The notes below the pieces were generated by a model that saw only the letters and a list, made by a program, of their open reading frames with translations, ran no database searches and had not been told where the DNA came from. From the NCBI GenBank assembly GCA_963668025.2, contig CAXXTH010000017.1, positions 384,001 through 448,000 on the forward strand: a DNA stretch of 64,000 nucleotides, read 5' to 3'. Shown piece by piece: positions 1-64,000 of this stretch. The translations under genes and the position numbers were made by a program. The stretch comes from Candidatus Hydrogenedentota bacterium (GTDB lineage Bacteria; Hydrogenedentota; Hydrogenedentia; Hydrogenedentales; SLHB01). Numbering within the stretch: the first letter of the stretch is position 1; every line of letters begins with the position of its first letter.

Positions 1-290
1 CTCGAATTATCCACCACCACGCAGCCATCACGCGCCGCGCAAGGAGCATACTTCAAGCTCGTGCCGCCGCCCGCGCTGAACAGCGCCACATCGACGCCCT
101 TGAAGGAATCTTCACACAGCACTTCCACCGGCAGCTTCTCTCCCTTAAAGGCCAGCGTCTTCCCCTTGGATTTCTCGGAAGCGAGCAACTTAATGGATTT
201 AATGGGAAAGTTGCGCTCTTCGAGCGTTTTGAGCATTTGCGAGCCGACGAGCCCGGTGGCCCCGGCGACCGCGACGACTTTGGGGGTCAT
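1..290 (-). CDS. asd: Aspartate-semialdehyde dehydrogenase, N-terminal part (runs off the window edge)
   Basis: Manual translation of the minus strand from ATG at 290: MTPKVVAVAGATGLVGSQMLKTLEERNFP...VDVALFSAGG...VVVDNS, which matches Asd motifs. GAGGAG RBS upstream. Not in the ORF track because it is truncated. Confidence 0.9.
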   Translation of the reverse strand, partial: MTPKVVAVAGATGLVGSQMLKTLEERNFPIKSIKLLASEKSKGKTLAFKGEKLPVEVLCEDSFKGVDVALFSAGGGTSLKYAPCAARDGCVVVDNS

Positions 291-549
291 GGCCTGTTTT
301 CTCCTCTTACAAACGGTTGCGATTGATTGATATGCCCTTATGCACAAAATATGGGCGAGCCCACCTGCGAATGCCCGGCGGTGAGTCGCATAATATAACG
401 CAACGATACGCAATATTTCCAACTCACTTGCTTTTTCCACGTGGCCGATGTACAAAATCAACCTGCCCGTGATTATTACCTAAACGCTTTCGGAAGCGTT
501 TATGTTTCCACAGTCAGGCCCGCATCATTCTCGAAGGAGCAGCACTATC

Positions 550-1302
550 ATGCAAGACAACGGACGCATACTCGCCATTCATTGCCATCCAGACGACGCC
601 GAGTTCACCTGCGGCGGCACACTGTCGCTGTTGCGAAAGAAAGGCTACGATGTCCATATCGCCACGATGACCGCAGGCAACGCTGGAAGCCATGAGGAAT
701 CACATTTCGTCACGGGCGGCGTCCGCCGGGAAGAAGCGCGAAAATCCGCCGAATCGATTGGCGCGCATTACTACTGCCTTGAAGTGGATGATCTCTGTGT
801 CGATGTGACCGACTTTTTACGGCGGCGCGTCACCGGCCTCATCCGCATGGTGGACCCCTTCCTGATCATCGCGCCTCCTCCCGAGGATTACATGTTCGAC
901 CACGAGAACACCAGCCGCCTCGTGCGCGACGCCACGTTTTGCGCGCCAATCCCTTTGTATGGCGCGCAAGGAAGTTATCCAGGCGCCTCGACGCTTCCAT
1001 ATCTCTATTATACTTCTCCTACCTCGGGCCACGATCAGTACGGCCATTTCGTCGAGATGCCCATCATAATTGACATCACCACGGCCATCGAGACGAAGAA
1101 GGCCATGCTCGCCTGCCATGCGAGCCAGCGCGAATGGCTTAGGCTTAAACACGGCATGGATGAATATATCGAGTCCGCATTGGCTTGGTCCGCCGAGACT
1201 GGTAAAAGCGCCTGCTGCGCCTATGCGGAAGGATTCCGCCAGTATCTCGGCCCCTATTACCCGAATGACGATATCCTCAGCCAAATTTTGAGGAAAGAAT
1301 GA
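550..1302 (+). CDS. PIG-L/LmbE-family deacetylase
   Basis: HCHPDDAE, RREE, DHEN and HASQ motifs. Start moved to ATG 550, behind an AGGAG. Confidence 0.85.
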   Translation: MQDNGRILAIHCHPDDAEFTCGGTLSLLRKKGYDVHIATMTAGNAGSHEESHFVTGGVRREEARKSAESIGAHYYCLEVDDLCVDVTDFLRRRVTGLIRMVDPFLIIAPPPEDYMFDHENTSRLVRDATFCAPIPLYGAQGSYPGASTLPYLYYTSPTSGHDQYGHFVEMPIIIDITTAIETKKAMLACHASQREWLRLKHGMDEYIESALAWSAETGKSACCAYAEGFRQYLGPYYPNDDILSQILRKE

Positions 1303-1341
1303 GAGTAAGGATATGAGGCCCCACCAGCCTTGATATGGCGG

Positions 1342-2079
1342 CTACATGCCCATATCGTTCATGGTTTTTTCTTGCTGCTGGGTGTGGGTATCGGCGATGC
1401 CTTGCGCGCCGCCACGCATGCGCGAGCCGGCTGATGACGCTCCTGCGTTGCTCATGGCGTTCAATTGCTGCTGCATGCCTAGGCCTGTTACGGCGCCTGC
1501 CATCCCTGCTCCACCTCCTTGTGGGGCTCCTCCGGGCGGATATACCGCGCCTGCCAATGGATCATACGTAAAATCCTGGCCGTTCGATGCTTTCGGCACC
1601 GCCAGCATATAGCGGGGCGCTAAGACTTGCAACGCGGGCGGATACTTGCCATTGGCGCGGGCGTATGTTGCGACGGCGCTGCGCAGGGCTTGCAATGACA
1701 ATGCATCATTACTATTCAAGGCGGCGGGGCTTGCCAGCGCGGGCGCGGGAGATGCCGCCGCACGGCCCTCGAGCAGATTGCCGGTTGCCGGGTCATACCC
1801 ATAAGGCGAACCGTCCGGCTGCTTCGGGATTTCCGTGAGATATCCTTCCCGAACCATCGCCTCGAGAGAGGGCGGATTCACGCCTTTTTCCGCGCGATAT
1901 GCCTGAATGGCTTCTTGCGGCCCAAGCTTGCCGGTAACCTGTTTGGCGTAATTGATTGCCTGAAAACCTTGCTTGGCGTTTTGAGCATCCATGCTCGAGC
2001 CTATTGCCGCCGCCCCGAGTATTTCCAGCCCGCATCCCGCCAATGGCAACACCAACAACACGAAAATGATACAACGCAT
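1342..2079 (-). CDS. Lipoprotein with two tandem GspG/pseudopilin-like globular repeats
   Basis: Lipobox LAGC. Two similar segments, AIQAYRAEKGVNPPSLE..YL..IPK..G..YGYDP.TG and AVATYARANGKYPPALQ..YM..VPK..G..FTYDP.AG. Confidence 0.55.
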   Translation of the reverse strand: MRCIIFVLLVLPLAGCGLEILGAAAIGSSMDAQNAKQGFQAINYAKQVTGKLGPQEAIQAYRAEKGVNPPSLEAMVREGYLTEIPKQPDGSPYGYDPATGNLLEGRAAASPAPALASPAALNSNDALSLQALRSAVATYARANGKYPPALQVLAPRYMLAVPKASNGQDFTYDPLAGAVYPPGGAPQGGGAGMAGAVTGLGMQQQLNAMSNAGASSAGSRMRGGAQGIADTHTQQQEKTMNDMGM

Positions 2080-2341
2080 AGTGCAAAATCCTTCTCATAT
2101 GAAAGCATCCCATGAACGATGCCGCTATCAAAAAGAAGCCCTCTTTCCCGAGCGCCACGTTTTATTGATTGTATCATATTAGCCAAAGGCTGCTTCCAAC
2201 ATCTTGCTTTAAGAAAAAATTGTAACTGCCTAGCCGTTTCCGTTGTATTGTGTGGGATGCGGCTTCCTTATGACGCATACCTGCACTTGCATCAAAAAGA
2301 CCTTTGAAGAATCGCAATTCCTCAAAGGTCTTTTTTCATGC

Positions 2342-2401
2342 CCACAAAAGGCTCAAAAACACAAGAGAGAGATTCTTTACGCCCACGTGCGCCTTCTGTG
2401 G
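2342..2401. repeat. Intergenic imperfect inverted repeat (CCACAAAAGGC...GCCTTCTGTGG family)
   Basis: Arms at 2342-2352 and 2391-2401, similar to the element at 4706-4766. Confidence 0.5.
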
Positions 2402-2488
2402 CGAAATGACCGCCATATGGCTGGCCGAGATTCGATTCGTAGTCCTGCGCGGTTTAGGGTAAAATAGTAGAAAAGGAATCCGTGGAGT

Positions 2489-3625
2489 ATGGATAAGATT
2501 TCTGCACAGGGTTGTGGGGTTTTTTTGGGCATTCTAGCGGCAGGCATGGCGCTGGGAGTCTTTTCGGTTCCAGCGCTGGCGCTTGTGGCGGCGTTGCTCG
2601 CGGCGCTGGCGCTCCTGGTGAGTTTTTGGGGGATATGGGAATCGCGGCGGACCCGCAAGGGCGTGGTGTTTGCGGCTGCTGGCGTTATTCTATCACTGGC
2701 GTCGTTGGGCGCCATTGGAGCCGCACTTTTATCCAATGCGGCCGGGGTGAAGACGCCTCAAGACAGCGCCCAGCTCAATGCCCCACAGACCCGCCGGCAA
2801 TCGCCTCCCGCTACGCATGCGATTGCGCCCCCGCCGCTGCCTAAGGAACCTGGCGAACCGGCCAAACCGTCGAGCACAAACAAACCCGTTGAGCCTGATG
2901 CGCGCGTGACGCCGCCCGAAAATGGTACAGCCACTCCCACTCCATCCACGGCTCCGGAAGAAACGACTTCCGCTGATGGCATGCTGCGTTCCGTGGATAT
3001 GGGCCAGCCCCAAGAACAACCGCCTTCTCAGGCGGAGCGCCTGAGCGAACGGATCAGCGCGTTATCCGCGGAAAGCGCAAGCTTGCCGGAAGCGGAATTA
3101 TGGACGAAAGCCAGCGCATTGCGCGCCGATATCCGCGCGCTCGGAAATGATGTGAATACAACGGCTCCACTGGATACGCAACTGGATAAGGTGATTGCAG
3201 ACAAATTGGAGCGCAAGGCGGAGGAGCCGCTTGCCCAGGCGCAACAAACATATAACGGGGGGGAGCTCGAAAAAGCCATCGCGGCAGCCCGCCAAGTATA
3301 CGCGGTGTTTCAAGCGCCGGATGCGCCGCTGCTTGCAAATCCCCAATCCCTGCAATCCAAGGCATGGAGCCAAGCGCAGATGATCGAAAAAACCGCCCAG
3401 GCGCGCATGGAAATGGCCGATAATCCCGCAGTGCGGTTCCGGCTGCGCGGCATCATGGGCGGCGCGGAACACACATACGCCTTGCTCGATGATCTGCTAC
3501 TGGGCAAGCAAGCCAGCGTGCGCGTTGGCGACCGGCTCGATACATTTCGCGTGGATAGCATAGACGCCAAACAAGGCACGGTAATACTCAGCCGGGGCTC
3601 GAAAACCGCCACGATCTTTCGCTGA
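2489..3625 (+). CDS. Membrane-anchored hypothetical protein with a Pro-rich linker and a C-terminal GspC/PilP-like beta domain
   Basis: N-terminal hydrophobic helices and a Pro/Thr-rich linker. C-terminus FRLRGIMGG..ALL..VRVGDRL..FRVDSID..VIL resembles PilP/GspC HR domains. Confidence 0.5.
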   Translation: MDKISAQGCGVFLGILAAGMALGVFSVPALALVAALLAALALLVSFWGIWESRRTRKGVVFAAAGVILSLASLGAIGAALLSNAAGVKTPQDSAQLNAPQTRRQSPPATHAIAPPPLPKEPGEPAKPSSTNKPVEPDARVTPPENGTATPTPSTAPEETTSADGMLRSVDMGQPQEQPPSQAERLSERISALSAESASLPEAELWTKASALRADIRALGNDVNTTAPLDTQLDKVIADKLERKAEEPLAQAQQTYNGGELEKAIAAARQVYAVFQAPDAPLLANPQSLQSKAWSQAQMIEKTAQARMEMADNPAVRFRLRGIMGGAEHTYALLDDLLLGKQASVRVGDRLDTFRVDSIDAKQGTVILSRGSKTATIFR

Positions 3626-3687
3626 AACGGGCTTATATTCGAGATGTTCATGGCCTAGCATGCAGCCAGGCCATGAACAATGCAATC

Positions 3688-4584
3688 CTAAAAAGCAGTT
3701 AGATGGCGGAATGCCTCGTACCGTTTTTCGATGATCTCGCGGTCAATTTCGGTCAGCCGTGCGGGGCCGAATTGTTCGCAGGTGAAGGAGGCGGTCACGG
3801 TGCCGTAGACCACCGCCCGTTTCAACGACGCCAGATCGATGGTCTCATATTGGGCCAGATAGCCCATGAATCCTCCGGCGAACGAATCGCCCGCCCCCGT
3901 CGGATCAGCTACATGGGTGAGCGGGAACGCCGGAACCGCGAAGATGTCATCCTGCCGGAACAGCATGCAGCCATGCTCGCCTTTTTTGACGACGACGATG
4001 GAAGGCCCCAGCAACAATATGGCGCGCGCGCCTTTCACCACGTTGGATTCACCGGTCAGGTCTTTCACTTCGGAATCATTAATAATCAACACATCCACCC
4101 GCGCCAGCACCTTGAGGAGATCCTCCCGCGTGGTGTTGATCCACATGTTCATGGTGTCCAGGCCCACAAAAGCCGCCCCGGCCTGGTCTAGCACGGAGAT
4201 CTGAAGCGTGGGATGGATGTTAGCCAGAAAAAGGAATTTCGCTTTGCGGGCCGCATCCGTCAATTTGGGCTGGAATTGCTCGAATACGTTGAGCTGGGTG
4301 TCCAGGGTGTCCCGCTGGTTTACATCTTCATGGTACCGGCCCGACCAGCGGAACGTTTTTCCGGGGGCGTGTTCGAGGCCGTCGATATCAACGCCGCGAC
4401 CCGCTAGCAAATCCACATGGGCTTGGGGAAAATCATCGCCCACAACGCCCACCACGTGCACTTTCGTGTAATGGGAGGCCGCGAGTGAAAAATAGGTGGC
4501 CGCGCCGCCCAATCCATCCAGATTGCGCCCCGCGGGGCTTTCGACGGTGTCCAAGGCCACGGAACCAACGACGGTAACGCTCAT
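3688..4584 (-). CDS. PfkB/ribokinase-family carbohydrate kinase
   Basis: VVGSVALD, LGGAATY, VGVVGDDF, KKGEHG and DPTGAGDSFAGG signature. Confidence 0.9.
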   Translation of the reverse strand: MSVTVVGSVALDTVESPAGRNLDGLGGAATYFSLAASHYTKVHVVGVVGDDFPQAHVDLLAGRGVDIDGLEHAPGKTFRWSGRYHEDVNQRDTLDTQLNVFEQFQPKLTDAARKAKFLFLANIHPTLQISVLDQAGAAFVGLDTMNMWINTTREDLLKVLARVDVLIINDSEVKDLTGESNVVKGARAILLLGPSIVVVKKGEHGCMLFRQDDIFAVPAFPLTHVADPTGAGDSFAGGFMGYLAQYETIDLASLKRAVVYGTVTASFTCEQFGPARLTEIDREIIEKRYEAFRHLTAF

Positions 4585-4705
4585 GGGATGCTGCTCCTTT
4601 GGTTGCATGTCCGGGCGCAAATGCTATACGCAGGATTATCGCGCCACTTTCGTACAGTTTCTTCAACAAGATACAAATCATTTAATATAGATACGCGGAG
4701 AACTG

Positions 4706-4766
4706 GCCACGAAAGGCGCAAGAGCCACCGCAGAATGATTTTTGCGTTTCTTGCACCTGTTGTGGC
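4706..4766. repeat. Intergenic imperfect inverted repeat (REP-like)
   Basis: GCCACGAAAGGCGCAAGA (4706-4723) pairs imperfectly with TCTTGCACCTGTTGTGGC (4749-4766). Confidence 0.55.
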
Positions 4767-4859
4767 GTATCACGTTTTTTCTGTTTTTATATGTGATTAC
4801 CCCGAATATACGTATTTCACTTGGCAACTGGTGGGGCAAGCCCCACCCACATGCTTGCG

Positions 4860-6926
4860 TTAATGCGCCTCATCCGCGCCTACCTCGGCAGGTTCTTCGC
4901 TCCGCTTCTCGAAATCGAATTCCTCTGTCTTCGGGATTTGCTGTGGAATACGCACCTCGCATTTATCGCCGTCGCAATAGAGGTCCTGGGCCTCGTCCGT
5001 ATTGAGATCATAGAACTCGATAGGCTTCAGCCGCGCGATGGCATGCTGGTACATCTCCGCGCTGATTTCTTGATACGGGGCTTGGGCGTACTGGTGGTCG
5101 CTCAAGGGAAGAAAACTGACGGATTTCAATCGTGATTCGTACAGCTCGAGAATCTGCGGCAGATCACACGCCTCTTCGGGGCGGAAAGTCACGGTGACGC
5201 TCACCTGATTATCGGCCCAGTAATATTGCATCTGCGCCGCATTCTCGACTTGCTCCCAGATGGATACGTCGTTCTTCGAACGTTCGAAATTCATGGACTC
5301 GACTGGAAACGAGACCACCCATGTGTTGTCCCCGTAGACGGATTCCTCGATGTGGTAGCCCGCATTGCGCAATGGCTCGACGAGCGGGCTGGTTTTGTCA
5401 AGGCGGATGGCGCGCAGATAATAGCGGGAATGGGGGTAATGGATGCCCGGCGTCACGCCAGGGAGCAGCGAGACCGTGCCGCTGGGCTTTACGCTGGTCT
5501 TCTTGATGCTCTCGGGAATGCACAGCCACTGGGCGTAAATGCGGTCCAGATCGCAGATATATTGGTAGCCTTTATCGCACCACTCGAGATGGGCGCGCCG
5601 GCCATGCTTCTCGAAGGATTCGACAATGCCGGACTGCGACAATCCGATGCGACGGTTGCGCAGCATGATGGCGTTGGTGCGCTCGTTGTGCGTCGGAATG
5701 AGGGTCACTGTTTTGGCGTATAAATAGGCAAACTTGAGGGTGCGTTTATATTCATCGAAGCTTTCATGCAGCGACGGGAAGGTTTCAACGAGGTTGCAGA
5801 TCTCGTAGGATTCGAGGCTTTGTTCGGCGCAAGGATTTGTACCGGCGACTTTAACATCACGGTACGTAGGCCCGTCTTTCAAGCGGCCATACGCGCGCGC
5901 GTTTTCGAGCCAGAAGTAGCCGGGCTCGCCATTTTTGGCGGTTTGTTCGCCCAGCATCCGGTAATCCATGCCCATGGAGGCGGAAACGCTGTTGTTTGAA
6001 GCCCAGCGCCAAGCCATCAGTTTTTTACTGTTCAATTCCGGGTCTTTGAGTTTAAGGTACTCCGCATCGCCAGGATCGCCCAGGGCCAGTTCCGCCGTCC
6101 GGCGCACGCCTCCGGATACGACGCATTTCCCGATGACATTCATCAGGTCCGTGATATCCACGGAGCTGATGCGGTCGCCCGTGCGGGGCTGCAGAATGGC
6201 GTGGATATTCTCGATGCAGTCCATCAACGGCTTGGGGCCGGGGGCAATGCCGCCAAAAGTGCGGATGGGCGACCCGAGCGGGCGTATTTTCGAATAATCA
6301 ATGTGTAGCGGCAGCTTGTCCCGCCCGGCATAGGACTCGAGCACGCAACGGACCAGATCGACCCAGCCCTCTTTCGAGTCATCCACCACATGCGTGTAAT
6401 CGGCGGTCTTGGGCTCATGTATCAGCAATGCGCCCGCGCCTTTCGTATCGAACGCCACGCCCACGCCCAGCAGGGACATATCCATCAAAAAGCAAAATGG
6501 TTCGGAAAAACTAAAATCTATCTCCGCCGTGGACACAAAGGCGCAGTTATTTAAAGCAGCCGAGCCCCGCTCATAGATGTAGTCCGTGCCCATCATCCAA
6601 AGGCCACGGCCTGGGGGCAGAAATTTGAATTCCCACATGAGGCGGAACATTTCTTGGGCGGAACGCTGGGCCTTATGAGGGTTCCAAGGCAGCTTGAGGT
6701 TGCGGCAATGGTTGATCTGGATGGTGTAACATCCCTCGACGACCCGGCGCACGGTCTCCCAGTATTCCTCGGTGCGCCCGCCACTATCCGGCACGGCGCG
6801 GGCATAGGTGCGCTTGAAGGTCACATATCCCAGCGGGCCCCATTTAGGCTGGCCGCCTCGATAGCGTTCGATAAAATTGTCCGATAATTTAAAACGTTCT
6901 TTGGCTTCAAACAGCATTTCTTTCAC
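4860..6926 (-). CDS. nrdJ: Class II (adenosylcobalamin-dependent) ribonucleotide reductase, monomeric RTPR type
   Basis: PPGRGLW, ALNNCAF, GTNPCAEQ (radical Cys), CNLVE, VKPSGTVS, and C-terminal CDGDKC redox pair. No intein seen. Confidence 0.92.
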   Translation of the reverse strand: MKEMLFEAKERFKLSDNFIERYRGGQPKWGPLGYVTFKRTYARAVPDSGGRTEEYWETVRRVVEGCYTIQINHCRNLKLPWNPHKAQRSAQEMFRLMWEFKFLPPGRGLWMMGTDYIYERGSAALNNCAFVSTAEIDFSFSEPFCFLMDMSLLGVGVAFDTKGAGALLIHEPKTADYTHVVDDSKEGWVDLVRCVLESYAGRDKLPLHIDYSKIRPLGSPIRTFGGIAPGPKPLMDCIENIHAILQPRTGDRISSVDITDLMNVIGKCVVSGGVRRTAELALGDPGDAEYLKLKDPELNSKKLMAWRWASNNSVSASMGMDYRMLGEQTAKNGEPGYFWLENARAYGRLKDGPTYRDVKVAGTNPCAEQSLESYEICNLVETFPSLHESFDEYKRTLKFAYLYAKTVTLIPTHNERTNAIMLRNRRIGLSQSGIVESFEKHGRRAHLEWCDKGYQYICDLDRIYAQWLCIPESIKKTSVKPSGTVSLLPGVTPGIHYPHSRYYLRAIRLDKTSPLVEPLRNAGYHIEESVYGDNTWVVSFPVESMNFERSKNDVSIWEQVENAAQMQYYWADNQVSVTVTFRPEEACDLPQILELYESRLKSVSFLPLSDHQYAQAPYQEISAEMYQHAIARLKPIEFYDLNTDEAQDLYCDGDKCEVRIPQQIPKTEEFDFEKRSEEPAEVGADEAH

Positions 6927-6972
6927 CTCATATTTCCTTCAAAGCGCCCCCGCTTAGCCTGCCCCAAGTCCC

Positions 6973-7755
6973 CTATACATTTCCATGAGGTGTTTTCACC
7001 CATGGCAGTCCATCCACGTACTCGGCTTCATAATCCCCAAACACATTTGGATACCGTTTGCGGACTATATCGAACACCTTGCCAAAGACAAGGCGGATCT
7101 CCTCTTCCGCGTGCGGATCCGTGCGTACCTCCAGAACATGGCGGAGCGTCCGAAAATTGCATGTCCAGCCTACGGATGTCGCCAGTCCGATGGGGGCCAT
7201 GCGCCGGAAGGCCGAGGTCAGCTTCTTCTTCCGGTCGAAAGCGCTCTCTTCATCGATTTGATATAACTCGGCCAGTTGCCGCTGTAGCTCCTCTAATTGC
7301 TCCATGGTGCGGACGAAAATCTCCATCGCCTCTTCGCTTTCCCGGATGTGGGTGGGCGCCCAGGCAGACAAAGAATCGAGGCGCACATATCGCAGCGATT
7401 CCTGGGAGATGGCCGTGCCGGCGCGGTGGCGCACCAGTTCGTGGGTGAATACGCGGCTTACATCCGCGAACACAAAGTTCACCGTGGCGTGCTCGAGCAC
7501 GCTGCCATGGCCAGAAGCAAGGATATTCGCCATATAGGGGGCATTGCCCTGCCGTACGCGGGTGACATTGGGATTAAGCCCCGGCTCGAAGGAGCGGTAG
7601 CATAAGCGCCCATAGAATTCGCATAGCCGTTCGCCATCGCTCGGCGCATCGGTATTCCATTCCGGCGCGCCGAGATGCTCGAGATAGGCGGTCAAGCCTT
7701 CTTCCACGACTTGAGTCTCACCGACTAAAAAAACCTTGGGTTCTATGAGTTTCAT
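6973..7755 (-). CDS. thyX: FAD-dependent thymidylate synthase
   Basis: GRLCYRS, GHGSVLEH, SRVFTHELVRHR...SQESLRY ThyX motif, HAEEEIR. Confidence 0.95.
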   Translation of the reverse strand: MKLIEPKVFLVGETQVVEEGLTAYLEHLGAPEWNTDAPSDGERLCEFYGRLCYRSFEPGLNPNVTRVRQGNAPYMANILASGHGSVLEHATVNFVFADVSRVFTHELVRHRAGTAISQESLRYVRLDSLSAWAPTHIRESEEAMEIFVRTMEQLEELQRQLAELYQIDEESAFDRKKKLTSAFRRMAPIGLATSVGWTCNFRTLRHVLEVRTDPHAEEEIRLVFGKVFDIVRKRYPNVFGDYEAEYVDGLPWVKTPHGNV

Positions 7756-7865
7756 GCGGCAGCCCTATCCTCGTCTATTTGCTTTGCGCGATGAATCCGC
7801 AAGCCATGCCATGGAGGGGGCATTATAGACTCTCCTTTCCTGTTCTGTCCAATGGAAGAGCAGCA

Positions 7866-7912
7866 CCGCAACATGTGGTAGCCAATACTAAATACTATAC
7901 CATATATTAGGT
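7866..7912. promoter_or_regulatory. Two tandem NrdR-box-like operators upstream of thyX-nrdJ
   Basis: CCGCAACATGTGGTAG (7866-7881) and ATACCATATATTAGGT (7897-7912) resemble the consensus acaCwAtATaTwGtgt. Starts are 31 bp apart, a typical spacing for tandem NrdR boxes. Confidence 0.65.
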
Positions 7913-8114
7913 ATCTCCAGGAATAAAAATCCCAATGCGGCCTAGATGTTGAATGGTGAAGAGATAGCAGATGGCCAGTCATTCCCTTCATCGGCTGGTC
8001 ATGGCGCAAAACGGAGATCTGGCATATCGAATTGGGAGAGCACATTATGCTTGACAAAAGCCATGGGTAGATACGAAAGTAAGAGATGTATTCAATCAAG
8101 GAGGGGAGGGAATA

Positions 8115-9860
8115 GTGGCGGAGTCTCCTAAACACCCGCCGGTGGATCCAGTCCTCATCCTGCATCCGGCGTTTTTAGCGGTATTTCCCATTCTGGGATT
8201 GTATGCCCATAACGTGGCATACACGCCGCTCGAAGCGCTATGGAGGCCTCTTTGGATTGCAGGCGTGGGAGCCATGGCCTTGTGGTTCGTGCTGGCTTTG
8301 GCGTTGCGGCGGCTTCACAAAGCGGCGGTTGTGGCGTCCTTGCTGGTGATAACATGCTTATCCGGCTGGCAAGTGCTCGAATTCACCATTCATAGCACCT
8401 TGCCGTATGTGGGGCAAATCCCCACGGTGGGTTATTATGTGGCTTTCGGGCTGCTGATGCTCCTCATGCTGGCGGCCATTCTACGGCGGGAATGGAGCCA
8501 TCCGCGAAAAGCACTGGCTTGGGCGGGAGTAGCGGCCGCCACGGGCTTGCTTGTAGTTTTGAACGCGGAGCTGGCGCTTTTTGGCGCGCAAAATCGCGGC
8601 GCGGCATGGTATATTTCGCTGTATTTGGTATTTGCCGTCGCGCTGCTGCTCATCACGCTGCGGGCCTCGTGGGATTTTAAGGCTATTTCGCGCACGGCCA
8701 ACTGGTTTGGCGCCATTTTAGTGGTGTTGTATGTGGCGCTCATTGCCTTCAATCGCGCACAGCTCACCCCCATAGAGCCGCCCCCATTCGAAATGCCCGC
8801 GCTTGCGCCACGCGCTCAAAATGAATCGCCGTATCCGGATATCTATGTGATCTTGCTGCGCGGATATCCCCGCGCGGATATGCTGCGCAGCCAGCTCGGA
8901 TTTAATAACTTGCTGTTTGAAGAGGAAATGGCCGCGCTGGGCTTTCAAACCGCGGCGCGCAGCACCGCCAATTATACGGATGGAGGGCTTTCACTAGCCG
9001 CCTTGCTTAACATGGATTACGTGCAGGCGCTGGTTCCTGAGACATGCCTTCTTGATGAGGCGTCTGCCAGCCTGTATCGGAACAATCGGGCTTTCCAGCT
9101 ATTCCGGCAGGCCGGTTACGCCATTGCAGCCTTCTCGACCGGATTCGAATCGATGGAGCTATATGGGCAATCCGACCTGTATCTTGCCCCTCCGCACACG
9201 ATGACGGAATTCGAGCTGGTGTTTTTTAGTGAAACCGCCGGTTCGCGGGCGCTCCAGTGGTATTATGAGCACCGGTATGCCAATCCCGCGTATTGGCGAT
9301 TTGAACCGCGCCGCAAGCGGATCGAGTATGCATTTACCGAACTGCCCAAGCTGGCCGCCGCCGAATCCGATGCGCCACGGCTAGTCGTGGCAGCCCTCGC
9401 CATCCCCGCGCCGCCTTTCTTGTTTACGCGCGAAGGCCTTCGCGCTAAACCATTCGGCCCACCGGCCGTAGGTGATGATACGGCGTATCAAGGCACCGCG
9501 CAGCAATTTTTCGATTCGTTCACGGAGCAAATCCAATATGCCAGCCAGCGGCTCCTAGAAACAGCCAAGGGCATTTTAACAGCATCGCGCTGTCCGCCTG
9601 TGATCATTATTGCGTCCGGCCAGGGAATCGGCGGCGGAGAAGAAAATGAAGAAACAGCAGTATGCGCAAATGCCCTATGGGTGCGATTCCCAGAGGAATC
9701 AAGCGCCCAAGATGCATTTCCTGAAAACCTTAGCTTAGTGAATGTACTGCGAATTACCGCCAATCACGCGCTGGGCGCGCAATTGCCATTATTGCCTGAC
9801 ACGGTATATGCCGCCACTGGAGACACCGTCGGCAGCCTGCAAGCATCCGCCGCGCCCTAA
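8115..9860 (+). CDS. Multi-pass membrane protein with a degenerate sulfatase/alkaline-phosphatase-like periplasmic domain
   Basis: Several N-terminal TM helices, then PDIYVILLRGY, ANY..SLAALLNMDY and PVIIIASGQG. Confidence 0.55.
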   Translation: MAESPKHPPVDPVLILHPAFLAVFPILGLYAHNVAYTPLEALWRPLWIAGVGAMALWFVLALALRRLHKAAVVASLLVITCLSGWQVLEFTIHSTLPYVGQIPTVGYYVAFGLLMLLMLAAILRREWSHPRKALAWAGVAAATGLLVVLNAELALFGAQNRGAAWYISLYLVFAVALLLITLRASWDFKAISRTANWFGAILVVLYVALIAFNRAQLTPIEPPPFEMPALAPRAQNESPYPDIYVILLRGYPRADMLRSQLGFNNLLFEEEMAALGFQTAARSTANYTDGGLSLAALLNMDYVQALVPETCLLDEASASLYRNNRAFQLFRQAGYAIAAFSTGFESMELYGQSDLYLAPPHTMTEFELVFFSETAGSRALQWYYEHRYANPAYWRFEPRRKRIEYAFTELPKLAAAESDAPRLVVAALAIPAPPFLFTREGLRAKPFGPPAVGDDTAYQGTAQQFFDSFTEQIQYASQRLLETAKGILTASRCPPVIIIASGQGIGGGEENEETAVCANALWVRFPEESSAQDAFPENLSLVNVLRITANHALGAQLPLLPDTVYAATGDTVGSLQASAAP

Positions 9861-9875
9861 ACATGGCCAAATGGC

Positions 9876-10742
9876 TTATTGGCCCGTTCCGGACATCATT
9901 TGCTCCGCATTGCGCAATATCTCGTTTTGGCTACCCGCCGCATCGGATTCATCGAAGGTGTCGTCCATGGCCGGAGGGGTGTTGCGCCGCTGGCGCAGCA
10001 ACCAGCGGATAGCTTTCGCGTCATCATAAGCGGAGTCCCAAGAGTTGTGTTCCGTCCCGGGATACTCCGTGTATTTGATTTTTCCGCCAGCGGCTTTAAT
10101 TGCATCCACCATGTGGCGCGATTCGTCCGGGGGCACTACGTTGTCCTCGGCCCCATGAAACGCCCAGATGGGGAGTTTCGCTAAGGCCGGCGCATCTTCG
10201 ACGCGTCCGCCGCCGCAGATGGGCATCAGCGCGGAGAACAATTCGGGATGGGCGGCTCCGTAATACCAGGTGGCGTATCCGCCCATCGAGATGCCAGTAA
10301 GCGCGATGCGTTCCCGGTCCACGTTATATTCGCCGATGGTTTGTTTGATGGATTTCTCGATAGGCTTGACACCTTTATCCCAGTACCCGGACGCCGGACA
10401 TTGCGGCATGGCCACCAGGCAGGGGAAACGGTCCGCATGCCGCCTTATGGCGCGGCCAATGCCTACCTCCGTTTGCAGCATGCCGTCCTTGCCCCGCTCG
10501 CCCATGCCATGTAGGAAGACCACGAGCGGCCAGGCCTTCCCGGGATCATAATCGCGCGGCACATAGAGCACATAATAGGAAGGTTTTCCATCAATGAGGG
10601 CTACTTTGTTAATAAAACCCGTTTGAATGCCTGCACGCATGGCGGCAAGTCCTTTCATGTTCATCGTGGCGCAACCGCTCGAAACTATCGCTACGGCGAG
10701 CAGAACAGCCACCGTCCACATATACGTCATCCGGCGTATCAT
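9876..10742 (-). CDS. Lipoprotein alpha/beta hydrolase (phospholipase/carboxylesterase or peptidase S9-like)
   Basis: SSGC lipobox, VFLHGMGERG, GISMGG nucleophile elbow, FHGAED, HNSW. Confidence 0.8.
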   Translation of the reverse strand: MIRRMTYMWTVAVLLAVAIVSSGCATMNMKGLAAMRAGIQTGFINKVALIDGKPSYYVLYVPRDYDPGKAWPLVVFLHGMGERGKDGMLQTEVGIGRAIRRHADRFPCLVAMPQCPASGYWDKGVKPIEKSIKQTIGEYNVDRERIALTGISMGGYATWYYGAAHPELFSALMPICGGGRVEDAPALAKLPIWAFHGAEDNVVPPDESRHMVDAIKAAGGKIKYTEYPGTEHNSWDSAYDDAKAIRWLLRQRRNTPPAMDDTFDESDAAGSQNEILRNAEQMMSGTGQ

Positions 10743-10795
10743 GCCAGTTTTCCTTTCCAGATTCGTGTGAATGGCTGAAGCCGGGCGCTAAGGAG

Positions 10796-10885
10796 AGCCT
10801 GCTCAAGCAGGCTAAGCGGCCAGGTGCTTTGAGTATCAACCTTCTCTTTCTCGGTTTTTACTATATCACCCTGCTCAAGCAAGCT
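10796..10885. repeat. Pair of REP-like palindromes
   Basis: AGCCTGCT-CA-AGCAGGCT (10796-10813), with a degenerate direct copy CCCTGCTCAAGCAAGCT (10869-10885). Confidence 0.55.
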
Positions 10886-10950
10886 AAAAGGACGGCGATT
10901 CTATAACCTTCCTTTCTCAATTTATAGACATTGCATCCTCTCATATTGCC

Positions 10951-12852
10951 CTACTGCATCCGGGCCTGCACGCTTGGGAAGCGGTTCATGTCCGTGTGGG
11001 GCAGAAACAGGGACGCCATGTATTCGTCCATGTAGCCCGGCGTGTTGCTCAGATCCATATAGGTCATTCGGCGGGCGATGTCAAGCTGGCGTTTCCGGTA
11101 CTCTTGCGACACGGCCACCATGTAGGAGCCCATGAGCGAGGCGTTGCCGATGTATTGGAAGCGTTCCCGGGGGATGTCGGGCGCGAGGCCGAGGATGATG
11201 GTCTTCTCGAGATCGAGGAAACGGCCAAAACCGCCCGCGATATAAATTCGCGCCAGATCCTCGAAGCCGATGCCAATGTGCTGAAGCATAAGCGAGCAGG
11301 CGGAATAGATGGCCCCCTTGGCGCGCACGATGTTTTCGATGTCCATCTCGCTGATGGCGATGGCTTCGCCGTTGGCGCTTTCTTCGGCGGAAGCGATGAT
11401 ATACCGCGCCCGCTTGCCGTCGTTCTTGATGTACGGCGACGGGCGGTCGCGGTCGAGTTTTCCCGCGGGATTGAGCCATCCCGTGATGAACAGGTTCGCC
11501 AGCAGCTCGATCATGCCCGAGCCGCAGATGCCTTGGGGCGCTCCTCCGCCAATGGTGTGATATCGCGCCGCGCCGGTATCGGGGTCCACATCGACGCTCT
11601 CGATGGCCCCGTGTGCTGCGCGCATGCCACACTGGATGCCGCCACCTTCAAAGGCGGGGCCTGCGGAACAAGCGCAGCTCATCAGAAAATCGCTATTGCC
11701 CACCACGAGCTCGCCGTTTGTGCCGATGTCGATAAACAGGCTGATCTCCTCGGATTCGGCGGCGAGGTCGGTGCATAGGAGGCCCGCCGTGATGTCGCCT
11801 CCTACGTAGCTGCCATTGTTGGGCGAGAAACAAATCCAGGAATCGGGATTGATCGGCAGGCCCACTTCGGCTGCGGTGACATAGGGCACTTCGAGCACCG
11901 TGGGAGTGTACGGATCTAGCCGGATGTACTCTGGATCAAGCCCCAGAAGCAAATGGTTCATGGTGGTGTTGCCCGAGATGACGGCATTGGTGATCTCCTC
12001 GGGTTCAACGCCGTTCTCTTCGGCGGTTTTTGTGATGAGCGTATTGATGGTGTCCAAGACACGCATACGCAATTCTTCGAGGCGTTCGGGCCGTTTCGCA
12101 TAGTTGATGCGGCTGATGATATCGAGGCCGCACACCACTTGGCCGTTATACGCCGTGTGGGTGGACATGATCCGCGCCACGGTAAGGTTGATGAGCTGCA
12201 CCGCCACGGTCGTGGTGCCCACGTCCACGGCAATGGCGTAATGGCGCGTGGTCTGGTTGCCCGGCTCGATGCGGATGACGTAGAGCTTGTCATCCTCGCG
12301 GACAAGCGTCACCGTGACCGCGCCATCCTTGGCGCGAAGGCTGCCCGCCAAGGTGCGTAGCACGCGCAAGGAATACACCACCTCGTGGCGGCCCCATTGA
12401 AGCTGGATCGCGCGCGTCAGCCGGTCTAGATCCGACAACCCGTCTTCCGGCTGGGGCTGCGGCACGAGAAAGAGCCACTTGACCGCGAGGGGATCATACT
12501 CCCATTCGCGGGGCAGCAATTCGCGGCGGATGAGGTAGGTCTCGTCGCCGTCGGCGAATTGGCCGCCTTCGCGGCCCGAGGGGCGGGGCACTTCAACCGT
12601 GATGTCCGATGTGAGCAAATGGGTCTTGCAAGCCAGCACATAGCCGTCGGCAATCATGGTGGGAGGAAGTGCGCCCCGGCCTTCCGACTCGATCTTGCCT
12701 TGTGTGATGCGGACGATGCATTTGCCGCATGTGCCCTTGCCGCCACAGGGCGACTCGACTTCGACGCCCGCCTTGCGGGCCACATCGAGCAGTTCCGCGC
12801 CAGGCAAGGCCTCCGCGATGGTTCCACTAGGCTCGAATGTCACCTTTGGCAT
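10951..12852 (-). CDS. acsV: Reductive activator of the corrinoid iron-sulfur protein (RACo/AcsV; 2Fe-2S + ASKHA ATPase)
   Basis: N-terminal CGGKGTCGKC...LAC ferredoxin, then DVGTTT, GNTTM, DIGTNGE, GPAFEG, GICGSG and AGGFG. Adjacent to acsC. Confidence 0.88.
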   Translation of the reverse strand: MPKVTFEPSGTIAEALPGAELLDVARKAGVEVESPCGGKGTCGKCIVRITQGKIESEGRGALPPTMIADGYVLACKTHLLTSDITVEVPRPSGREGGQFADGDETYLIRRELLPREWEYDPLAVKWLFLVPQPQPEDGLSDLDRLTRAIQLQWGRHEVVYSLRVLRTLAGSLRAKDGAVTVTLVREDDKLYVIRIEPGNQTTRHYAIAVDVGTTTVAVQLINLTVARIMSTHTAYNGQVVCGLDIISRINYAKRPERLEELRMRVLDTINTLITKTAEENGVEPEEITNAVISGNTTMNHLLLGLDPEYIRLDPYTPTVLEVPYVTAAEVGLPINPDSWICFSPNNGSYVGGDITAGLLCTDLAAESEEISLFIDIGTNGELVVGNSDFLMSCACSAGPAFEGGGIQCGMRAAHGAIESVDVDPDTGAARYHTIGGGAPQGICGSGMIELLANLFITGWLNPAGKLDRDRPSPYIKNDGKRARYIIASAEESANGEAIAISEMDIENIVRAKGAIYSACSLMLQHIGIGFEDLARIYIAGGFGRFLDLEKTIILGLAPDIPRERFQYIGNASLMGSYMVAVSQEYRKRQLDIARRMTYMDLSNTPGYMDEYMASLFLPHTDMNRFPSVQARMQ

Positions 12853-12884
12853 GGGGTGCTTCCTGGTTACAAAAGCAATCATTT

Positions 12885-13026
12885 TCTGGGGGACCCTTTC
12901 TTTCGCAGAAAGGGTCCCCCAGACCCCCCTCCCAAAGAACTCTCATTTGCTCCGCGAGCAACGCCTAATCAAAGGTTTTTGGAAAGGGGTTCGGGGAAAA
13001 CCTTTTTGCAAAAAGGTTTTCCCCGA
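12885..13026. repeat. Composite palindromic (BIME/REP-like) element inside the acs operon
   Basis: Hairpins TCTGGGGGACCCTTTCT-TTCGC-AGAAAGGGTCCCCCAGA (12885-12923) and TCGGGGAAAACCTTTTTGCAAAAAGGTTTTCCCCGA (12991-13026). Inner arms CCCCTCCCAAAGAAC and GTTTTTGGAAAGGGG. Confidence 0.75.
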
Positions 13027-13065
13027 TCTTCGTATCCACAATATACCCGCATTCATCTTCCGAGA

Positions 13066-14412
13066 CTACGCCGCGAGCACGTTTTTTATGAAACTCTCGA
13101 GATCGCCCGCTTCTTGCGGCCCTACGATGATTTCCCAGCCGGGCATGGCTTCCTCGAGTTCACCCGAGATCTGCGCCACGTAGCCGGGAATGACGATTTT
13201 GCGGTTCTTGGTTTTCGATTCGAGCTCGAATTCTTTGGCGAACTTGCCGATCTTGTCGCCGCCAAATTTGCCCGCCGCCCAGGATGTCAGCACGCTCATG
13301 CCCTCACATTCGGGTATCAGCAGCCAGGCCGAGAGGCCCGCGTTTTCGATTTCGCCCGACACGATGAAGTAGGTGAGCGAGAAGTTGGTGGTGACGAATG
13401 TCGGGCTCGTATCCGTAGGCTCGCCGATGGCATAAATCTTCGGCTCGACTTGGATGGGCTTCTGCGGGTCGGTATAAATATTTTGTCGCAGCGCCAGCAG
13501 CGACACCATCACCGCCGGGTCGAATTCGGGCAGAATCACAATGCCGCCGTACTTGGTGATCTCGAGGCCCGCCTCGACGGCGTCATCCATGGCGTTGCCT
13601 GTGTTCACGTAGGCGAGGGACGGGTAACCGAGCGTCTTGAGGCCCGTCTTGAGCGCGCCGCGCCGCATGATGATATGGTTTTGCACGTGTTCGCAAAGGC
13701 TGTCCGCTCTCAATTCAAGCAGGATATCGCGAAATTCCGCCGCCATGCAGGTTTCGACCATGGCCGCGAGGGCGTTGAAATTGTCCGCCGCCAACGCCAG
13801 CACGGCCCCATTCGCCTTAGCCGCTTCACACAGCGGGCCCACGGTTTCGGGCGTGGCTGATGCAAGGATGGGCTTGCGGCCCTTGAGCGTTTCAGACGCC
13901 GCCATAAGCAGGCTGGAATCGTCCGTGCGCACCACGATTGCGCCGCCCCACAAGGCCGCCACGCGCTCGATGCAGGCCAGATAGGCGTCGCGCGAGCCGC
14001 TCGAGCAGGCCACGCTGATGGCGTTGAGGCGGAGCTGTTCGCCGACGCGGTCCAGCGTGTAATCGGCCACGGCCTTCACGCGCGCTTCGAGTTCCGCAAT
14101 GTCCATGGCGTCATCCACGGCCACGCCGATGCCCGTCTCGTGGACAAAGGTTTTTTCATGGCGGTATGCAACCGTTTCTCCGCCCACGGAGAAGGCCCGC
14201 TCCCCCGCGCCGATAACGATGGTGCGGATGGGCGGTTCAGCAGCCGCACCGAGGATGGCCTTGGCTTCCTCGGACGCATAAGGGCATTCGGATAACTCGG
14301 CTTTCTTCGCCGCGAGCTTCATGGCGAAGGCCAGGCACGTGTTCGAGCCGCATTCCTTGCAATTCGTTTTCGGGAGCAGTTTTTGTATCTGCAAGCCAGT
14401 CAAGGGGGCCAT
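13066..14412 (-). CDS. acsC: Corrinoid iron-sulfur protein large subunit (CFeSP gamma)
   Basis: LPKTNCKECGSNTCLAFAM...CP Fe-S motif, RHEKTF, QNIYTDPQKP, TTNFSLTYF, SVLTSWAAGKF. Confidence 0.95.
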   Translation of the reverse strand: MAPLTGLQIQKLLPKTNCKECGSNTCLAFAMKLAAKKAELSECPYASEEAKAILGAAAEPPIRTIVIGAGERAFSVGGETVAYRHEKTFVHETGIGVAVDDAMDIAELEARVKAVADYTLDRVGEQLRLNAISVACSSGSRDAYLACIERVAALWGGAIVVRTDDSSLLMAASETLKGRKPILASATPETVGPLCEAAKANGAVLALAADNFNALAAMVETCMAAEFRDILLELRADSLCEHVQNHIIMRRGALKTGLKTLGYPSLAYVNTGNAMDDAVEAGLEITKYGGIVILPEFDPAVMVSLLALRQNIYTDPQKPIQVEPKIYAIGEPTDTSPTFVTTNFSLTYFIVSGEIENAGLSAWLLIPECEGMSVLTSWAAGKFGGDKIGKFAKEFELESKTKNRKIVIPGYVAQISGELEEAMPGWEIIVGPQEAGDLESFIKNVLAA

Positions 14413-14434
14413 GGTGCATGATCTCCTGGCGCCG

Positions 14435-17400
14435 TTATTCGGGCCGGTTGTTGGCGGACAGCTTCTGTACGTTGCGCCGCAGGATTTCCAATGATTCGGG
14501 ATGGTGCAAGATGAGCAAGTCCGCGCCGCTGGTGAGCAGCGTCATAGCGGTCTGCACTTCCCACAACACCGCGCGTTTCTCGATAGCGCCCCAATTCGGG
14601 AACGACGACTCGAGCGCATGGCCTTCCTTGGCCTTCCAGGCCTCCTGGCCCACATGCCCGAACAAGGGGAAGGCCAGCGACGCATCGCCGCCGAATCCTG
14701 TTAGGCGGATGCGTTCCATGACCGAGAAGGTGTATTCGAGGCCGTAACCCAGTGCGCCCACCATGGGGTCCATGATAATGCGGTCGCGAGGCAGGTCCAT
14801 GTTACCGAGCAGGATATTGAGCTGTTTGGCGAGGTTCACGTCAATCGGGCTCTGCGCCACGACGCAATGGCCATAGGCCAGCGCCGCGCCCGCTATGGTG
14901 CGGTAATTGTCGCCTTCCACCCAATTGAGCAGGAGGCGCTCGCCCGCGCAACCCGAGGCGACTTTTTTCATCACCTCATTGGTGGAATCGAAGTGGCTAT
15001 GGCCGGTGATGATGAGCGGCACATCCACGGCGGCGAGGATATCCTTCACCAGCGCCAGGGCGTCATCGGGACTTTTGCCACCCTTTTCGGGATGCGTGCC
15101 TTCGAGGCGCACCGAGATGATCTCCGCACCGTATTGCTCGACGGCGGCCTTCGCCATCTCGGCGGGCTTGGCCGCGAGATCGCCCCAGACGCCCCGCAGC
15201 ACCGGCGACAGCTTCGGGCTAACGGTGTCGAACACTTCAAGCGCAAAGACCGGCGAATTCGGAATGGAGCCCTCGAAATAGTGGAACGGCAGGCAATTCT
15301 GGCCGCCAAGGGCCACCGTGCGGCCACGGGTGCCGCCATCGGCGGATGTCGCGCCCAGCACCACGGCCTGAATGGTCTCGCCGGGCGATTCGCTGGGCAG
15401 GGCGAAAGCCGACACTTCAGCCAGCTTCTCCGCCGCATAACGCGTGGGAGCTTTCACCTCAACCACTTCGATCACCGGTTTCACCGGCGCTTCCGCGATT
15501 GGAGAGAGTGGGAGCGTGGCAGGCGCGGGAGCCATTGGCGGGGCGGCAATGGCCATGCCCAGTGGCGCAATGCCTTGTAACACCCCCGCAATCGCGCCTA
15601 CCACGTCCACAAGCAGTTCTCTTTTTAGGTCAGGAGAGGGCTTCACTTCAAGTTCTTCTTTCAGAGAGGCCTTGATATCCTCCATGATCGATTTCCGCAG
15701 TTCCGGCACTAGCTCCGTCTTGAGCGTGTCTTTCAACTGCGCGGATACTGTATCTGTAATCTGCTTAAATAATGCTGACAATAGATCGCCAGCTCCGCCG
15801 TTGCTGCCCGGAATGTGGGCTGCCGCAGGCGGCGCCGGGGCTGGCGGCGTGGAAAGCGCGGCGGCCGATTCGGCGGGCTTGGCCTTTGGTGCGATGGCAA
15901 CGAATTTAGGCTCCGGTTTCGGGGCCGCCTTGGGCGCTGAGGCCTCTGCCTTGGCTTCGGGCGAGGCCATTTCGTAGACATCTTCCTTGCCTACCCACAT
16001 CGTCGCCATGTCTTCCATCGTGACGGCGGGATGGCCTACTTTTTCCATGTAGGCTTTGATTTCCTGTGGATCCGTGGCGATGGTTTCATCGGCGATCTTG
16101 CCCCACAAATCCGGGAGTTCCAAGGCTTTCGCGCGCGACTTAAAATCGTCCGCCAGGATATCCTTGAGTTCCTTCGGCATCCAGACGACGCGCGCAAGCC
16201 CGCCATCGGCGTAGAGGAACTTCGGGCTTGAGAGGAAGGCCTTGCCCACGCCCATGAAGCCGGGCGTCTGGACGCCGCCGCCCACCATGCCCGCGAGCGA
16301 ACTGAACGGCATGCCGATGGGCGTGTCGCCAGGGAATTCGCGATTGACGATCATGACGCCGTTGCACTCGGGCACATAGGCCACGATGCTCTCGAAACAG
16401 CCGCACGAGGTCATGGGGTTGTCCATGATGCTGTAGGCCGTGAAGCTCTTGATGGCCTTGTGCGAGTTTTTATACACGTATTCGTTGACGCCTTCCCATA
16501 TGCCGCGCTTCGGGTCAAGGCAGCGCCCCTTCTCGACGGGCTGGTTCGGGCCGGTCTCATCGATCTCGTGGGCAGCCTTGCCATCGAGCCAGTTGTACGC
16601 GCCGCACAGGCCGAGGCGTTCGGGCGTGATGATGCATACATGATCTGGCGCGAATGATTGGCACAGCAGGCAGCTATAAAATGTCTCGACGGATTCGTCG
16701 GTCATGGCCGCCAAGCGGTGGTTGCGCTCGATATACACCTTACGCGCATGGGCGAGGCGTCGCTCGACCTCTTCTTTTTCCGTCACCAGCGTGACCTTGA
16801 CCTTGTCCACGATGGCCGGATATTCATCCAGGAATTTGGCATGTAGAATCTCGCCATAGTGTTTCAGACGCAAACCTTTAGCGAAACCGCCCTTGCTGAC
16901 GCGCGTCCACACGATGTCGCGCTGGCCCATATGCCAAAGGCCTTCCGCGCCGTTCAGCAGATGGTGAATCTGGCGTTCGAGAATAGGCTCGAAATCGGAC
17001 TGCATCTTGCGGCCCGCCACTTCGACCCAAATGGCCAGCGGCAGCGCCGTGCCCTCGGGCACCTGGTCGATATCCGGGCCGATAATCTCGATCTCGCCGT
17101 CATTGATATCGTCCAGTTCGACCATGGTGGCGAATTCGAAGGCGGGCGTGATGTTGCCGCCGAATTCGGCATGCACGTCGGCCTTCCGGATGCGTTCGCC
17201 CTCGAAGGCGGGGCCGTAGGGCACGGGCACAGGCACATTTGCCACTTTAATTTTGCAGCCGCGCACCTCGAGGGAGCGTTCGACGATTCTATCAAGGGGC
17301 ACATTGCTCACCACGTGTTCGTAGGTGCAGACGCCCGTGGGCAGGATCTCGGGGATATCCGTGTCGGCGATGGTCGGGAAACCGTAATTGATCGCGCCCG

Positions 17401-18181
17401 CCGCCGCTGCGTATTTCTCCTGGTCCACCTCGCCCAGCGCCATGACAAAGGCGAAGATGCGGTTCTTGTTGTAGCGCAGGTTTCGCTCGAAGTCGCCGGG
17501 CTGCACGCCGCCGAACGATAGAGCGGCGCGGCTGGCGAAACCGAGGGCATAGATGGCCGCCGACACATCATGGCCGAAGGGCACGAGGCGCGTCTCCCAG
17601 CCCAACTGCACGCCTTCGGCGGCGAGCTGTTCTGCGAAGGTCACGCCATCGACCGCACCCGCCATGAAGACATACAGGTTCTTCTCCTGCAACTGCCGGG
17701 CGATCTTCACCGCCGTGGCGTTGTCCGGCGCGGCTCCCACCACGGCCGCGAAACCGGGCGCGGTGCCATCCACGAATTCGATGCCGCGTTCGCGCATGAT
17801 CACGTCGTTGGCCGCACCGAGCCAGATCCCATCGACGGGATTCGGGCCGATCAGATATTTGCACGCTTCGATGGCCTCGAAGGCAAACAGCGTAGCCACG
17901 CCCGCGTCGAGTGCGTCGCCCAGATAGGGCAGCCATACATTCTCGGATGGCGGCTCGGGCAGCAGGTTGTGGCAGTCTTGCATCACCTCGACGAGGTCGC
18001 TTAGTTTCTGCACTTTCCGGCCCGTAAACGAATAAATGACCGGAAGATAATAGGCCGTGCCGGGGAATCCCACGGGATGCTCGGCCCCCTTGGCTTCGAT
18101 AGTCCGCGCAAGCATGGCGTTGGCCCGCTCGACGGCTTCCTTGGCTCCTACGATGGCGTCGGTGCAAATGGCCTTAGACAT
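14435..18181 (-). CDS. acsB: Acetyl-CoA synthase (AcsB) fused through a long linker to the CFeSP small subunit (AcsD)
   Basis: First ~735 aa are AcsB: FPGTAYYLP, A-cluster ligands SCLLCQSFAP, HVC, GLCG, TSCGC. C-terminal ~310 aa are AcsD: GATSADGGTR, VAQSPIDVNLAKQLNI, MDP..GALGYGLEYTFSVMERIRL, EAWKAKE, GADLLILHHP. One continuous ORF. Confidence 0.9.
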   Translation of the reverse strand: MSKAICTDAIVGAKEAVERANAMLARTIEAKGAEHPVGFPGTAYYLPVIYSFTGRKVQKLSDLVEVMQDCHNLLPEPPSENVWLPYLGDALDAGVATLFAFEAIEACKYLIGPNPVDGIWLGAANDVIMRERGIEFVDGTAPGFAAVVGAAPDNATAVKIARQLQEKNLYVFMAGAVDGVTFAEQLAAEGVQLGWETRLVPFGHDVSAAIYALGFASRAALSFGGVQPGDFERNLRYNKNRIFAFVMALGEVDQEKYAAAAGAINYGFPTIADTDIPEILPTGVCTYEHVVSNVPLDRIVERSLEVRGCKIKVANVPVPVPYGPAFEGERIRKADVHAEFGGNITPAFEFATMVELDDINDGEIEIIGPDIDQVPEGTALPLAIWVEVAGRKMQSDFEPILERQIHHLLNGAEGLWHMGQRDIVWTRVSKGGFAKGLRLKHYGEILHAKFLDEYPAIVDKVKVTLVTEKEEVERRLAHARKVYIERNHRLAAMTDESVETFYSCLLCQSFAPDHVCIITPERLGLCGAYNWLDGKAAHEIDETGPNQPVEKGRCLDPKRGIWEGVNEYVYKNSHKAIKSFTAYSIMDNPMTSCGCFESIVAYVPECNGVMIVNREFPGDTPIGMPFSSLAGMVGGGVQTPGFMGVGKAFLSSPKFLYADGGLARVVWMPKELKDILADDFKSRAKALELPDLWGKIADETIATDPQEIKAYMEKVGHPAVTMEDMATMWVGKEDVYEMASPEAKAEASAPKAAPKPEPKFVAIAPKAKPAESAAALSTPPAPAPPAAAHIPGSNGGAGDLLSALFKQITDTVSAQLKDTLKTELVPELRKSIMEDIKASLKEELEVKPSPDLKRELLVDVVGAIAGVLQGIAPLGMAIAAPPMAPAPATLPLSPIAEAPVKPVIEVVEVKAPTRYAAEKLAEVSAFALPSESPGETIQAVVLGATSADGGTRGRTVALGGQNCLPFHYFEGSIPNSPVFALEVFDTVSPKLSPVLRGVWGDLAAKPAEMAKAAVEQYGAEIISVRLEGTHPEKGGKSPDDALALVKDILAAVDVPLIITGHSHFDSTNEVMKKVASGCAGERLLLNWVEGDNYRTIAGAALAYGHCVVAQSPIDVNLAKQLNILLGNMDLPRDRIIMDPMVGALGYGLEYTFSVMERIRLTGFGGDASLAFPLFGHVGQEAWKAKEGHALESSFPNWGAIEKRAVLWEVQTAMTLLTSGADLLILHHPESLEILRRNVQKLSANNRPE

Positions 18182-20129
18182 TGAGCGCTCTCCGGTCTTT
18201 CATGTCGAACAGTTTACGTTCCGCTTTCTTGTTGATCCCCAGGGCGTCGCGCTTCTTCTCGATATGGGCGCAGATCACCTCGATAGCCTTATGGACATCG
18301 GACTCGTAATGGAACTTGGCCCCCACTTCGGCCTCGAGGCCTTGCGTGAGGTATTCGGTGACATTCTTCGAGCCCATGGTGTGGAAAGGATGGCCCAGCA
18401 CCACATCCACGCCCGACGCCACGAAGTAATGGCCGATAGCCACGGCCTTTTCGCTCATCCACTCGGGGGCCGCGCCGATGGCGGGCACCTCGGAGAGGTC
18501 GTTGCCGAGTCCGCCTTCTTCAACGATGTACGTAGCGGCCATGAGAATACGGGAGTTGTCCACGCACGAACCCATATGCAGCACCGGCGGAATGCCCACC
18601 GCCTCGCACACTTCGCGCAGGCTGTCGCCCGCCATTTGAAGAGCCGTCTCGGGCGTGAGCAGCCCCGCTTTGCCGCAGGCCACCGCCGCGCAACCCGTCT
18701 GCAAGACGAGCACATTGCGCTTGATCAGCTCCTTGGCCAACGTGAGGATGTATTCATCCATCTTGCCGTGGCGCGCATTGGTGCAGCCCACGATGCCGCA
18801 CACGCCGCGAATGCGGCCCGTGATGATGGCGTCATTGAGCGGGCGGAAGCTCTTGCGGAATGTGCCGCCTAGGATGTTGAAAATCGTCTCCGTGCTGAAT
18901 CCAGCCACGAGCGGACTGCGGTGATCGGGGATGGCCACCTTTTTCGGATCCCGGTTCGGGAAATTATCAATGGCTTTCCAGAGAATCGCCTTGGCGGACG
19001 CCAGGCCGTCCTCGGGCTCGTAGTTCACCGGCTCCGCGCCGATATTCATGGCGATGGGGCTGGTGGTCAGAATCTTGGTGTGGTAGCACTTCGCCACTTC
19101 CGGCAGCGAGGCCATGCAGCACTGCACATCGGTGATCATGAGTTCGACGGCGCCCGTGATGATGGCGAGTTCCTGCTGAAGGAAATTACCCGCCACGGAT
19201 ACGCCGTGGCGCATGAGCACTTCGTTTGCCGTGCAGCAGATGCCCGCGAGGTTGATCCCCTCCGCGCCCACTTTCTTCGCGGCGGCCACCATCTCGGGGT
19301 CGTTCGCCGCCACCACCAGCATCTCCGTGAGCGCCGGTTCATGGCCATGCACGAGGACATTCACCATTTTTTCTTCGAGGACGCCCAAATTCGCCTTGGC
19401 CTTAACGGGCTTTGGCGTGCCGAACAGGATGTCGCTCACGGCAGTGGCGATCATTGAACCGCCCCAGCCATCGGCAAGGGACGTTTTGAGTGCGCCTCGA
19501 ATGATGTTTTTATAGTCATGGTCCACGCCGATATGGGTGCGGTGCAGGCATTCCACTACGGAGGCGTCCACGCCGCCCGGTGCGATTTTCATGTGGTCCC
19601 ACACGCTTTGGCGTGGCTTGGGCGCCAGTTCGAGGGTTTTCAGTTTGCCTTCCTGCAAGCGGAATTCATCCAGAAACAGCTCGGCCAGATTGCGCACGAC
19701 ATCAAGGGTGTCCACACCCGCTTCCTCGACGCCCCATGCCCGGGCGGCGGAGCGCAGCTTGCGCTCGTCGCTGATCTTGTAATCGCCGCCGTTGCCTTCG
19801 CCGACGCGCTTAAGCAACAGCACCAAGTGGCGGCCATGGTCCGAATGGGCCGCCGTGCCAGCCGCCACTTCACGGAGCAGATTGCGCGCCACGACGGTGT
19901 CCAGGGTCGCGCCGCATACGCCCGGCGTGAAGTCAGATATCTTGCAAGGCCCCATATGGCAAATGCGGCAGCACGTGCCTTCCGAGCCAAAGGTGCAGGG
20001 CTTACCTTGTTCATCCGCCCTCGAGAAAGCATCGTTCTCGACGCCGTCCGCATCGGCTTTCCTGAGCATTTCGATGCTTGCCTGATCAACGGCCAAGTCT
20101 TCGATGCGCCGCTCACGATCATCCGCCAT
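18174..20129 (-). CDS. cooS: Anaerobic Ni-Fe carbon monoxide dehydrogenase catalytic subunit
   Basis: CTFGSEGTCCRICHMGPC..VCG (D/B clusters), HSDHGRH, and C-cluster ligands HGHEP, ICCT, DVQC, VGC, TGC, GSCVDN. Overlaps the acsB start. Confidence 0.95.
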   Translation of the reverse strand: MADDRERRIEDLAVDQASIEMLRKADADGVENDAFSRADEQGKPCTFGSEGTCCRICHMGPCKISDFTPGVCGATLDTVVARNLLREVAAGTAAHSDHGRHLVLLLKRVGEGNGGDYKISDERKLRSAARAWGVEEAGVDTLDVVRNLAELFLDEFRLQEGKLKTLELAPKPRQSVWDHMKIAPGGVDASVVECLHRTHIGVDHDYKNIIRGALKTSLADGWGGSMIATAVSDILFGTPKPVKAKANLGVLEEKMVNVLVHGHEPALTEMLVVAANDPEMVAAAKKVGAEGINLAGICCTANEVLMRHGVSVAGNFLQQELAIITGAVELMITDVQCCMASLPEVAKCYHTKILTTSPIAMNIGAEPVNYEPEDGLASAKAILWKAIDNFPNRDPKKVAIPDHRSPLVAGFSTETIFNILGGTFRKSFRPLNDAIITGRIRGVCGIVGCTNARHGKMDEYILTLAKELIKRNVLVLQTGCAAVACGKAGLLTPETALQMAGDSLREVCEAVGIPPVLHMGSCVDNSRILMAATYIVEEGGLGNDLSEVPAIGAAPEWMSEKAVAIGHYFVASGVDVVLGHPFHTMGSKNVTEYLTQGLEAEVGAKFHYESDVHKAIEVICAHIEKKRDALGINKKAERKLFDMKDRRALNV

Positions 20130-20161
20130 TATCTATCCTCTCCAGTTGGCTCGCGTGCAAT

Positions 20162-20512
20162 CTACTGATTGCCCTTAGGAGCAAAGGTCTTTTCTTCGGT
20201 CGTCCATTGCATAAACTCCACGACCGTTCCCGCGTCGTATATAAAAGCGGCCACCACGTTCTCCATGGCCTGGAACGGGCCAAGAATCACGTTCTTGCCT
20301 GAGATTTCCCGTTCCAAATCATCCGTCGTGAAGGCCAAGTGCGGCTGCATGCGCAACGGGCCCGTGACGGGCGAATCGGATTCATAGCGCAAATACTCGA
20401 TTCGATACGGATGATTGCCCGGCTCCGTCACGAACACCTTCGTCTCCGCCACGTAAATCTCGCCGTCGTGTTTTTCATCCGTCGGCAGTCCCAAATGATG
20501 AAACTCTCGCAT
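20162..20512 (-). CDS. Small VOC/glyoxalase-fold protein
   Basis: Likely start MREFHHLG at 20512 (GGAG upstream). FHHLG, IEY, PHLAF..DDL and VVEFM fit the vicinal-oxygen-chelate pattern. Confidence 0.6.
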   Translation of the reverse strand: MREFHHLGLPTDEKHDGEIYVAETKVFVTEPGNHPYRIEYLRYESDSPVTGPLRMQPHLAFTTDDLEREISGKNVILGPFQAMENVVAAFIYDAGTVVEFMQWTTEEKTFAPKGNQ

Positions 20513-20616
20513 GGCTTTCTCTCCCTTAGGTACCATGGCCGTCCCAGCCATGCGCATGGGCGGGACGCCCATGCTACGGTATTCAAGATCATGAGCCGCT
20601 CTAGCAAAAAATGGCG

Positions 20617-21378
20617 TCAAGCCGCCATGTATCCGAGCATGTGTTCCGCCGCTTGGTATGCGGCGCTATTCTTGGATAGCTCGAACACAGGCGCGCCGGT
20701 GGCGTCTTGCCTGGCCACCTCGGGGTCTTCCGGCAGGCCGCCAAGCACCTTCACGGGAGTGCCCGCGAACAGCTCTTCGGCGCGGGCCAGGCAGGCCTCA
20801 TCTCGAAGCCGGTTAATCACGACACCCATGTGACCCGCCTTCATTTCCATCTCGAGGGCGAGGTCATATAGCCGCCGCGCCGTCAAAATGCCGCGCGCGG
20901 AAGGGTCGGCCACGAATACCAGCCAATCCGTTTGCTGCACGGTGCGGCGGCTCAGATTTTCAAGTCCTGCTTCGTTATCTATCACCACGGCGGGGTACTG
21001 GCCAGATAATTTCGATAGCACGCCCCGCAACACATTATTCGCGTAACAGTAACAGCCGGGGCCTTCCGAGCGGCCCATGGCGATCAGGTCGAACCCTTGC
21101 GCCTCGACCAGCGACTCCTGGATCTTCATGTCCAGCAAGTCCTGTTTGCTGACACCCCCCGCAATGCCCGCTTGCGCGATGGCCTTGGCCTCCTCGCGCA
21201 CGCCGCCCACGGTGTTCGACACCTGCACGCCCAGCAGCGCATCGAGGCACATGTTCGGATCGGCGTCCACGGCCAATACGGGGCCTTTGCCCCATTCGCC
21301 CAATAGGCGCACCGCTAACGCCGCCAGCGTGGTTTTCCCTACGCCGCCCTTGCCTGTCACCGCCAGCGTCCAGCTCAT
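20617..21378 (-). CDS. cooC: CooC/AcsF-type nickel-insertion ATPase
   Basis: GKGGVGKT, DADP, GPGCYC metal motif, DNEAGLENLSR. Confidence 0.9.
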   Translation of the reverse strand: MSWTLAVTGKGGVGKTTLAALAVRLLGEWGKGPVLAVDADPNMCLDALLGVQVSNTVGGVREEAKAIAQAGIAGGVSKQDLLDMKIQESLVEAQGFDLIAMGRSEGPGCYCYANNVLRGVLSKLSGQYPAVVIDNEAGLENLSRRTVQQTDWLVFVADPSARGILTARRLYDLALEMEMKAGHMGVVINRLRDEACLARAEELFAGTPVKVLGGLPEDPEVARQDATGAPVFELSKNSAAYQAAEHMLGYMAA

Positions 21379-22289
21379 CCCAAGATCTTCTTCATGGTTT
21401 CAGCGACGGCTTTAATATGCGCGGGCGAAGAGCCACAGCAACCGCCAATGAATTTCGCACCAGCCTTCAACAGCACCGGAACGGCATGCTCATATACATC
21501 AGGCGTGGCCTTGAACACTGTCTTGCCGTTTTCATCCACCATGGGTTTGCCCGCGTTGCCTTTCACCCAGATGGGCACATCATCGCCGCATTGGGCGAAC
21601 AACTCGGCGATATGGGCGAAAGTCTCGATGCCCGCCCCGCAGTTCGCGCCCACGAAGCTCGCGCCCATGGACTTCGCCAGTTCATAGGTCTGGAGGATGC
21701 TGACGCCCATCATGGTGAATTCATTGTTTTCACCCGAATCGAAGGTCATCGACACGCCCACCGGGAGTTCCGGCGCGCCGCGCAGGCAGCCGCGCAATGC
21801 CGCCGCCACTTCCACCAGATCGCTCTGCGTCTCGACGACAATCGCATCAGCCCCGCCATCGGCGAAAGCCTTGGCTTGTTCCGCGGCGGACGCCTCGACC
21901 TCTTCCTCGGACACTTCGCCCATCATGACGATCTTGCCGCAGGGACCGAGCGAGCCGAATACATAGGCTTTGCCCAATGCCGCTTTCTTCGAGATCTCCG
22001 CACCGGCTTTGGTCAGTTCATACGCCCGCTCCGCGATGCCGTGCTTGGCGAGTACGATGTGGTTGCTGTTGAAGGTATTGGTCAGGATGACCTGCGAGCC
22101 CGCGTCCACATAGCCCTTGGCCACTTGGAATACCTTGTCCGGCTCGTCCACATTCCACGTATCACACATCTGGCCCGGTTTCGCGCCGAGTTTCGCCATT
22201 TCGGTGCCCCAAGCGCCGTCCGTGCATAACGGGGGGAGGTCTTTGAAGTTTTCTTTGGTCAGTTTCTTCGTCGCATCAAACTGCATCAT
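21375..22289 (-). CDS. Stand-alone homocysteine S-methyltransferase domain (MetH N-terminal/BHMT family)
   Basis: DGAWGT, ILTNTF, GSLGP, ET, GANCG, NAGKP and IGGCCG (Zn ligands). No pterin or B12 domain follows. Confidence 0.85.
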   Translation of the reverse strand: MMQFDATKKLTKENFKDLPPLCTDGAWGTEMAKLGAKPGQMCDTWNVDEPDKVFQVAKGYVDAGSQVILTNTFNSNHIVLAKHGIAERAYELTKAGAEISKKAALGKAYVFGSLGPCGKIVMMGEVSEEEVEASAAEQAKAFADGGADAIVVETQSDLVEVAAALRGCLRGAPELPVGVSMTFDSGENNEFTMMGVSILQTYELAKSMGASFVGANCGAGIETFAHIAELFAQCGDDVPIWVKGNAGKPMVDENGKTVFKATPDVYEHAVPVLLKAGAKFIGGCCGSSPAHIKAVAETMKKILG

Positions 22290-22318
22290 ATGCCTCGCTT
22301 TCTTATGGGCTCCCGCCG

Positions 22319-23386
22319 TTAAAATCCGTACTTGCTCTTCAGCAGTTGGCTCGTCGCGCCGAGTTTCTGGAACACCTGCTCCGCGTCCGCCACTTCCATC
22401 GAGCCCGTGCCGCACGACGGCGTGATAAAGGCCTGTTCCAGAATCACTTGCTTGTCGATGCCCGCCTTCTGCGCTAGATTGTCTGCAAGCGTCTCAAACC
22501 TCGCCGCCAAGCCTTCCGGACTCTGTTCACGGATAGCAGGACTTGTCGGTACTACGCCCCAGGCCAGCGCGTTATGGTTGTCCATAAGATGGCGCTTCAT
22601 AGGCTCGGGATACAGGGCCACGGTTTCACCATAGTCAAATGCATCGAAGTTCAGGATATCGACACCCGCGTCCACGAGGATGGACCACTCGGTGTTGCCG
22701 CAGCAGTGGATGCCCGCGAATGCGCCTTCCAGGTGGACCGCCTCGATCACTTCGTTCAACCGCGCCACCACGTCATCGCGTTGCACGGACACGTAGGTCG
22801 AACTGCCGAAGGCCGACAAGATGGGCTCGTCAATGAAGCAGATGATATTTTCCGCATAGGGTTTGAACTTCTGGATCTGCCAGCGACATTTCATGGCCAG
22901 GGCCTTCACCACGACATCCAGGAACTCTTCGTTGTAATAAATGGCGCGCTTGTTCTCGTCCACGATGGTCAGTGCAAAACTGATGGGGCCGGTGGTTTGG
23001 CATTTGATGTACGGCAGCTTGGCCCCCAGCGATTTCACTTTCGCCTCGAGGGCGGGAATGCCCGCGCTGAACGCCGGGCTGATGGCCCCCGCCGAGCAGT
23101 CGTTCTCTTCTTCCGCCAGCATGTAGCCTTCATAAAACGCCGCCAGCTCTTCCGAGTAATCGCCCGAGGTGTCGATGTACATGCGCGACTTCGCCTCGTC
23201 GATTACGACGCGCGGGACGCCCTCGGAATACTGGATCTCCATCTGCTCGTGCAAGCCCAGCTTGGGCAATTGCGGCCAGATGGGGGCTGTGGGGATGCTG
23301 CTGAAGATCAGCTCGATGGCCTTCGCGGGGTCCGCATAAGGCAGCGAACCAATCGCCGTGGCTGTGCATTTCGCCTTGATGTCCAT
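22319..23386 (-). CDS. Short core-MetE / MesB-like methylcobamide:homocysteine methyltransferase
   Basis: 355 aa single barrel. TAIGSLP, WPQLP, K.QTTGP, FIDEP, GIHCCG, AWGVVPT, ITPSCG. Lacks the folate-binding N-half of full-length MetE. Confidence 0.72.
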   Translation of the reverse strand: MDIKAKCTATAIGSLPYADPAKAIELIFSSIPTAPIWPQLPKLGLHEQMEIQYSEGVPRVVIDEAKSRMYIDTSGDYSEELAAFYEGYMLAEEENDCSAGAISPAFSAGIPALEAKVKSLGAKLPYIKCQTTGPISFALTIVDENKRAIYYNEEFLDVVVKALAMKCRWQIQKFKPYAENIICFIDEPILSAFGSSTYVSVQRDDVVARLNEVIEAVHLEGAFAGIHCCGNTEWSILVDAGVDILNFDAFDYGETVALYPEPMKRHLMDNHNALAWGVVPTSPAIREQSPEGLAARFETLADNLAQKAGIDKQVILEQAFITPSCGTGSMEVADAEQVFQKLGATSQLLKSKYGF

Positions 23387-23455
23387 AGTTTGCTCTCCTT
23401 ACTGCTTTGCGTTTCAGCAGGGCGTCTATTATCCGAAATAGGCCCCGGGGCCCCA

Positions 23456-24259
23456 TTATACCAGCTTGGCTTCACTTCCAATGCGCGCTTTAGCGCTCTC
23501 CCACAACTCCTCAAATACGCCTCTTAGCCGTTCATCGGCGATATCCACCAGCGGTGCGCTGTCGCGGTCCGCCCGGCGAATCGTTTCGTCATACGGCAGC
23601 CAGCCCAGCACATCCTCGCCCGCGCACGCTTGCGTGATGAACGCATGGTCTTCCGGCGACGCGATTTTATTGGCGATGACCGCCACGCGCTGGACGCCGA
23701 TCTCCGCCGCCATGCGCCGCACCGCCGCTGCTGTTTCGACCGAACGCGCGCCGGGCTCCACCACCACCACCATGAGGTCCACGCCCTTGGCCGTCGCCCG
23801 GCCCAAATGCTCCAGGCCCGCTTCGAAATCAATAATGACGCAATCGTCTTTATACAGAATCACGTCCGTCATCAACGCCCGCAGCATCACGCTCTCGGGG
23901 CACGCGCACCCCGAGCCGCCGCTCTCGACCGCTCCCAACACCAGCAGATGAATGCCCCGGAATGAAGCCGATTCCTGTTCGGCGATATCCGACACATGGG
24001 GATTGAGTTTGAAAATTTGGCCGTATTGCTTGACCTTCGCGCCCGTGCGCTCCTCGATAAGGGCGCGCCGCTCCGAGAGGGGGATGATCGCGTTACGGCC
24101 TTCCAGAGGCATGCCGAGGGCCTCCGCCAGGTTCGCATCCGGATCAGCGTCCACCGCCAGCACGCGCAACCCTTCGGCAGCCGCCAAATGGGCGAACATC
24201 GCCGCGATAGTGGACTTGCCCACGCCGCCTTTGCCGCTGACCGCGATCTTGAATCCCAT
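23456..24259 (-). CDS. cooC: Second CooC-type nickel-insertion ATPase
   Basis: SGKGGVGKST, DADPDANL, GSGCACPE, DFEAGLEHLGR. Confidence 0.9.
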   Translation of the reverse strand: MGFKIAVSGKGGVGKSTIAAMFAHLAAAEGLRVLAVDADPDANLAEALGMPLEGRNAIIPLSERRALIEERTGAKVKQYGQIFKLNPHVSDIAEQESASFRGIHLLVLGAVESGGSGCACPESVMLRALMTDVILYKDDCVIIDFEAGLEHLGRATAKGVDLMVVVVEPGARSVETAAAVRRMAAEIGVQRVAVIANKIASPEDHAFITQACAGEDVLGWLPYDETIRRADRDSAPLVDIADERLRGVFEELWESAKARIGSEAKLV

Positions 24260-24293
24260 GAAGGCCCTTTCTGCTGGGCGGGATTTATAAACT

Positions 24294-24313
24294 CATCACA
24301 TCACATCACATCA
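24294..24313. repeat. (CATCA)4 perfect pentanucleotide tandem repeat in the acs operon leader
   Basis: CATCACATCACATCACATCA, 35-54 bp upstream of the cooC start codon. Confidence 0.8.
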
Positions 24314-24436
24314 ACCCAGCCTCAAAATGGTATCCCAATCATGGCGCGGCGTCAAACATATTAATTTTTGATTCCGTATTACTGGCTCGCCCTGATTTCT
24401 AGGGCTCTATCCACTGAGATCGTTGTGAGAATCAGA

Positions 24437-24609
24437 TTTTCACCACGGGGGCACGGGGAACACAGGGGAGGTGTTCTGTAGTTATTTTTCCATTGAAGCG
24501 ATGTCTCGGATATATTTAGAGGCATGAATAAAGCATAACTATTGAGCGTATTATTTTAAGCGACTGCATTTTAAGCCGCCCCGTGTTCCCCGTGCCCCCG
24601 TGGTGAAAA
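24437..24609. mobile_element. MITE-like element with perfect 27-bp terminal inverted repeats
   Basis: TTTTCACCACGGGGGCACGGGGAACAC (24437-24463) is the exact reverse complement of 24583-24609. AT-rich interior, no target-site duplication seen. Confidence 0.6.
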
Positions 24610-24715
24610 AACCTTGTTATACATCCCGTTTACGTGCGGCTTGCCCTCGCGCGGTTCATCGGGTAATGTGATGGGGCCATGTTAAAGAATAACGGCTCAT
24701 CAAAGGAGAACATCA

Positions 24716-25567
24716 ATGAAACTGAATAAAGAAATGGCGGATATTTATGTGCCCGATGGCCTGGAAATAGACCAAGCCCTCGCGCGCACCACCCATATGG
24801 CGGTTGGAGCCCATCAGGACGACCTCGAGATCATGGCCTTTGCAGGCATACTGGCCTGTTTCCAACGCCCGGACAAATGGTTTTCCGCCGTCGTGGTGAC
24901 GGATGGGCGGGGTTCCGCGCGTGATAACATCTACAAGGACTACACGGACGAGGAAATGCGGCTGGTGCGCCTTAAAGAGCAGAAAAAGGCGGCCTTCGTC
25001 GGCGAATACGCCACGCAAGCGTTTCTGGATTATCCAAGCTCCGCCGTGAAAGACGGGAAAAACAAGGCCCCGGTCGAAGATCTGCACGCGCTATTCACCG
25101 TTGCGAAGCCGGAAGTGGTCTATACGCATAATTTAGGCGACAAACACGACACGCACGTGGGCGTGGCGTTGAAGACCATCGAAGCCCTGCGACGCCTGCC
25201 CGAGGCGGACCGCCCGAAGCAGGTGCTTGGCTGCGAAGTGTGGCGCGATCTCGATTGGATGACCGATTCGGACAAGCTACCCCTCGATTGCTCGCTCCAC
25301 GAAAATCTGCAAGCCGCCTTGTTGGGCGTGTTCGACTCCCAGATCGCTGGCGGCAAGCGCTATGACCTCGCCACGATGGGCCGCCGCAAGGCCCATGCGA
25401 CCTACTTCGCCTCCCACGGCGTCGACGAGACCACCGGCCTGAATTTCGCCATGAACTTGACGCCGCTGGTGCTGGATACGAGCCTGGAGCCGTTATCCTG
25501 GATACAAGCCCATATCGACCGTTTCCGTGAAGAAGTGACCGCACGCATCAACAAACTACAAGGCTGA
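24716..25567 (+). CDS. PIG-L-family deacetylase
   Basis: AHQDDLE, VTDG.GS, R.KEQ, DKHDTH. AAGGAG RBS. Confidence 0.82.
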   Translation: MKLNKEMADIYVPDGLEIDQALARTTHMAVGAHQDDLEIMAFAGILACFQRPDKWFSAVVVTDGRGSARDNIYKDYTDEEMRLVRLKEQKKAAFVGEYATQAFLDYPSSAVKDGKNKAPVEDLHALFTVAKPEVVYTHNLGDKHDTHVGVALKTIEALRRLPEADRPKQVLGCEVWRDLDWMTDSDKLPLDCSLHENLQAALLGVFDSQIAGGKRYDLATMGRRKAHATYFASHGVDETTGLNFAMNLTPLVLDTSLEPLSWIQAHIDRFREEVTARINKLQG

Positions 25568-25585
25568 TCGTTGAATGTGAGGAGT

Positions 25586-25625
25586 AAAAAGGCTCAACGG
25601 CTAATCATCCGTTGAGCCTTTTTTT
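25586..25625. terminator. Bidirectional rho-independent terminator
   Basis: A5-GGCTCAACGG-loop-CCGTTGAGCC-T7 between convergent genes. Confidence 0.85.
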
Positions 25626-25630
25626 GCGTA

Positions 25631-26680
25631 TTATTCTGGCGCGCTTCGCGCGACCCGAAAACCGACGGCGTGATTGCCCGCGTCCGGATGGCCATTGGTG
25701 CGATAGGCCGTGCGGCAAAAATCGGTTCCGGGCTGCTGCCAGCTTCCGCCCCAGCATCCCCCCCGCAACACACGCAATTCGCCCGTGGCAGGCCCCATGG
25801 GATTCGCATCGCCCGTGGGCGGCTCCTCGTACCAGTCCTGGCACCATTCCCACACATTCCCGCTCATGTCATGTACGCCCACAGGGCTGGCGCATCGAAA
25901 ATAGCCGCGTGGCGTGAGGTAAGGGAATTCCGTGAACGCCAGAGGATTGTTATAACCGGTGATCAGATCATAATAATTCACCCGGCCAAAGGAAATCGTG
26001 TCCGAAGAACAAGCGTATTTCCACGCGCCGCCCGAACCGCCGTCCGGCAACGCCACCGAGTCGAGGCGCGTATCCCAGCCCGCCGCACGCTCCCATTCCG
26101 CCTCCGTCGGCAGGCGGTATCCATGGGGCCACGGGGTGATAGGCTCCCAGGTGGACAAGTCATAACAAGCGTCCAGGCCTTCCATTTCGCTCAACCAATT
26201 GCAGTACGCCGCCGCGCCATACCAAGTCACATGGACCACGGGGAAATCATTCATGTTCACGTTTTCACGTACGCGGACCAGGAATTCGTTGTTTACGAAT
26301 AGGAGCTGCGCATCCGCCTGGCTGGCCTTGTAGATGCGCTTGAGCGAACCGCCCGCATAGACATCGCCGCCGCTATACGACGAGCCGTCCTCGTTGGAGA
26401 GAAGGCCTTGCTGATACGCCCAGTTAAGCACCTTCGCGTATTCCGCGTTGGCGGTTTCGTATTTCCCTATGCAATAGGCATCAAGCTGGACAAAACGCGG
26501 CGGGGAGGATTGCGCCGTCCCGGCGTCATTCAGCACATCCGCCGCCCCCATTTGAAACCATCCGCCCGCCACGCCTACTATAGGAGGCGCTACGGATTGC
26601 GGCGGCAGCGCCGGACAGCCCGCCAGTAAAATGCCCGTGGCCAAAATCCCAAAAGCCCTGTGTTTCCATTGTGTGCGCAT
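25631..26680 (-). CDS. SUMF1/FGE-sulfatase domain lipoprotein
   Basis: LAGC lipobox, F.MG, IGKYET, PVVHVTWYGAAAYCNW, RLPTEAEWE, DMSGNVWEWC, RGG.W, GFRV. Confidence 0.85.
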   Translation of the reverse strand: MRTQWKHRAFGILATGILLAGCPALPPQSVAPPIVGVAGGWFQMGAADVLNDAGTAQSSPPRFVQLDAYCIGKYETANAEYAKVLNWAYQQGLLSNEDGSSYSGGDVYAGGSLKRIYKASQADAQLLFVNNEFLVRVRENVNMNDFPVVHVTWYGAAAYCNWLSEMEGLDACYDLSTWEPITPWPHGYRLPTEAEWERAAGWDTRLDSVALPDGGSGGAWKYACSSDTISFGRVNYYDLITGYNNPLAFTEFPYLTPRGYFRCASPVGVHDMSGNVWEWCQDWYEEPPTGDANPMGPATGELRVLRGGCWGGSWQQPGTDFCRTAYRTNGHPDAGNHAVGFRVARSAPE

Positions 26681-26898
26681 CGCTAATCCCTTATGTACCG
26701 GTACACCTGTATATTTTGTCTTATGGTTCTCCGCCATTGTATGCATTTAGTCTTGACCATCCAACATGCCAAGGAGCTGGGATTTGATGAGCACGACGAC
26801 AGCGCAGCTTGCGCGGGTGTTCAAGCCTCTTCCCCTCCTTCGCCAACCTTTGAGACCGGCCAATTGATGTCTCTGCCGCCCGAAAACGCATCTATCGG

Positions 26899-29382
26899 CT
26901 AAAACACGCCATAGGGATCGAGGTCCACTTTAAGCTGCACGTTCGAGGTCGCAGGGCTTGCATTGAACACTTCGCGTACGGCGCGCACTAACGCATTGAG
27001 CCTTGTGGCGCGGTGTGAGAGCAAGCCGATATTCCAGCGGTACTTTTTTTTCACCTTGCGCACCGTGGCGGGCGCGGGGCCGATGATCTCGATTCCCTGG
27101 TATCCCAAGGCTTCGCGTTGTTCCCGCACGAGACGGTGCAATAGCGCCGTGGCGCGTTCCGCATCAAGGGGATCCTCGCATTCGATGGCGAGATTGGCCA
27201 TGCGGCGGAACGGCGGATAACCCGCCTTTTCACGGTGCGGTATCTCGGCGGCAAAAAAACCTGCGTAATCCTGGGCGGCGGCAAACTGGATGGCGTAATG
27301 CTTGGGGCGGTAGGTCTGGATGATAACCAAGCCGGGCCTGTCGCCCCGGCCCGCGCGCCCGGCCACCTGCGTCAGCAGTTGGAACGCCCCCTCGGCTGCC
27401 CGGAAATCGGGCAGCGCCAGGCCCGCATCGGCGTTGATGATCCCCACCAGTGTGACACCCGGATAATCATGTCCCTTGGCGATCATCTGGGTGCCCACGA
27501 GGATGTCGATCTCCCGCGCCGCGAGCCGGCCCAGGATCTTCGCGTGGCCGCCTTTGCCCGAGGTCGTGTCGGCGTCCATGCGCTCGACGCGCGCATCAGG
27601 AAACGAACGCACGAGCAAATCCTCGACTTTTTGCGTGCCCACGCCAAGAAAGAGAAGGGGATTGAAATAGCACTCGTCGCACACCTGGGGCACTTCGCGC
27701 TGGGCGTTGCAATAGTGGCATTGCAGGTAGCCGCCTTTGGCGTGGTAGGTCATCGTGACTTGGCAGTCATTGCAATAGGCCACCCAGCCGCACGATGGGC
27801 ACATCACGAAGGGCGCGAAGCCCCGGCGGTTGAGCAGGAGTAGCACCTGCCCGCCCGCCTCGACGCGCACCTTCACTTCCGCCTCAAGCCGGCGCGATAA
27901 AAAAGTGGCGTTGCCGGTCTCGCGCACCTCCTGGCGCATGTCGAGCAGCTCGACTTCGGGCAGCGAGGCGTTCGTGGCCCGCCGTGGGAGCAAGATGCGT
28001 TTGGATTTGCCCGCCACGCTGTTGTGATAGGATTCGATGGACGGCGTCGCTGAACCGAGCACGCACACGGCTCCGTTCATCTTGGCGCGCATGATGGCCA
28101 CGTCGCGTGCGTGGTAGCGCGGCGTCTCGCTCTGTTTATACGAGCCATCGTGCTCCTCGTCCACGATCAGCACGCCCAGATTCGGCAACGGCGCGAACAC
28201 CGCCGAACGCGCCCCTACCACGATACGCACTTCCCCGCGCTTCGCCCGCCGCCATTCATCGTAACGTTCGCCCGCGCCAAGCCCGCTGTGCAGCACGGCG
28301 ATGTCCGTGTCGAACCGCGCCTTGAACCGCCCCACGGTTTGCGGGGTAAGGGAGATTTCCGGCACCAAGATGATCGCGCTGCGCCCGAGCGCCAGCGCGC
28401 GCTCGATCACTTGGAGATACACTTCCGTCTTGCCGGAGCCCGTGATGCCTTGCAGCAGAAAAGTCTGGAACGCGCCCAGTTCCATGGCCTCGACGATCGT
28501 GTTATAGGCCGCCTGCTGATCGTCGTTAAGTTCGAGCTTGCACCCCGCGTGGCTGGAGGTTTGGAATTCTGGTATGCGGTAGTGCTCACGCTCTTCGATG
28601 CGGATGTACTCCCTGCTTTCGAGGGCGCGCAGGATGCCCATGTTGGCCTGGTGCTTCTCATACAACAACGGGGCGGGGCGTTCCGGCTCGCCATGCAGCA
28701 AATCGAGATACACCGCCGCCTGCTTCGGCGCGCGGCGTTGAAGCTGTTCGAGTGTTTCCGCGTCCGGGATGTTTTCCTCGATAAGGCGCGCGAACGTCTC
28801 CGTACGCATCCGCACCGATGCCGCTTCCGTTACCGGTTCCGCCAGCAGAATGCCTCGTTTCACGAGCGTTTGGAGCGTATTGCTCAGGGCGGCAGCCCCT
28901 ACGGCTTTCGCAAGCTGGGCCTCCGTCAACGGGCCGCTGCGGTTCAGTTCGCCCACCACGGCGCGCTGGCGGTCGGTATACCGCCCGGCGCTGAGCTGTT
29001 CGAGCACGAGGGTGTAGCGCATTTTGCTCCGCACCCGGATGCCCGCCGGTACGGCGCTTTGCAGCGCCTCACCCCAAGAACAGCAGTAATAATCTGAAAG
29101 CCACCGGCACAGATCGAGAATCTCGCGCGAAAACACGGGCTCTTCATCAGGCAGATCGATAAGTGCGCGCGTTTTCTCGACGGGGCTTTCTTGTTCGAAG
29201 CCCACGATATAGCCCGTCTCGATGCGTTTCTGCACCGGCACGAGGGCGCGCATGCCCGGAGCGGCCCGTCCCCGAAGACTCTCCGGCACCCGGTACGTCA
29301 GTGGCCGCTCCAATGGCATCGGCAATGCGACCTGTGCAAACGGCAGGCAAATTTCTGGTCGTTCCAATGGCAAACGTTTCAC
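26899..29382 (-). CDS. priA: Primosomal protein N' (replication restart helicase)
   Basis: GITGSGKTEVY, VPEISLTPQ, DEEHD, GSATPS, NRRG, four CxxC Zn motifs, GTQMIAKGHD, QVAGRAGR. Confidence 0.96.
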   Translation of the reverse strand: MKRLPLERPEICLPFAQVALPMPLERPLTYRVPESLRGRAAPGMRALVPVQKRIETGYIVGFEQESPVEKTRALIDLPDEEPVFSREILDLCRWLSDYYCCSWGEALQSAVPAGIRVRSKMRYTLVLEQLSAGRYTDRQRAVVGELNRSGPLTEAQLAKAVGAAALSNTLQTLVKRGILLAEPVTEAASVRMRTETFARLIEENIPDAETLEQLQRRAPKQAAVYLDLLHGEPERPAPLLYEKHQANMGILRALESREYIRIEEREHYRIPEFQTSSHAGCKLELNDDQQAAYNTIVEAMELGAFQTFLLQGITGSGKTEVYLQVIERALALGRSAIILVPEISLTPQTVGRFKARFDTDIAVLHSGLGAGERYDEWRRAKRGEVRIVVGARSAVFAPLPNLGVLIVDEEHDGSYKQSETPRYHARDVAIMRAKMNGAVCVLGSATPSIESYHNSVAGKSKRILLPRRATNASLPEVELLDMRQEVRETGNATFLSRRLEAEVKVRVEAGGQVLLLLNRRGFAPFVMCPSCGWVAYCNDCQVTMTYHAKGGYLQCHYCNAQREVPQVCDECYFNPLLFLGVGTQKVEDLLVRSFPDARVERMDADTTSGKGGHAKILGRLAAREIDILVGTQMIAKGHDYPGVTLVGIINADAGLALPDFRAAEGAFQLLTQVAGRAGRGDRPGLVIIQTYRPKHYAIQFAAAQDYAGFFAAEIPHREKAGYPPFRRMANLAIECEDPLDAERATALLHRLVREQREALGYQGIEIIGPAPATVRKVKKKYRWNIGLLSHRATRLNALVRAVREVFNASPATSNVQLKVDLDPYGVF

Positions 29383-29556
29383 ATCCTATTTCAATCCGCT
29401 TGCGGCGGCGCTTCTGATTCGTGGCTCAACCTATTATAGACAAATACGCCTACTCCATGCCCTGGTGCTGATTCTTCATTTCGCTTCACCAACAAATGAA
29501 GGACAAGAAGATGCATGCGCATACATCGCGTATACTGTGGAAAGGAGGCATGCCGC

Positions 29557-30996
29557 ATGAACCTGAAGCGCATCAACGAGACGACGTGGGAAATCCCAAA
29601 AACGGGCGCCATGCTCGTGCCGGGGCGCATCATCGCCAGCGAACGGCTGTTGCCGAAAATCCAGGAGGATAAGGCCGCAGAACAGGTGGCCAACGTCGCC
29701 TGCTTGCCCGGCATCGTGGGCTATGCACTGGCTATGCCCGACGCCCATTGGGGCTACGGTTTCCCCATCGGCGGCGTGGCCGCCACGGATCCCGAACAGG
29801 ATGGAGTCATCTCGCCGGGCGGCGTGGGCTACGACATCAATTGTGGCATCCGGCTCATGACGACGCACTTGGATATCGGCGATATCCGCCCGCGCCTGCG
29901 CGAGGCCGTGGCGGCGCTCTACAATGATATTCCCTCGGGTGTGGGCTCGAGCGGCGCTATACACACCTTGCGCGGTGGCGATTTGGATGCGGTGCTCAAG
30001 AAAGGCGCTCGCTGGGCCATCGAGCAAGGCTATGGCGCGGAAAGCGACCTCGACGCCACCGAGGAGCAGGGATGCCTAGCAAGCGCGGAAGCGGGAGCCG
30101 TCTCCGAGCGGGCGAAGAGCCGGGGCGCGGACCAACTCGGCACGCTAGGCTCAGGCAACCATTTCCTCGAATTGGGCGTGGTCGAGCAGGTGTTCGATGC
30201 CCGCGCGGCGGACGCCTACGGCCTGCGGCCCGGCCAGGTGACGCTGCTCATCCATAGCGGGAGCCGGGGCCTGGGCTACCAGGTGTGCGACGATTCGCTG
30301 GCAGTGATGCTCCGCGCCCAGGCGCGCTACGGCATCCAATTGCCAGACCGCCAGCTCTGCTGCGCACCGGTGAAGAGTCCCGAAGGGCGGGCCTATCTGG
30401 CCGCCATGGCAGCGGCGGCGAACTATGCCTGGGCCAACCGGCAGATTATGATGGAGCTGGCGCGGCGGGCGTTGCAGAAGAGCCTCGGCGTGACACCGCG
30501 CGAACTGGGCGGGCGGCTGCTCTACGACGTATGCCACAACATCGCCAAATTCGAGGAACACGAGGTGGATGGAGCGCGGAGGCGGCTCTGCGTCCACCGT
30601 AAAGGCGCGACGCGCTCGTTTCCGGGCAGCCGGAGAGAAGTGCCGATTGCATACCGCGAAGCTGGCCAGCCCGTGCTCGTGCCCGGCGATATGGGCACGG
30701 CATCCTACGTCTTCGCGGGCGCGGAGGGCGCGCTCGTGCAAACGTTCGGCAGTTCATGCCATGGCGCGGGCCGGGTCATGAGCCGCACGGCGGCGCGCAA
30801 GGCCGAAAGCCCTGAACATCTGCTCGAAGAAATGGCGCGCAACGAAATCATCGTCATGGCGCGCAGCATCAAGACGCTCACCGAAGAAGGCCCAAGGGCC
30901 TATAAAGACATCGACGCCGTGGCGGAAGTGGTGCAACAAGCGGGCCTAGCCCGCCGCGTCGCCCGAATCCGCCCCATCGGCGTCGTGAAAGGGTGA
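29557..30996 (+). CDS. rtcB: RNA-splicing/repair ligase RtcB (archaeal-like long form)
   Basis: MPDAHWGYGFPIG, GYDINCG, GSGNHF, HSGSRG, HN, HRKGAT, PGDMG, HGAGR, AYKD. AAGGAGG RBS. Confidence 0.95.
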   Translation: MNLKRINETTWEIPKTGAMLVPGRIIASERLLPKIQEDKAAEQVANVACLPGIVGYALAMPDAHWGYGFPIGGVAATDPEQDGVISPGGVGYDINCGIRLMTTHLDIGDIRPRLREAVAALYNDIPSGVGSSGAIHTLRGGDLDAVLKKGARWAIEQGYGAESDLDATEEQGCLASAEAGAVSERAKSRGADQLGTLGSGNHFLELGVVEQVFDARAADAYGLRPGQVTLLIHSGSRGLGYQVCDDSLAVMLRAQARYGIQLPDRQLCCAPVKSPEGRAYLAAMAAAANYAWANRQIMMELARRALQKSLGVTPRELGGRLLYDVCHNIAKFEEHEVDGARRRLCVHRKGATRSFPGSRREVPIAYREAGQPVLVPGDMGTASYVFAGAEGALVQTFGSSCHGAGRVMSRTAARKAESPEHLLEEMARNEIIVMARSIKTLTEEGPRAYKDIDAVAEVVQQAGLARRVARIRPIGVVKG

Positions 30997-31128
30997 GGCG
31001 TTTCTTAATCGATAGAAGTAGGAAAATCTGGTTAAACCGGCCTCTTTTACCTCCAAACCGTACCTGCGGTTTTCGCGCATATGGATCTCGCGGCTCTCAC
31101 TGATTCATATATGCCGCCTTCATGGATC

Positions 31129-31240
31129 AAAAAAAGAGGCGCGGGCGAATTGCCCGCGAATGGAGGGAGGTGCGGGCCCCGCTTAGGGGAGAACCACCGA
31201 GGGGGGCGGTGGTGGAGGTCGCGGGGCCCGCCGTCAGGCT
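31129..31240 (-). ncRNA. Candidate small RNA with C-rich (anti-SD-like) loops and an intrinsic terminator
   Basis: Perfect 11-bp stem (31172-31182/31221-31231), 7-bp inner stem (31193-31199/31207-31213), terminator stem (31140-31146/31152-31158) plus a minus-strand U7 run. AT-rich upstream region with TG-g-TTTAAT. Confidence 0.5.
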
Positions 31241-31321
31241 GTATTGATTAAACCATGTTTTTTATGACGAATGTGTGACAGTTTTTAGACATATTTTTAA
31301 AGTTTTGGCGGTGTATACGGA

Positions 31322-31828
31322 TTATTCGTCGGTGGAACCATCCGCGTCTGGCTCGTTTCCATCTATCGAGGGAGCAAGATAGGCTTCGGCTTGCGTAGTG
31401 GCTTCCAATACGTCATCGGTCGCCACAATGCGCAGATTAGACCTATCGGGCTGTTCCGCCATTGCCGCGACGCGTTGCACCGCACCCAGGAGGGCGGCTA
31501 AAGGTTTTTCATTCGATTTACTGGCCAGCATGCGGCGTTCGAGCTCTTTGAGCGCGGGTTTAAAATCATTGGAAAGCCAGGACTGAAAAGACGCCTCTGT
31601 TTCGGGAGAGCGGGCGCGGATGCGGTCGAGATATTCCGACGTAAGCTGGGCGAGCTGTTTTGATAAGCCGCGGATTTCATCGCCTTCGGCTCGATGCGCT
31701 TGGGCGCGGGCCAGCAATTGCGCGGGATCTTCCGTGGCTGTGCGCACGACGGCATAACCGATGGCCATGCTTAACGCGCACGCCACCACAAGCGCGGCAG
31801 CGTACCAGCAGGTGCGGGATATAAACAT
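31322..31828 (-). CDS. Hypothetical membrane-anchored helical protein
   Basis: N-terminal TM segment, GGAG RBS, directly follows the SprT-like gene. Confidence 0.6.
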   Translation of the reverse strand: MFISRTCWYAAALVVACALSMAIGYAVVRTATEDPAQLLARAQAHRAEGDEIRGLSKQLAQLTSEYLDRIRARSPETEASFQSWLSNDFKPALKELERRMLASKSNEKPLAALLGAVQRVAAMAEQPDRSNLRIVATDDVLEATTQAEAYLAPSIDGNEPDADGSTDE

Positions 31829-31841
31829 GAACTCATTCTCC

Positions 31842-32576
31842 TTATCGTAGCAGGCGGCGCAAATGGGCGGGATCAGACTGCCAGGCCAGTGCGCGGGCGA
31901 AATCAGGATACGCCCTCTCCATACATTTGAATTCGGGCGGATGGATGCGCCGCCGTCCAGATGGGCTTTTTTTGACGCCTAAATAGGCGTGCAGCATCTC
32001 GTGGAAGACAATATAGCGTACAAAAAAAGCCGGTACGAATTCTTGATCGAGCGCCGGATGAATGCGGATGAGCCGGGCTTGCTCGAAATACGCCCCGAAG
32101 CGGATCGAACGGCGCTGGCCTGGGCCCGCATCGCGCCCCCATGTGATCGAGGCCTCGACCGCTCCGTTGAACGAAGCTTGGTTTACTTCCTGGTAAAAGG
32201 CCTGCAAATCATGGCGCCGGCCATGCGCACACAGCGCCGCACGGCGCGGGCTTTTCTTTTGAATGAGATGGCCATGGCCCCGGATAAACCGGTCGAGTAT
32301 CTCGCCTTGCCGCTGTCCCTTGGGATGCTTCACCCATTCGGCCACGGCGGCGATAACCGATGGATCGGCGGATAGAAACATATGGTGCAGGCGCAAGCAA
32401 AGCGGTGCGCCTTTTCCGCCGCGCCGGAGCGACAACATCGAGGAGCCATTATTCGTAATGGCAATATCGAGCGCCATGCCTGTCCGTGACTCCAGTTCCG
32501 AACGGAGCGCATCTTCATCACGCCAGGACAATTCAAGTTGCGGCTGGCTTTGCTTTGTGAAATCCGTCAAACGCAT
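31842..32576 (-). CDS. SprT/M48-like zinc metalloprotease domain protein
   Basis: ITWG, FGAY, IRIHPALD, YIVFHEMLH (HExxH), HPPEF. Start position uncertain. Confidence 0.7.
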   Translation of the reverse strand: MRLTDFTKQSQPQLELSWRDEDALRSELESRTGMALDIAITNNGSSMLSLRRGGKGAPLCLRLHHMFLSADPSVIAAVAEWVKHPKGQRQGEILDRFIRGHGHLIQKKSPRRAALCAHGRRHDLQAFYQEVNQASFNGAVEASITWGRDAGPGQRRSIRFGAYFEQARLIRIHPALDQEFVPAFFVRYIVFHEMLHAYLGVKKSPSGRRRIHPPEFKCMERAYPDFARALAWQSDPAHLRRLLR

Positions 32577-32721
32577 ATATAATCCGAAACCTAGCATGAA
32601 AGTTTCCGCCCTCGGGCGGGGGATTTTGCCATTAAGGTAGCGCAACAAGCAAAAGAATGCAAAACGCGGGAACGCAGCGCCTGGCGCATGCCCGCCCGCG
32701 ATTAACTGGAAAGGAAGGCTC

Positions 32722-34890
32722 ATGCGTGTTCTCGTTACCGGGGGAGCTGGTTATCTCGGGAGCCATTTAGTCCCGATGCTCCTCGAAGAGGGCCACACGG
32801 TGCGCGTGTTCGACCGGTTCTGCTTCGGCGAAACGGCCCTAGAGGCGGTATCGGGCAGGCCGGATTGTGAAATCATCCACGGCGACGTGCGACGCCTGCA
32901 AGAAAGCGCGGGGCTGCTACAGGGAATCGACGCCGTTATCCATCTCGCGGCGCTCTCGAATGACCCTTCGTGCGCCTTGGATGAAGATATGGCCGAGGAT
33001 GTGAACGTCGAGAGCACGCGCGAACTCGTGAACCTTTCGCTCCAAAGCAGCGTGAAACGGTTCATTTATGCGTCTACATGCAGCGTGTATGGGCAAGGCG
33101 CGTTTGAACAGTTGGACGAGTTGAGCCCGGCCAATCCCGTATCGCCCTATGGAGCCACTTGCCTGCGCGCGGAGCAAGCCCTTCTCGGCATGCGCAACGC
33201 ACGTTTCGAGCCGGTCGTGGCGCGGCTGGCCACTTTGTTTGGATGGTCAGGCCGCATGCGCTTCGATTTGGCCGTGAACCAGATGGCCGCAATGGCGCTG
33301 CGCACGGGAACTATTCAGGTGTTCGGCGGCGGCAGCCAATGGCGGCCTTTCCTCCATGTGCGCGACGCCGCCCGCGCGCTGCTGCTACTGCTTCATGCGC
33401 CAGAGGATGTGAGTGGCGAGATCTATAATGTCGGCAGCGATGGGCTCAATTTCCGAATCGCCAGCCTTGCGGAAAAGATAGCCGCGTTCTTTCCGAATGC
33501 GGCGCTCGATACGCGGCGCGATGATGATGATGTGCGCACGTTCCATGTCCGCTTCGAGAAGTTCGCCAAGGCGTTTCAGTTCGAGCCGGAGCATACCCTG
33601 GCCGATGGCGTGGCCGAATTGCGGGCGCGCCTCGATGCGGAGCCTATTGATCCGACGGCGGACGCCTATTTCAACGTACACACCATGAAGCGGCTTCTCG
33701 CCACGCCCGTGGGGGAAGGCGGCGAGCCCATGGCCCCGCGCCTGGTGCCGCTATACCGCCCCACGCTGGGGCCGGAGGAAGAGGAAACCGTCGTGCGTAC
33801 ATTGCGCGGCGGCTGGCTGACCTCGGGCGCGCGCGTACCGTCCTTCGAGAAACTGCTCGCGGAGACCGTGGGTGCATCGAGCGCCGTAGCGGTGAATTCC
33901 TGCACGGCGGCGCTCCATTTGTGCCTCATGCGCGCGGGCGTGGGGCGCGGCGACGAAGTCATTCTGCCGCCTATTACATGGGCGTCGACGGCGAACACGA
34001 TGTTCCACATGGGCGCGAAGCCGGTCTTCGTGGATGTCTTGCCGGATACGCTCAACATCGATCCAGCGGCGATTGAAGCCGCTATCACAGACCGCACCAA
34101 GGCCATCATGCCGGTCCATTTGGCAGGGCAGCCTTGCGACTTGGACCCGATATACGCCGTGGCGCGCAAGCATGGCATCGCGGTCGTCGAGGACGCCGCG
34201 CATGCCCTGGGCGCGGCATACAAGGGCAAGCGCATCGGCGAATATGGCGGGCATACCTGCTTTAGTTTTTACGCCATTAAAAACATTACGACCATCGAGG
34301 GCGGCGCGGTGGCGCTGAAAGACCCCGCAGAAACAGAATGGTTCCACCGCATGGCCATGAATGGACTCGGCCATTCCGCGTGGGACCGGTATGGCCGGAG
34401 TTCGAGTTCGCAGCCCGTCGAGGTGCTCGAGCCCGGCTTCAAATACCATCTGAATGATGTCAGCGCCGCCATCGGCATCGAACAATTGCGCAAGTTCCCG
34501 TCGTTCCGCGCCTCACGCACCCGGCTCGCCCGGTTGTACTACAGCGTGTTGGGCGAAATTGACGAGATCGCGCTCCCGCGCGTGCTGGCGGAAGTGGAGC
34601 ATGCGTGGCACCTTCTGATCATCCGGCTGCGGTTGGATAAGCTCAAACGGACCCGCGACGAGATCCGCGATGAGCTGCGGCGCGAGAACATCGGCACGGG
34701 GCTCCATTTCTACGGCCTGCACCTACACGAATTCTTCCAGCGGCAATTGGGTCTCAAGCCCGAAGATCTGCCGAACAGCACGGCGGCGTCCATGGATATG
34801 ATCTCGCTGCCGCTATACCCACTGATGGAAGACAAACATATCCAGCAAGTCGTGCAGGCCCTCAAAAAGGTGCTGGCGCACGCGAAGTAA
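32722..34890 (+). CDS. Fused NAD-dependent epimerase/dehydratase (SDR) and DegT/DnrJ/EryC1/StrS PLP aminotransferase
   Basis: N-half: TGGAGYLGS, HLAALSND, ASTCSVYG, RPFLHVRDAA. C-half: NSCTAALHL, PVHLAG, EDAAHA, FSFYAIKN. Confidence 0.88.
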   Translation: MRVLVTGGAGYLGSHLVPMLLEEGHTVRVFDRFCFGETALEAVSGRPDCEIIHGDVRRLQESAGLLQGIDAVIHLAALSNDPSCALDEDMAEDVNVESTRELVNLSLQSSVKRFIYASTCSVYGQGAFEQLDELSPANPVSPYGATCLRAEQALLGMRNARFEPVVARLATLFGWSGRMRFDLAVNQMAAMALRTGTIQVFGGGSQWRPFLHVRDAARALLLLLHAPEDVSGEIYNVGSDGLNFRIASLAEKIAAFFPNAALDTRRDDDDVRTFHVRFEKFAKAFQFEPEHTLADGVAELRARLDAEPIDPTADAYFNVHTMKRLLATPVGEGGEPMAPRLVPLYRPTLGPEEEETVVRTLRGGWLTSGARVPSFEKLLAETVGASSAVAVNSCTAALHLCLMRAGVGRGDEVILPPITWASTANTMFHMGAKPVFVDVLPDTLNIDPAAIEAAITDRTKAIMPVHLAGQPCDLDPIYAVARKHGIAVVEDAAHALGAAYKGKRIGEYGGHTCFSFYAIKNITTIEGGAVALKDPAETEWFHRMAMNGLGHSAWDRYGRSSSSQPVEVLEPGFKYHLNDVSAAIGIEQLRKFPSFRASRTRLARLYYSVLGEIDEIALPRVLAEVEHAWHLLIIRLRLDKLKRTRDEIRDELRRENIGTGLHFYGLHLHEFFQRQLGLKPEDLPNSTAASMDMISLPLYPLMEDKHIQQVVQALKKVLAHAK

Positions 34891-34979
34891 AGACTACCAT
34901 TGAAAATGTAACACTTTAGCCGATGAAAGTAGCATCTAGTATTTGGCAGCCCTATATATTTCCTTTCGCCGGTATTGAT

Positions 34980-36670
34980 CCTAAAAAAGGCAGTAGGAAC
35001 TTGCTTTGGGATTTTTCCAGCCCAATTTTGTAAAGAAATAACTGTCCTGTCCCGCTCTTTACGTTGGCGCCGGCAGCAGGTTGGGGGTGGCCAGCGGCCT
35101 TCCCTCGAGTATTTTGGCGAAGATCCGGCTGAGGATCGTCCGCCATCGTTCGTTCCAGTTCAACTGCCGCGCAGTTGCTTTCACCTCCAATAAAAAGGCG
35201 TTTACGGATTTCAGAACTTGTTCCATAGCATGTCCTTGCGCATGCACGGGGGTGATGGTGAGCGTGGTTTGGCCTCCGTGGCGGGTCTGCTGTCCCACAC
35301 CATACAGCAGCAGAGGGCGGCTTGTGATCGCTTCGGCGTGGCGCTCCGGAATCGCCAAGCGCACGTACAAAGACCACCAATTGTAAATCAGGGCTATGAT
35401 TCGCGCCATGATTTGGCAGCGCTTCATATCGTGGGTGGTATACCCGCCCCACCCCCACTGGTTTTTCTGTTCATCGTAGATGTTTTCCGCATCGCCCCGG
35501 TCGCGATAATGCTGGGCCAAGGCCGATAGGGGGTCTGTCAGCGAAGTGGCCAGCAGCGCGTATTCATACTGCTGCACGGCTCCCGCTTGGATCTCAATGA
35601 GCTGTAGTTGGGGGGAGGGGTCAGGCAATAGCGGCTCCGTTTCCAGAACGATACTCCCTTTGAGCTTGCGCCGCAGAACGATTACCCGGCGTTTGCTCGT
35701 CCATCCCATAAGCTCCAGACGGTCTTCCAAACCTTCCCAGCCTTGGCCTGCTGGCGTCCAGTCCTTAGAACAAAAGGCCTGCTGGATAAGCCGTTTCACG
35801 TTGCTGGTCTGCCGCAATTTGAACAGATAGGGCACTCCGCGCGCTTCGGCTTCGCTCATGTCGCGTTCGTTGCCGAAGGCGCAGTCGCCGCGAATCATGC
35901 CCGGCCAGGCCGCGCGCGGCAAGCCATCGAGAAAATGCCACAATCCAGGCATGGTGTATTTCGCCGCCGTCTCGTTGCCCGGCCGGACTTCCACGTCCAG
36001 CACCAAGCGCGTGTTCGCCATAAAATAGGTATGCAGCACATGAGAAGGACGGCCCTGTTTCGCCGGATTGTAGCCCAGCACGGCCCCTTCTTGATGGCCG
36101 AACAGGGGCTTCACGCTTGTATCCACGTCCAAAATCCAAGGCTCATAAAGCAACGGCTCATAACAGCGGCGCAGGTGCTTCTGTAGCCAGCCCGCGCAGG
36201 CTTCCCCGTCCGCCAGTATAAATGCCCGCCGCGCCGAGGAGGCGCTCATGATCTTGCTCATACCCAGCAAGCCCGGGTTCACCGCGTCGTAACGGACCGC
36301 GTCAATGTGCGCATAGCGGGTGTGGCCCGCCAGCACTGATAAAAATAGCGTGCCCAGCACATCCCTCTTGCGCGGCGCATTATTGCTGGCGTACGCCAGC
36401 GGACAGTCCTCCACCCACGCTTCAAAAAGCTCCGCCGTCTTGAGGAAATCGATAAAGAACGCCAACTGGCCAAACGGCGTCGTTGCCGCCTCCCGGTCCC
36501 ATTCCACATGCACCCGGCCCCCGTAGCTATCTACGAAAATCGGCGCCTCCAAAGACAACCATTCCTCCTCTCCCAATGGGGGAGCATCTTGCTGTTGCGA
36601 TTCTGTTTCCATGTTCTTTATCTTGAACTACTTCCTGCTCGACACTCAAGATTCAACTGGCGTTTTTAGG
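34980..36670 (-). mobile_element. IS1380-family insertion sequence
   Basis: Imperfect 24-bp IRs: CCTAAAAAAGGCAGTAGGAACTTG (34980-35003) versus the reverse complement of 36647-36670, CCTAAAAACGCCAGTTGAATCTTG. They enclose a single DDE transposase ORF. Confidence 0.8.
35059..36612 (-). CDS. IS1380-type DDE transposase
   Basis: ILDVDTS, GHQEGA..GYNP, RPGN, RGDCAF, YRDRGDAEN..DEQK, YNWW. Confidence 0.85.
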   Translation of the reverse strand: METESQQQDAPPLGEEEWLSLEAPIFVDSYGGRVHVEWDREAATTPFGQLAFFIDFLKTAELFEAWVEDCPLAYASNNAPRKRDVLGTLFLSVLAGHTRYAHIDAVRYDAVNPGLLGMSKIMSASSARRAFILADGEACAGWLQKHLRRCYEPLLYEPWILDVDTSVKPLFGHQEGAVLGYNPAKQGRPSHVLHTYFMANTRLVLDVEVRPGNETAAKYTMPGLWHFLDGLPRAAWPGMIRGDCAFGNERDMSEAEARGVPYLFKLRQTSNVKRLIQQAFCSKDWTPAGQGWEGLEDRLELMGWTSKRRVIVLRRKLKGSIVLETEPLLPDPSPQLQLIEIQAGAVQQYEYALLATSLTDPLSALAQHYRDRGDAENIYDEQKNQWGWGGYTTHDMKRCQIMARIIALIYNWWSLYVRLAIPERHAEAITSRPLLLYGVGQQTRHGGQTTLTITPVHAQGHAMEQVLKSVNAFLLEVKATARQLNWNERWRTILSRIFAKILEGRPLATPNLLPAPT

Positions 36671-36693
36671 TTAAAAGGTTATATACATATATA

Positions 36694-36860
36694 GTTATTC
36701 CCGTGAAATGGGCCTTCCAAAAATGGAGCAGGCAAGCCAAAACAAGGTAATACCCGTGAAATACACCAAAGAGAACAAGAAAGCGGTAGCAAGCTACCGC
36801 ACACATGTGCTCTAAGTCTTTTTTTGTGAAACTACTTGCGGCAGCTTGCTGCCGCTTTTT
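36694..36860. repeat. Dispersed ~107-bp repeat copy 1, followed by a REP doublet
   Basis: 36694-36800 aligns with 57213-57318. AAGCGGTAGCAAGCTACCGC and GCGGCAGCTTGCTGCCGCTT form an inverted REP pair. Confidence 0.7.
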
Positions 36861-36895
36861 GGGTGCGGATTTCATTTGTATGCCCGTTTTCCGGC

Positions 36896-37504
36896 TTATA
36901 AGAAGATGGCCCGGCCGCCATCCATGCAGTCGAAGAGATGCACGCCCAATTCGCGCAAGAGGAGATCGAGGCGGACCATGGGGAAGCCCAGCACATTCTG
37001 ATAACAGCCCTGGTATCCTTGCACGAGGAGGCTGCCAGGCCCATCGACGGTATACGCGCCCGCGCGGTCGAGCGGATTGACCGCCTCGACGAACTGCGCG
37101 ATTTCGCGTGGGGAGAGGGAACGGAATTGCACGTCCGTGGACTCGAATCCCTCCGCCGTTTTTCCGGATGCGGTGTCCATCAAGGCAAGCCCAGTCAGGA
37201 CTTGGTGGCTGCGGCCAGACAGGCGGCTGAGCATGGCGCGCGCCCCGGCCGCATCGGCGGGCTTGCCTAGGACATGTTCATCGACAAACACGAGCGTATC
37301 GGCGGCGATGACAATGGCGGGGCCATCGAGCCGCGCCACGGTCTCGTCCCGTTTGGCGCGGGCATTCGATATAACTAATTCGGCGGGCGATGCGCCCTCG
37401 AAACTCTCGGGCGCATCGCTCGGTATTACCTCAAATACAACGCCCAGGGCCGCCAGCAAGGCGCGGCGGCGCGGCGATGCGGAAGCCAGCACCAGGCGCA
37501 TCAC
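36896..37504 (-). CDS. maf: Maf/YhdE nucleoside triphosphate pyrophosphatase
   Basis: LVLASASPRRRALL, IAADT, LGKP, LSGRSH, DRAGAY, NVLG.P. Confidence 0.92.
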   Translation of the reverse strand: MMRLVLASASPRRRALLAALGVVFEVIPSDAPESFEGASPAELVISNARAKRDETVARLDGPAIVIAADTLVFVDEHVLGKPADAAGARAMLSRLSGRSHQVLTGLALMDTASGKTAEGFESTDVQFRSLSPREIAQFVEAVNPLDRAGAYTVDGPGSLLVQGYQGCYQNVLGFPMVRLDLLLRELGVHLFDCMDGGRAIFL

Positions 37505-38301
37505 GCTTTGGGTTCGCCTTCCGTGGCGGCTTTTTCTGCTGGCGCGGCGGCGGGAGCTTCCGCAGCAGGCGCTTCGAGCACCTTGGCCGTTGGCAGATAC
37601 TCGATATCCTGCTCGACGGTGCGGAAATTCGTTTCGTCTTCGACGACCTTTGTGCCTTTAGGAACAGCGATCTGTGTTTGCTTGGCGTCCACTGGCTTGT
37701 TGATGGAAAAATTCTCGAACGTTAGCACCACTTCAGATTCCGCGTCATTGATGATGTGGATTTTTACGGGCAGGTAATCCTCCGCGCGCAAATAGACGCG
37801 CACCCGCTCGAACAAGGGCCGCTCGCCGCCTTCGGTGGTTTTTGGCCGCAGCAGCAAGCCTTTCGCGGCGCGGGGATTCTCAGCGCCAGGCTCGAACAGT
37901 TCGATGTCGTAGGCCTTTTCAAGGTCGGAAAATTCGCTCTCGAACGCGGAGAAGAGGACATCCATTTGGAGATCCGCCGCGCGGTTGTAAATAGAGACTT
38001 GCTCGTTTTCAGGCTCGTATTGGAACAAGCGCGTGTGGTCCACCAGCATGACCATGCCCGGCTTGCCTTCTTTCTGGTCAATGCGGAACACCAAGCGGCG
38101 GGGTTCCGTGTAGAGCAAGTTGCCCGAGTCGGTGAGGGTGTCTTCCACGCCGCCCGCGCGCGTGGTCACTTCTTGCACGAACGGGGCTTGCAGCGCATGA
38201 ATGCCCGCGCGTTTGCTGGCGAGTTCTTGCAGAAATGCGTTTACATCGGCATTGGGCTGCGCCGTTGTGGCGGCAACCAAGGCCAGCATTAGGGATAGCA
38301 T
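37501..38301 (-). CDS. lolA: Outer-membrane lipoprotein carrier LolA-like protein
   Basis: Signal peptide, A.FVQ, SGNLLY..P, YEPENEQV, LTF.NF.IN. Confidence 0.6.
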   Translation of the reverse strand: MLSLMLALVAATTAQPNADVNAFLQELASKRAGIHALQAPFVQEVTTRAGGVEDTLTDSGNLLYTEPRRLVFRIDQKEGKPGMVMLVDHTRLFQYEPENEQVSIYNRAADLQMDVLFSAFESEFSDLEKAYDIELFEPGAENPRAAKGLLLRPKTTEGGERPLFERVRVYLRAEDYLPVKIHIINDAESEVVLTFENFSINKPVDAKQTQIAVPKGTKVVEDETNFRTVEQDIEYLPTAKVLEAPAAEAPAAAPAEKAATEGEPKA

Positions 38302-38320
38302 AAGATGGTCTCCTTCTCGA

Positions 38321-39061
38321 TCATAGTTCCCGGTTATCATGGGCGCTATCTTTTGCGCGCCATTTTTTTGGACTCAACATATTTGTCCACGACTTGCGAA
38401 GAGGGCCTCCAGGCAAGGTGGCGTTATCCGCTTCGCCATCGGGGTCAAAGCGGGGCGCTTCCGGCAACTGTAGCACAGGCGCGGGAGCAGGCGCCGGAGC
38501 AGCCGGTTTCTCGATGGCGGGGCGCTCCGGATGCTTGGGAGGCGCAGGCGGCGCAGCAGACTCCGCAGGCAGAGGCTCGACGGTCTCGATAAGCTGGCGG
38601 TGTGTTTCGAGCAACGCCAGCATGTCCGTGCGCAAGCGATTGCGCTTCGCCTTGAGCGTTAAAACCTCGTCCGAGAGCTTTTCGGTGGCGCGGGCCAGTT
38701 CGAGCTCCGCCTGGGCCTGTTTAGTCTTGGCGTCCTCGAGGATAGCGTCCGCTTTCCGGCGGGCGGAATCCACCATGTCCGCGCTAAAATTTTGGGAAGA
38801 AACCAGGGCGTTGCGAAGGGTCTCCTCCATTTGGTGGCATTCCTCGAGCCGGGTTTGCTGCTCGCGGTTTTGGCTTTCGAGCGCGCGCACCCGCGCCGCG
38901 AAAGTTTCCAGGGTGGCGGCTATCTGTTCAAGATATTCGTCCACCTCGATGGTTTTATAGCCGCCCATGGCCGCCCGCTTGAATTGGCGGTTCAGCACGT
39001 CGTTTGCCGTGATACTTGGGATTGGGCCAAATTGATCCGCCACAGCACGCTCTTTGCTCAT
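38321..39061 (-). CDS. DivIVA domain protein
   Basis: ITANDVLNRQFKR..GGY...EVDEYL followed by a coiled coil. Next to proC. Confidence 0.85.
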   Translation of the reverse strand: MSKERAVADQFGPIPSITANDVLNRQFKRAAMGGYKTIEVDEYLEQIAATLETFAARVRALESQNREQQTRLEECHQMEETLRNALVSSQNFSADMVDSARRKADAILEDAKTKQAQAELELARATEKLSDEVLTLKAKRNRLRTDMLALLETHRQLIETVEPLPAESAAPPAPPKHPERPAIEKPAAPAPAPAPVLQLPEAPRFDPDGEADNATLPGGPLRKSWTNMLSPKKWRAKDSAHDNREL

Positions 39062-39102
39062 ACGTCCTCCATATTGCATAGACGTCCGCCAGGCTTAACC
39101 AT

Positions 39103-39912
39103 TCATTTTCCCAGTTCTTTCGAGCGCGCGGCGGCGGCCTTGACGCCCTCTCGAATCATATGCTCGAAACCGAGCGCGCGGAATTGCTCGAGGGCGGCGA
39201 AAGTGGTGCCGCCTTTCGATGTGACGCGCTCGCGCAGCACGGCAGGGATTTCACCCGACTGGGTAAGCAGGAGCCCGGAACCCAGGCAGGTCTGGGCGGC
39301 CAGGCGCGTGGCCTGGTCTTCCGGCAATCCCAGCTCCACCGCCGCTTTCACCATACATTCGACAAGATAGAAAAAGTAGGCGGGGCCGCTGCCCGACAAC
39401 GCCGTAATCGCATCAATAGCCGATTCCGGCACTTGTTCGGACATGCCCACGGAATTGAAAATAAGCCGCGCGATTTCGGAATCGGAAGGGATGCAATGCG
39501 CGCCCAGGGCAAACGCGGCGGCTCCCGCATTGACCATGGCGGGCGTATTGGGCATGACGCGAATGACGCGCAGTCCCGCGCCTAAACGCGACTCCAAGTA
39601 CTCCGTGCTGATGCCTGCGGCAATCGAGAGCACCAAGGCGCCGGCGGCGAGATGCCCGCGAATCTCCTCGAGGGCTTCTTCCATGGTTTGCGGCTTCACG
39701 GCCAGTAGCAGGCAGGCGCAGCGCGCCGCCAGGTCCGCCGGAGATTCCGCCACACCCGCGCCCATCGCCCGGGCGGATTCCCGCTTAGCGGGGTCAATAT
39801 CATACGCTAGGATGGAATGGGCGGGGATGGCTCCCGTGGCGGCCACGCCTTGAGCGATGGCATGCCCCATGTTGCCGAAACCGAGAAATCCTAGCAGGCC
39901 TTGAAACGCCAT
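39103..39912 (-). CDS. proC: Pyrroline-5-carboxylate reductase
   Basis: GFLGFGNMG, LAVKPQ, SIAAG, RVMPNTP, SGSGPAY, VTSKGGTT. Confidence 0.95.
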   Translation of the reverse strand: MAFQGLLGFLGFGNMGHAIAQGVAATGAIPAHSILAYDIDPAKRESARAMGAGVAESPADLAARCACLLLAVKPQTMEEALEEIRGHLAAGALVLSIAAGISTEYLESRLGAGLRVIRVMPNTPAMVNAGAAAFALGAHCIPSDSEIARLIFNSVGMSEQVPESAIDAITALSGSGPAYFFYLVECMVKAAVELGLPEDQATRLAAQTCLGSGLLLTQSGEIPAVLRERVTSKGGTTFAALEQFRALGFEHMIREGVKAAAARSKELGK

Positions 39913-39916
39913 GATG

Positions 39917-40432
39917 TTATACCTCGAGCGGCGCGGTTTCCTCTGAAAGCTCATTGGCTGCCAGGCCGCGAATGACAGCCACTTCGTCACAATCCAGAAA
40001 CATGGGACACCGGACGCAGTCCCGGAACACCTTGTTTGGCAGCACATGCTTGTCGATTTCCTCGAAGCCATGCCGCTTAAAGAAGCCGGGCACGCGCGTT
40101 AAAGCATACACCCGCGTGATGTCCAGCGAACGGGCCTCATCGAGAACGGCATGGACCAGCCCGGTTCCTACTCCTAGGCCCCGCAATTCCCTTCGCACCA
40201 CCAGCGTACGCAATTCGGCGAGATTTTCAAGGTCGATATGCAACGCGCAGCAGCCGCCGATGCCGTTTTCGTCCACGAAGATATGGAATTCCCGGAGGCT
40301 GGCATAGAGTTCCACGGTCGTGCGGGGCAGCAAAGTTCCATGGGCCACCTCCGAGTCGATAAGGGCCTTCATGGCCGCTACATCCGTCACCCGGGGCTTG
40401 CGAATCCTTGCGATATCCACTTGATGTGTCAT
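39917..40432 (-). CDS. GNAT N-acetyltransferase (short ArgA-like amino-acid acetyltransferase)
   Basis: LLPR, GCCALH, LAELRTL.V, RGLGVG, FF...GF, LPNKVFRDC..CP...CDE. Confidence 0.78.
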   Translation of the reverse strand: MTHQVDIARIRKPRVTDVAAMKALIDSEVAHGTLLPRTTVELYASLREFHIFVDENGIGGCCALHIDLENLAELRTLVVRRELRGLGVGTGLVHAVLDEARSLDITRVYALTRVPGFFKRHGFEEIDKHVLPNKVFRDCVRCPMFLDCDEVAVIRGLAANELSEETAPLEV

Positions 40433-40518
40433 CAAAGCCTCCTTTGGCCGCAAGAGGCGTCCGCCAAAGCGGAGTTTCATGCTCCACGCCACAGCCGAAT
40501 AAGGAACCCATTAGCGAG

Positions 40519-40546
40519 AAGGGGATCCCCCATCGGGGATCCCCTT
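40519..40546. terminator. Perfect hairpin downstream of the FNR gene (terminator or mRNA stabiliser)
   Basis: AAGGGGATCCCC-CATC-GGGGATCCCCTT. Confidence 0.55.
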
Positions 40547-40577
40547 AAATGGCTTCTTGTAACCCGTCACGCCGAAT

Positions 40578-41444
40578 TTAGTAGATCAATTCAAACCAGC
40601 GTTTCTTCGAGATAAGGTCTTCTTTTGTGCGCCGCCACACTTCTTCCGAACCAGCAATCTTGCTCAACGCTTTGTCCAGGGCTTCCTGCACGGAAATTAA
40701 GCCGGCGACATAGACATTCGTGAGCGGGTCTTTAACCATTTCCCACACTTCCACTTCATTCTCTTCGAGGCTGCGGTCGAGGGCGACCGGCGCGCCCATG
40801 GCCGGGCGGGGGCTTAAGGACTCGAACGCCTTGAACGACTCTTGGTCGTAATAATTGGTGAAGTCATTCTTCACGTCATTCATATAGAGCAGTTCCATGC
40901 CTTGTTTGGCGCCGTAGAATAGGCGGACTTTGCCTTTCCAGCTTCCGCCCTGCTCTTTGTAGATCTTCTTGATGAATGCGCGGAAGGGGGCGATGCCCGT
41001 GCCCATGCCGATCATCAGCAAATTAATATTCGGGTCCGTGGGCAGCGCGAACGCGCCGCCGTAGGGGCCGGTGATCGTGACGGCGTCGCCCGGTTGGCGG
41101 TCGCACAAATAATTCGAGGCTACGCCTTTCTCACTTTCGCCGCTGAAATCGTCAATGTAGAAGCAACGGCGCACGGCAATGGCGAAACGGTTCTTGCCGC
41201 CAGCCTCACCCTTGCTGCTTGCGATGGAGTACAAACGGAAATGTTGCTTCGCGCCAAGGCCCGGAGCCGCAGGGGTCAGGATACCGATATTCTGCCCTTC
41301 CACCCAATCAAAAGCGGGGTCGTCCACGTCCAAGACGATGTGGCGCACTTCGACTTCGCTATTTTCGGGCGTGATCCGCTCCGTTTCCACTATTTTTGCC
41401 TGATAGGTCTTGCTGGTATCGTAGTCACTCAGTCGCTGATGCAT
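40578..41444 (-). CDS. Plant-type ferredoxin-NADP+ reductase
   Basis: EGQNIG, RLYSIAS, GVASNYLC, TGPYG, GTGIAPFR, LFYG, C-terminal Tyr. Confidence 0.85.
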   Translation of the reverse strand: MHQRLSDYDTSKTYQAKIVETERITPENSEVEVRHIVLDVDDPAFDWVEGQNIGILTPAAPGLGAKQHFRLYSIASSKGEAGGKNRFAIAVRRCFYIDDFSGESEKGVASNYLCDRQPGDAVTITGPYGGAFALPTDPNINLLMIGMGTGIAPFRAFIKKIYKEQGGSWKGKVRLFYGAKQGMELLYMNDVKNDFTNYYDQESFKAFESLSPRPAMGAPVALDRSLEENEVEVWEMVKDPLTNVYVAGLISVQEALDKALSKIAGSEEVWRRTKEDLISKKRWFELIY

Positions 41445-41889
41445 CGCGTGGTCTCCATGGATTGCGCTATGGACCGTTAGGAATCCGTAACAATCGTTTC
41501 CCGCTTCAATTCATTCGGCGCGCCTCGCCCCAATAGGCAAGACGCAGGCATTTTGGCGAATGTGCGCGTCCCACGGCAAGAAAAAGCGGCCTGCGCGCAA
41601 GTTGCACACCCTCAATATCCTACGAATTATGGAAGCGCTCTGTCAAACCTGTCTGAAAAACTAAAAATTTCGGATAAGAATGCCCCTATGCGGAAAAGGC
41701 GGGGCGCGCGCATGGTGATGAAGGCAACAGTGTTCCAGCATATTTTTTCGCAACATAGCCCCCTTCACTATTCTTTATCTGCCTATCAAAAGAGGAAAGC
41801 CATTGGCGCGCATCTTTCCGTTGGTGTAGAATCATACGGGCATGGGGATATGCGCCTCGCAGCATATGACAGAAGGAGATAGGCGTTGA

Positions 41890-43314
41890 ATGGCGCTCAA
41901 GCAGCATAAAACAGCCGTCTTTTTCGCGGAAGCAGCGCTGGACGCCATGTGCATACTGGCCGCTGGATGGCTCGCGGCGCGGATGGCTTTTCCAGAAGGG
42001 AAAGAAGCCTTTAGCGCGTATTTTAATGAGCGGCTGGGCTATATCATCGTATTCGTCGTGGCATGGTGGGTGGCTGCGGGCGATCAGCGCCTTTTCACTT
42101 CCCGCCGTGGTGAGTCCATTCGGGCGCAGTTGTACCATGTGGCCAAAGCAGCGGCGATTGCATTGATTTTCTCTGGCTTCCTGGTTGTTTTCTTCACCCA
42201 GCGCCGTATCGAACCGCGTTTTATGCTGGGTTTCGGCGCATGCGCGCTCGTGGGGCTGGCGCTATGCCGCGCGGGAGTGCGGGTGTTTCTCTGGGTTATC
42301 CGGCGCAAGGGGTACAATTTTCGACAGATTTTATTCATTGGTGCGAATGAACGGGCGAATAAGCTGCTCGTGCAAATGGTCGGCGAAGGCGAGCATGGCT
42401 ACCAGCTTGCGGGCGTATTGGATGATGATCCGACGCGCATGCATTTTTTTGAGCCTCACGAAGTGCCGTATCTCGGGACGCTTAATGAACTCGAGGTCGT
42501 CCTGACCAACCATGTCATTGACGAGGTGTATATCTGCCTGCCCATCCGCACCTATTACGAGCGGATGAGCAGCATCGCATATTTATGTGAAAGTTCTGGG
42601 ACGCCTATCCGGCTGATTACCGATTTATTTCCCCCGCGTTTTGCCGTGCGCCGCATCCGGCAATATGGCGATATCCCTATTTTATCCATGTCGGCCGTGC
42701 CGGAAGCGAAGCTCGAGCTTCTGCTCAAGCGCTCCATCGATCTGCTGGTTTCCTCCGCGTTCATGCTCCTGGTGGCGTGGTGGCTGTTTCCCATTGTGGC
42801 CCTGTGCATCAAGCTCGAATCAAAAGGGCCGGTGTTTTTCCGGCAAGAGCGCGTAGGGCTCAATCATCGCCGCTTCAAGATGATCAAATTCCGGTCGATG
42901 GTGGCCAATGCGGAAGAACTCAAGCGGAAGCTCGAGGAGCAAAACGAGGCGGTTGGGCCCATATTCAAGATGCGGCGGGATCCGCGCATGACCCGTATCG
43001 GGCGGATTATCCGAAAGTTCAGCATTGATGAACTGCCCCAGTTTATCAACGTGTTCGTGGGCCATATGAGCCTGGTGGGCCCCCGTCCGCCGCTTCCGCG
43101 TGAAGTAGAGCTGTATACTTGGGAGCAGCGCCGCCGCTTGAGCGTGCGCCCAGGCATCACGGGGCTTCAGCAAGTCAGCGGCCGCAGCGACCTCACGTTC
43201 GAGCAATGGGTGGAACTCGACCTCCAGTACATTGACAACTGGCGGTTTATGGACGATATCCGCATCCTGATCCGCACGTTTGAAGTGGTGGTGCTGGCGC
43301 GCGGCGCGGCATGA
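41890..43314 (+). CDS. Polyprenyl-phosphate sugar phosphotransferase (WcaJ/CpsE-like priming glycosyltransferase)
   Basis: Four N-terminal TMs, KRSID, FFRQERVG, KFRSM, DPR.T, SIDELPQF.NV..G.MSLVGPRP, PGITG. Confidence 0.92.
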   Translation: MALKQHKTAVFFAEAALDAMCILAAGWLAARMAFPEGKEAFSAYFNERLGYIIVFVVAWWVAAGDQRLFTSRRGESIRAQLYHVAKAAAIALIFSGFLVVFFTQRRIEPRFMLGFGACALVGLALCRAGVRVFLWVIRRKGYNFRQILFIGANERANKLLVQMVGEGEHGYQLAGVLDDDPTRMHFFEPHEVPYLGTLNELEVVLTNHVIDEVYICLPIRTYYERMSSIAYLCESSGTPIRLITDLFPPRFAVRRIRQYGDIPILSMSAVPEAKLELLLKRSIDLLVSSAFMLLVAWWLFPIVALCIKLESKGPVFFRQERVGLNHRRFKMIKFRSMVANAEELKRKLEEQNEAVGPIFKMRRDPRMTRIGRIIRKFSIDELPQFINVFVGHMSLVGPRPPLPREVELYTWEQRRRLSVRPGITGLQQVSGRSDLTFEQWVELDLQYIDNWRFMDDIRILIRTFEVVVLARGAA

Positions 43315-43617
43315 CGCAGCCAAACTGCTTTTTCGCCACCGGGACACGGGGGAGCGCATGCCGCATCTTTAGGCATCCAGAGCGCTATTCAAATACCCAG
43401 ATTGTTTTCCAAGGCGCATAACCGCTTTTTCGGATGAATTCTCAGGATGTTGTGTTTACAAGAGCGGTTCAAGATTGTACATAGCGAGATGGCCCTAAGA
43501 TCCAGGTCTTTTATGAATATGGTGGCATAGGCGTATCGGCCATGCCACGGGAGAGGAAAAACCATTCAAGGCAAAAAAGGATTCTTGATACGAGATAGAC
43601 GAAAGCCAGAGCGGTTT

Positions 43618-45426
43618 TTATTGCGATTGCCCCGATATCCCCGGCGTTTCGCTTTCATTCCGGCAGATGCGAAATCCCAGCATGCTGGATGCGGCGTTCG
43701 GGTTTGCATGGCCTCGGGCGCTGGCGCTGCAAAACGCCGCAGGGCTGGCCCACGAGCCGCCGCGCATGACGCGCTCCATCCCCGAGGCGGGGCCTTGAGG
43801 ATTTTCCCGCGGCCCGATGGCGTAATAGGTGGGGGCATACCAGTCCGCGCACCATTCCGCCACGTTGCCTTGCATGTCATACACCCCCCAGTCATTGGCT
43901 TCTTTCGTGCCGCAAGGCTGGGCGCACGACAATGGCGGCTTGGCCGCGCTGGCATGCCAGGCGTATGTGTCCAGCGCTGCTTCGGATGGCTCCCGCGAAC
44001 TAGCCCGGCAGGCGTATTCCCATTCGGCTTCCGTGGGCAGCCGGAATTCGCCGCCCGCCAGAGACTGGAGTTTGGCGGCATAGGCCTGGGCGTTGTGCCA
44101 GCTTATATACACCGCAGGGGCATTGCTGTCGATATTCACCTCCCGGCCCTTCGCCCAAGGGCGCGCACTCATGACGGCTTCCCATTGCGTTTGCGTCACT
44201 TCGGTGGCGCTTAACCAGAAACCCCGGGTGATGGCGGCTATATGGGCGGGGGCGGCGTCGCTCTGTTGTATTCCATCTTTACCCATGACAAACACGCCTG
44301 CCGGAATATGCACGAAACGCATGGAGCCGCCGCCCGGCAAGGTGAGCTCCGCCATGCCGCGCTCTTCTTTCCAGGCGAGCATGGGGGCAAATTGGGCCGG
44401 TGTACGGGCATTCCGGGCAGTTTCGATGGATTGCGCCTGGCGTTCGCGGGCAATCATGCCTCCCAAATAATAGATTGCCATTCCCGCCATCGCGACGACC
44501 GCCAAAGCCGCCACCCAAGATGCGGCGCCTGTTCTGGGGCGTGAACGGGAAGGCGCCGCGGCCACTGGCTGCGGCGAAGGCGCCGATTCAATGCATTGCT
44601 CCAGGGCCGTACGGAACTCCCGCATGCTGGGGAATCGCGTTTCCAGCGGCGCAACCGCCCCCGAAAGGACATGCTGGCAGGAGGGGCTGAGGGTTTGAAA
44701 AGCTTCGGAGCTTTCCACCGGCGGCTTAAGGCGTTTGCCTGCCAGCAATTCGCCAAAGATGACGCCGAGGGCGTATACATCGGCCCGCCCATCCACATAG
44801 GCTCCTTCTTCGCCTTGCTCGGGGGCGGTGTAATACGCTTTGCCCCGGGCCTTGTCTGGCGGAGCATCCGCATTCAATAATCGGGCGATGCCAAAATCTA
44901 GCAGCTTGACCCCATCACCAACCACCATGATGTTTTCGGGAGAAATATCTTGGTGTACTAAGAGGGTATGCGCCTGTTCAAGCGCGAGGCACAATGGTTG
45001 CAGCAAGCGTACGGCGGCGCGCAACGAGAAAAGGCCCTGTTCATTCATGAGCGCCCGAAGTGTTTTCCCTTCCAGAAGCTCCATGGTGTAGAACAAGAGG
45101 CGTCCTTCGCGGCGCACATCATACACCGCCACCATACTCGGATGGCGCAACCGGCGCGCCAGGGTGGCTTCTTGTAGAAAGCGGTCGATCACGCCGGGCC
45201 GTTCCAGGCGGGAGGGCCGGATAGTCTTGAGGGCCAGGCGCTGCTTCGTCACCCGGTCGAACACTTCATACACCACGCCCATGCCGCCTTTGCCGATCAC
45301 ATGGAGCACTTCGAATTGCCCCGTGATCACCTCGCCGGGCGCGAAGACAATAGGGGCCTCCGGCAAGCGTGCGCCTGCCGCCGCATTGTCGGGCGGATGA
45401 TTCCACTGCTGCTCATTTCCGGCCAT
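43618..45426 (-). CDS. Ser/Thr protein kinase - TM - SUMF1/FGE-sulfatase domain protein
   Basis: IGKGGMG, ALK, HQDISPEN, DFG, APE, one TM, then RLPTEAEWEY, GNVAEW, RGGSW, GFR. Confidence 0.88.
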   Translation of the reverse strand: MAGNEQQWNHPPDNAAAGARLPEAPIVFAPGEVITGQFEVLHVIGKGGMGVVYEVFDRVTKQRLALKTIRPSRLERPGVIDRFLQEATLARRLRHPSMVAVYDVRREGRLLFYTMELLEGKTLRALMNEQGLFSLRAAVRLLQPLCLALEQAHTLLVHQDISPENIMVVGDGVKLLDFGIARLLNADAPPDKARGKAYYTAPEQGEEGAYVDGRADVYALGVIFGELLAGKRLKPPVESSEAFQTLSPSCQHVLSGAVAPLETRFPSMREFRTALEQCIESAPSPQPVAAAPSRSRPRTGAASWVAALAVVAMAGMAIYYLGGMIARERQAQSIETARNARTPAQFAPMLAWKEERGMAELTLPGGGSMRFVHIPAGVFVMGKDGIQQSDAAPAHIAAITRGFWLSATEVTQTQWEAVMSARPWAKGREVNIDSNAPAVYISWHNAQAYAAKLQSLAGGEFRLPTEAEWEYACRASSREPSEAALDTYAWHASAAKPPLSCAQPCGTKEANDWGVYDMQGNVAEWCADWYAPTYYAIGPRENPQGPASGMERVMRGGSWASPAAFCSASARGHANPNAASSMLGFRICRNESETPGISGQSQ

Positions 45427-45495
45427 GGCGGACTCCCTGTGTGCGTTATCATACAGGAGAAGCCTGTTCGGACGCAGCTTGAAGCACCGAATTGA

Positions 45496-46776
45496 TTATT
45501 TCGCCGCATCCCCGGCCATGGGCACATCGAGCGGGCCGAAGCATGGAATTAGCATGTCGCGCTCGTCGGTGACATTCATCACCGGATTCAACCCGCCTCC
45601 ACAAATCAGCTTCACCGGCGATGTGATGGGCGTGGGCACGTGAAGGATCAGCCCCGCGGGATCCTGCGGATCGAGATCCACCCGGTAAACCACCCATGGA
45701 ATGGGCGTTGATGGTGCGCCAAGAATTTCAAACTGCTTGGGTTCACCCGCCGCTTTGAGCCGCCCGCTTACCCCACTGAAGTGCAGCTTGATAATCCCCT
45801 GGCCCCGCTCTTTTACATCCTCATATTTGATGGATTCCAGATCGATGGGCTGGCCGTGGTCCGGTTTTTGATATACACACGTCAGCGCGACTTCGGCCAG
45901 GCGCTGCCCTAGATGCCGCTGCCCTTCTGCTGAAAGGTGGACGTGGTCCGTCATTGGCAGGTCCGCCGCGGACACCATATATACATGCTGCCGCAACCTT
46001 GGGATCTGGCGCTGTATTTCACGGATTTTCTCCCAGTTCGCCGCATCCTGATTGTCTGGCGTGATCATTCGCGCGGCCTGGACCGAAATAATGGGCAGGT
46101 CCGGCACGCCGGTATCACGCCGCAAGCAATCCACCAGGTGCAGCATGCTTTCTTGATACGTTTCGGAGGCCCCTTGTTGGAACCAGAGCACTCCCTTGAT
46201 CTTCCCGACGCCACCGATGGTGCGGATGCGGTTGATCATCGCGCCGTAATGCGAGTTGCCGCCTTTATCTACAAGATCGGGATTCCATTCGTCGATAGTG
46301 GTGCCGCCTTGGGCGCAGGGGATCAAGGCGATAGGCCGCCCCGTCTCCTTGAGCACCGCGCGGGCAAAGCTCAAGCCGGGGCCTACTCCGCCAATCGGGT
46401 GGGCAAGGCTGGCTTCACGCAACGAATTCAACCTTTGCTCCAGCGCGGTCTTTTCTTCGGGTGTTTGGGCCGCTGACATTAAATGCTGGTGATAGACAGG
46501 CGCTTTGGTCAGAAATAACCAATGAATAGGTTCCTGCGCGATCTTCCATTCGTCCATCATGCTGAACATCATCAACCGGGGATCTTCGTTCTCCGGCTCA
46601 GTAGCCAGTTCGACTCCCCCTATATTGGAATGGCCAGCCAAGATCCATAGGTCGGCATCAATGGGACAAGGGTTGATATGCCCGTCATCTTCATTGGGCG
46701 ATGCGTACAAAGGGGTCATGCACCCAAGTGCCAAAATGGCGATTACCAGCAGATGTAAACAGCGGATTTTCTTCAT
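45496..46776 (-). CDS. Secreted sialate O-acetylesterase (SASA/SGNH) family protein
   Basis: Signal peptide, ILAGHSN (GQSN variant), VGPGLSFA, CAQGGT, DHVHL. Confidence 0.75.
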   Translation of the reverse strand: MKKIRCLHLLVIAILALGCMTPLYASPNEDDGHINPCPIDADLWILAGHSNIGGVELATEPENEDPRLMMFSMMDEWKIAQEPIHWLFLTKAPVYHQHLMSAAQTPEEKTALEQRLNSLREASLAHPIGGVGPGLSFARAVLKETGRPIALIPCAQGGTTIDEWNPDLVDKGGNSHYGAMINRIRTIGGVGKIKGVLWFQQGASETYQESMLHLVDCLRRDTGVPDLPIISVQAARMITPDNQDAANWEKIREIQRQIPRLRQHVYMVSAADLPMTDHVHLSAEGQRHLGQRLAEVALTCVYQKPDHGQPIDLESIKYEDVKERGQGIIKLHFSGVSGRLKAAGEPKQFEILGAPSTPIPWVVYRVDLDPQDPAGLILHVPTPITSPVKLICGGGLNPVMNVTDERDMLIPCFGPLDVPMAGDAAK

Positions 46777-47210
46777 TGATTCACTCCCATTCCTTAATCG
46801 ATTGCCTCTGTTCACAACCTGCACATCCTGGCATATGATTCGTGTCGATTCAGGCGGCATTTCAGATCCTGGCATACGGTTGACAGTGCAGCAACACTAT
46901 ATAAACTCATATTTGAAGTCAATGCCGTTTTGGTTTACACGGGATTCCATGGGTTATCGGGGCAAGCGCTAACGGTGTTGTTAACGCCATCTAGTTTTAT
47001 TTTTCCTTAACATAGGCATGTTGTAATGTCCGGGGTGCGCCATATGCGCACACAGTGGACGCTTCATATATAATATGCCGTTCCGTCCAATAGCTAGCGA
47101 AACAATGAGGAGGCGCATGGTTGGAATTCTGGAAACAAGCGGAAAGGTCAATTTCACGGCGGGCTCGTTTTTTGACATCCCACACCTCGGACCGGGGCGT
47201 TCAAGCGCCC

Positions 47211-47801
47211 ATGAAGCTGCTCACGGCAAGCTTGCTGGGAGGCAGCATCGCCTCCATTTTCTTTTTCGATTGGCCCATTGCGGCGTTTTTTCATGAACGC
47301 TATTACACGTGGCTTGTGCATCTCATCGACTTATGGCAAATATGGGGCGAATCCCAGTGGTATATTGGCGGCGGATTGCTGGCGTATGTGCTGTTTTGGC
47401 GAAACCGCCCGAATGCCGCATGGAATGGCTTATACCTGTGCGCTGCCGTGGCGTCGACGGGCGTGGCCGTGAATGGATTAAAGCTCCTATTCGCCCGCGC
47501 GCGGCCCGATTTTCCGCTGTATGAAGGCATCCATGGTTTTTGTAACTACAGCCACATGTTCCTGGTGAAATCTTTTTCGTTTCCCTCGGGCCATACCGTG
47601 ACGGCGTTCACGGCGGCCACGGCGCTGGGATATATGCTGCCGCGGCTTCGCGTGCTATGGTATATGTGCGCCTTTTTAGTGGCCTTTTCCCGGGTGATGA
47701 CCACGGTGCATTTTTTAAGCGATGTATTGGCGGGGGCATGGCTCGGCATCGCGGGCGCGGTATTCATATCCAGGTTGATGTACAAGGAGCCGCTGCGATG
47801 A
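47211..47801 (+). CDS. PAP2-family membrane phosphatase (LpxE/LpxF or undecaprenyl-PP phosphatase-like)
   Basis: KLLFARARP, SFPSGH, SRV...HFLSDV. Confidence 0.85.
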   Translation: MKLLTASLLGGSIASIFFFDWPIAAFFHERYYTWLVHLIDLWQIWGESQWYIGGGLLAYVLFWRNRPNAAWNGLYLCAAVASTGVAVNGLKLLFARARPDFPLYEGIHGFCNYSHMFLVKSFSFPSGHTVTAFTAATALGYMLPRLRVLWYMCAFLVAFSRVMTTVHFLSDVLAGAWLGIAGAVFISRLMYKEPLR

Positions 47802-49390
47802 TGGATGACGGGCGCTCGGAGGCGCGCCAACAGGCCATTCTGGCCGTGCTGGTGGCGTTTGCCGTGATTGGCGGGCTGGGCGGCATGCCGCTGTTCGACC
47901 GCGACGAAGGCGCATTTTCGGAAGCAACGCGCGAGATGGTTTCGAGCGGCAACTATCTCATGACGTATTTGAACGGCGAGCCGCGCTACGATAAGCCCAT
48001 TCTGATTTATTGGTTCCAGGCCGTATCGATGCATATTTTTGGCGTGAATGCATTCGCCGTGCGATTTCCATCCGCCGTGGCCGCCGCATTGTGGGCGCTG
48101 ATTACATACCGCTTCACGAAGCGCCATTTCGGCGCGCCGAGCGCGTTTCCCGCCGCCTTCATGCTCGTGGCGGCCATACAAATCAACCTGATCGCCAAGG
48201 CCGCCATCGCCGACGCCCTGCTCAATCTCTTGCTGGCGGCCACGATGTTCCAGGCGTACGCCTATTATGAATCCGCACGCAAGCGCGACCTCCACCTTGC
48301 CGCCGTAATGATGGCCCTCGGCATGCTCACCAAGGGGCCGGTAGCGGTATTGATTCCCTTGGGTGCGTCCTTCATTTTTTGCTGGTCCAACAAGGAGCTG
48401 AAACGCTGGCTGCACGCCGTGTTCAATCCCGCCGCCATTGCGATTTTCTTGATCATCTCCGCGCCTTGGTATATCTATGCCATCGCCACCCAAGGGTCCG
48501 CCTATCTCGACCAATTCTGGCTGAAACACAACGTGAAGCGGTTTACTACGCCCCTCGAGGGCCATGGTGGGAGCCTGCTCTATTATTGCTTCGTAGTGCC
48601 CATTGGCCTGCTTCCCTACACCGCGCTGTTGTTCAAGGCGCTGCGGCGGACAAAGATATACTGGGGAGCGCCTGAAACGCGTTTCTTGCTGGCATGGTTC
48701 TTCTTCGTATTCGTGTTCTTCAGCCTCTCGGGCACGAAACTGCACCATTACGTCATTTATGGCTATACGCCGATGCTGATCCTCATGGCGCTCGAACTGC
48801 CGCGCGTGCGCCATCCCTTCTTGCTGGCCTTACCCGCGCTGCTGCTCATGGGAGTGTTGCTTTTACTACCGGGCACGCTGCCTTGGGTGGCGGGCCGCGT
48901 GAACGACGCCTTCGCCGCCCAAGTCGTGTCGGAAGCGGGCCCCTACTTTGATGCGCGCTACATGGCGGGCATGACCATCGCCTTTATCGCGCTGCTGGGG
49001 ATTGCATTCGCGCCCCGCATTCCCATCGCCGCACGGCTCGTAGGGATGGGCATTATCGTCCTTTTAGCGCTCAATTGCTGCGTAGGGCCGGTCGTGAGCG
49101 CGCTCCAGCAAGGGCCCGTGGTGGAAGCGGCGGCCATCGCGAAGGCGCATGATTATGACGTGGTGCTCTGGGAAGCCGATAATCCCAGCTTCGCTTTCTA
49201 CCAGGAAAAAGCATCCATGGTCCGCGCCCCAAAAGATGGCGACATTGTGTTCACGAAGAAGATTTGCCTCGAACGGCTGGAAGAATACGAGACCCTATTC
49301 GAGCGGCACGGCCTGGCCCTCGTGCGGGTCATCCATGCGGGCGAGGGAGCCGCTCAAACAGTCGAGGGCATGCCGCGAAACATGAAATAG
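47798..49390 (+). CDS. ArnT/GT39-family polyprenyl-phosphate-sugar glycosyltransferase
   Basis: DRDEG, REM, DKP.L.YW, RFPSA, LTKGP, PWY, K.HHY. ATGA overlap with the PAP2 gene. Confidence 0.85.
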   Translation: MMDDGRSEARQQAILAVLVAFAVIGGLGGMPLFDRDEGAFSEATREMVSSGNYLMTYLNGEPRYDKPILIYWFQAVSMHIFGVNAFAVRFPSAVAAALWALITYRFTKRHFGAPSAFPAAFMLVAAIQINLIAKAAIADALLNLLLAATMFQAYAYYESARKRDLHLAAVMMALGMLTKGPVAVLIPLGASFIFCWSNKELKRWLHAVFNPAAIAIFLIISAPWYIYAIATQGSAYLDQFWLKHNVKRFTTPLEGHGGSLLYYCFVVPIGLLPYTALLFKALRRTKIYWGAPETRFLLAWFFFVFVFFSLSGTKLHHYVIYGYTPMLILMALELPRVRHPFLLALPALLLMGVLLLLPGTLPWVAGRVNDAFAAQVVSEAGPYFDARYMAGMTIAFIALLGIAFAPRIPIAARLVGMGIIVLLALNCCVGPVVSALQQGPVVEAAAIAKAHDYDVVLWEADNPSFAFYQEKASMVRAPKDGDIVFTKKICLERLEEYETLFERHGLALVRVIHAGEGAAQTVEGMPRNMK

Positions 49391-49707
49391 GCGGCCCCGG
49401 CTAGGCAGCATCCCGCCCAGAGATAATCCAGTTTCAACGGTTCGCGCATATACACCACCGCGAACACCGCGAACACGCACATGGTGATGACTTCCTGCAT
49501 CACCTTCAACTGGCCTAGCGAATAAAACTCGTGGCCAATGCGGTTGGCGGGCACTTGCAGGCAGTACTCGAAAAAAGCTACGCCCCAGCTCACCATCACG
49601 GCGACGAAAATGGCCTTCCCACGCATATCGCGCAGATGGCCATACCAGGCATAAGTCATGAAACAATTGGAGCCAATCAACAACAGAATCGTAGAATACT
49701 TATTCAT
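49354..49707 (-). CDS. DMT-family small membrane protein (DUF486-like)
   Basis: MNKYSTILLL..SN.FMT.AWYGHL...SWG.AFFEY.LQVPANRIG...QLKVMQEVIT. Own ATG at 49707 with a GAGG RBS, although in frame with the upstream ORF. Confidence 0.8.
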   Translation of the reverse strand: MNKYSTILLLIGSNCFMTYAWYGHLRDMRGKAIFVAVMVSWGVAFFEYCLQVPANRIGHEFYSLGQLKVMQEVITMCVFAVFAVVYMREPLKLDYLWAGCCLAGAAYFMFRGMPSTV

Positions 49708-49861
49708 CCTCTTGCCTTCATCATGGGGAAAACCGGCAGGTTTCCATTGCATCGCCATGCACAGAGCACGGCGAAACCAGCGGCGCATTGTACTGGATGA
49801 AAGGCAAAATCCCCAAACACGCAAGACGGTAAATCCAAGCGATGGAGAAGCCGGCGCCTCT

Positions 49862-50796
49862 TCAGTTTTGTGGTTGGGCGGGTTGTGTTTTTGGCAATCG
49901 GTCTTGCTTTTCTTTTCAAAATCCGCCCGAATGCGGGCGATTTTGGCCAATAGCTCCGGCGCAGGCTCGATGGTGCGCAGGAGATTCGGATAGTATCCCT
50001 CCCAATCCTTATATCCGGATTGTTTCGCTTTTTCGAGGCGCTGCTCGTACGGGAGATCCGTCATCATCAAGTCGAAGATCATCAGGAAAGGCTCGGAGAA
50101 CTGTGTGAGTCCCGAATCGCCCTTGGTCACACTGATATAGTAATGTCTGGATTTGAGATCCCTCACTTCACTCTCATATTTACCACGTATGTCTTGAAGC
50201 AATTCTTCGTTCGTGGGCTTGGGTGGGGGCGGCCAGTCGCCTAAGCCCCAGGAAATCGCCTCGCCATCCGCGGATACGATATCGAAACAGCCCTCATGGA
50301 AATACGCTGGATTATATCGCACTTTCCAGTCCGCATCTTCCCGCTGGCTGGCTTTCTCGAGATCGGCCACCAATCGACGGGTGGCCTCTTCTTTGGGAAA
50401 ATGCTGGATATAATACATTTCCTTGGCATTCCAAAACGCATGCGCCGCTTCACATTTGGTTTCGGGTTTGTAAAAGGTAATGGGATTGCCTCCATTCGGT
50501 GGTTCACTAGGATTTTCTTCGATGAGCTCCGGATCCGGAATCGGCCAGTATTCCCAAGGAGTCGAGATCGGCTGGCCGTTCAAATACAGGTTCAAACCGC
50601 GCCGTTCCACGATATACGGTTCCGGCGCATAGGCACCGTTCATGATGAGAATCGCCCCATCGCGGATCTCGGTCTTTTCCTGCCCAAACTCCTGGATGAG
50701 CCGTTGCTCGACTTCCAGATTGACTTCTACTGCGCAGGCGGGGTATGCGAGGAGGGCAGCCATTGCGGCAAGAATTGAAGCGAAGTGCATACGCAT
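49862..50796 (-). CDS. Secreted hypothetical protein, paralog A (3' end frameshifted or read through into the DMT gene)
   Basis: Signal peptide and strong identity to 50864-51820 (NLEVEQRLI.EFGQEKTEI.DGA, ADLEKASQREDADWKVR, DWPPPPKPTNEELL). No in-frame stop before the DMT gene; a -1 frame stop lies at 49862-49864. Confidence 0.65.
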
Positions 50797-50863
50797 GGCG
50801 ATGGTTCTCCCTTCCTGCCATATAACTATCATGACCGGGCACAACGAATGGCTCAAAGGCGAA

Positions 50864-51820
50864 TTACTTCATCAACTGCTCGAATTTCTGTAGTTTCTCT
50901 TGTAAAGCGGGCCGGTCACGTAGAAGCCCTCTTCGGTTGCTTTCGATTTTATTCACGAGCTCCGGCGTGGGCTCGAGCGTTTCGGTAAGTAAACGCTGAT
51001 ACGCTTCCCATTGCTTAAAATTGAACTGCCGGGCTTTTTCGAGGCGCTGTTCATAAGACAGGCTCGACATCATGAGGTCAAGCACGATCATCAGGCCTTC
51101 GTTATAACTCGCCTGTAATGCGCTACCCTTGCTTGTTCCAATGATGAACATGCTTTTCCTGCGCAAATTATCAACGTTGGATTTATACCCCACGCGAACG
51201 TTCGCTAGCAATTCCTCGTTGGTGGGTTTTGGCGGGGGCGGCCAGTCGCACAAGCTCCATCCGATAGCCATTCCCGCTGGCGAAATGATTTCAATGAATC
51301 CGTCTTTCATCCCCCCTGGAGTGGAGCGCACTTTCCAGTCCGCATCTTCTCGCTGGCTGGCCTTTTCGAGGTCGGCCGCCAGGCGTTGCGCGGCCTCCTC
51401 CTTGGAGTAATGCTGGACGTAGTACATTTCCTTGGCGTCCCAAAAGGCGTGGGCGGGCTCATAGATCTCTTTTGTCTCGTAAAAGTCGATGGGATTGCCT
51501 CCGTTGGGCGGTTCGCCAGGATCAATCTCCACGAGTTCCGGCTCCGGAATGGGCCAACACTCCCACGGTGTGTTGTGGGGGATTTCATTTTGATACAGGT
51601 TCAAACCGCGCCGCTCGACGATATACGGCTCCAGCACATACTTGCCATCGACAATGAGAACTGCTCCGTCATTGATCTCTGTCTTTTCCTGCCCAAACTC
51701 CTCGATGAGCCGTTGCTCGACTTCCAGGTTGATTGCTGTTTGGGCATAGACGGTAAAAGACATGCACGCGAGAAATCCAAAGGCTATCCAACGGCTTGAA
51801 GCAAGAGGATTTCGTATCAT
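50864..51820 (-). CDS. Secreted hypothetical protein, paralog B
   Basis: Signal peptide (VYA cleavage site), near-duplicate of the downstream gene. Confidence 0.75.
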   Translation of the reverse strand: MIRNPLASSRWIAFGFLACMSFTVYAQTAINLEVEQRLIEEFGQEKTEINDGAVLIVDGKYVLEPYIVERRGLNLYQNEIPHNTPWECWPIPEPELVEIDPGEPPNGGNPIDFYETKEIYEPAHAFWDAKEMYYVQHYSKEEAAQRLAADLEKASQREDADWKVRSTPGGMKDGFIEIISPAGMAIGWSLCDWPPPPKPTNEELLANVRVGYKSNVDNLRRKSMFIIGTSKGSALQASYNEGLMIVLDLMMSSLSYEQRLEKARQFNFKQWEAYQRLLTETLEPTPELVNKIESNRRGLLRDRPALQEKLQKFEQLMK

Positions 51821-51911
51821 GAGAAAACTCCCTTCCAGCCATATGTTCGTCGTGCTGCATTCAACACGGCGTATATGCCCAAAGACGCCTCGCATCTCTC
51901 ATCGCATTCGT

Positions 51912-53207
51912 TTACTCTTGGCCTTGGGTTGCAATGTCCGGGGCGGATGGCATCGGTGCAATGCCAGCCTCGATTTGTTTCTTTTCCAATTCCGTGCATA
52001 GCGCTTGCAGTTTGTCAATAAAGGCCTCTGAGTTTTCACGTATGTTTACGGCCATCGCACGCGCATAGGTGCGATCACCACCAAAAAGCTCATTGAGCAG
52101 GCATTCAGACTGTAGGATAGATAAGCCAGACCCACTAACAACAGCATCAAGGAGCCATTTAAGATTCATATACGAAGCAACTCCTCCTTGAACGCCATTC
52201 TCTTGAATCATCAGCACTTCAGGCTCTCCAAGGTTCTGTCGATAAAAATCCAATTGGGTTTGCGCCATTTCCTTAGCAGTGATATTTACAGACATATTAT
52301 CCTTGAGTGGCCTACCCGTATTTATATCCATTGGACCAATGATAGGGTCAGCCGGAATATCTGGTTTATCAATGTACGTGATTACAATAACCGGATCGTA
52401 GATCGAAACCTCGTCGGAAAGAATGCGGCTCACAATTCGCTGGGTCTTGAGAAAATCGCGTATCTTCTCCTTAGCGGTTTCAGGTCCATATTTATCCACC
52501 AATTGCGGCAAAAGAACGTAACTTAGATATCTGCTCAAGGAATTCTTATCCTCGAACTGCCCCGACTCCGGCAAGGCGGGTAAAGGTTGCTCCGGCTTGG
52601 GTTCGGGAGGAGTCCTATCAAACGATGCCACTACCAATCCATTAATCGTTACATTGGAATGGTAATCATCGGGAGTTTCTGTGCCCAAAAAATACGGTCC
52701 CGGAATATAGTGGCCCTTGTACACGAGAATTCCGGTATCCAGAGTTTCATCGGTTCCCTTTGCCGATACCATGGGCGGGACGGACGTGGTGCATGATTCT
52801 ATTACGTCTGCCTCGGTTAAGGCCGGATCATAGTTAGGGGAAATCTCGGCCTTGACATGCCATATATTACCCTCTTCTTCAATTCGGGCGCCCGGGGAGA
52901 CGTTTATATTCGACGCCCACCATACGGCATCTGACCACGAATCTGGCCGATAGATAGACGCATATGTCTGCACGTCGCAGTCGTATACGACCGTACGCCC
53001 CGTCTGTCTGGCGATCTCATTGATGATATCCTTGGTGGGAACGCAGCGGGCCTCGACGTTGATCTTCCCGTTCTCCCCCACGGTAACCTTGAGGTGGCCA
53101 ATCGGAAGGCTCCTCACATCTGCCGCCAGCGCCTGCCCGCTGATTGCTAGAATCAGCGATAGAGATGCAAATATGACGAACAATCGCGCATTGCTTCCCA
53201 TCATCAT
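51912..53207 (-). CDS. Secreted hypothetical protein with an N-terminal STN/secretin-N0-like region, distant paralog C
   Basis: Signal peptide ALA, INVEAR.VP..DIINEIARQTGR.V (STN-like). GILVYKGHYIPGPY...INGLVV resembles GAILIMNGAYAPEPY...LNGQPI in paralog A. Visibly AT-richer than its flanks. Confidence 0.6.
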   Translation of the reverse strand: MMMGSNARLFVIFASLSLILAISGQALAADVRSLPIGHLKVTVGENGKINVEARCVPTKDIINEIARQTGRTVVYDCDVQTYASIYRPDSWSDAVWWASNINVSPGARIEEEGNIWHVKAEISPNYDPALTEADVIESCTTSVPPMVSAKGTDETLDTGILVYKGHYIPGPYFLGTETPDDYHSNVTINGLVVASFDRTPPEPKPEQPLPALPESGQFEDKNSLSRYLSYVLLPQLVDKYGPETAKEKIRDFLKTQRIVSRILSDEVSIYDPVIVITYIDKPDIPADPIIGPMDINTGRPLKDNMSVNITAKEMAQTQLDFYRQNLGEPEVLMIQENGVQGGVASYMNLKWLLDAVVSGSGLSILQSECLLNELFGGDRTYARAMAVNIRENSEAFIDKLQALCTELEKKQIEAGIAPMPSAPDIATQGQE

Positions 53208-53504
53208 AGTGGAGCCTCCTTTTGGATACGATGCTTAGAGTGGTTTAGGTGAGCCGGTGGGCATGCAGCGGGGGAATGGGCGAGTGAATAGAGGATCCAC
53301 CAGAAATGGCGCATGGCGCTAACCTCCCGTATGCATACAATAGCCTGGCGTAGCCTTACTATTTATACCATATTTTCCATCGAACAACGCATACTTTTTT
53401 TATTTCCATAACTATTTCATATAAGCGACAGGATATTGCAATACATACAGACATTCATCGGTGAAAAATGAGCAAACATGGAAATATGTACTCGTCAGAA
53501 TTTT

Positions 53505-54374
53505 TTATTTGGCTTGCATTAGGAGCGCTTTCAGCCGGGGATATTGTTCGAGGAGGTGTTGCGGCAGAGGCGATGCGGGCGCGGGCTGGCCAAGGCCGTG
53601 CTGGAGTTCGATGGCGTTCACGACCGCCTGGCCCCGGTAGTGGTTGTTGGTGATGATGAACATCTCGTCCGTCCGGGCGCGGATGGCCTGGATGCGGGTG
53701 AGCCAGGATTCGAGTTCTCCGGCGTTGTAGAGGTAATCGTACCGCGCGTTGCGGCCCGCGCCTTCTTGAAACCAATGGGCGGCGTTGCGTCCATGGAACC
53801 GTACATACGAAAAAGGCGCGGTCACGGCGTCCACGGGGCCGATGCAATCGTGCAGGAGGGGCTGGTCGATGCTGCAAATGGCCACGCGCCGTTCCCGCAG
53901 GCCCTCGAACACCTCGGGCCGGTCCCACGAGGCGTGGCGGAATTCGACGGCTACGGGCCAGCCTTCGAAGGCGTCGAGGATGCGCGCCAGTTTAAGGCGG
54001 TTGGGGGGCGTGCGCCGGAAGCTCCAGGGAAATTGGGCCAGCAATGCCCCGAGCCGCCCGGCATCCGCGAGAGGCTCCATGGCCGCGCGCACGGCGTCCA
54101 CGTCCACGGCGCTGAATTCCACATCTTCATGGGTGAACCGGCCCCAGAGTTTCAGCAGAAACCGGAAGTCCGCCTCGGCGGGCAGCAGCCGCACCCACGA
54201 TTCGGCGGCGCTTCGCGGCAAGGGTCGGTAAAAGGTGGCGTTCACCTCGACCGTGTTGAACCATTGGCTGAGCCACGCCAGCGGGTGGGTCTTCATGCCG
54301 GGCGGATACACGATGCCGTTCCAGTCGGCATACGACCAGCCCGCCGTTCCGATATAGACCCGCCCCTCGGCCAT
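53505..54374 (-). CDS. DUF72 (YecE-like) protein
   Basis: IGTAGWSY.DW...YP, VEVNATFY, QFPWSF, VEFRH.SW, YVRFHGRN, RYDYLY, NNH..GQA. Confidence 0.9.
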   Translation of the reverse strand: MAEGRVYIGTAGWSYADWNGIVYPPGMKTHPLAWLSQWFNTVEVNATFYRPLPRSAAESWVRLLPAEADFRFLLKLWGRFTHEDVEFSAVDVDAVRAAMEPLADAGRLGALLAQFPWSFRRTPPNRLKLARILDAFEGWPVAVEFRHASWDRPEVFEGLRERRVAICSIDQPLLHDCIGPVDAVTAPFSYVRFHGRNAAHWFQEGAGRNARYDYLYNAGELESWLTRIQAIRARTDEMFIITNNHYRGQAVVNAIELQHGLGQPAPASPLPQHLLEQYPRLKALLMQAK

Positions 54375-54497
54375 TGACTCCGTTCCCTCCGCTACATAAT
54401 GCCATTGCATTATATCGTGGCATGGCAGTCCCGGCCATGTGCATGTGCATGTGCGGGACGCTCATGCTACGAGATTGTGTAGTGTTCAATCCCCAGC

Positions 54498-54526
54498 TTC
54501 AACACGCGCGCGGCATGTGGTATAGT
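54498..54526 (+). promoter_or_regulatory. Putative sigma70 promoter of leuS
   Basis: TTCAAC-17 bp-TATAGT with an extended -10 TG. Confidence 0.35.
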
Positions 54527-54594
54527 TTTCCTTCGCCATGATTTCCCAACGTTACCCTTGTTTTAACACATGGCGGATGGAGGCCGGTTTTTTC

Positions 54595-57198
54595 ATGTCG
54601 AATGGTATATACGATCATCAGTCTATTGAAGCGAAGTGGCAAGCGTATTGGCTACAGAATAAAACGTTCCGCTCGGAATTGGATCCCGCGAAACCCAAGT
54701 ATTACGTCCTCGATATGTTCCCGTATCCGAGCGGCGACGGGCTGCACGTGGGGCATCCGGAAGGCTACACCGCCACGGACATCATCGCGCGTTACAAGCG
54801 CATGCGTGGCTTCAGCGTGCTGCACCCCATGGGTTGGGACGCCTTCGGGCTCCCCGCCGAGCGCCACGCCGTACGCACGGGCGAGCATCCGGCCATCATC
54901 ACCAAGAAAAACTGCGAGACCTTCAAGCGCCAGATCCAATCCCTTGGCCTTTCCTACGACTGGGACCGCGAGATATCAACGACCGATCCGGATTACTACA
55001 AGTGGACCCAATGGATCTTTACGATCCTCTTCGAGCGCGGGCTGGCCTACAAGACCGAGATGCCCGTGAATTGGTGTCCCGCGCTGGGCACCGTCCTGGC
55101 TAACGAGGAGGTGAAGGACGGGCGCTATGTCGAGACGGGCGACCCCGTCGTGAAGCGCCCCATGAAGCAGTGGATGCTCAAGATCACGGAATACGCCGAA
55201 CGCCTGCTCGAAGACCTCGAAGGCCTGGATTGGCCCGAAGGCATCAAGGCCATGCAGCGCGAGTGGATCGGCCGGAGCGAAGGCGCGGATGTCGTCTTCA
55301 AGGTGGCCGGGACGAACCAGCAGTTCACCGTGTTCACCACACGCCCCGACACCCTGTTCGGCGCGACCTATTGCGTCCTGGCCCCGGAACACCCGCTCAC
55401 GCGGACCATCGCCACGCCTGAACAGCGCGGGGCGGTCGAGGCCTACCTCGACGACGCCGCCAAGAAGAGCGCGCAAGACCGCATGAAGGAAGAGCGCGAA
55501 AAGACGGGCGTCTTCACGGGCGCATATGCCGTCAATCCGGTGAACGGCCAAGAAACGCCCATCTGGACCGCCGACTATGTCCTCGCCGAATACGGCTACG
55601 GAGCCATCATGGCCGTGCCCGCCCACGACACGCGCGACCACGAGTTCGCCCGCAAGTTCGGCCTCCCCATCATCGAGGTCATCGGCGGCGAGCCGGTGGA
55701 TGTCCAGCAGGAGGCGTGGACCGGCAACGGCACGCTGGTGCATTCTGGATACGATGCCATGGCGGATATCCCCGAACAGCAGCGTAAAAACCTCGAAGGC
55801 TGCTGGAAAGATCCGCAATGCGCGATCAGCATTAACGGCCTTTCGGTGCCGGAAGCGAAAAAGAAAATATCGGCCTGGCTCGAAGCGCAAGGCATCGGCA
55901 AGGCTACTGTCACCTACCGTCTTCGCGACTGGCTCTTCTCGCGCCAGCGCTATTGGGGTGAGCCGTTCCCGCTGGTGGAACTCGAAAACGGCGAGGTGCG
56001 CGCCGTGCCAATGACGGACTTGCCGGTAGCGCTTCCTGAATTGGATGCCTATAAACCTACACAAGACGGACAGCCGCCGCTGGCGCGCGCCACGGGGTGG
56101 GTGAATACGACATACAATGGCCAGCCCGCCATGCGCGAGACCAACACCATGCCCCAATGGGCCGGGTCATGCTGGTATTACCTGCGCTTCGTCGATGCGC
56201 GCAACAACGCCGCCGCGTGGTCGCCCGAGGCCGAACAATACTGGATGCCCGTGGACCTCTACGTGGGCGGGGCCGAGCACGCCGTGCTGCATCTGCTCTA
56301 CGCCCGTTTCTGGCACAAGGTGCTGTATGACGCGGGTTACGTGACGACGAAGGAGCCCTTCCAGAAGCTCTTCAATCAAGGTATGATCCTCGCCTATTCA
56401 TATCAGGATGAAAAGGGGAAATATTACTACCCTCATCAAGTCGAGAAACGCGGCGAAACGTGGTACGTGAAAGGCACGGATACGTCCGTGCATACGCAAG
56501 TCGAAAAGATGAGCAAGTCGCGCTACAACGTGGTCAACCCCGACGACGTGGTGCGTGAGTTGGGCGCGGACTCGATGCGCCTCTACGAAATGTTCATGGG
56601 CCCCCTCGAACGCGACAAGCCATGGACCGACGAGGGCATCCAAGGCGTCCACCGTTTCCTCAAACGCGCCTGGGCGCTCTTCATCACCGAAGACGGCGGG
56701 CTGAGTGCGAAGCTCGTGGAATCGGGCGGCGATGCGTCCGTGCGCAAGACGCTCCACCAAGCCATCAAGTCCGTGACTTATGACATCGAGCATATGCTGT
56801 TCAATACCGCCATCGCGCGGCTCATGGAATTCGTGAACGCCGCGACGCGCGCCCAGTCCGTGGACCGAGCCGATCTCGAATCTTTCGTGCTGATTCTAGC
56901 CCCTTTCGCGCCCCACATGGCGGAAGAGTTGTGGGAGCGCCTGGGCCATGGCGAGTCGCTGGCCTACGCGCCTTGGCCCGGGTACGACGAGAGCCTGCTC
57001 GTCGAGAACACGGTCGAATTGCCCGTACAAGTCAACGGCAAACTGCGCGCTACGATACAAGTCGCCGCCGACGCCGGAAAAGAAACGCTCATCGAAGCCG
57101 CCAAGGCCGACGCGAACGTCCAGCGCTGGCTCGAAGGTAAACAGCTCGTGAAAGAGATCGCCGTGCCCGGCAAGATGGTGAGCTTCGTGGTGAAGTGA
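54595..57198 (+). CDS. leuS: Leucine--tRNA ligase
   Basis: [56 protein letters not shown]. Confidence 0.97.
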
Positions 57199-57212
57199 TA
57201 TATCGCTAATCC

Positions 57213-57318
57213 GTCATCCCCGCGAAAGGGGATTTTAAAAATGGAGCAATCAAGCCAAAACAGAGAGATGCTAGTGAAATACACCAAAGAGGACATGAAT
57301 ACGATAGATTGCTGCCGC
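57213..57318. repeat. Dispersed ~106-bp repeat copy 2
   Basis: Shares AAAAATGGAGCA, CAAGCCAAAACA and GTGAAATACACCAAAGAG, in the same order and spacing, with 36694-36800. Confidence 0.7.
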
Positions 57319-57472
57319 TTTGAGTGTGAGGGTATAGTTTAGGTAGGTGTTTCGGCAGCTAAGGCAATCCGTGTAAGCGTGTATAGTATTTTTGCAAGGT
57401 CTCGATAGCAGAGATCTCAAATATCGTACAGGCGGTGATTGGTGCAAAGAAACGTGAGTAAAAGGAGTGACT

Positions 57473-58633
57473 ATGCCGAACGAGCAGGAAACCGCTTATT
57501 GGCTTGATCTATTCACCGGAACAACTTGGGAAGAATTTCTCAAGGCCGGTGGAACGGTCAGTGGTTTCCGGCATCGAATGCGTAAGACAGTAGAAAAAAT
57601 CCAACCGAACGATATATTACTTTGCTATTTAACGGGTGTTCAGCGTTGGGTGGGTGCGCTTCGCGTGATCGGTCCCAGCAATGATCAATCTGGAATTTGG
57701 AGTTTTGCCGAATTTCCTGCTCGACTCGCGGTTGAAATCATCGTCAAATTATCACCAGAACAGGGAATCCCTATGGCCGATCTTGAAGGCAAGGTTGCTT
57801 TCTACAAAGGCCCGAAAGACGCAGGCAAGTTTAAGGCCTTCCTGCGTGGCAGCCCGCGCTTATTTCAGTCATCCCAAGATGGACAACTTATCATGAACCT
57901 TCTTCGTGAAACGGAGAAGAATCCCGTGAAACGACCTGTCGATCCTCGTAAACTTGCTCGCAAACCTCTTTTTGTAACTCAAGAGCGCCGCGGGCAGAAA
58001 ACAATTGTGACAAAAGTTTCTATCCCGGATTCAGAGGAAGACACTAACGAAGATAATCAGCCGCAAGAATCCTGGCCCAAGGATGAATCCGTCACTAAAC
58101 ATACTGAAATACAATATCATCTTTTGAAACTCGGTGCTGAGATGGGTCTTGATGTCTGGGTAGCCCGCAATGATCGAAGCCGAATTTGCAAAGGAAAAAT
58201 GCTCGGTGATTTGCCCCGTATGATTCCTGAATTGCCTACACAGTTCAACGAAGCCACAAACCGTACAATTGAGCTAATCGATGTTCTCTGGATACAAGGC
58301 AACAGCATTGTCGCTGCTTTCGAAATAGAAAGCACCACTTCGATTTACTCTGGACTGCTGCGCATGAGTGATTTGCTGGCACTCCAGCCCAATCTTGACA
58401 TTAACCTGTTTCTTGTTGCTCCTGAGGAGCGAAGGGGAAAGGTTGAACAGGAAATTCTTCGCCCAACATTCAAACTGCGCAATAAGCCTCTAGCAAATGT
58501 TTGCGGTTTCATTGGCTTTTCTGATTTGTGTGAGCGTCTCAATGCTATAAGAAAGCTCCAATTGGCTAAGTCGCTCAAGCCTGAGTTTTTGAAGGACATG
58601 GCCGAGTACTTTGGTGAGGAGAATAAAAAATAA
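57473..58633 (+). CDS. EVE-domain protein fused to a PD-(D/E)xK-like nuclease (putative modification-dependent restriction enzyme)
   Basis: N-term YWLDLF...W......G.SGF.......IQPNDILLCY (EVE/PUA-like). C-term HTEIQ..L..LG..MG.DVWVA.ND, IDVLW...AFEIESTTSIYSGLLRMSDL. Visibly AT-richer than its flanks. Confidence 0.75.
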   Translation: MPNEQETAYWLDLFTGTTWEEFLKAGGTVSGFRHRMRKTVEKIQPNDILLCYLTGVQRWVGALRVIGPSNDQSGIWSFAEFPARLAVEIIVKLSPEQGIPMADLEGKVAFYKGPKDAGKFKAFLRGSPRLFQSSQDGQLIMNLLRETEKNPVKRPVDPRKLARKPLFVTQERRGQKTIVTKVSIPDSEEDTNEDNQPQESWPKDESVTKHTEIQYHLLKLGAEMGLDVWVARNDRSRICKGKMLGDLPRMIPELPTQFNEATNRTIELIDVLWIQGNSIVAAFEIESTTSIYSGLLRMSDLLALQPNLDINLFLVAPEERRGKVEQEILRPTFKLRNKPLANVCGFIGFSDLCERLNAIRKLQLAKSLKPEFLKDMAEYFGEENKK

Positions 58634-58818
58634 AGGCTGTCCGTATAGGTGTTTTTAATTGATTGTTTTATGATTATATCCAGTCGTTCTTGGAATATTC
58701 AGTAAAAGCTTCATTAATGATGTAGTAAATGATTTTATTGTGTTTTTCAGGACGGCTGATAATCAACGAGATTGAATCTTGTCCATCTTGTAAATCATGT
58801 CAAAAAAAGGAAACCGCG

Positions 58819-59955
58819 ATGAACGTACCGTTGCTCGACCTCAAAGCCCAGTTGGCTCCGATTGAAGAGGAGATCACCCAGGCCGCACTCGATGTGATCC
58901 GCTCGACGCGCTATATCATGGGGCCGAAAGTCGAGGAGTTCGAGCAGGCCATCGCGGAGTACGTGGGAGTTGCTCATGCCATCGGCGTGTCTTCCGGCAC
59001 GGACGCCTTGCTGGCGTCGCTCATGGCGCTCGATGTGGGGCCGGGCGACGTAGTGGTGACGTCGCCCTATTCGTTTTTCGCCACGGCGGGGGCCATCGCC
59101 CGCCTGGGTGCTACGCCCGCGTTCGTGGACATCGATCCCGATACGTACAACATGGACCCCACGGCGCTGTACGACTGGTTCGAGTCGGAAGGCGAACGGC
59201 GCGGTCCCGTGAAGGCGATCATCCCCGTGCATCTGTATGGCCAATGCGCCGACATGGAAGCGATTCTCGAAGTGGCCGAGGCATTCGGCGCACCTGTCGT
59301 CGAAGATGCGGCCCAAGCCATCGGCGCGAAGTATCCCACGGAGGAGGGCGTATTGCGTGCAGGAGCGATGGGCGCGATGGGCTGTTTCTCGTTTTTTCCG
59401 AGCAAGAACCTCGGCGGCGTCGGAGACGGCGGCATCATCACCACCAACGACGAGGCGCTCGCCCATCGCCTGCGCATGCTGCGCAACCATGGCATGGAGC
59501 CGAAATACCATCACGGCATGATTGGCGGCAATTTCCGGCTTGATGCGCTCCAGGCGGCGGTCTTGCGCGTAAAGCTCCGGTATCTGGAATCGTGGCATGA
59601 AGGCCGCCGGAAAAATGCGGCGTACTATGACGAACATCTCAGCGGCATGGGACTCAAGACGCCCACGGCGGCCTACGGACGCGAGTGCCATATCTACAAT
59701 CAGTACATCGTGTCCGTGCCCGAAGGGCGTGATGAACTGCGGGCGTTTCTCCAGGAAAAACAAATCGGCTCGGAGATCTATTACCCCGTACCCTTCCACT
59801 TGCAGCCGTGTTTCGCATCACTAGGCTATCAGCGCGGCGATTTCCCGCATAGCGAATATGCGGCCGACCACACCATCGCCTTGCCCATCTACGCCGAACT
59901 CACACAAGAGATGCTCGATTACATCATCGAGAGCATTGGCGAAAAAATAGCCTGA
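58819..59955 (+). CDS. DegT/DnrJ/EryC1/StrS PLP-dependent nucleotide-sugar aminotransferase
   Basis: [46 protein letters not shown]. Confidence 0.92.
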
Positions 59956-59963
59956 TTCAATTA

Positions 59964-60030
59964 ACCACTAAATACACGAACCACACTAAAATAAATGGCC
60001 TATTTTAGTGTGGTTAGCGTATTTCGTGGT
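59964..60030. repeat. Long intergenic hairpin (REP-like, likely bidirectional terminator)
   Basis: Perfect 15-bp stem AACCACACTAAAATA/TATTTTAGTGTGGTT extended by ACCACTAAATAC/GTATTTCGTGGT, between convergent genes. Confidence 0.7.
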
Positions 60031-60046
60031 CTATAAAATAGTTTTC

Positions 60047-62623
60047 CTAGACAGGCAGGGCCGCATCGGAGGCCAGCCGCGTCGCGGCCTTGAGCACCCT
60101 TGCGGAATCAGGGTCGATGCCGAGCAATGCCAATACTTCACGGGGGCGGACGCCGCGCGTCTCCACGACTTGCGTTTCAAGCTCAATTTCGAGTCCGCTC
60201 GGGTCCGCATTGGCCAGCGCCAGCCGCGTGATCATGGGGCGGACATTCACCGCGACGGTCTCCGCGCCCGAGCGCGCCGCCTTGCCTTTCGCCTTGCGCG
60301 GCATGGGGAGATGCTCGGCGTTCAGCACGGCTTCGATGCGCGCCTGCACGGCCGCCGCATCACCCGGCGCGCGCACGATGTAACTGAACCCGGTCACATC
60401 GCTCATCAGCGAGGGGGCCTTGATTGGGATCTCCATCGCATCGAAAACGCGAAAACCTTCCGGCAGCGTGGCGTTCAACTGTTCTTGAAGAGCAGCGGGA
60501 TTCAGTGGTTCGCGCAAGAGGATATCCATATAGTCCGCTTCCGACTCCTCGCCCACGGGCGCGGCGGTGGCGAAGTTAATCTTAGGGTGGGCGTGGAAGC
60601 CCTGCGAGTGGGATAACGGCGCACCCACCCGCCGCAAGGCGCGAATCCACATACTCACCGTTTCGAGGTGCGATAGGAACCGCACCAGGCCCCGGCGGGC
60701 GATGCGTAGCCGTATGCGCTGCGCCGTGGGAGGCTCGGTGAACTCAGGAAGCGGCTGCGGTGCGGGCTGTTCGGCCCGCGTGCGGGCTGCCTCCATGGCT
60801 TCGCGCAAGGTGCGCTCGCAGAGCGGGCGGTCCGGATTGGACACGCCGCATCCGTGGCACCCCGCCTGCCTGCAATCGGCCACATGCTCCATATCGAGGG
60901 CGCGCTGCCATTCCGCCCGAAGCCAGGATTTCGGGATCAACACATCGATGTGATCCCACGGCAGGCGTTCGTTCAAGTCCCGCGCACGGAACGCCTCTTC
61001 GACGTTATAACCAGTCTCGTCAATCGCACCGCGCCAAGCCATCATGTTCAGGTGTTCATCCGACGAATCCATGCGCGCGCCGAGACGCCACGCGGTTTCG
61101 ATCAGGTCCGCCGCACGGCGGTCCGCCCGCGACAGCATCCCCTCGATGAAGGTCGATTCTGGTGTGTGGCGTCCGAACTTGATGCCGTTGTGCGGGGCGA
61201 ATCCCTCCCGCAGCAGGCCTTGCCGCCGGATGGTTTCCTCCATGGGGATCTGGGCCGCCCACTGGAATGGCGTGAAGGGCTTGGGCACGAACGTGGACAC
61301 GCCTGTATGCACCCGCGCCCGGCGGTTCACGGTTTTGCCCGCATCGAGGGTCCGTAGGCACAAATCCACAATCGCCTCGACATCTTCGTCCCGCTCCGTT
61401 GGCAGGCCGATCATGAAATAGGCCTTCACGTGGGTCCAGCCCCGGCGGAACGCCTCGCGGCTCATGGCGATGAAATCCTCGTCAGGGATCCATTTGTTGA
61501 TGACCGCGCGCAGGCGAGGGGTGGCCGCTTCCGGCGCGAAGGTCAGCCCGCTCCGGCGCACCCCCGCGATACGGTCCGCTAAGTCGATGGCAAATGTATC
61601 CAGCCGCAGCGACGGCAGGGAAACGCTGGCGTCGGTGGCGCGGGCGCGTTCCGCAGCGCGCTGTACAAGCTCAGCGGCATGGCTGTGGTCGCAGGTCGAG
61701 AGCGACACCAGCGACACCTCTTCATAACCGGTGCGATCGAGGGCCTCCTGCATGAGGCGGTCCACGGTGTCCACGGTGCGTTCGCGGACGGGACGGCCCA
61801 CCATGCCCGCCTGGCAGAACCGGCAGCCATGGGTGCAGCCCCGCAATACATCGAGGCCTACCCGGTCGTGGACTTGCTGGGTGAAGGGCACAATATAACA
61901 CGTGGGGAACGGTGCGCGGTCCAGGTCCGTGACCACGCGCTTCGTGATGCGCGGGCCGTTTTCCACGGGCACGATGCGCCCATCGGGCAGCGTCTCCATG
62001 GGGTACAAGGCAGGCACATACACGCCCGGTATGCTGGCCAACGCTTCAAGACGTTCGCGGCGCGAACGGCCCTTCAGCGCCCGCAGGCATTCCGCCACTT
62101 CGACAACCGCCTCTTCGCCATCGCCGATGACGAAGAAGTCCATGAACGGGGCCATCGGTTCGGGATTGTATGCCGTAGGCCCACCCGCGCACACCAGCGG
62201 GTGTTCTTCCGTGCGGTCCGCCGCCCGTAATGGCACGCCTCCCAAATCGAGCATGTTCAAGACATTCGTATAGGTCAGCTCGGACTGGAGCGTGAAGCCC
62301 AGCAAATCCATGCGGTGCAGCGGGTCTTTCGATTCCACGGCGAACAAAGGCGCGCCCAGTTCGCGCAGCAACGCATCGAGGTCCGGCGCGGGCGCATAGG
62401 CCCGTTCGCAGGCGCACCACGGCAAGTCGTTGAGAATAGCGTAGAGGATCAGCAGGCCCAAATTGCCCAGCCCCAAATCGTATAGGTCGGGAAACGCTAG
62501 CGCCACCCGCAGGTCCACGGCGCGGGGGTCTTTGTGCACGGAATTTAATTCAGTGCCCAGATACTGCCCCGGATGCTCCACTCGAGACAGAATATCGCGT
62601 TCAAAATCAACGGTGTGTGCCAT
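60047..62623 (-). CDS. TIGR03960-type radical SAM protein fused to a TIGR03936/DUF2344 domain
   Basis: QYLG.E.N, FPDLY, RGCTHGCRFCQAG (CxxxCxxC), TFAPEA, YFMIGLP, FVPKPFTPFQW. C-terminal FLSHLE..SQGFHAHPK..F. Confidence 0.85.
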   Translation of the reverse strand: MAHTVDFERDILSRVEHPGQYLGTELNSVHKDPRAVDLRVALAFPDLYDLGLGNLGLLILYAILNDLPWCACERAYAPAPDLDALLRELGAPLFAVESKDPLHRMDLLGFTLQSELTYTNVLNMLDLGGVPLRAADRTEEHPLVCAGGPTAYNPEPMAPFMDFFVIGDGEEAVVEVAECLRALKGRSRRERLEALASIPGVYVPALYPMETLPDGRIVPVENGPRITKRVVTDLDRAPFPTCYIVPFTQQVHDRVGLDVLRGCTHGCRFCQAGMVGRPVRERTVDTVDRLMQEALDRTGYEEVSLVSLSTCDHSHAAELVQRAAERARATDASVSLPSLRLDTFAIDLADRIAGVRRSGLTFAPEAATPRLRAVINKWIPDEDFIAMSREAFRRGWTHVKAYFMIGLPTERDEDVEAIVDLCLRTLDAGKTVNRRARVHTGVSTFVPKPFTPFQWAAQIPMEETIRRQGLLREGFAPHNGIKFGRHTPESTFIEGMLSRADRRAADLIETAWRLGARMDSSDEHLNMMAWRGAIDETGYNVEEAFRARDLNERLPWDHIDVLIPKSWLRAEWQRALDMEHVADCRQAGCHGCGVSNPDRPLCERTLREAMEAARTRAEQPAPQPLPEFTEPPTAQRIRLRIARRGLVRFLSHLETVSMWIRALRRVGAPLSHSQGFHAHPKINFATAAPVGEESEADYMDILLREPLNPAALQEQLNATLPEGFRVFDAMEIPIKAPSLMSDVTGFSYIVRAPGDAAAVQARIEAVLNAEHLPMPRKAKGKAARSGAETVAVNVRPMITRLALANADPSGLEIELETQVVETRGVRPREVLALLGIDPDSARVLKAATRLASDAALPV

Positions 62624-62685
62624 GATGCTTTCTATCGGCGGCGGCGCGCCAGCGTATGCTCGTGTGGCGGGAAATACAATACATG

Positions 62686-62713
62686 CGCCGCCACCCGATG
62701 GCGGATGGCGGCG
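62686..62713. terminator. GC-rich hairpin after the Trm112-like gene
   Basis: CGCCGCCA...TGGCGGCG stem; weak U-tract. Confidence 0.3.
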
Positions 62714-62724
62714 TGAGCCAGCAA

Positions 62725-62979
62725 TTAGAGTTGTGCGAGCGGGATGGCTTCGTCGATGAGCATGATGGGGATATCATCGCGAATGGGGTACAGATACGCT
62801 TGATCCTCGCGCACCAGCCCGCCGTCGATGCGTTCCTTGACAGGCTCTCCGGCGCGATTGTTTAATTTGCCCGCCTCGATGGCCGCATTAAGTTGCGCCA
62901 CAAGCGCATCTTCCGCCAGCGCCACGGGCGTTTTGTTCTCGGGGCATACGAGAATTTTTAATAATTCGGCGTCAATCAT
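62725..62979 (-). CDS. Trm112/YcaR-family protein
   Basis: MIDAELLKILVCPENK...YPIRDDIPIMLIDEAI. GGGAG RBS. Confidence 0.88.
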   Translation of the reverse strand: MIDAELLKILVCPENKTPVALAEDALVAQLNAAIEAGKLNNRAGEPVKERIDGGLVREDQAYLYPIRDDIPIMLIDEAIPLAQL

Positions 62980-63183
62980 GGTGCTCTCCCTCTTGTGATG
63001 CGTGTTCGAGGGCGTATTGTAGCCCAAAATGGAGCGGCGTCCAACTTTCCTAGAAGCCACAGCGGCTACAGCAAAAGCGCCTCGCCCATGGCGCGAACGA
63101 TATAGCCATCGTTTTCACGGGCGAGGCGTCCATGCCATGCGAGATTGGGCAAGAAATAGAATGATTCTGAATATGCCCGGCGG

Positions 63184-64000
63184 CTATTCGAGGTGCAGTT
63201 CCACCCGCCGATTCAAGGCGCGGCCTGCGCTGGCCGTGTTGTCGCCCACAGGCTGGGCGGCGCCCACAAGCGTGACGCGAATACGTTCCGCTCCGACGCC
63301 TTGCTCGATAAGCGCCCGCTGAACAGCTTCGGCGCAACGCCTCGCCAGGTCCATGTTGTAGGTTTCCGAGTGGGTGTTGTCCGTGTGCCCGGCGACGTTC
63401 AGGCGAAGAGCGGGAGCCGCCGAGAGCAATAAAGCCGCGCCGCGCAGATAGCCGCGCTGGTCCGCTGTCAGCGTCGCGCTGCCTTCCGCGAAATATACCG
63501 GGCTGAGTTCCGGATAAGCGTCCGGCGCGCCGTCGTCATCCATCCACCGGTTCACCGTCTCGGGTTCATTCGGCGCTCTATCCAGCATGTCAGGGATGTT
63601 GTCGCCATCGTTATCGAGGTCAGGCGCGCCGTCCTCGTCTTGAAAACCATCCGTATCTTCGGGCGTAAATGGCGCGCCATCCGCCAAATCAACAATGCTG
63701 TCCGTATCAGCGTCTTGTTTATCGAGGCTGTCCATGGCCTGGGTGGCGTTTGTGATGGATTGCGCCGCTATGCGCCACGAGCCGCGCTTACCCAATTCCT
63801 GTTTTGCCTGGCTCATCCAAGCAGTGATATCGGCGTACGCCACCGGAGCCACCACAACGGCTTTTTCGGGTAAAATGCCGCTGTACCGCTGCTGGGCCTG
63901 CTCGAAAGCAGCTTGGCATTCGGCCTGGCTCGCGCATGTAGCGGGAGGCGCGGCTTCCACGGGCGCATCGCCCAGGGCCGCCGCCGCATGCTGTAACGCC
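63184..64000 (-). CDS. OmpA-family peptidoglycan-binding protein with thrombospondin type-3-like acidic repeats (5' end outside the window)
   Basis: D.D.DG..D...DG.PD repeats, then VYF..GS, VAGHTD, N..LA, G..QP, GRALNRRVE. Confidence 0.85.
   Translation of the reverse strand, partial: ALQHAAAALGDAPVEAAPPATCASQAECQAAFEQAQQRYSGILPEKAVVVAPVAYADITAWMSQAKQELGKRGSWRIAAQSITNATQAMDSLDKQDADTDSIVDLADGAPFTPEDTDGFQDEDGAPDLDNDGDNIPDMLDRAPNEPETVNRWMDDDGAPDAYPELSPVYFAEGSATLTADQRGYLRGAALLLSAAPALRLNVAGHTDNTHSETYNMDLARRCAEAVQRALIEQGVGAERIRVTLVGAAQPVGDNTASAGRALNRRVELHLE

Follow-up and report, generated by a model that had tools for sequence, protein, structure and literature searches.

A cluster of nine genes was found at 10951-24259 of the window, which was the whole 64-kb stretch of DNA that was analysed. 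All nine co-oriented genes listed in the earlier note were confirmed, among them the fused AcsB::AcsD gene and the small gene for a VOC fold. The intergenic gaps, computed from the gene coordinates, ranged from -8 to 183 nt, and the operon was flanked in the window by unrelated housekeeping genes. The following features were assigned, each with its basis in parentheses:

10951-24259, (-) strand: nine-gene operon, all nine genes on this strand (ORF list and profile searches)
23456-24259, (-) strand: cooC1, Ni-insertion ATPase paralogue 1, 267 aa (CbiA/ParA-type; PF01656 CbiA, 71 bits)
22319-23386, (-) strand: P1, single-barrel MesB/core-MetE-like Zn methyltransferase, 355 aa (fold and residues)
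21375-22289, (-) strand: stand-alone homocysteine S-methyltransferase, 304 aa with the ATG at 22289 as start (PF02574, 191.9 bits)
20617-21378, (-) strand: cooC2, Ni-insertion ATPase paralogue 2, 253 aa (PF01656, 52.6 bits)
20162-20512, (-) strand: small protein of VOC fold, 116 aa with the ATG at 20512 as start (fold match; longest ORF 20162-20620)
18174-20129, (-) strand: cooS/acsA, Ni-CODH catalytic subunit, 651 aa (TIGR01702, 632 bits; cut-off 478)
16004-18181, (-) strand: AcsB part of AcsB::AcsD, residues 1-726 (NF040764, 1051 bits, residues 11-725)
15380-16003, (-) strand: Ala/Pro-rich fusion linker of ~208 residues (translation)
14435-15379, (-) strand: AcsD domain (CFeSP small subunit) of the fusion (NF003376, 352 bits; cut-off 280; residues 936-1242)
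13066-14412, (-) strand: acsC, large, corrinoid-binding subunit of the CFeSP, 448 aa (NF003195, 508 bits)
10951-12882, (-) strand: RACo/AcsV-type reductive activator of corrinoid protein, 643 aa (PF14574, PF17651, PF17650 and PF00111, all four RACo/Fer2 Pfam domains)

The nine genes were tentatively read as one operon for a complete Ni-CODH/ACS, a CFeSP, two CooC, RACo and two Zn thiol-methyltransferases. The CooC paralogues were 33% identical, and RACo scored 676.7 bits in the NCBIfam search with NF040756, under the cut-off of 800. AcsB::AcsD was a single frame of 1248 aa (14435-18181) with a poorly conserved linker, for which a tblastn match was obtained in 5 of 80 related loci. Among solved chains, 4djd_D, the small subunit of the CFeSP from Moorella, was closest to the AcsD domain (303 bits), and AcsC matched 2h9a_A with 368 bits. 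The AcsD domain passed the CdhD-type model NF003376 and failed WLP_AcsD (252 bits, below the cut-off of 430). Judged by the solved chains it matched, the CFeSP is of the bacterial type and most like those of Moorella and Carboxydothermus, which depend on AcsE. According to the available text of PMC13370988, a bacterial-type CFeSP requires a separate methyltransferase.

The P1 protein had no match in Pfam, and its sole NCBIfam match was PRK00957 'methionine synthase' (E 6.5e-4, 18.9 bits). The predicted structure (pLDDT 97.7) was nearest to core MetE and to the catalytic barrel of MetE (Z 24-26, rmsd ~3 A, 282-293 residues), compared with Z ~20 for UroD and 19.8 for MtaA. Residues H227, D248 and C325 were invariant and C229 almost invariant in the P1 family, and H227, C229, D248 and C325 aligned with H641, C643, E665 and C726 of E. 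coli MetE. The homocysteine-binding D599 of MetE was aligned with D186, and the serine of the IGSxP motif was kept as S14. The spacing of the Zn ligands was +2/+21/+98, compared with +2/+24/+85 in E. coli MetE. In the available text of PMC7005905, the ligands of the D. mccartyi core-MetE are H215, C217, D236 and C312 (+2/+21/+97), so that the predicted ligand pattern and spacing of P1 nearly equal those of the characterised Dehalococcoides enzyme (MesB). Fold, ligand alignment and ligand spacing thus bore out the earlier description of P1 as a core-MetE/MesB-like Zn enzyme.

The longest ORF of the stand-alone homocysteine methyltransferase spanned 21375-22415, with the ATG at 22289 as the likely start. 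It fell short of the NCBIfam cut-offs for YitJ, BHMT and MetH, and the Cys motifs GANCGAG and GGCCGSS were visible in its sequence. We tentatively regard it as a second methylase, of the MetH-module type, the partner of which is probably the same or another corrinoid protein. In 48 of the 80 loci, a homologue was located no more than 3 kb from P1. A stand-alone PF02574 gene was also observed ~2 kb from an AcsE-type cluster in genome G041.

The assignment of the 116-aa protein to the VOC group held at the level of the fold, as Foldseek matched its model (pLDDT 92.1) to glyoxalase and methylmalonyl-CoA epimerase (E 1e-4 to 1e-3, TM 0.6-0.68), and lacked support from Pfam and NCBIfam profile searches. 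The protein had 35 homologues and no match in any of the 80 related loci; its gene is not part of the conserved module.

That module was revealed by the gene-order survey that the earlier note had suggested, in which the 80 loci were compared with the window's copy as the reference for identities. The genes cooS, acsB, acsD and acsC were all present in 45 of the 49 loci having at least 9 kb downstream of P1, AcsB and AcsD were fused in 47 of the 48 loci holding both parts, and cooC1-like and cooC2-like genes occurred in 79/80 and 77/80 loci. Median identities were 66.7% for P1, 62.7% for cooS and 56.7% for acsC; P1 is as conserved as the latter two, which points to a core function and not an accessory one. 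That P1 is part of a discrete CODH/ACS module spread over many phyla is a new observation of this analysis.

Further, 23 genomes with an ACS, taken from the window's own phylum and from a sample of Verrucomicrobiota, were sorted by the length of the AcsB frame, with at least 1150 aa taken as fused-size. P1 was found in 12/12 fused-size genomes and in 1/11 shorter-frame genomes, where the lone copy was split by TAG, and these counts are not independent events, as genomes of the same phylum are kin. A short, non-FolP-like PF00809 (AcsE-like) ORF was present in 10/11 shorter-frame genomes, in six of them on the acsB contig, and none of the 23 genomes held an intact P1 together with an AcsE-like gene. 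By this distribution, P1 stands in the place of AcsE.

The host genome was 93.75% complete. Neither AcsE nor MtrH was found in the operon or by whole-genome searches; PF00809 matched only FolP and MetH (contigs C9 and C6). When AcsE proteins of same-phylum clusters were used as queries, MetH was their only match in the genome, and the 80 loci gave no match. The absence of acsE, metF, folD and fhs from the operon and the 64-kb window, as noted earlier, was confirmed, and the methyl-branch genes were located outside C17:384001-448000: MetF at C17:638797 and Fhs at C17:813520, each standing alone amid housekeeping genes, and FolD on C10. A full-length MetH of 1214 aa was also encoded. The genome is therefore not folate-free, and the earlier claim of a folate-independent system was not upheld. 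A methionine-only role of the operon would be redundant beside Fhs, FolD, MetF and MetH, which also weakens the idea of a dedicated methyl-supply module for methionine. Hence, the genome-wide search proposed in the earlier note for acsE, the methyl branch and MetH spoke against its reading through the folate genes and MetH, and in its favour through the absence of acsE. The alpha subunit of formate dehydrogenase was not found in the genome, which is consistent with the suggestion that the operon does not serve autotrophy.

We proposed that P1 is most likely the methyl port of the CFeSP, swapping CH3 between cobalt and the sulfur of homocysteine/methionine, an explanation which as a whole was given somewhat less than an even chance. 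The thiol would be homocysteine and P1 would bind the CFeSP. The likeliest net direction of methyl flow would be from acetyl-CoA to methionine, at somewhat less than an even chance. In such a sequence, the ACS would split acetyl-CoA, the methyl group would pass to the CFeSP and through P1 to homocysteine, giving methionine, the CO would be oxidised by CooS, and Co(II) would be rescued by RACo. The D. mccartyi core-MetE accepts methylcobalamin and not methyl-THF as the donor, and supply from AcsCD has been proposed (Deobald 2020, PMC7005905; Price 2021, PMC7857596, in their available text). The acetyl-CoA-to-methionine mechanism is therefore not new, being already published for Dehalococcoides MesB/core-MetE and AcsCD in the same sources. 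Two homocysteine methylases in one compact operon are an unexplained redundancy, which counts against the explanation, as does the conservation of P1 at the level of cooS and acsC.

The opposite flow was considered unlikely. P1 would then mainly convert methionine and Co(I)-CFeSP to homocysteine and CH3-Co(III)-CFeSP, with Hcy/Met replacing tetrahydrofolate as the carrier. MetH would make methionine from methyl-THF, the Hcy methyltransferase would make it with methyl groups that MtaB-type enzymes had loaded onto small corrinoid proteins, and the ACS would join the methyl group with CooS-made CO to acetyl-CoA, which would be an electron sink and an ATP source for fermenters. Separate jobs would thus be given to the two Hcy/Met enzymes, and the mutual exclusion of P1 and AcsE-like genes and the conservation of P1 at the level of the catalytic subunits fit this scheme. 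MetH-like long frames were commoner in fused-type genomes (10/12 against 4/11), opposite to what would be predicted for a replacement methionine synthase, and this counts against the preferred explanation. Such frames also occurred in 28/40 P1-type genomes across phyla. Directly upstream of the module, MtaC and RamA were found in L055, L065 and L073, MtaC alone in L068, and the order MtaC-MtaB-CobW-RamA-HcyMT-P1-ACS in the Pontiellaceae locus L066. The host genome carried MtaB (564 bits), four PFL-like enzymes and a gene for a small corrinoid protein with three URO-D genes beside it, and no pterin-type methyltransferase was found in it. These neighbours and the host MtaB and URO-D/corrinoid cluster hint at methyl input, against the preferred direction. 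However, the upstream MtaC came from one lineage (5/80 loci, proteins 89-97% identical), MetF and Fhs were isolated, and Fdh-alpha was not found. Moving a methyl group from a thioether to Co(I) is also uphill, by roughly 15-20 kJ/mol going by the methanogen CoM systems. The sole characterised relative runs from methylcobalamin to homocysteine, and no case in which methionine methylates a corrinoid protein is known to us.

It is improbable that the AcsC/AcsD barrels accept the methyl group straight from methyl-THF, as in archaeal ACDS, with P1 as a side branch tapping methyl for methionine, in which case AcsE would be unnecessary. The available text of the preprint PMC13370988 describes pterin methyl transfer by archaeal CoFeSP without an extra enzyme, and disordered regions in archaeal subunits which the AcsB::AcsD tether, with its disordered linker, resembles; the profile results for AcsD and the whole folate branch in the genome agree with direct uptake. 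However, both subunits are nearest to AcsE-dependent CFeSPs (303 and 368 bits), and the constant presence of P1 in fused-type genomes, never intact beside an AcsE-like gene, would be left unexplained. Still less probable is a loading of the CFeSP by P1 from another methylated sulfur compound (S-methylcysteine, S-methylmethionine, methylmercaptopropionate or methanethiol/DMS), as by MtsA-type enzymes in methanogens. The redundancy with the PF02574 enzyme would be removed, P1 and MtaA have the Zn thiol-methyltransferase fold in common, and 4/60 P1 family members gave weak URO-D matches; yet the fold is clearly closer to MetE, and D186, the counterpart of the ligand of the homocysteine amino group, is kept together with S14.

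The methyl port proposed for P1 may be compared with known systems. Like P1, the D. mccartyi MesB/core-MetE (cbdbA481 = DET0516) is, in the available text of PMC7005905 and PMC7857596, a single MetE-type barrel of ~350 aa with His, Cys, Asp and Cys as Zn ligands at almost identical spacing and with the equivalents of Ser433 and Asp599 kept; it accompanies AcsC/AcsD, and CoFeSP was proposed as the methyl source. P1 is fixed inside a CODH/ACS operon between two cooC genes, whereas the published mesB operons are with acsCD in methanogens, and P1-type genomes mostly also have MetH, whereas MesB is often the sole methionine synthase (PMC7857596, as far as its available text goes). CooS and MetF are present here, unlike in D. 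mccartyi. The His122 'HxxG' feature described for Dehalococcoidia in the available part of PMC7005905 had no evident counterpart in P1, as judged by eye without an alignment.

AcsE/MeTr, the methyl-THF:CFeSP methyltransferase (PF00809), occupies the same slot of the system, and either enzyme accompanies a bacterial-type CFeSP. However, AcsE is a DHPS-like pterin barrel acting on a pterin, whereas P1 is an unrelated MetE/UroD barrel with Zn, predicted to act on a thiol or thioether. The stand-alone PF02574 protein corresponds to the Hcy module of MetH or split MetH, and the CFeSP and RACo could act as its B12 and reactivation modules; MetH has a pterin module, whereas the operon has none and the carrier would be the two-subunit CFeSP. 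The MtaA/MtsA-type enzymes of methanogens share with P1 the barrel superfamily and, as predicted for P1, the Zn-activated thiol and the corrinoid-protein partner, but their thiol is coenzyme M and P1 is structurally closer to MetE. MtsA is reversible with dimethylsulfide. The archaeal ACDS is, like this operon, without AcsE, and its subunits are joined via disordered segments according to the available text of PMC13370988; in contrast, this operon encodes bacterial-type subunits (a three-domain AcsB, CooS and a Moorella-like CFeSP), and the extra Zn methyltransferase is always present.

The ORF listing and the family scans resolved nine co-oriented genes on the minus strand, and the nine-gene operon described in the earlier note was thereby borne out. 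The genes were assigned as follows:

10951-24259, minus strand: the operon, in the order cooC1, P1, PF02574 protein, cooC2, small ORF, cooS, AcsB::AcsD, acsC, RACo-type activase
22319-23386, minus strand: P1, the second gene (355 aa)
Minus strand: stand-alone homocysteine S-methyltransferase domain protein (PF02574, 191.9 bits, cut-off 22)
Minus strand: cooS (TIGR01702, 632 bits, cut-off 478)
Minus strand: AcsB part of a 1248-aa single frame, three-domain AcsB (NF040764, 1051 bits, cut-off 800)
Minus strand: AcsD part of the same 1248-aa frame (NF003376, 352 bits, cut-off 280)
Minus strand: acsC (NF003195, 508 bits, cut-off 306)
Minus strand: RACo-type activase, with all RACo Pfam domains (AcsV model 676.7 bits, below the cut-off of 800)

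The intergenic spacing ranged from an 8-nt overlap to 183 nt, and the linker joining AcsB to AcsD was found to be Ala/Pro-rich and about 208 residues long. The PF02574 protein carries the motifs GANCGAG and GGCCGSS, the Cys residues of which we take to be Zn binders. None of the operon proteins matched PF00809, the pterin-binding DHPS-like barrel. The operon is flanked by unrelated genes (an esterase, a PIG-L deacetylase on the opposite strand, PriA and RtcB). In a scan for promoter-like sites, 5 were detected where chance predicts 5.4; the 19 terminator-like sites, with 13.4 expected (sd 3.7), do not stand out clearly from chance either, and the scan gives no indication of where the operon begins or ends. 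Elsewhere in the window, a B12-dependent (class II type) ribonucleotide reductase adjoins ThyX at 4860-7755, which places another cobamide-dependent function nearby, and a DDE transposase gene (PF13701/PF01609) is located at 35059-36612.

The small ORF between cooC2 and cooS gave no sequence-family match. It has 35 homologues and is a genuine, conserved protein. Its model (pLDDT 92.1) resembles the structures of glyoxalase and methylmalonyl-CoA epimerase (Foldseek E 1e-4 to 1e-3, TM 0.6-0.68); therefore, the VOC label that it had been given from the sequence stands at the fold level. The gene was found in none of the 80 related loci described below.

P1 belongs to a large family. At least 4470 proteins, out of 8000 candidates scored, matched at E 0.001 or better, with 1944 representatives at 50% identity, 416 of them below 1e-30; the cluster names of ten distant representatives all read "hypothetical protein". 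Among 60 diverse members, G13, P16, H227, D248 and C325 were invariant, and S14, D186, E187 and C229 were conserved at 90% or more. The P1 model (pLDDT 97.7) aligned over residues 1-355. Its closest folds were the MetE catalytic (C-terminal) barrels and the core MetE 3rpd (Z 24-26), with UroD at about Z 20 and MtaA (4ay7) at Z 19.8; weak PF01208 matches were recorded in 4 of the 60 members. By structure alignment, the 355-aa protein consists of one barrel of the MetE C-terminal type and lacks the N-terminal folate domain.

When P1 was compared with E. coli MetE by hhalign (probability 40%, E 3e-4), H227, C229, D248 and C325 were paired with H641, C643, E665 and C726, and D186 with the Hcy-binding D599. 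S14 corresponds to Ser433 by the shared N-terminal IGSxP motif alone, as the N-terminal part lies outside that alignment. The Zn-ligand pattern is His-x-Cys...Asp...Cys, with Asp where MetE has Glu665. For the characterised D. mccartyi core-MetE, the excerpted text of Deobald 2020 (PMC7005905) gives the Zn ligands H215, C217, D236 and C312, and the ligand spacing of P1 (+2/+21/+98) compares with +2/+21/+97 in that enzyme versus +2/+24/+85 in E. coli MetE. Excerpts of Price 2021 (PMC7857596) name the retention of the Ser433 and Asp599 equivalents and the loss of Glu484 as MesB traits, and a characterised relative of P1 transfers the methyl group from methylcobalamin to homocysteine, according to the excerpts of both papers. 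Fold, residues and ligand spacing make P1 MesB-like in its predicted architecture, with a predicted zinc site and the putative homocysteine-holding residues retained. The likeness is one of fold and residues, whereas the published criterion of MesB membership is a score of at least 130-173 bits to DET0516, the D. mccartyi enzyme.

P1 had no match to Pfam Meth_synt_2 (PF01717), which was matched weakly by 9 of the 60 family members (best E 5.4e-5), and a PF01717 search of five P1-type genomes returned nothing. The assignment of P1 as a PF01717-type core MetE, the kind seen elsewhere in the phylum, was ruled out (25 bits in BLASTP against such a protein of the phylum, hhalign probability 2%). 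Against the sequences of solved structures, phmmer gave no matches and the profile gave only chance matches (E 0.79 or worse), and a homologue search started from an Anaerolineae-type relative of P1 returned no Dehalococcoides entry.

The occurrence of P1 was then set against that of AcsE in 135 genomes of the host phylum, 13 of them with ACS, and in a sample of 301 Verrucomicrobiota genomes, 11 of them with a CdhC match. Genomes with an AcsB frame of fused AcsB::AcsD size (1150 aa or more) were designated fused-type. In the host phylum, P1 was present in all four fused-type genomes (frames of 1250-1304 aa, the window's genome included), in which the PF00809 matches were limited to FolP and MetH. 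It was present in none of the eight genomes with AcsB frames of 607-770 aa; all eight held at least one short non-FolP-like PF00809 ORF, located on the acsB contig in four, and three fetched clusters of this phylum carried an AcsE of 288-303 aa after acsC or RACo. A single genome with an 846-aa AcsB frame had a TAG-split P1 and no short PF00809 ORF. In Verrucomicrobiota, P1 accompanied all eight frames of 1154-1198 aa, with extra short PF00809 ORFs, on other contigs, in one of the eight genomes. The two genomes with frames of 727-731 aa had no P1 and carried a short PF00809 ORF on the same contig as acsB; neither type of gene was detected in the one genome with a weak partial CdhC match.

Taken over both phyla, P1 was found in 12/12 fused-type genomes versus 1/11 others, the latter a broken copy. 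The genomes are related to one another and each type of module moves as a unit, so the counts show two designs and not 23 independent events. AcsE-like sequence was found in none of the 80 loci surrounding the best P1 relatives. The proposal that a homocysteine-type enzyme stands where AcsE is usually found was thus upheld, with P1 as the predicted occupant of that place in the module. G041, a genome of the host phylum, has a stand-alone PF02574 gene (locus L103, 3762-4649) about 2 kb from a cooC-RACo-acsE-acsC-acsB-cooS cluster. No long MetH frame was seen in G041, so CFeSP, AcsE and the stand-alone PF02574 protein may act there as a split MetH.

Six P1 peptide patterns were searched against a species-level genome collection, and the best 80 of 496 relatives were retrieved together with as much as 10 kb of flanking sequence on either side. 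By these pattern matches alone, P1 relatives occur in at least 496 species-level genomes, with record titles that include Planctomycetota, Verrucomicrobiota, Lentisphaerota, Kiritimatiellota, Hydrogenedentota, Acidobacteriota, Bacteroidota, Bacillota and Spirochaetota. The gene content around P1 proved to be largely conserved: a cooC1-like gene was found in 79/80 and a cooC2-like gene in 77/80. Where at least 9 kb was available downstream of P1, cooS, acsB, acsD and acsC were on the same strand in 45/49 loci, while three loci had none of them and one had cooS only. AcsB and AcsD were joined in a single open frame in 47/48 loci holding both, the exception being a stop-riddled assembly. Median identities to the window's proteins over the 80 loci were 75.5% for acsB, 66.7% for P1, 62.7% for cooS and 56.7% for acsC.

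The PF02574 gene was less constant. It was located within 3 kb of P1 in 48/80 loci and was absent from the other 32. In 37 of the 48 it precedes P1 on the same strand, in 9 it follows P1 as it does in the window, and in 2 it is upstream but on the opposite strand. In a tree of 46 PF02574 rows, the nine downstream copies formed a single clade (100/99), and all 44 module copies were set apart from the MetH Hcy module and the AcsE-cluster copy (89/82), though on long branches and in a tree to be read as unrooted. A Victivallales chromosome has two tandem near-identical PF02574 genes directly upstream of P1 (L035, 7973-9978), and a Bacillota MAG has a DUF3786 gene (PF12654) upstream of its HcyMT-P1-ACS genes (L036, 4913-5563). 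Two clusters look decayed or badly assembled: that of L022, with many stops throughout cooS, acsB and acsC, and that of G140 (contig C125, 26980-27904), with P1 split by TAG.

Among 40 P1-type genomes of many phyla, the PF00809 matches were FolP-like and/or long MetH-like only in 27, three of which are closed chromosomes, and an additional short or mid-size PF00809 ORF (27-123 bits) was present in 13. MetH-like frames of 650 aa or more were found in 28/40. The window's acsB is closer to acsB of P1-type clusters from other phyla (60-83% identity) than to that of the AcsE-type clusters of its own phylum (53-59%), a pattern indicating that the module has spread horizontally.

The genome itself (6.15 Mb, 24 contigs, 93.75% complete) was searched for the remaining one-carbon genes. 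PF00809 matched FolP, between ftsH and glmM, and a 1214-aa MetH, and nothing else; with AcsE queries from same-phylum clusters, the sole match was the MetH pterin module. MtrH and a PF01717-type MetE were not found in the genome. MetF, Fhs and FolD are all encoded. It follows that acsE is truly missing, as the earlier note had stated for the window. The folate-independent system proposed in the same note was not sustained, as the organism does possess folate genes and a methionine synthase of the ordinary kind. That note named as a refutation a complete methyl branch with acsE and a split MetH elsewhere in the genome; half of this was seen, in that a methyl branch and MetH are present and acsE is absent. 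A catabolic methyl branch (MetF with MetV/Hdr partners) was ruled out for this genome, as MetF and Fhs stand isolated among unrelated housekeeping genes. Fdh-alpha was not found in the genome, and four PFL-like enzymes were.

Several other corrinoid-related genes were noted. A small MtaC-like corrinoid protein is encoded amid three URO-D-family genes (343, 357 and 392 aa) on contig C10 at about 581950-586030 (L090, 5951-10032), and this cluster looks like a methyltransferase system by its sequence. A lone MtaB, methanol:corrinoid methyltransferase (PF12176, 564 bits), is located on the same contig at 1043393-1044832 (L089, 7394-8833), with a phage-type integrase gene downstream and a DDE transposase gene beyond. 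No pterin-type methyltransferase to accept the methyl group from either system was found in the genome. A second RACo-type activase (618 aa, 33% identity to that of the operon) adjoins a radical SAM gene on C17 at 1194487-1196343 (L091, 7488-9344). A stretch of 11 kb on C9 (178906-189625) contains five ORFs with B12-binding domains (484-614 aa), which may be B12-dependent radical SAM enzymes.

The CFeSP of the operon is of the bacterial type, with 303 bits for the AcsD domain to the Moorella small subunit and 368 bits for AcsC to the Carboxydothermus large subunit. According to an excerpted source (PMC13370988), the bacterial CoFeSP needs a dedicated methyltransferase, whereas the archaeal one loads itself. 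The best-supported assignment of P1 is that of the putative CFeSP:homocysteine/methionine methyltransferase of the module. In the thermodynamically easy direction, acetyl-CoA would be cleaved, its methyl group would pass through P1 to methionine, the CO would be oxidised by CooS, and the cobalt would be repaired by RACo. The acetyl-CoA-to-methionine scheme of the earlier note is favoured by the MesB-like P1 and by this easy direction; against it, MetF and MetH are already in the genome.

It was also considered that homocysteine/methionine might replace tetrahydrofolate as the one-carbon carrier feeding ACS. MetH and the stand-alone Hcy methyltransferase would then methylate homocysteine, with methyl-THF or methanol-type corrinoid systems as the source of the methyl group, and P1 would discharge methionine onto the tethered CFeSP. 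We regard this carrier role as rather unlikely, since the methyl step from methionine to CFeSP is uphill, and we know of no precedent for methionine as a methyl donor to a corrinoid protein. Six observations nevertheless fit poorly with the methionine-making direction, and they keep the carrier role alive without proving it. MetF and MetH are present in the genome in any case, MetH-like frames occur in 10/12 fused-type genomes versus 4/11 others, two homocysteine methylases share one operon, and the conservation of P1 matches that of the catalytic subunits. In addition, MtaC and RamA, with MtaB in one locus, lie directly upstream of HcyMT-P1-ACS in 5/80 loci, all of one lineage, and the genome encodes MtaB and, amid three URO-D genes, a corrinoid protein, with no pterin-type methyltransferase to receive their methyl groups. 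Were methionine the carrier, bacteria would possess a thiol-based methyl relay comparable to that of coenzyme M in methanogens, and fermenting heterotrophs in many phyla would have an acetogenic electron sink that has gone unrecognised.

CODH/ACS commonly serves as a marker of the Wood-Ljungdahl pathway, and many surveys score that pathway by the requirement of AcsA-E. Genomes in which a methionine-synthase-like enzyme is found instead of AcsE would therefore be scored as incomplete or be misread. The module matters mainly for the question of which way methyl groups move in a form of CODH/ACS that is widespread: if towards homocysteine, it would be a widespread route from acetyl-CoA to methionine that bypasses folate, and if the other way, a new means of feeding ACS. 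No published description of the module as such, with P1 between two cooC genes, an AcsB::AcsD fusion, AcsE excluded and a distribution over many phyla, was found, subscription journals being outside the coverage. Already published is the proposal, made for Dehalococcoides, that a core MetE draws on CoFeSP (excerpts of Deobald 2020, PMC7005905; Price 2021, PMC7857596); the acetyl-CoA-to-methionine scheme is the same proposal with a CODH added, and what appears to be new is the module as such, across many phyla.

Follow-up and report, generated by a model that had tools for sequence, protein, structure and literature searches.

From our analysis of the window (the whole 64,000-nt stretch of Candidatus Hydrogenedentota DNA), AcsB and AcsD were found to be encoded, with a linker between them, by one ORF within an acs gene cluster [Table 1]. 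The genes are ordered cooC - metE-like - (Hcy-MT) - cooC - cooS - acsBD - acsC - RACo; the first 8 nt of the fusion coincide with the last 8 nt of cooS, the acsC start lies 22 nt past the fusion stop behind a GGAGA motif, and this overlap and short spacing, together with the Shine-Dalgarno-like motifs at the junctions, are operon signals. No Rfam family was found in 9000-26000, promoter and terminator scans over the window gave no signal above shuffles, and the GC content of the cluster (0.59-0.62) showed no clear difference from its flanks. In the genome (G000, 93.75% complete), PF03599 matches two proteins, AcsC and the fusion, and the two are likewise its matches in three related genomes (G024, G009, and G075). 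The fusion is the only AcsD of the window genome, in which, at this completeness, no free acsD was found.

Table 1. Features of the acs cluster and of the fusion ORF (window coordinates)
Feature	Coordinates	Strand	Remarks
cooC/AcsF-like P-loop ATPase (second)	23456..24259	minus	head of cluster
MetE-like 355-aa protein	22319..23386	minus	'methionine synthase family', MesB-type candidate
Stand-alone homocysteine S-methyltransferase domain protein	21375..22415	minus	PF02574
cooC-type P-loop maturation ATPase	20617..21378	minus	
cooS/acsA, bacterial-type Ni-CODH	18174..20129	minus	TIGR01702 632 bits, cut-off 478
acsB::acsD fusion ORF (P0001), 1248 aa	14435..18181	minus	ATG at 18181; TAA stop 14435-14437
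AcsB part, residues 1-725	16007..18181	minus	A1 (CODH_A_N), A2 (CdhC), A3 (ACS_CODH_B_C)
Linker, residues 726-935, 210 aa	15377..16006	minus	matches no known family
Proline-poor amphipathic module in linker, residues 798-872	15566..15790	minus	sole conserved linker part
AcsD part, residues 936-1248	14438..15376	minus	complete CFeSP small-subunit TIM barrel
acsC, CFeSP large subunit	13066..14412	minus	FeS + CdhD domains; NF003195 508 bits, cut-off 306
RACo/AcsV-type corrinoid reductive activase	10951..12882	minus	

The sequence-only reading had seen a complete AcsB with all A-cluster Cys motifs and a complete AcsD in a single 1248-aa ORF, whose strand (minus) it left unstated, and Pfam, NCBIfam, and structure alignments agree with it. 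The Pfam matches are CODH_A_N (residues 23-110), CdhC (318-472), ACS_CODH_B_C (483-725), and CdhD (942-1234), and NF040764 (CODH_ACS_al_bet) covers residues 11-725 at 1051 bits (cut-off 800; profile positions 2-704 of 705). Residues 7-725 align end to end with residues 22-727 of Carboxydothermus ACS (9fr0_A, E 2e-226), so that the A1 domain, which in ACS is N-terminal and binds CODH, is present both by its Pfam match and in the alignment with the solved ACS. The motifs C-x2-C-x8-C-x9-C and C-G-C fall inside the latter; C504, C507, C516, C526, C593, G594, and C595 are invariant in an alignment of 40 fused homologues, and we take them to be the A-cluster ligands (C504/C507/C516/C526 for the [4Fe-4S] and bridging site, C593-G594-C595 for the Cys-Gly-Cys Ni site). 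The AcsD part scores 352 bits in the delta-subunit subfamily NF003376 (cut-off 280; residues 936-1242, positions 13-312 of 313) and falls below the cut-off in the acetogen-specific NF040759 (252 vs 430 bits) and in TIGR00381 (245 vs 253); residues 936-1245 align with residues 13-321 of 323 of the Moorella CFeSP small subunit (4djd_D, E 4e-89). M1 and S2 are invariant among the 40 fused homologues, which shows the start codon to be correct. The AcsB::AcsD fusion is thus real and complete, and is encoded as one polypeptide.

The linker, taken in the earlier reading for a stop-free stretch of about 200 aa, was confirmed as such: its frame has no stop, whereas the two remaining forward frames contain 10 and 6. 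It is rich in Ala (20%), Pro (13%), and Glu (9%) with a net charge of -6 (computed over residues 726-940), its codon periodicity is less marked than in the domains (GC3 0.64 vs 0.78-0.79), its DNA holds no tandem repeats, and searched alone it gives no Pfam or NCBIfam match at E<=10. Its length in 40 homologues ranges between 120 and 260 aa, always in frame, and the only segment conserved among the 40 sequences is the proline-poor module of residues 798-872, which has a high helical hydrophobic moment and, in the subclade of the window, carries an insert of about 29 aa that makes it longer. Aligned by hhalign, this module reached a probability of 0.1% with the AcsD barrel and 0.4% with AcsB. 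A Met between the helical module and the AcsD core occurs in 12 of the 40 sequences only and in no shared column, and no conserved internal start ahead of the AcsD core was found among them. We also considered homology of the linker to the N-terminal region of archaeal CdhD, which is unsupported: as no CdhD family is matched at E<=10, the likeness is one seen by eye, and the long NF003375 alignment, which begins at residue 833, is not independent evidence for it.

The junction was then checked in sequencing runs and in related genomes. One Logan contig of 3979 nt from each of runs X1 and X2 matches 14300-17342 throughout, without a difference or a gap, and contigs of run X3 match 14694-16695 without differences or any listed indel; run X4, from another study, has no depth at 15372-15773, and none of the 19 runs listed is an RNA run. 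The sequence-only reading had proposed a check on raw reads; these are assembled contigs rather than reads, and since X1-X3 may be the window's own source they are not independent support. The genes of the closest relatives, G024 (75% identity), G009 (72%), and G075 (72%), are fused as well, in a single frame each.

A search for both halves in one polypeptide found CdhC, ACS_CODH_B_C, and CdhD together in one protein of 1116-1298 aa in all of the best 120 homologues listed, and it is this conservation that supports the junction independently. Both halves share one ORF in 32 of 80 loci from species genomes and in 77 of 80 metagenome loci (the nearest metagenomic relatives of P0203), and in a sample of 301 genomes from another phylum 8 of the 10 AcsB-bearing genomes are fused; all fused loci shown are MAG records. 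In two AcsB trees the fused rows (33 and 20) form one clade each, with SH-like support of 100 and SH-aLRT of 100, respectively, and the main fused clade carries the labels of about 13 phyla. The predicted fused architecture is hence conserved in one clade spread over many phyla of uncultured anaerobes and, being so abundant, is no peculiarity of the window genome, so that one outcome named in the earlier reading as refuting it, an already common architecture, applies. As for its being already annotated, a few JGI names give both subunits, but NCBI names read 'subunit alpha/beta' or 'beta'. At least two further fusions, P0246 with a different linker and P0260 with a very short one (∼55 aa), sit outside the main clade, so that a minimum of three changes is needed, and the AU test rejects a single clade for all fusions (p 5e-40). 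This repeated origin suggests that the linkage itself has been selected.

In the sister group (Aminicenantes, Desulfaltia), as seen in L042, a cooC-like gene (P0512) stands between acsB and an acsD of 325 aa. Within the fused clade, the linker frame is broken in some genes (G114, L027, and L047); acsC of G114 is also split in two pieces, which points to sequencing errors or decay there. Some 'free' AcsD gene calls with N-terminal extensions (P0203 and P0216) nest inside the fused family. These had been considered as ancestors of the linker, which we rejected because the fusion is found in 77 of the 80 metagenome loci most closely related to P0203, and they are thus secondary breaks or gene-call splits. 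Should the frame breaks and free AcsD calls be real rather than sequencing errors, the covalent link would be dispensable.

The sequence-only reading had counted AcsE among the partners of the corrinoid protein, and no AcsE was found in the window genome or in five other fused-type genomes. PF00809 matches in the window genome only FolP (TIGR01496, 318 bits) and a MetH-like ORF of 1214 aa, and in each of 4 fused-type genomes searched with an AcsE protein query (NF005719 270 bits, cut-off 259) the MetH module was the sole match. An AcsE-like Pterin_bind match occurs in 0 of 6 fused-type genomes vs 5 of 5 split-type relatives; as the window genome is 93.75% complete, its lack of AcsE is not proven. 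Of the 22 fused loci whose upstream sequence extends for 4 kb or more, 21 contain a MetE-like gene and none an AcsE-like gene, and of 135 genomes of the phylum the 5 that belong to the fused clade, and no others, have the MetE-like gene, although these loci include kin and horizontally moved cassettes, so that the counts are not independent samples and overstate the support for co-occurrence. In all 6 fused loci examined, the fusion has cooS, acsC, and RACo as neighbours. The 355-aa MetE-like protein has no Pfam match at E<=1 and a weak NCBIfam match to the methionine synthase PRK00957 (E 6.5e-4), its atlas clusters bear the name 'methionine synthase family protein' with a score of 0.97, and all of 5 sequences compared share H227, C228, C229, and C325. 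The fused type is, by its predicted gene content, a cassette without the AcsE folate methyltransferase and with a conserved MetE-like gene (a MesB-type candidate) instead, and without AcsE its methyl partner is probably a different one.

Taken together, we consider it fairly probable that one AcsB-linker-AcsD polypeptide in the acs cluster tethers the corrinoid iron-sulfur protein (CFeSP, or CoFeSP) to CODH/ACS with a partner other than AcsE. AcsC would bind the AcsD domain to form the CFeSP, which would thereby be tied permanently to the CODH/ACS (AcsA2-AcsB2) core at 1:1 stoichiometry, and the Ala/Pro/Glu-rich arm would act as a flexible swinging tether. In 2-oxoacid dehydrogenases, Ala/Pro-rich swinging arms of the E2 lipoyl domains let the cofactor domain visit several active sites; the linker would likewise be an Ala/Pro-rich flexible spacer, with proteins and cofactor unrelated and the likeness an analogy. 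The partner in methyl exchange would probably be the MetE-like (MesB-type) protein and/or the Hcy-methyltransferase of the same cassette and not a folate methyltransferase, and the flux could run either way, towards acetyl-CoA synthesis or cleavage. The fusion would thus likely serve to hold the corrinoid protein on CODH/ACS, and methyl channelling analogous to that of archaeal ACDS is plausible. A bolder version appears doubtful: the fusion would mark a separate, horizontally mobile CODH/ACS module free of folate methyltransferase, in which the tethered corrinoid would pass methyl groups directly between the Ni A-cluster and zinc thiol methyltransferases (MesB-type, Hcy-MT) and so link acetyl-CoA to methionine/methyl-thiol metabolism without methyl-THF, while the tether helix would build an ACDS-like complex.

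Conceivably, the fusion is genetic only and serves co-expression, 1:1 stoichiometry, or co-translational assembly, with the linker proteolysed or kinetically idle and the enzyme working like one with free CFeSP. The low-complexity, familyless linker of 120-260 aa, its weaker codon bias, and the frame-broken or separately called versions inside the fused clade are all consistent with this, and the fusion protein may be cleaved post-translationally. Nevertheless, the frame has survived many indels over hundreds of independent assemblies, fusion has originated more than once, the linker holds a conserved helical module, and no internal Met is conserved, and we therefore regard a purely genetic role as unlikely. 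The linker module could instead be an assembly element that oligomerises or docks CODH/ACS-CFeSP units into a higher-order complex functionally like ACDS. Its standing as the sole conserved part of the linker, poor in proline and of high helical hydrophobic moment, fits such a role, as does the oligomerisation of archaeal CoFeSP via the CdhD N-terminal region given in the available part of the preprint 10.64898/2026.07.07.736967; but the absence of any CdhD or other family match to the linker, the negligible hhalign probabilities, and the different or much shorter linkers of the independent fusions make it a rather remote prospect. An assembly or sequencing artefact, in which neighbouring genes were run together by a lost stop or a frameshift, is practically inconceivable even though a GC-rich, low-complexity linker is an indel-prone setting (as in the three broken genes above), because the Logan contigs, possibly the window's own source, agree base for base over the junction, fused homologous loci come from many studies at the counts given, and acsB and acsD of the sister group are not adjacent.

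CODH/ACS with CoFeSP is the textbook case of organometallic methyl transfer, and corrinoid shuttling is under active structural study. The widespread natural form, with the shuttle tied covalently to the synthase, would supply a stable complex ready for cryo-EM and kinetics, and it offers a natural experiment on substrate channelling as well as a bacterial counterpart of the archaeal ACDS architecture. As the fused form travels with the MetE-like gene and without AcsE, many claims of a 'complete Wood-Ljungdahl pathway' from MAGs (of Planctomycetota, Verrucomicrobiota, Acidobacteriota, Hydrogenedentota, and others) may refer to a module that differs from acetogens in methyl source and in physiological direction. 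Pipelines that name the fusion just 'subunit alpha/beta' may moreover count AcsD as missing. The earlier reading did not recall the fusion as described, and our literature search likewise found no published description, Adam, Borrel & Gribaldo 2018 (PNAS) aside; none was found by passage searches in PMC13737181, 10.1101/765248, 10.1101/2025.09.14.676152, PMC3584212, PMC12743542, PMC6344411, and PMC2702500. In essence, the fusion is a widespread, unstudied variant of a classic carbon-fixation enzyme.

The window system resembles the bacterial CODH/ACS with free CoFeSP of Moorella thermoacetica, Carboxydothermus hydrogenoformans, and Clostridium autoethanogenum (1oao, 9fr0, 4djd, 2ycl, and 9fzy) in its full three-domain ACS, full small subunit, bacterial-type CooS, and adjoining AcsC and RACo. 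It differs from them in that AcsB and AcsD are one polypeptide with a linker of about 210 aa between, and in the MetE-like and Hcy-methyltransferase genes of its cluster. AcsC, with which a separate AcsD pairs, lies directly downstream of the fusion; unlike in the canonical acsA-B-C-D-E set, AcsD is not separate, and no acsE was found in the cluster or in the genome (93.75% complete). With archaeal ACDS (CdhABCDE) it would share the functional idea of a CoFeSP kept permanently on ACS and CODH. There, the CdhD N-terminal region is proposed as a (coiled-coil) scaffold, with association via disordered regions (10.64898/2026.07.07.736967, available part); in the window system, by contrast, the association would be covalent, the ACS includes an A1 domain, which archaeal CdhC lacks, the CODH is of CooS type by the TIGR01702 score in Table 1 and by only 100 bits in the cdhA model (cut-off 781), and the linker has no detected homology to any CdhD family.

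Dehalococcoides mccartyi, with an incomplete Wood-Ljungdahl pathway and core-MetE/MesB (Deobald 2020, PMC7005905; Price 2021, PMC7857596; available parts), is similar in combining an AcsE-less ACS/CoFeSP with a MetE-like enzyme that needs no folate and is predicted to draw methyl groups from CoFeSP, whereas the window genome also encodes CooS, FTHFS, MTHFR, and a MetH-like ORF. The 355-aa protein is a candidate MesB/core-MetE, a type marked by Zn-binding His/Cys/Cys residues and characterised as DET0516/cbdbA481. Natural fusions of Wood-Ljungdahl subunits exist in several combinations, such as MTHFR/AcsD in Desulfurivibrio alkaliphilus (PMC5016858, available part) and, among our homologues, CooS-AcsB (P0251 and P0253) and Pyr_redox_2-AcsB (P0248); fused Ni-CODHs are reportedly tabulated in Supplementary Table 1 of PMC6344411. 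Unlike each of these three combinations, the window fusion links the A-cluster subunit with a CFeSP subunit.

The acsBD ORF of the window encodes AcsB (residues 1-725), a linker and AcsD (residues 936-1248) in one frame; the sequence-only reading had described this arrangement without stating the strand, and it is correct according to Pfam, NCBIfam, and solved-structure alignments. Against the NCBIfam equivalog for bacterial alpha/beta (AcsB), the first 725 residues reached 1051 bits (cut-off 800), and this part aligned end to end with the solved Carboxydothermus ACS (E 2e-226). Residues 936-1242 scored 352 bits on the delta-subunit subfamily model (NCBIfam, cut-off 280), and the AcsD part could be aligned to the small subunit of Moorella CFeSP over residues 13-321 of its 323 (E 4e-89). 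The fusion retains the A-cluster cysteine motifs, which are invariant across 40 fused homologues. M1 and S2 are invariant as well, which confirms the start codon. Other AcsB architectures were also encountered, namely CooS (Prismane)-AcsB fusions of 1141-1375 aa (P0251, P0253), a Pyr_redox_2-AcsB fusion of 1024 aa (P0248), and LAGLIDADG inteins in three AcsB proteins (P0244, P0258, and P0273; 50% representatives). The inteins occupy two sites, both in A-cluster cysteine motifs, one directly preceding the first cysteine of 'CQSFAP' and a second inside 'SCGCFE'.

Location of the acsBD fusion, its domains, and features of the window and of related loci
Feature	Location	Strand	Remark
acsBD ORF	14435-18181	minus	1248 residues
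CODH_A_N	residues 23-110 of fusion		Pfam
CdhC	residues 318-472 of fusion		Pfam
ACS_CODH_B_C	residues 483-725 of fusion		Pfam
Amphipathic linker module	residues 798-872 of fusion
CdhD	residues 942-1234 of fusion		Pfam
152-aa TTG ORF	20162-20620	minus	no family
Fused-type upstream cassette	21375-23386	minus
581-aa ORF	8115-9860	plus	no Pfam or NCBIfam match
FGE-sulfatase family gene	25631-26746	minus
DUF3786 gene, Victivallales	L012:12878-13477	plus	after RACo
Broken acsBD, genome G114	L091 (G114:C125:19000-23400)		two ORFs
Sister-group acs locus, Aminicenantes	L042:8100-9014	plus

The named best matches of the window's PriA come almost entirely from Candidatus Hydrogenedentota. On the minus strand, the genes run in the order cooC-like, 355-aa MetE-like, Hcy S-methyltransferase, cooC, cooS, acsBD, acsC, and RACo. 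The fusion and the end of cooS share 8 nt, acsC starts 22 nt downstream of the fusion, and both junctions carry Shine-Dalgarno-like motifs. The same neighbors, cooC and cooS upstream and acsC and RACo downstream, flank the fusion in all six fused loci examined from other phyla. In the window's genome (6.15 Mb, 93.75% complete), a CdhD-family match was obtained for AcsC and for the fusion but for nothing else, so it has no free acsD; these two are likewise the sole matches in three fused-type relatives. The Victivallales fused cluster has a DUF3786 gene after RACo. Between cooC and cooS the window has about 490 nt, vs. about 40 nt in the Victivallales locus, and this gap holds a TTG-initiated ORF, not found in four fused-type relatives, which may be spurious or a lineage-specific insert. 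Elsewhere in the window, the clusters nearest to the 581-aa ORF in the Atlas carry sulfatase domains (score 0.98; PF00884 in 37-52% of their proteins), and an FGE-sulfatase family gene is also present.

AcsB was present in 13 of the 135 genomes of the window's phylum. The single-frame fusion was found in four of these, including the window's (72-100% identity), and separate genes, merely 48-60% identical, in eight. In the remaining genome (G114), a break in the linker splits a fused-clade acsBD, leaving two ORFs that overlap by 187 nt, and acsC is likewise in two pieces; either the assembly is error-prone or the cluster is decaying. Among 301 genomes sampled from the phylum to which a Victivallales genome belongs, 8 of 10 AcsB-bearing genomes were fused, both counts being lower bounds. 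An equal sample from the phylum of a Syntrophaceae genome gave 209 genomes with a match, and among the best 150 of these only the seed genome had a frame longer than 1100 aa. When 101 AcsB-domain rows were placed in a FastTree phylogeny, 33 fused ones formed a single clade (support 100), recovered by IQ-TREE on 52 rows (SH-aLRT 100); its record titles span Planctomycetota, Lentisphaerota, Verrucomicrobiota, Bacteroidota, Spirochaetota, Thermodesulfobacteriota, Acidobacteriota, Armatimonadota, and others, some of these MAG labels possibly being wrong. Two fused proteins fall outside it: P0246 groups with Chloroflexota sequences, and P0260 is distant, with a linker of about 55 aa. Constraining all fused rows together cost 403 log-likelihood units (IQ-TREE, AU p 5e-40), in a test where the fused group was named after the tree had been seen and P0260 is a long branch. 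This pattern fits one old fusion spread by whole-cassette transfer, with independent fusion having occurred at least once or twice more. Direct adjacency of acsB and acsD in the sister group (Aminicenantes and Desulfaltia loci) was considered and rejected because a cooC-like gene lies between acsB and the short acsD; the Aminicenantes locus reads cooS - acsB - cooC-like - acsD (325 aa) - acsC, with a MetE-like gene upstream. The fusion is common in public protein, genome, and metagenome data, hidden under the name 'subunit alpha/beta'. No published description was found in the literature searched, Adam et al. (2018) being outside that search.

The fused type also differs in its methyltransferases. 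Pterin_bind matches in the window's genome were limited to FolP and a MetH-like long ORF, and none of six fused-type genomes (the window's and five others) had an AcsE-like match. All five split-type relatives had an extra match (43-86 bits, frames of 271-378 aa), beside the acs genes in four; one is a bona fide AcsE (folate methyltransferase; NF005719, 270 bits, cut-off 259), and with this protein as query only the MetH module was found in four of four fused-type genomes. Of the 135 genomes of the phylum, the five in the fused clade, and no others, have the gene for the 355-aa MetE-like protein. Where a fused locus extends far enough upstream, this gene was present in 21 of 22 cases and an AcsE-like gene in 0 of 22; split loci had the MetE-like gene in 4/33, each of them belonging to the sister group, and an AcsE-like one in 9/33. 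These counts are not independent because kin share cassettes. In the window and in loci L012, L024, L052, and L054, the cassette carries the conserved MetE-like gene, a MesB-type candidate; an Hcy S-methyltransferase standing alone often accompanies it, and no AcsE was found in the cluster. The 355-aa protein resembles 'methionine synthase family' clusters in the Atlas and keeps the invariant His/Cys residues. In Price et al., 2021 (PMC7857596), MesB-type core methionine synthases are predicted to take methyl groups from CoFeSP, and the Dehalococcoides enzyme was characterized by Deobald et al., 2020 (PMC7005905). FTHFS and MTHFR are both encoded in the window's genome.

The best-supported explanation, and probably the right one, is that CFeSP is permanently tethered to the CODH/ACS core. 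AcsC would pair with the AcsD domain of the fusion, and a flexible arm would hold the cobalt-methyl carrier on the core while leaving it free to visit RACo as well as the methyltransferases encoded upstream. The main rival, that the fusion secures only co-expression and stoichiometry with the link cut or unimportant, appears rather unlikely; the broken versions inside the fused clade favor it, if real. Within the 210-residue linker, which is Ala/Pro/Glu-rich, a proline-poor amphipathic module, usually about 40 aa long, stands between a Pro-dense stretch and a second Ala/Pro stretch; the module is the sole conserved piece of the linker across the 40 fused homologues. That this helix module acts as a scaffold, which may add to either the tether or the purely genetic reading, seems quite unlikely.

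An artefactual joining of acsB and acsD is practically excluded. Verification of the junction in reads and related genomes had been proposed. Logan contigs of three runs, possibly from the window's own sample, agree with the window across the junction with zero differences and zero indels. Beside the fused members of the phylum, the 120 best matches in a set of 5.8 billion clustered proteins are all single chains of 1116-1298 aa that contain CdhC, ACS_CODH_B_C, and CdhD. Both halves lay in one stop-free ORF in 32 of the 80 best loci of species-representative genomes and in 77 of 80 metagenome loci retrieved with an AcsD-side query. The linker of the window has no in-frame stop, vs. 10 and 6 in the other forward frames, and among the 40 aligned fused members its length varies from 120 to 260 aa with the frame never lost. 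Such conservation is a stronger argument against an artefact than the contigs.

As for the ancestry of the linker, a free AcsD with an N-terminal extension bearing the helix motif was considered and rejected, since the nearest relatives are nearly all fused and the N-extended 'free' AcsD proteins are therefore secondary breaks or gene-call splits. The linker had no family match in Pfam or NCBIfam even at E<=10, and neither that search nor hhalign of the module gave sequence support for a likeness to CdhD. Passages of a 2026 preprint on archaeal CoFeSP (10.64898/2026.07.07.736967), which make no mention of an AcsB-AcsD fusion, describe its oligomerization via a helix of the CdhD N-terminal region, scaffolding the ACDS complex. 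It is this archaeal region that the linker module resembles, by eye only.
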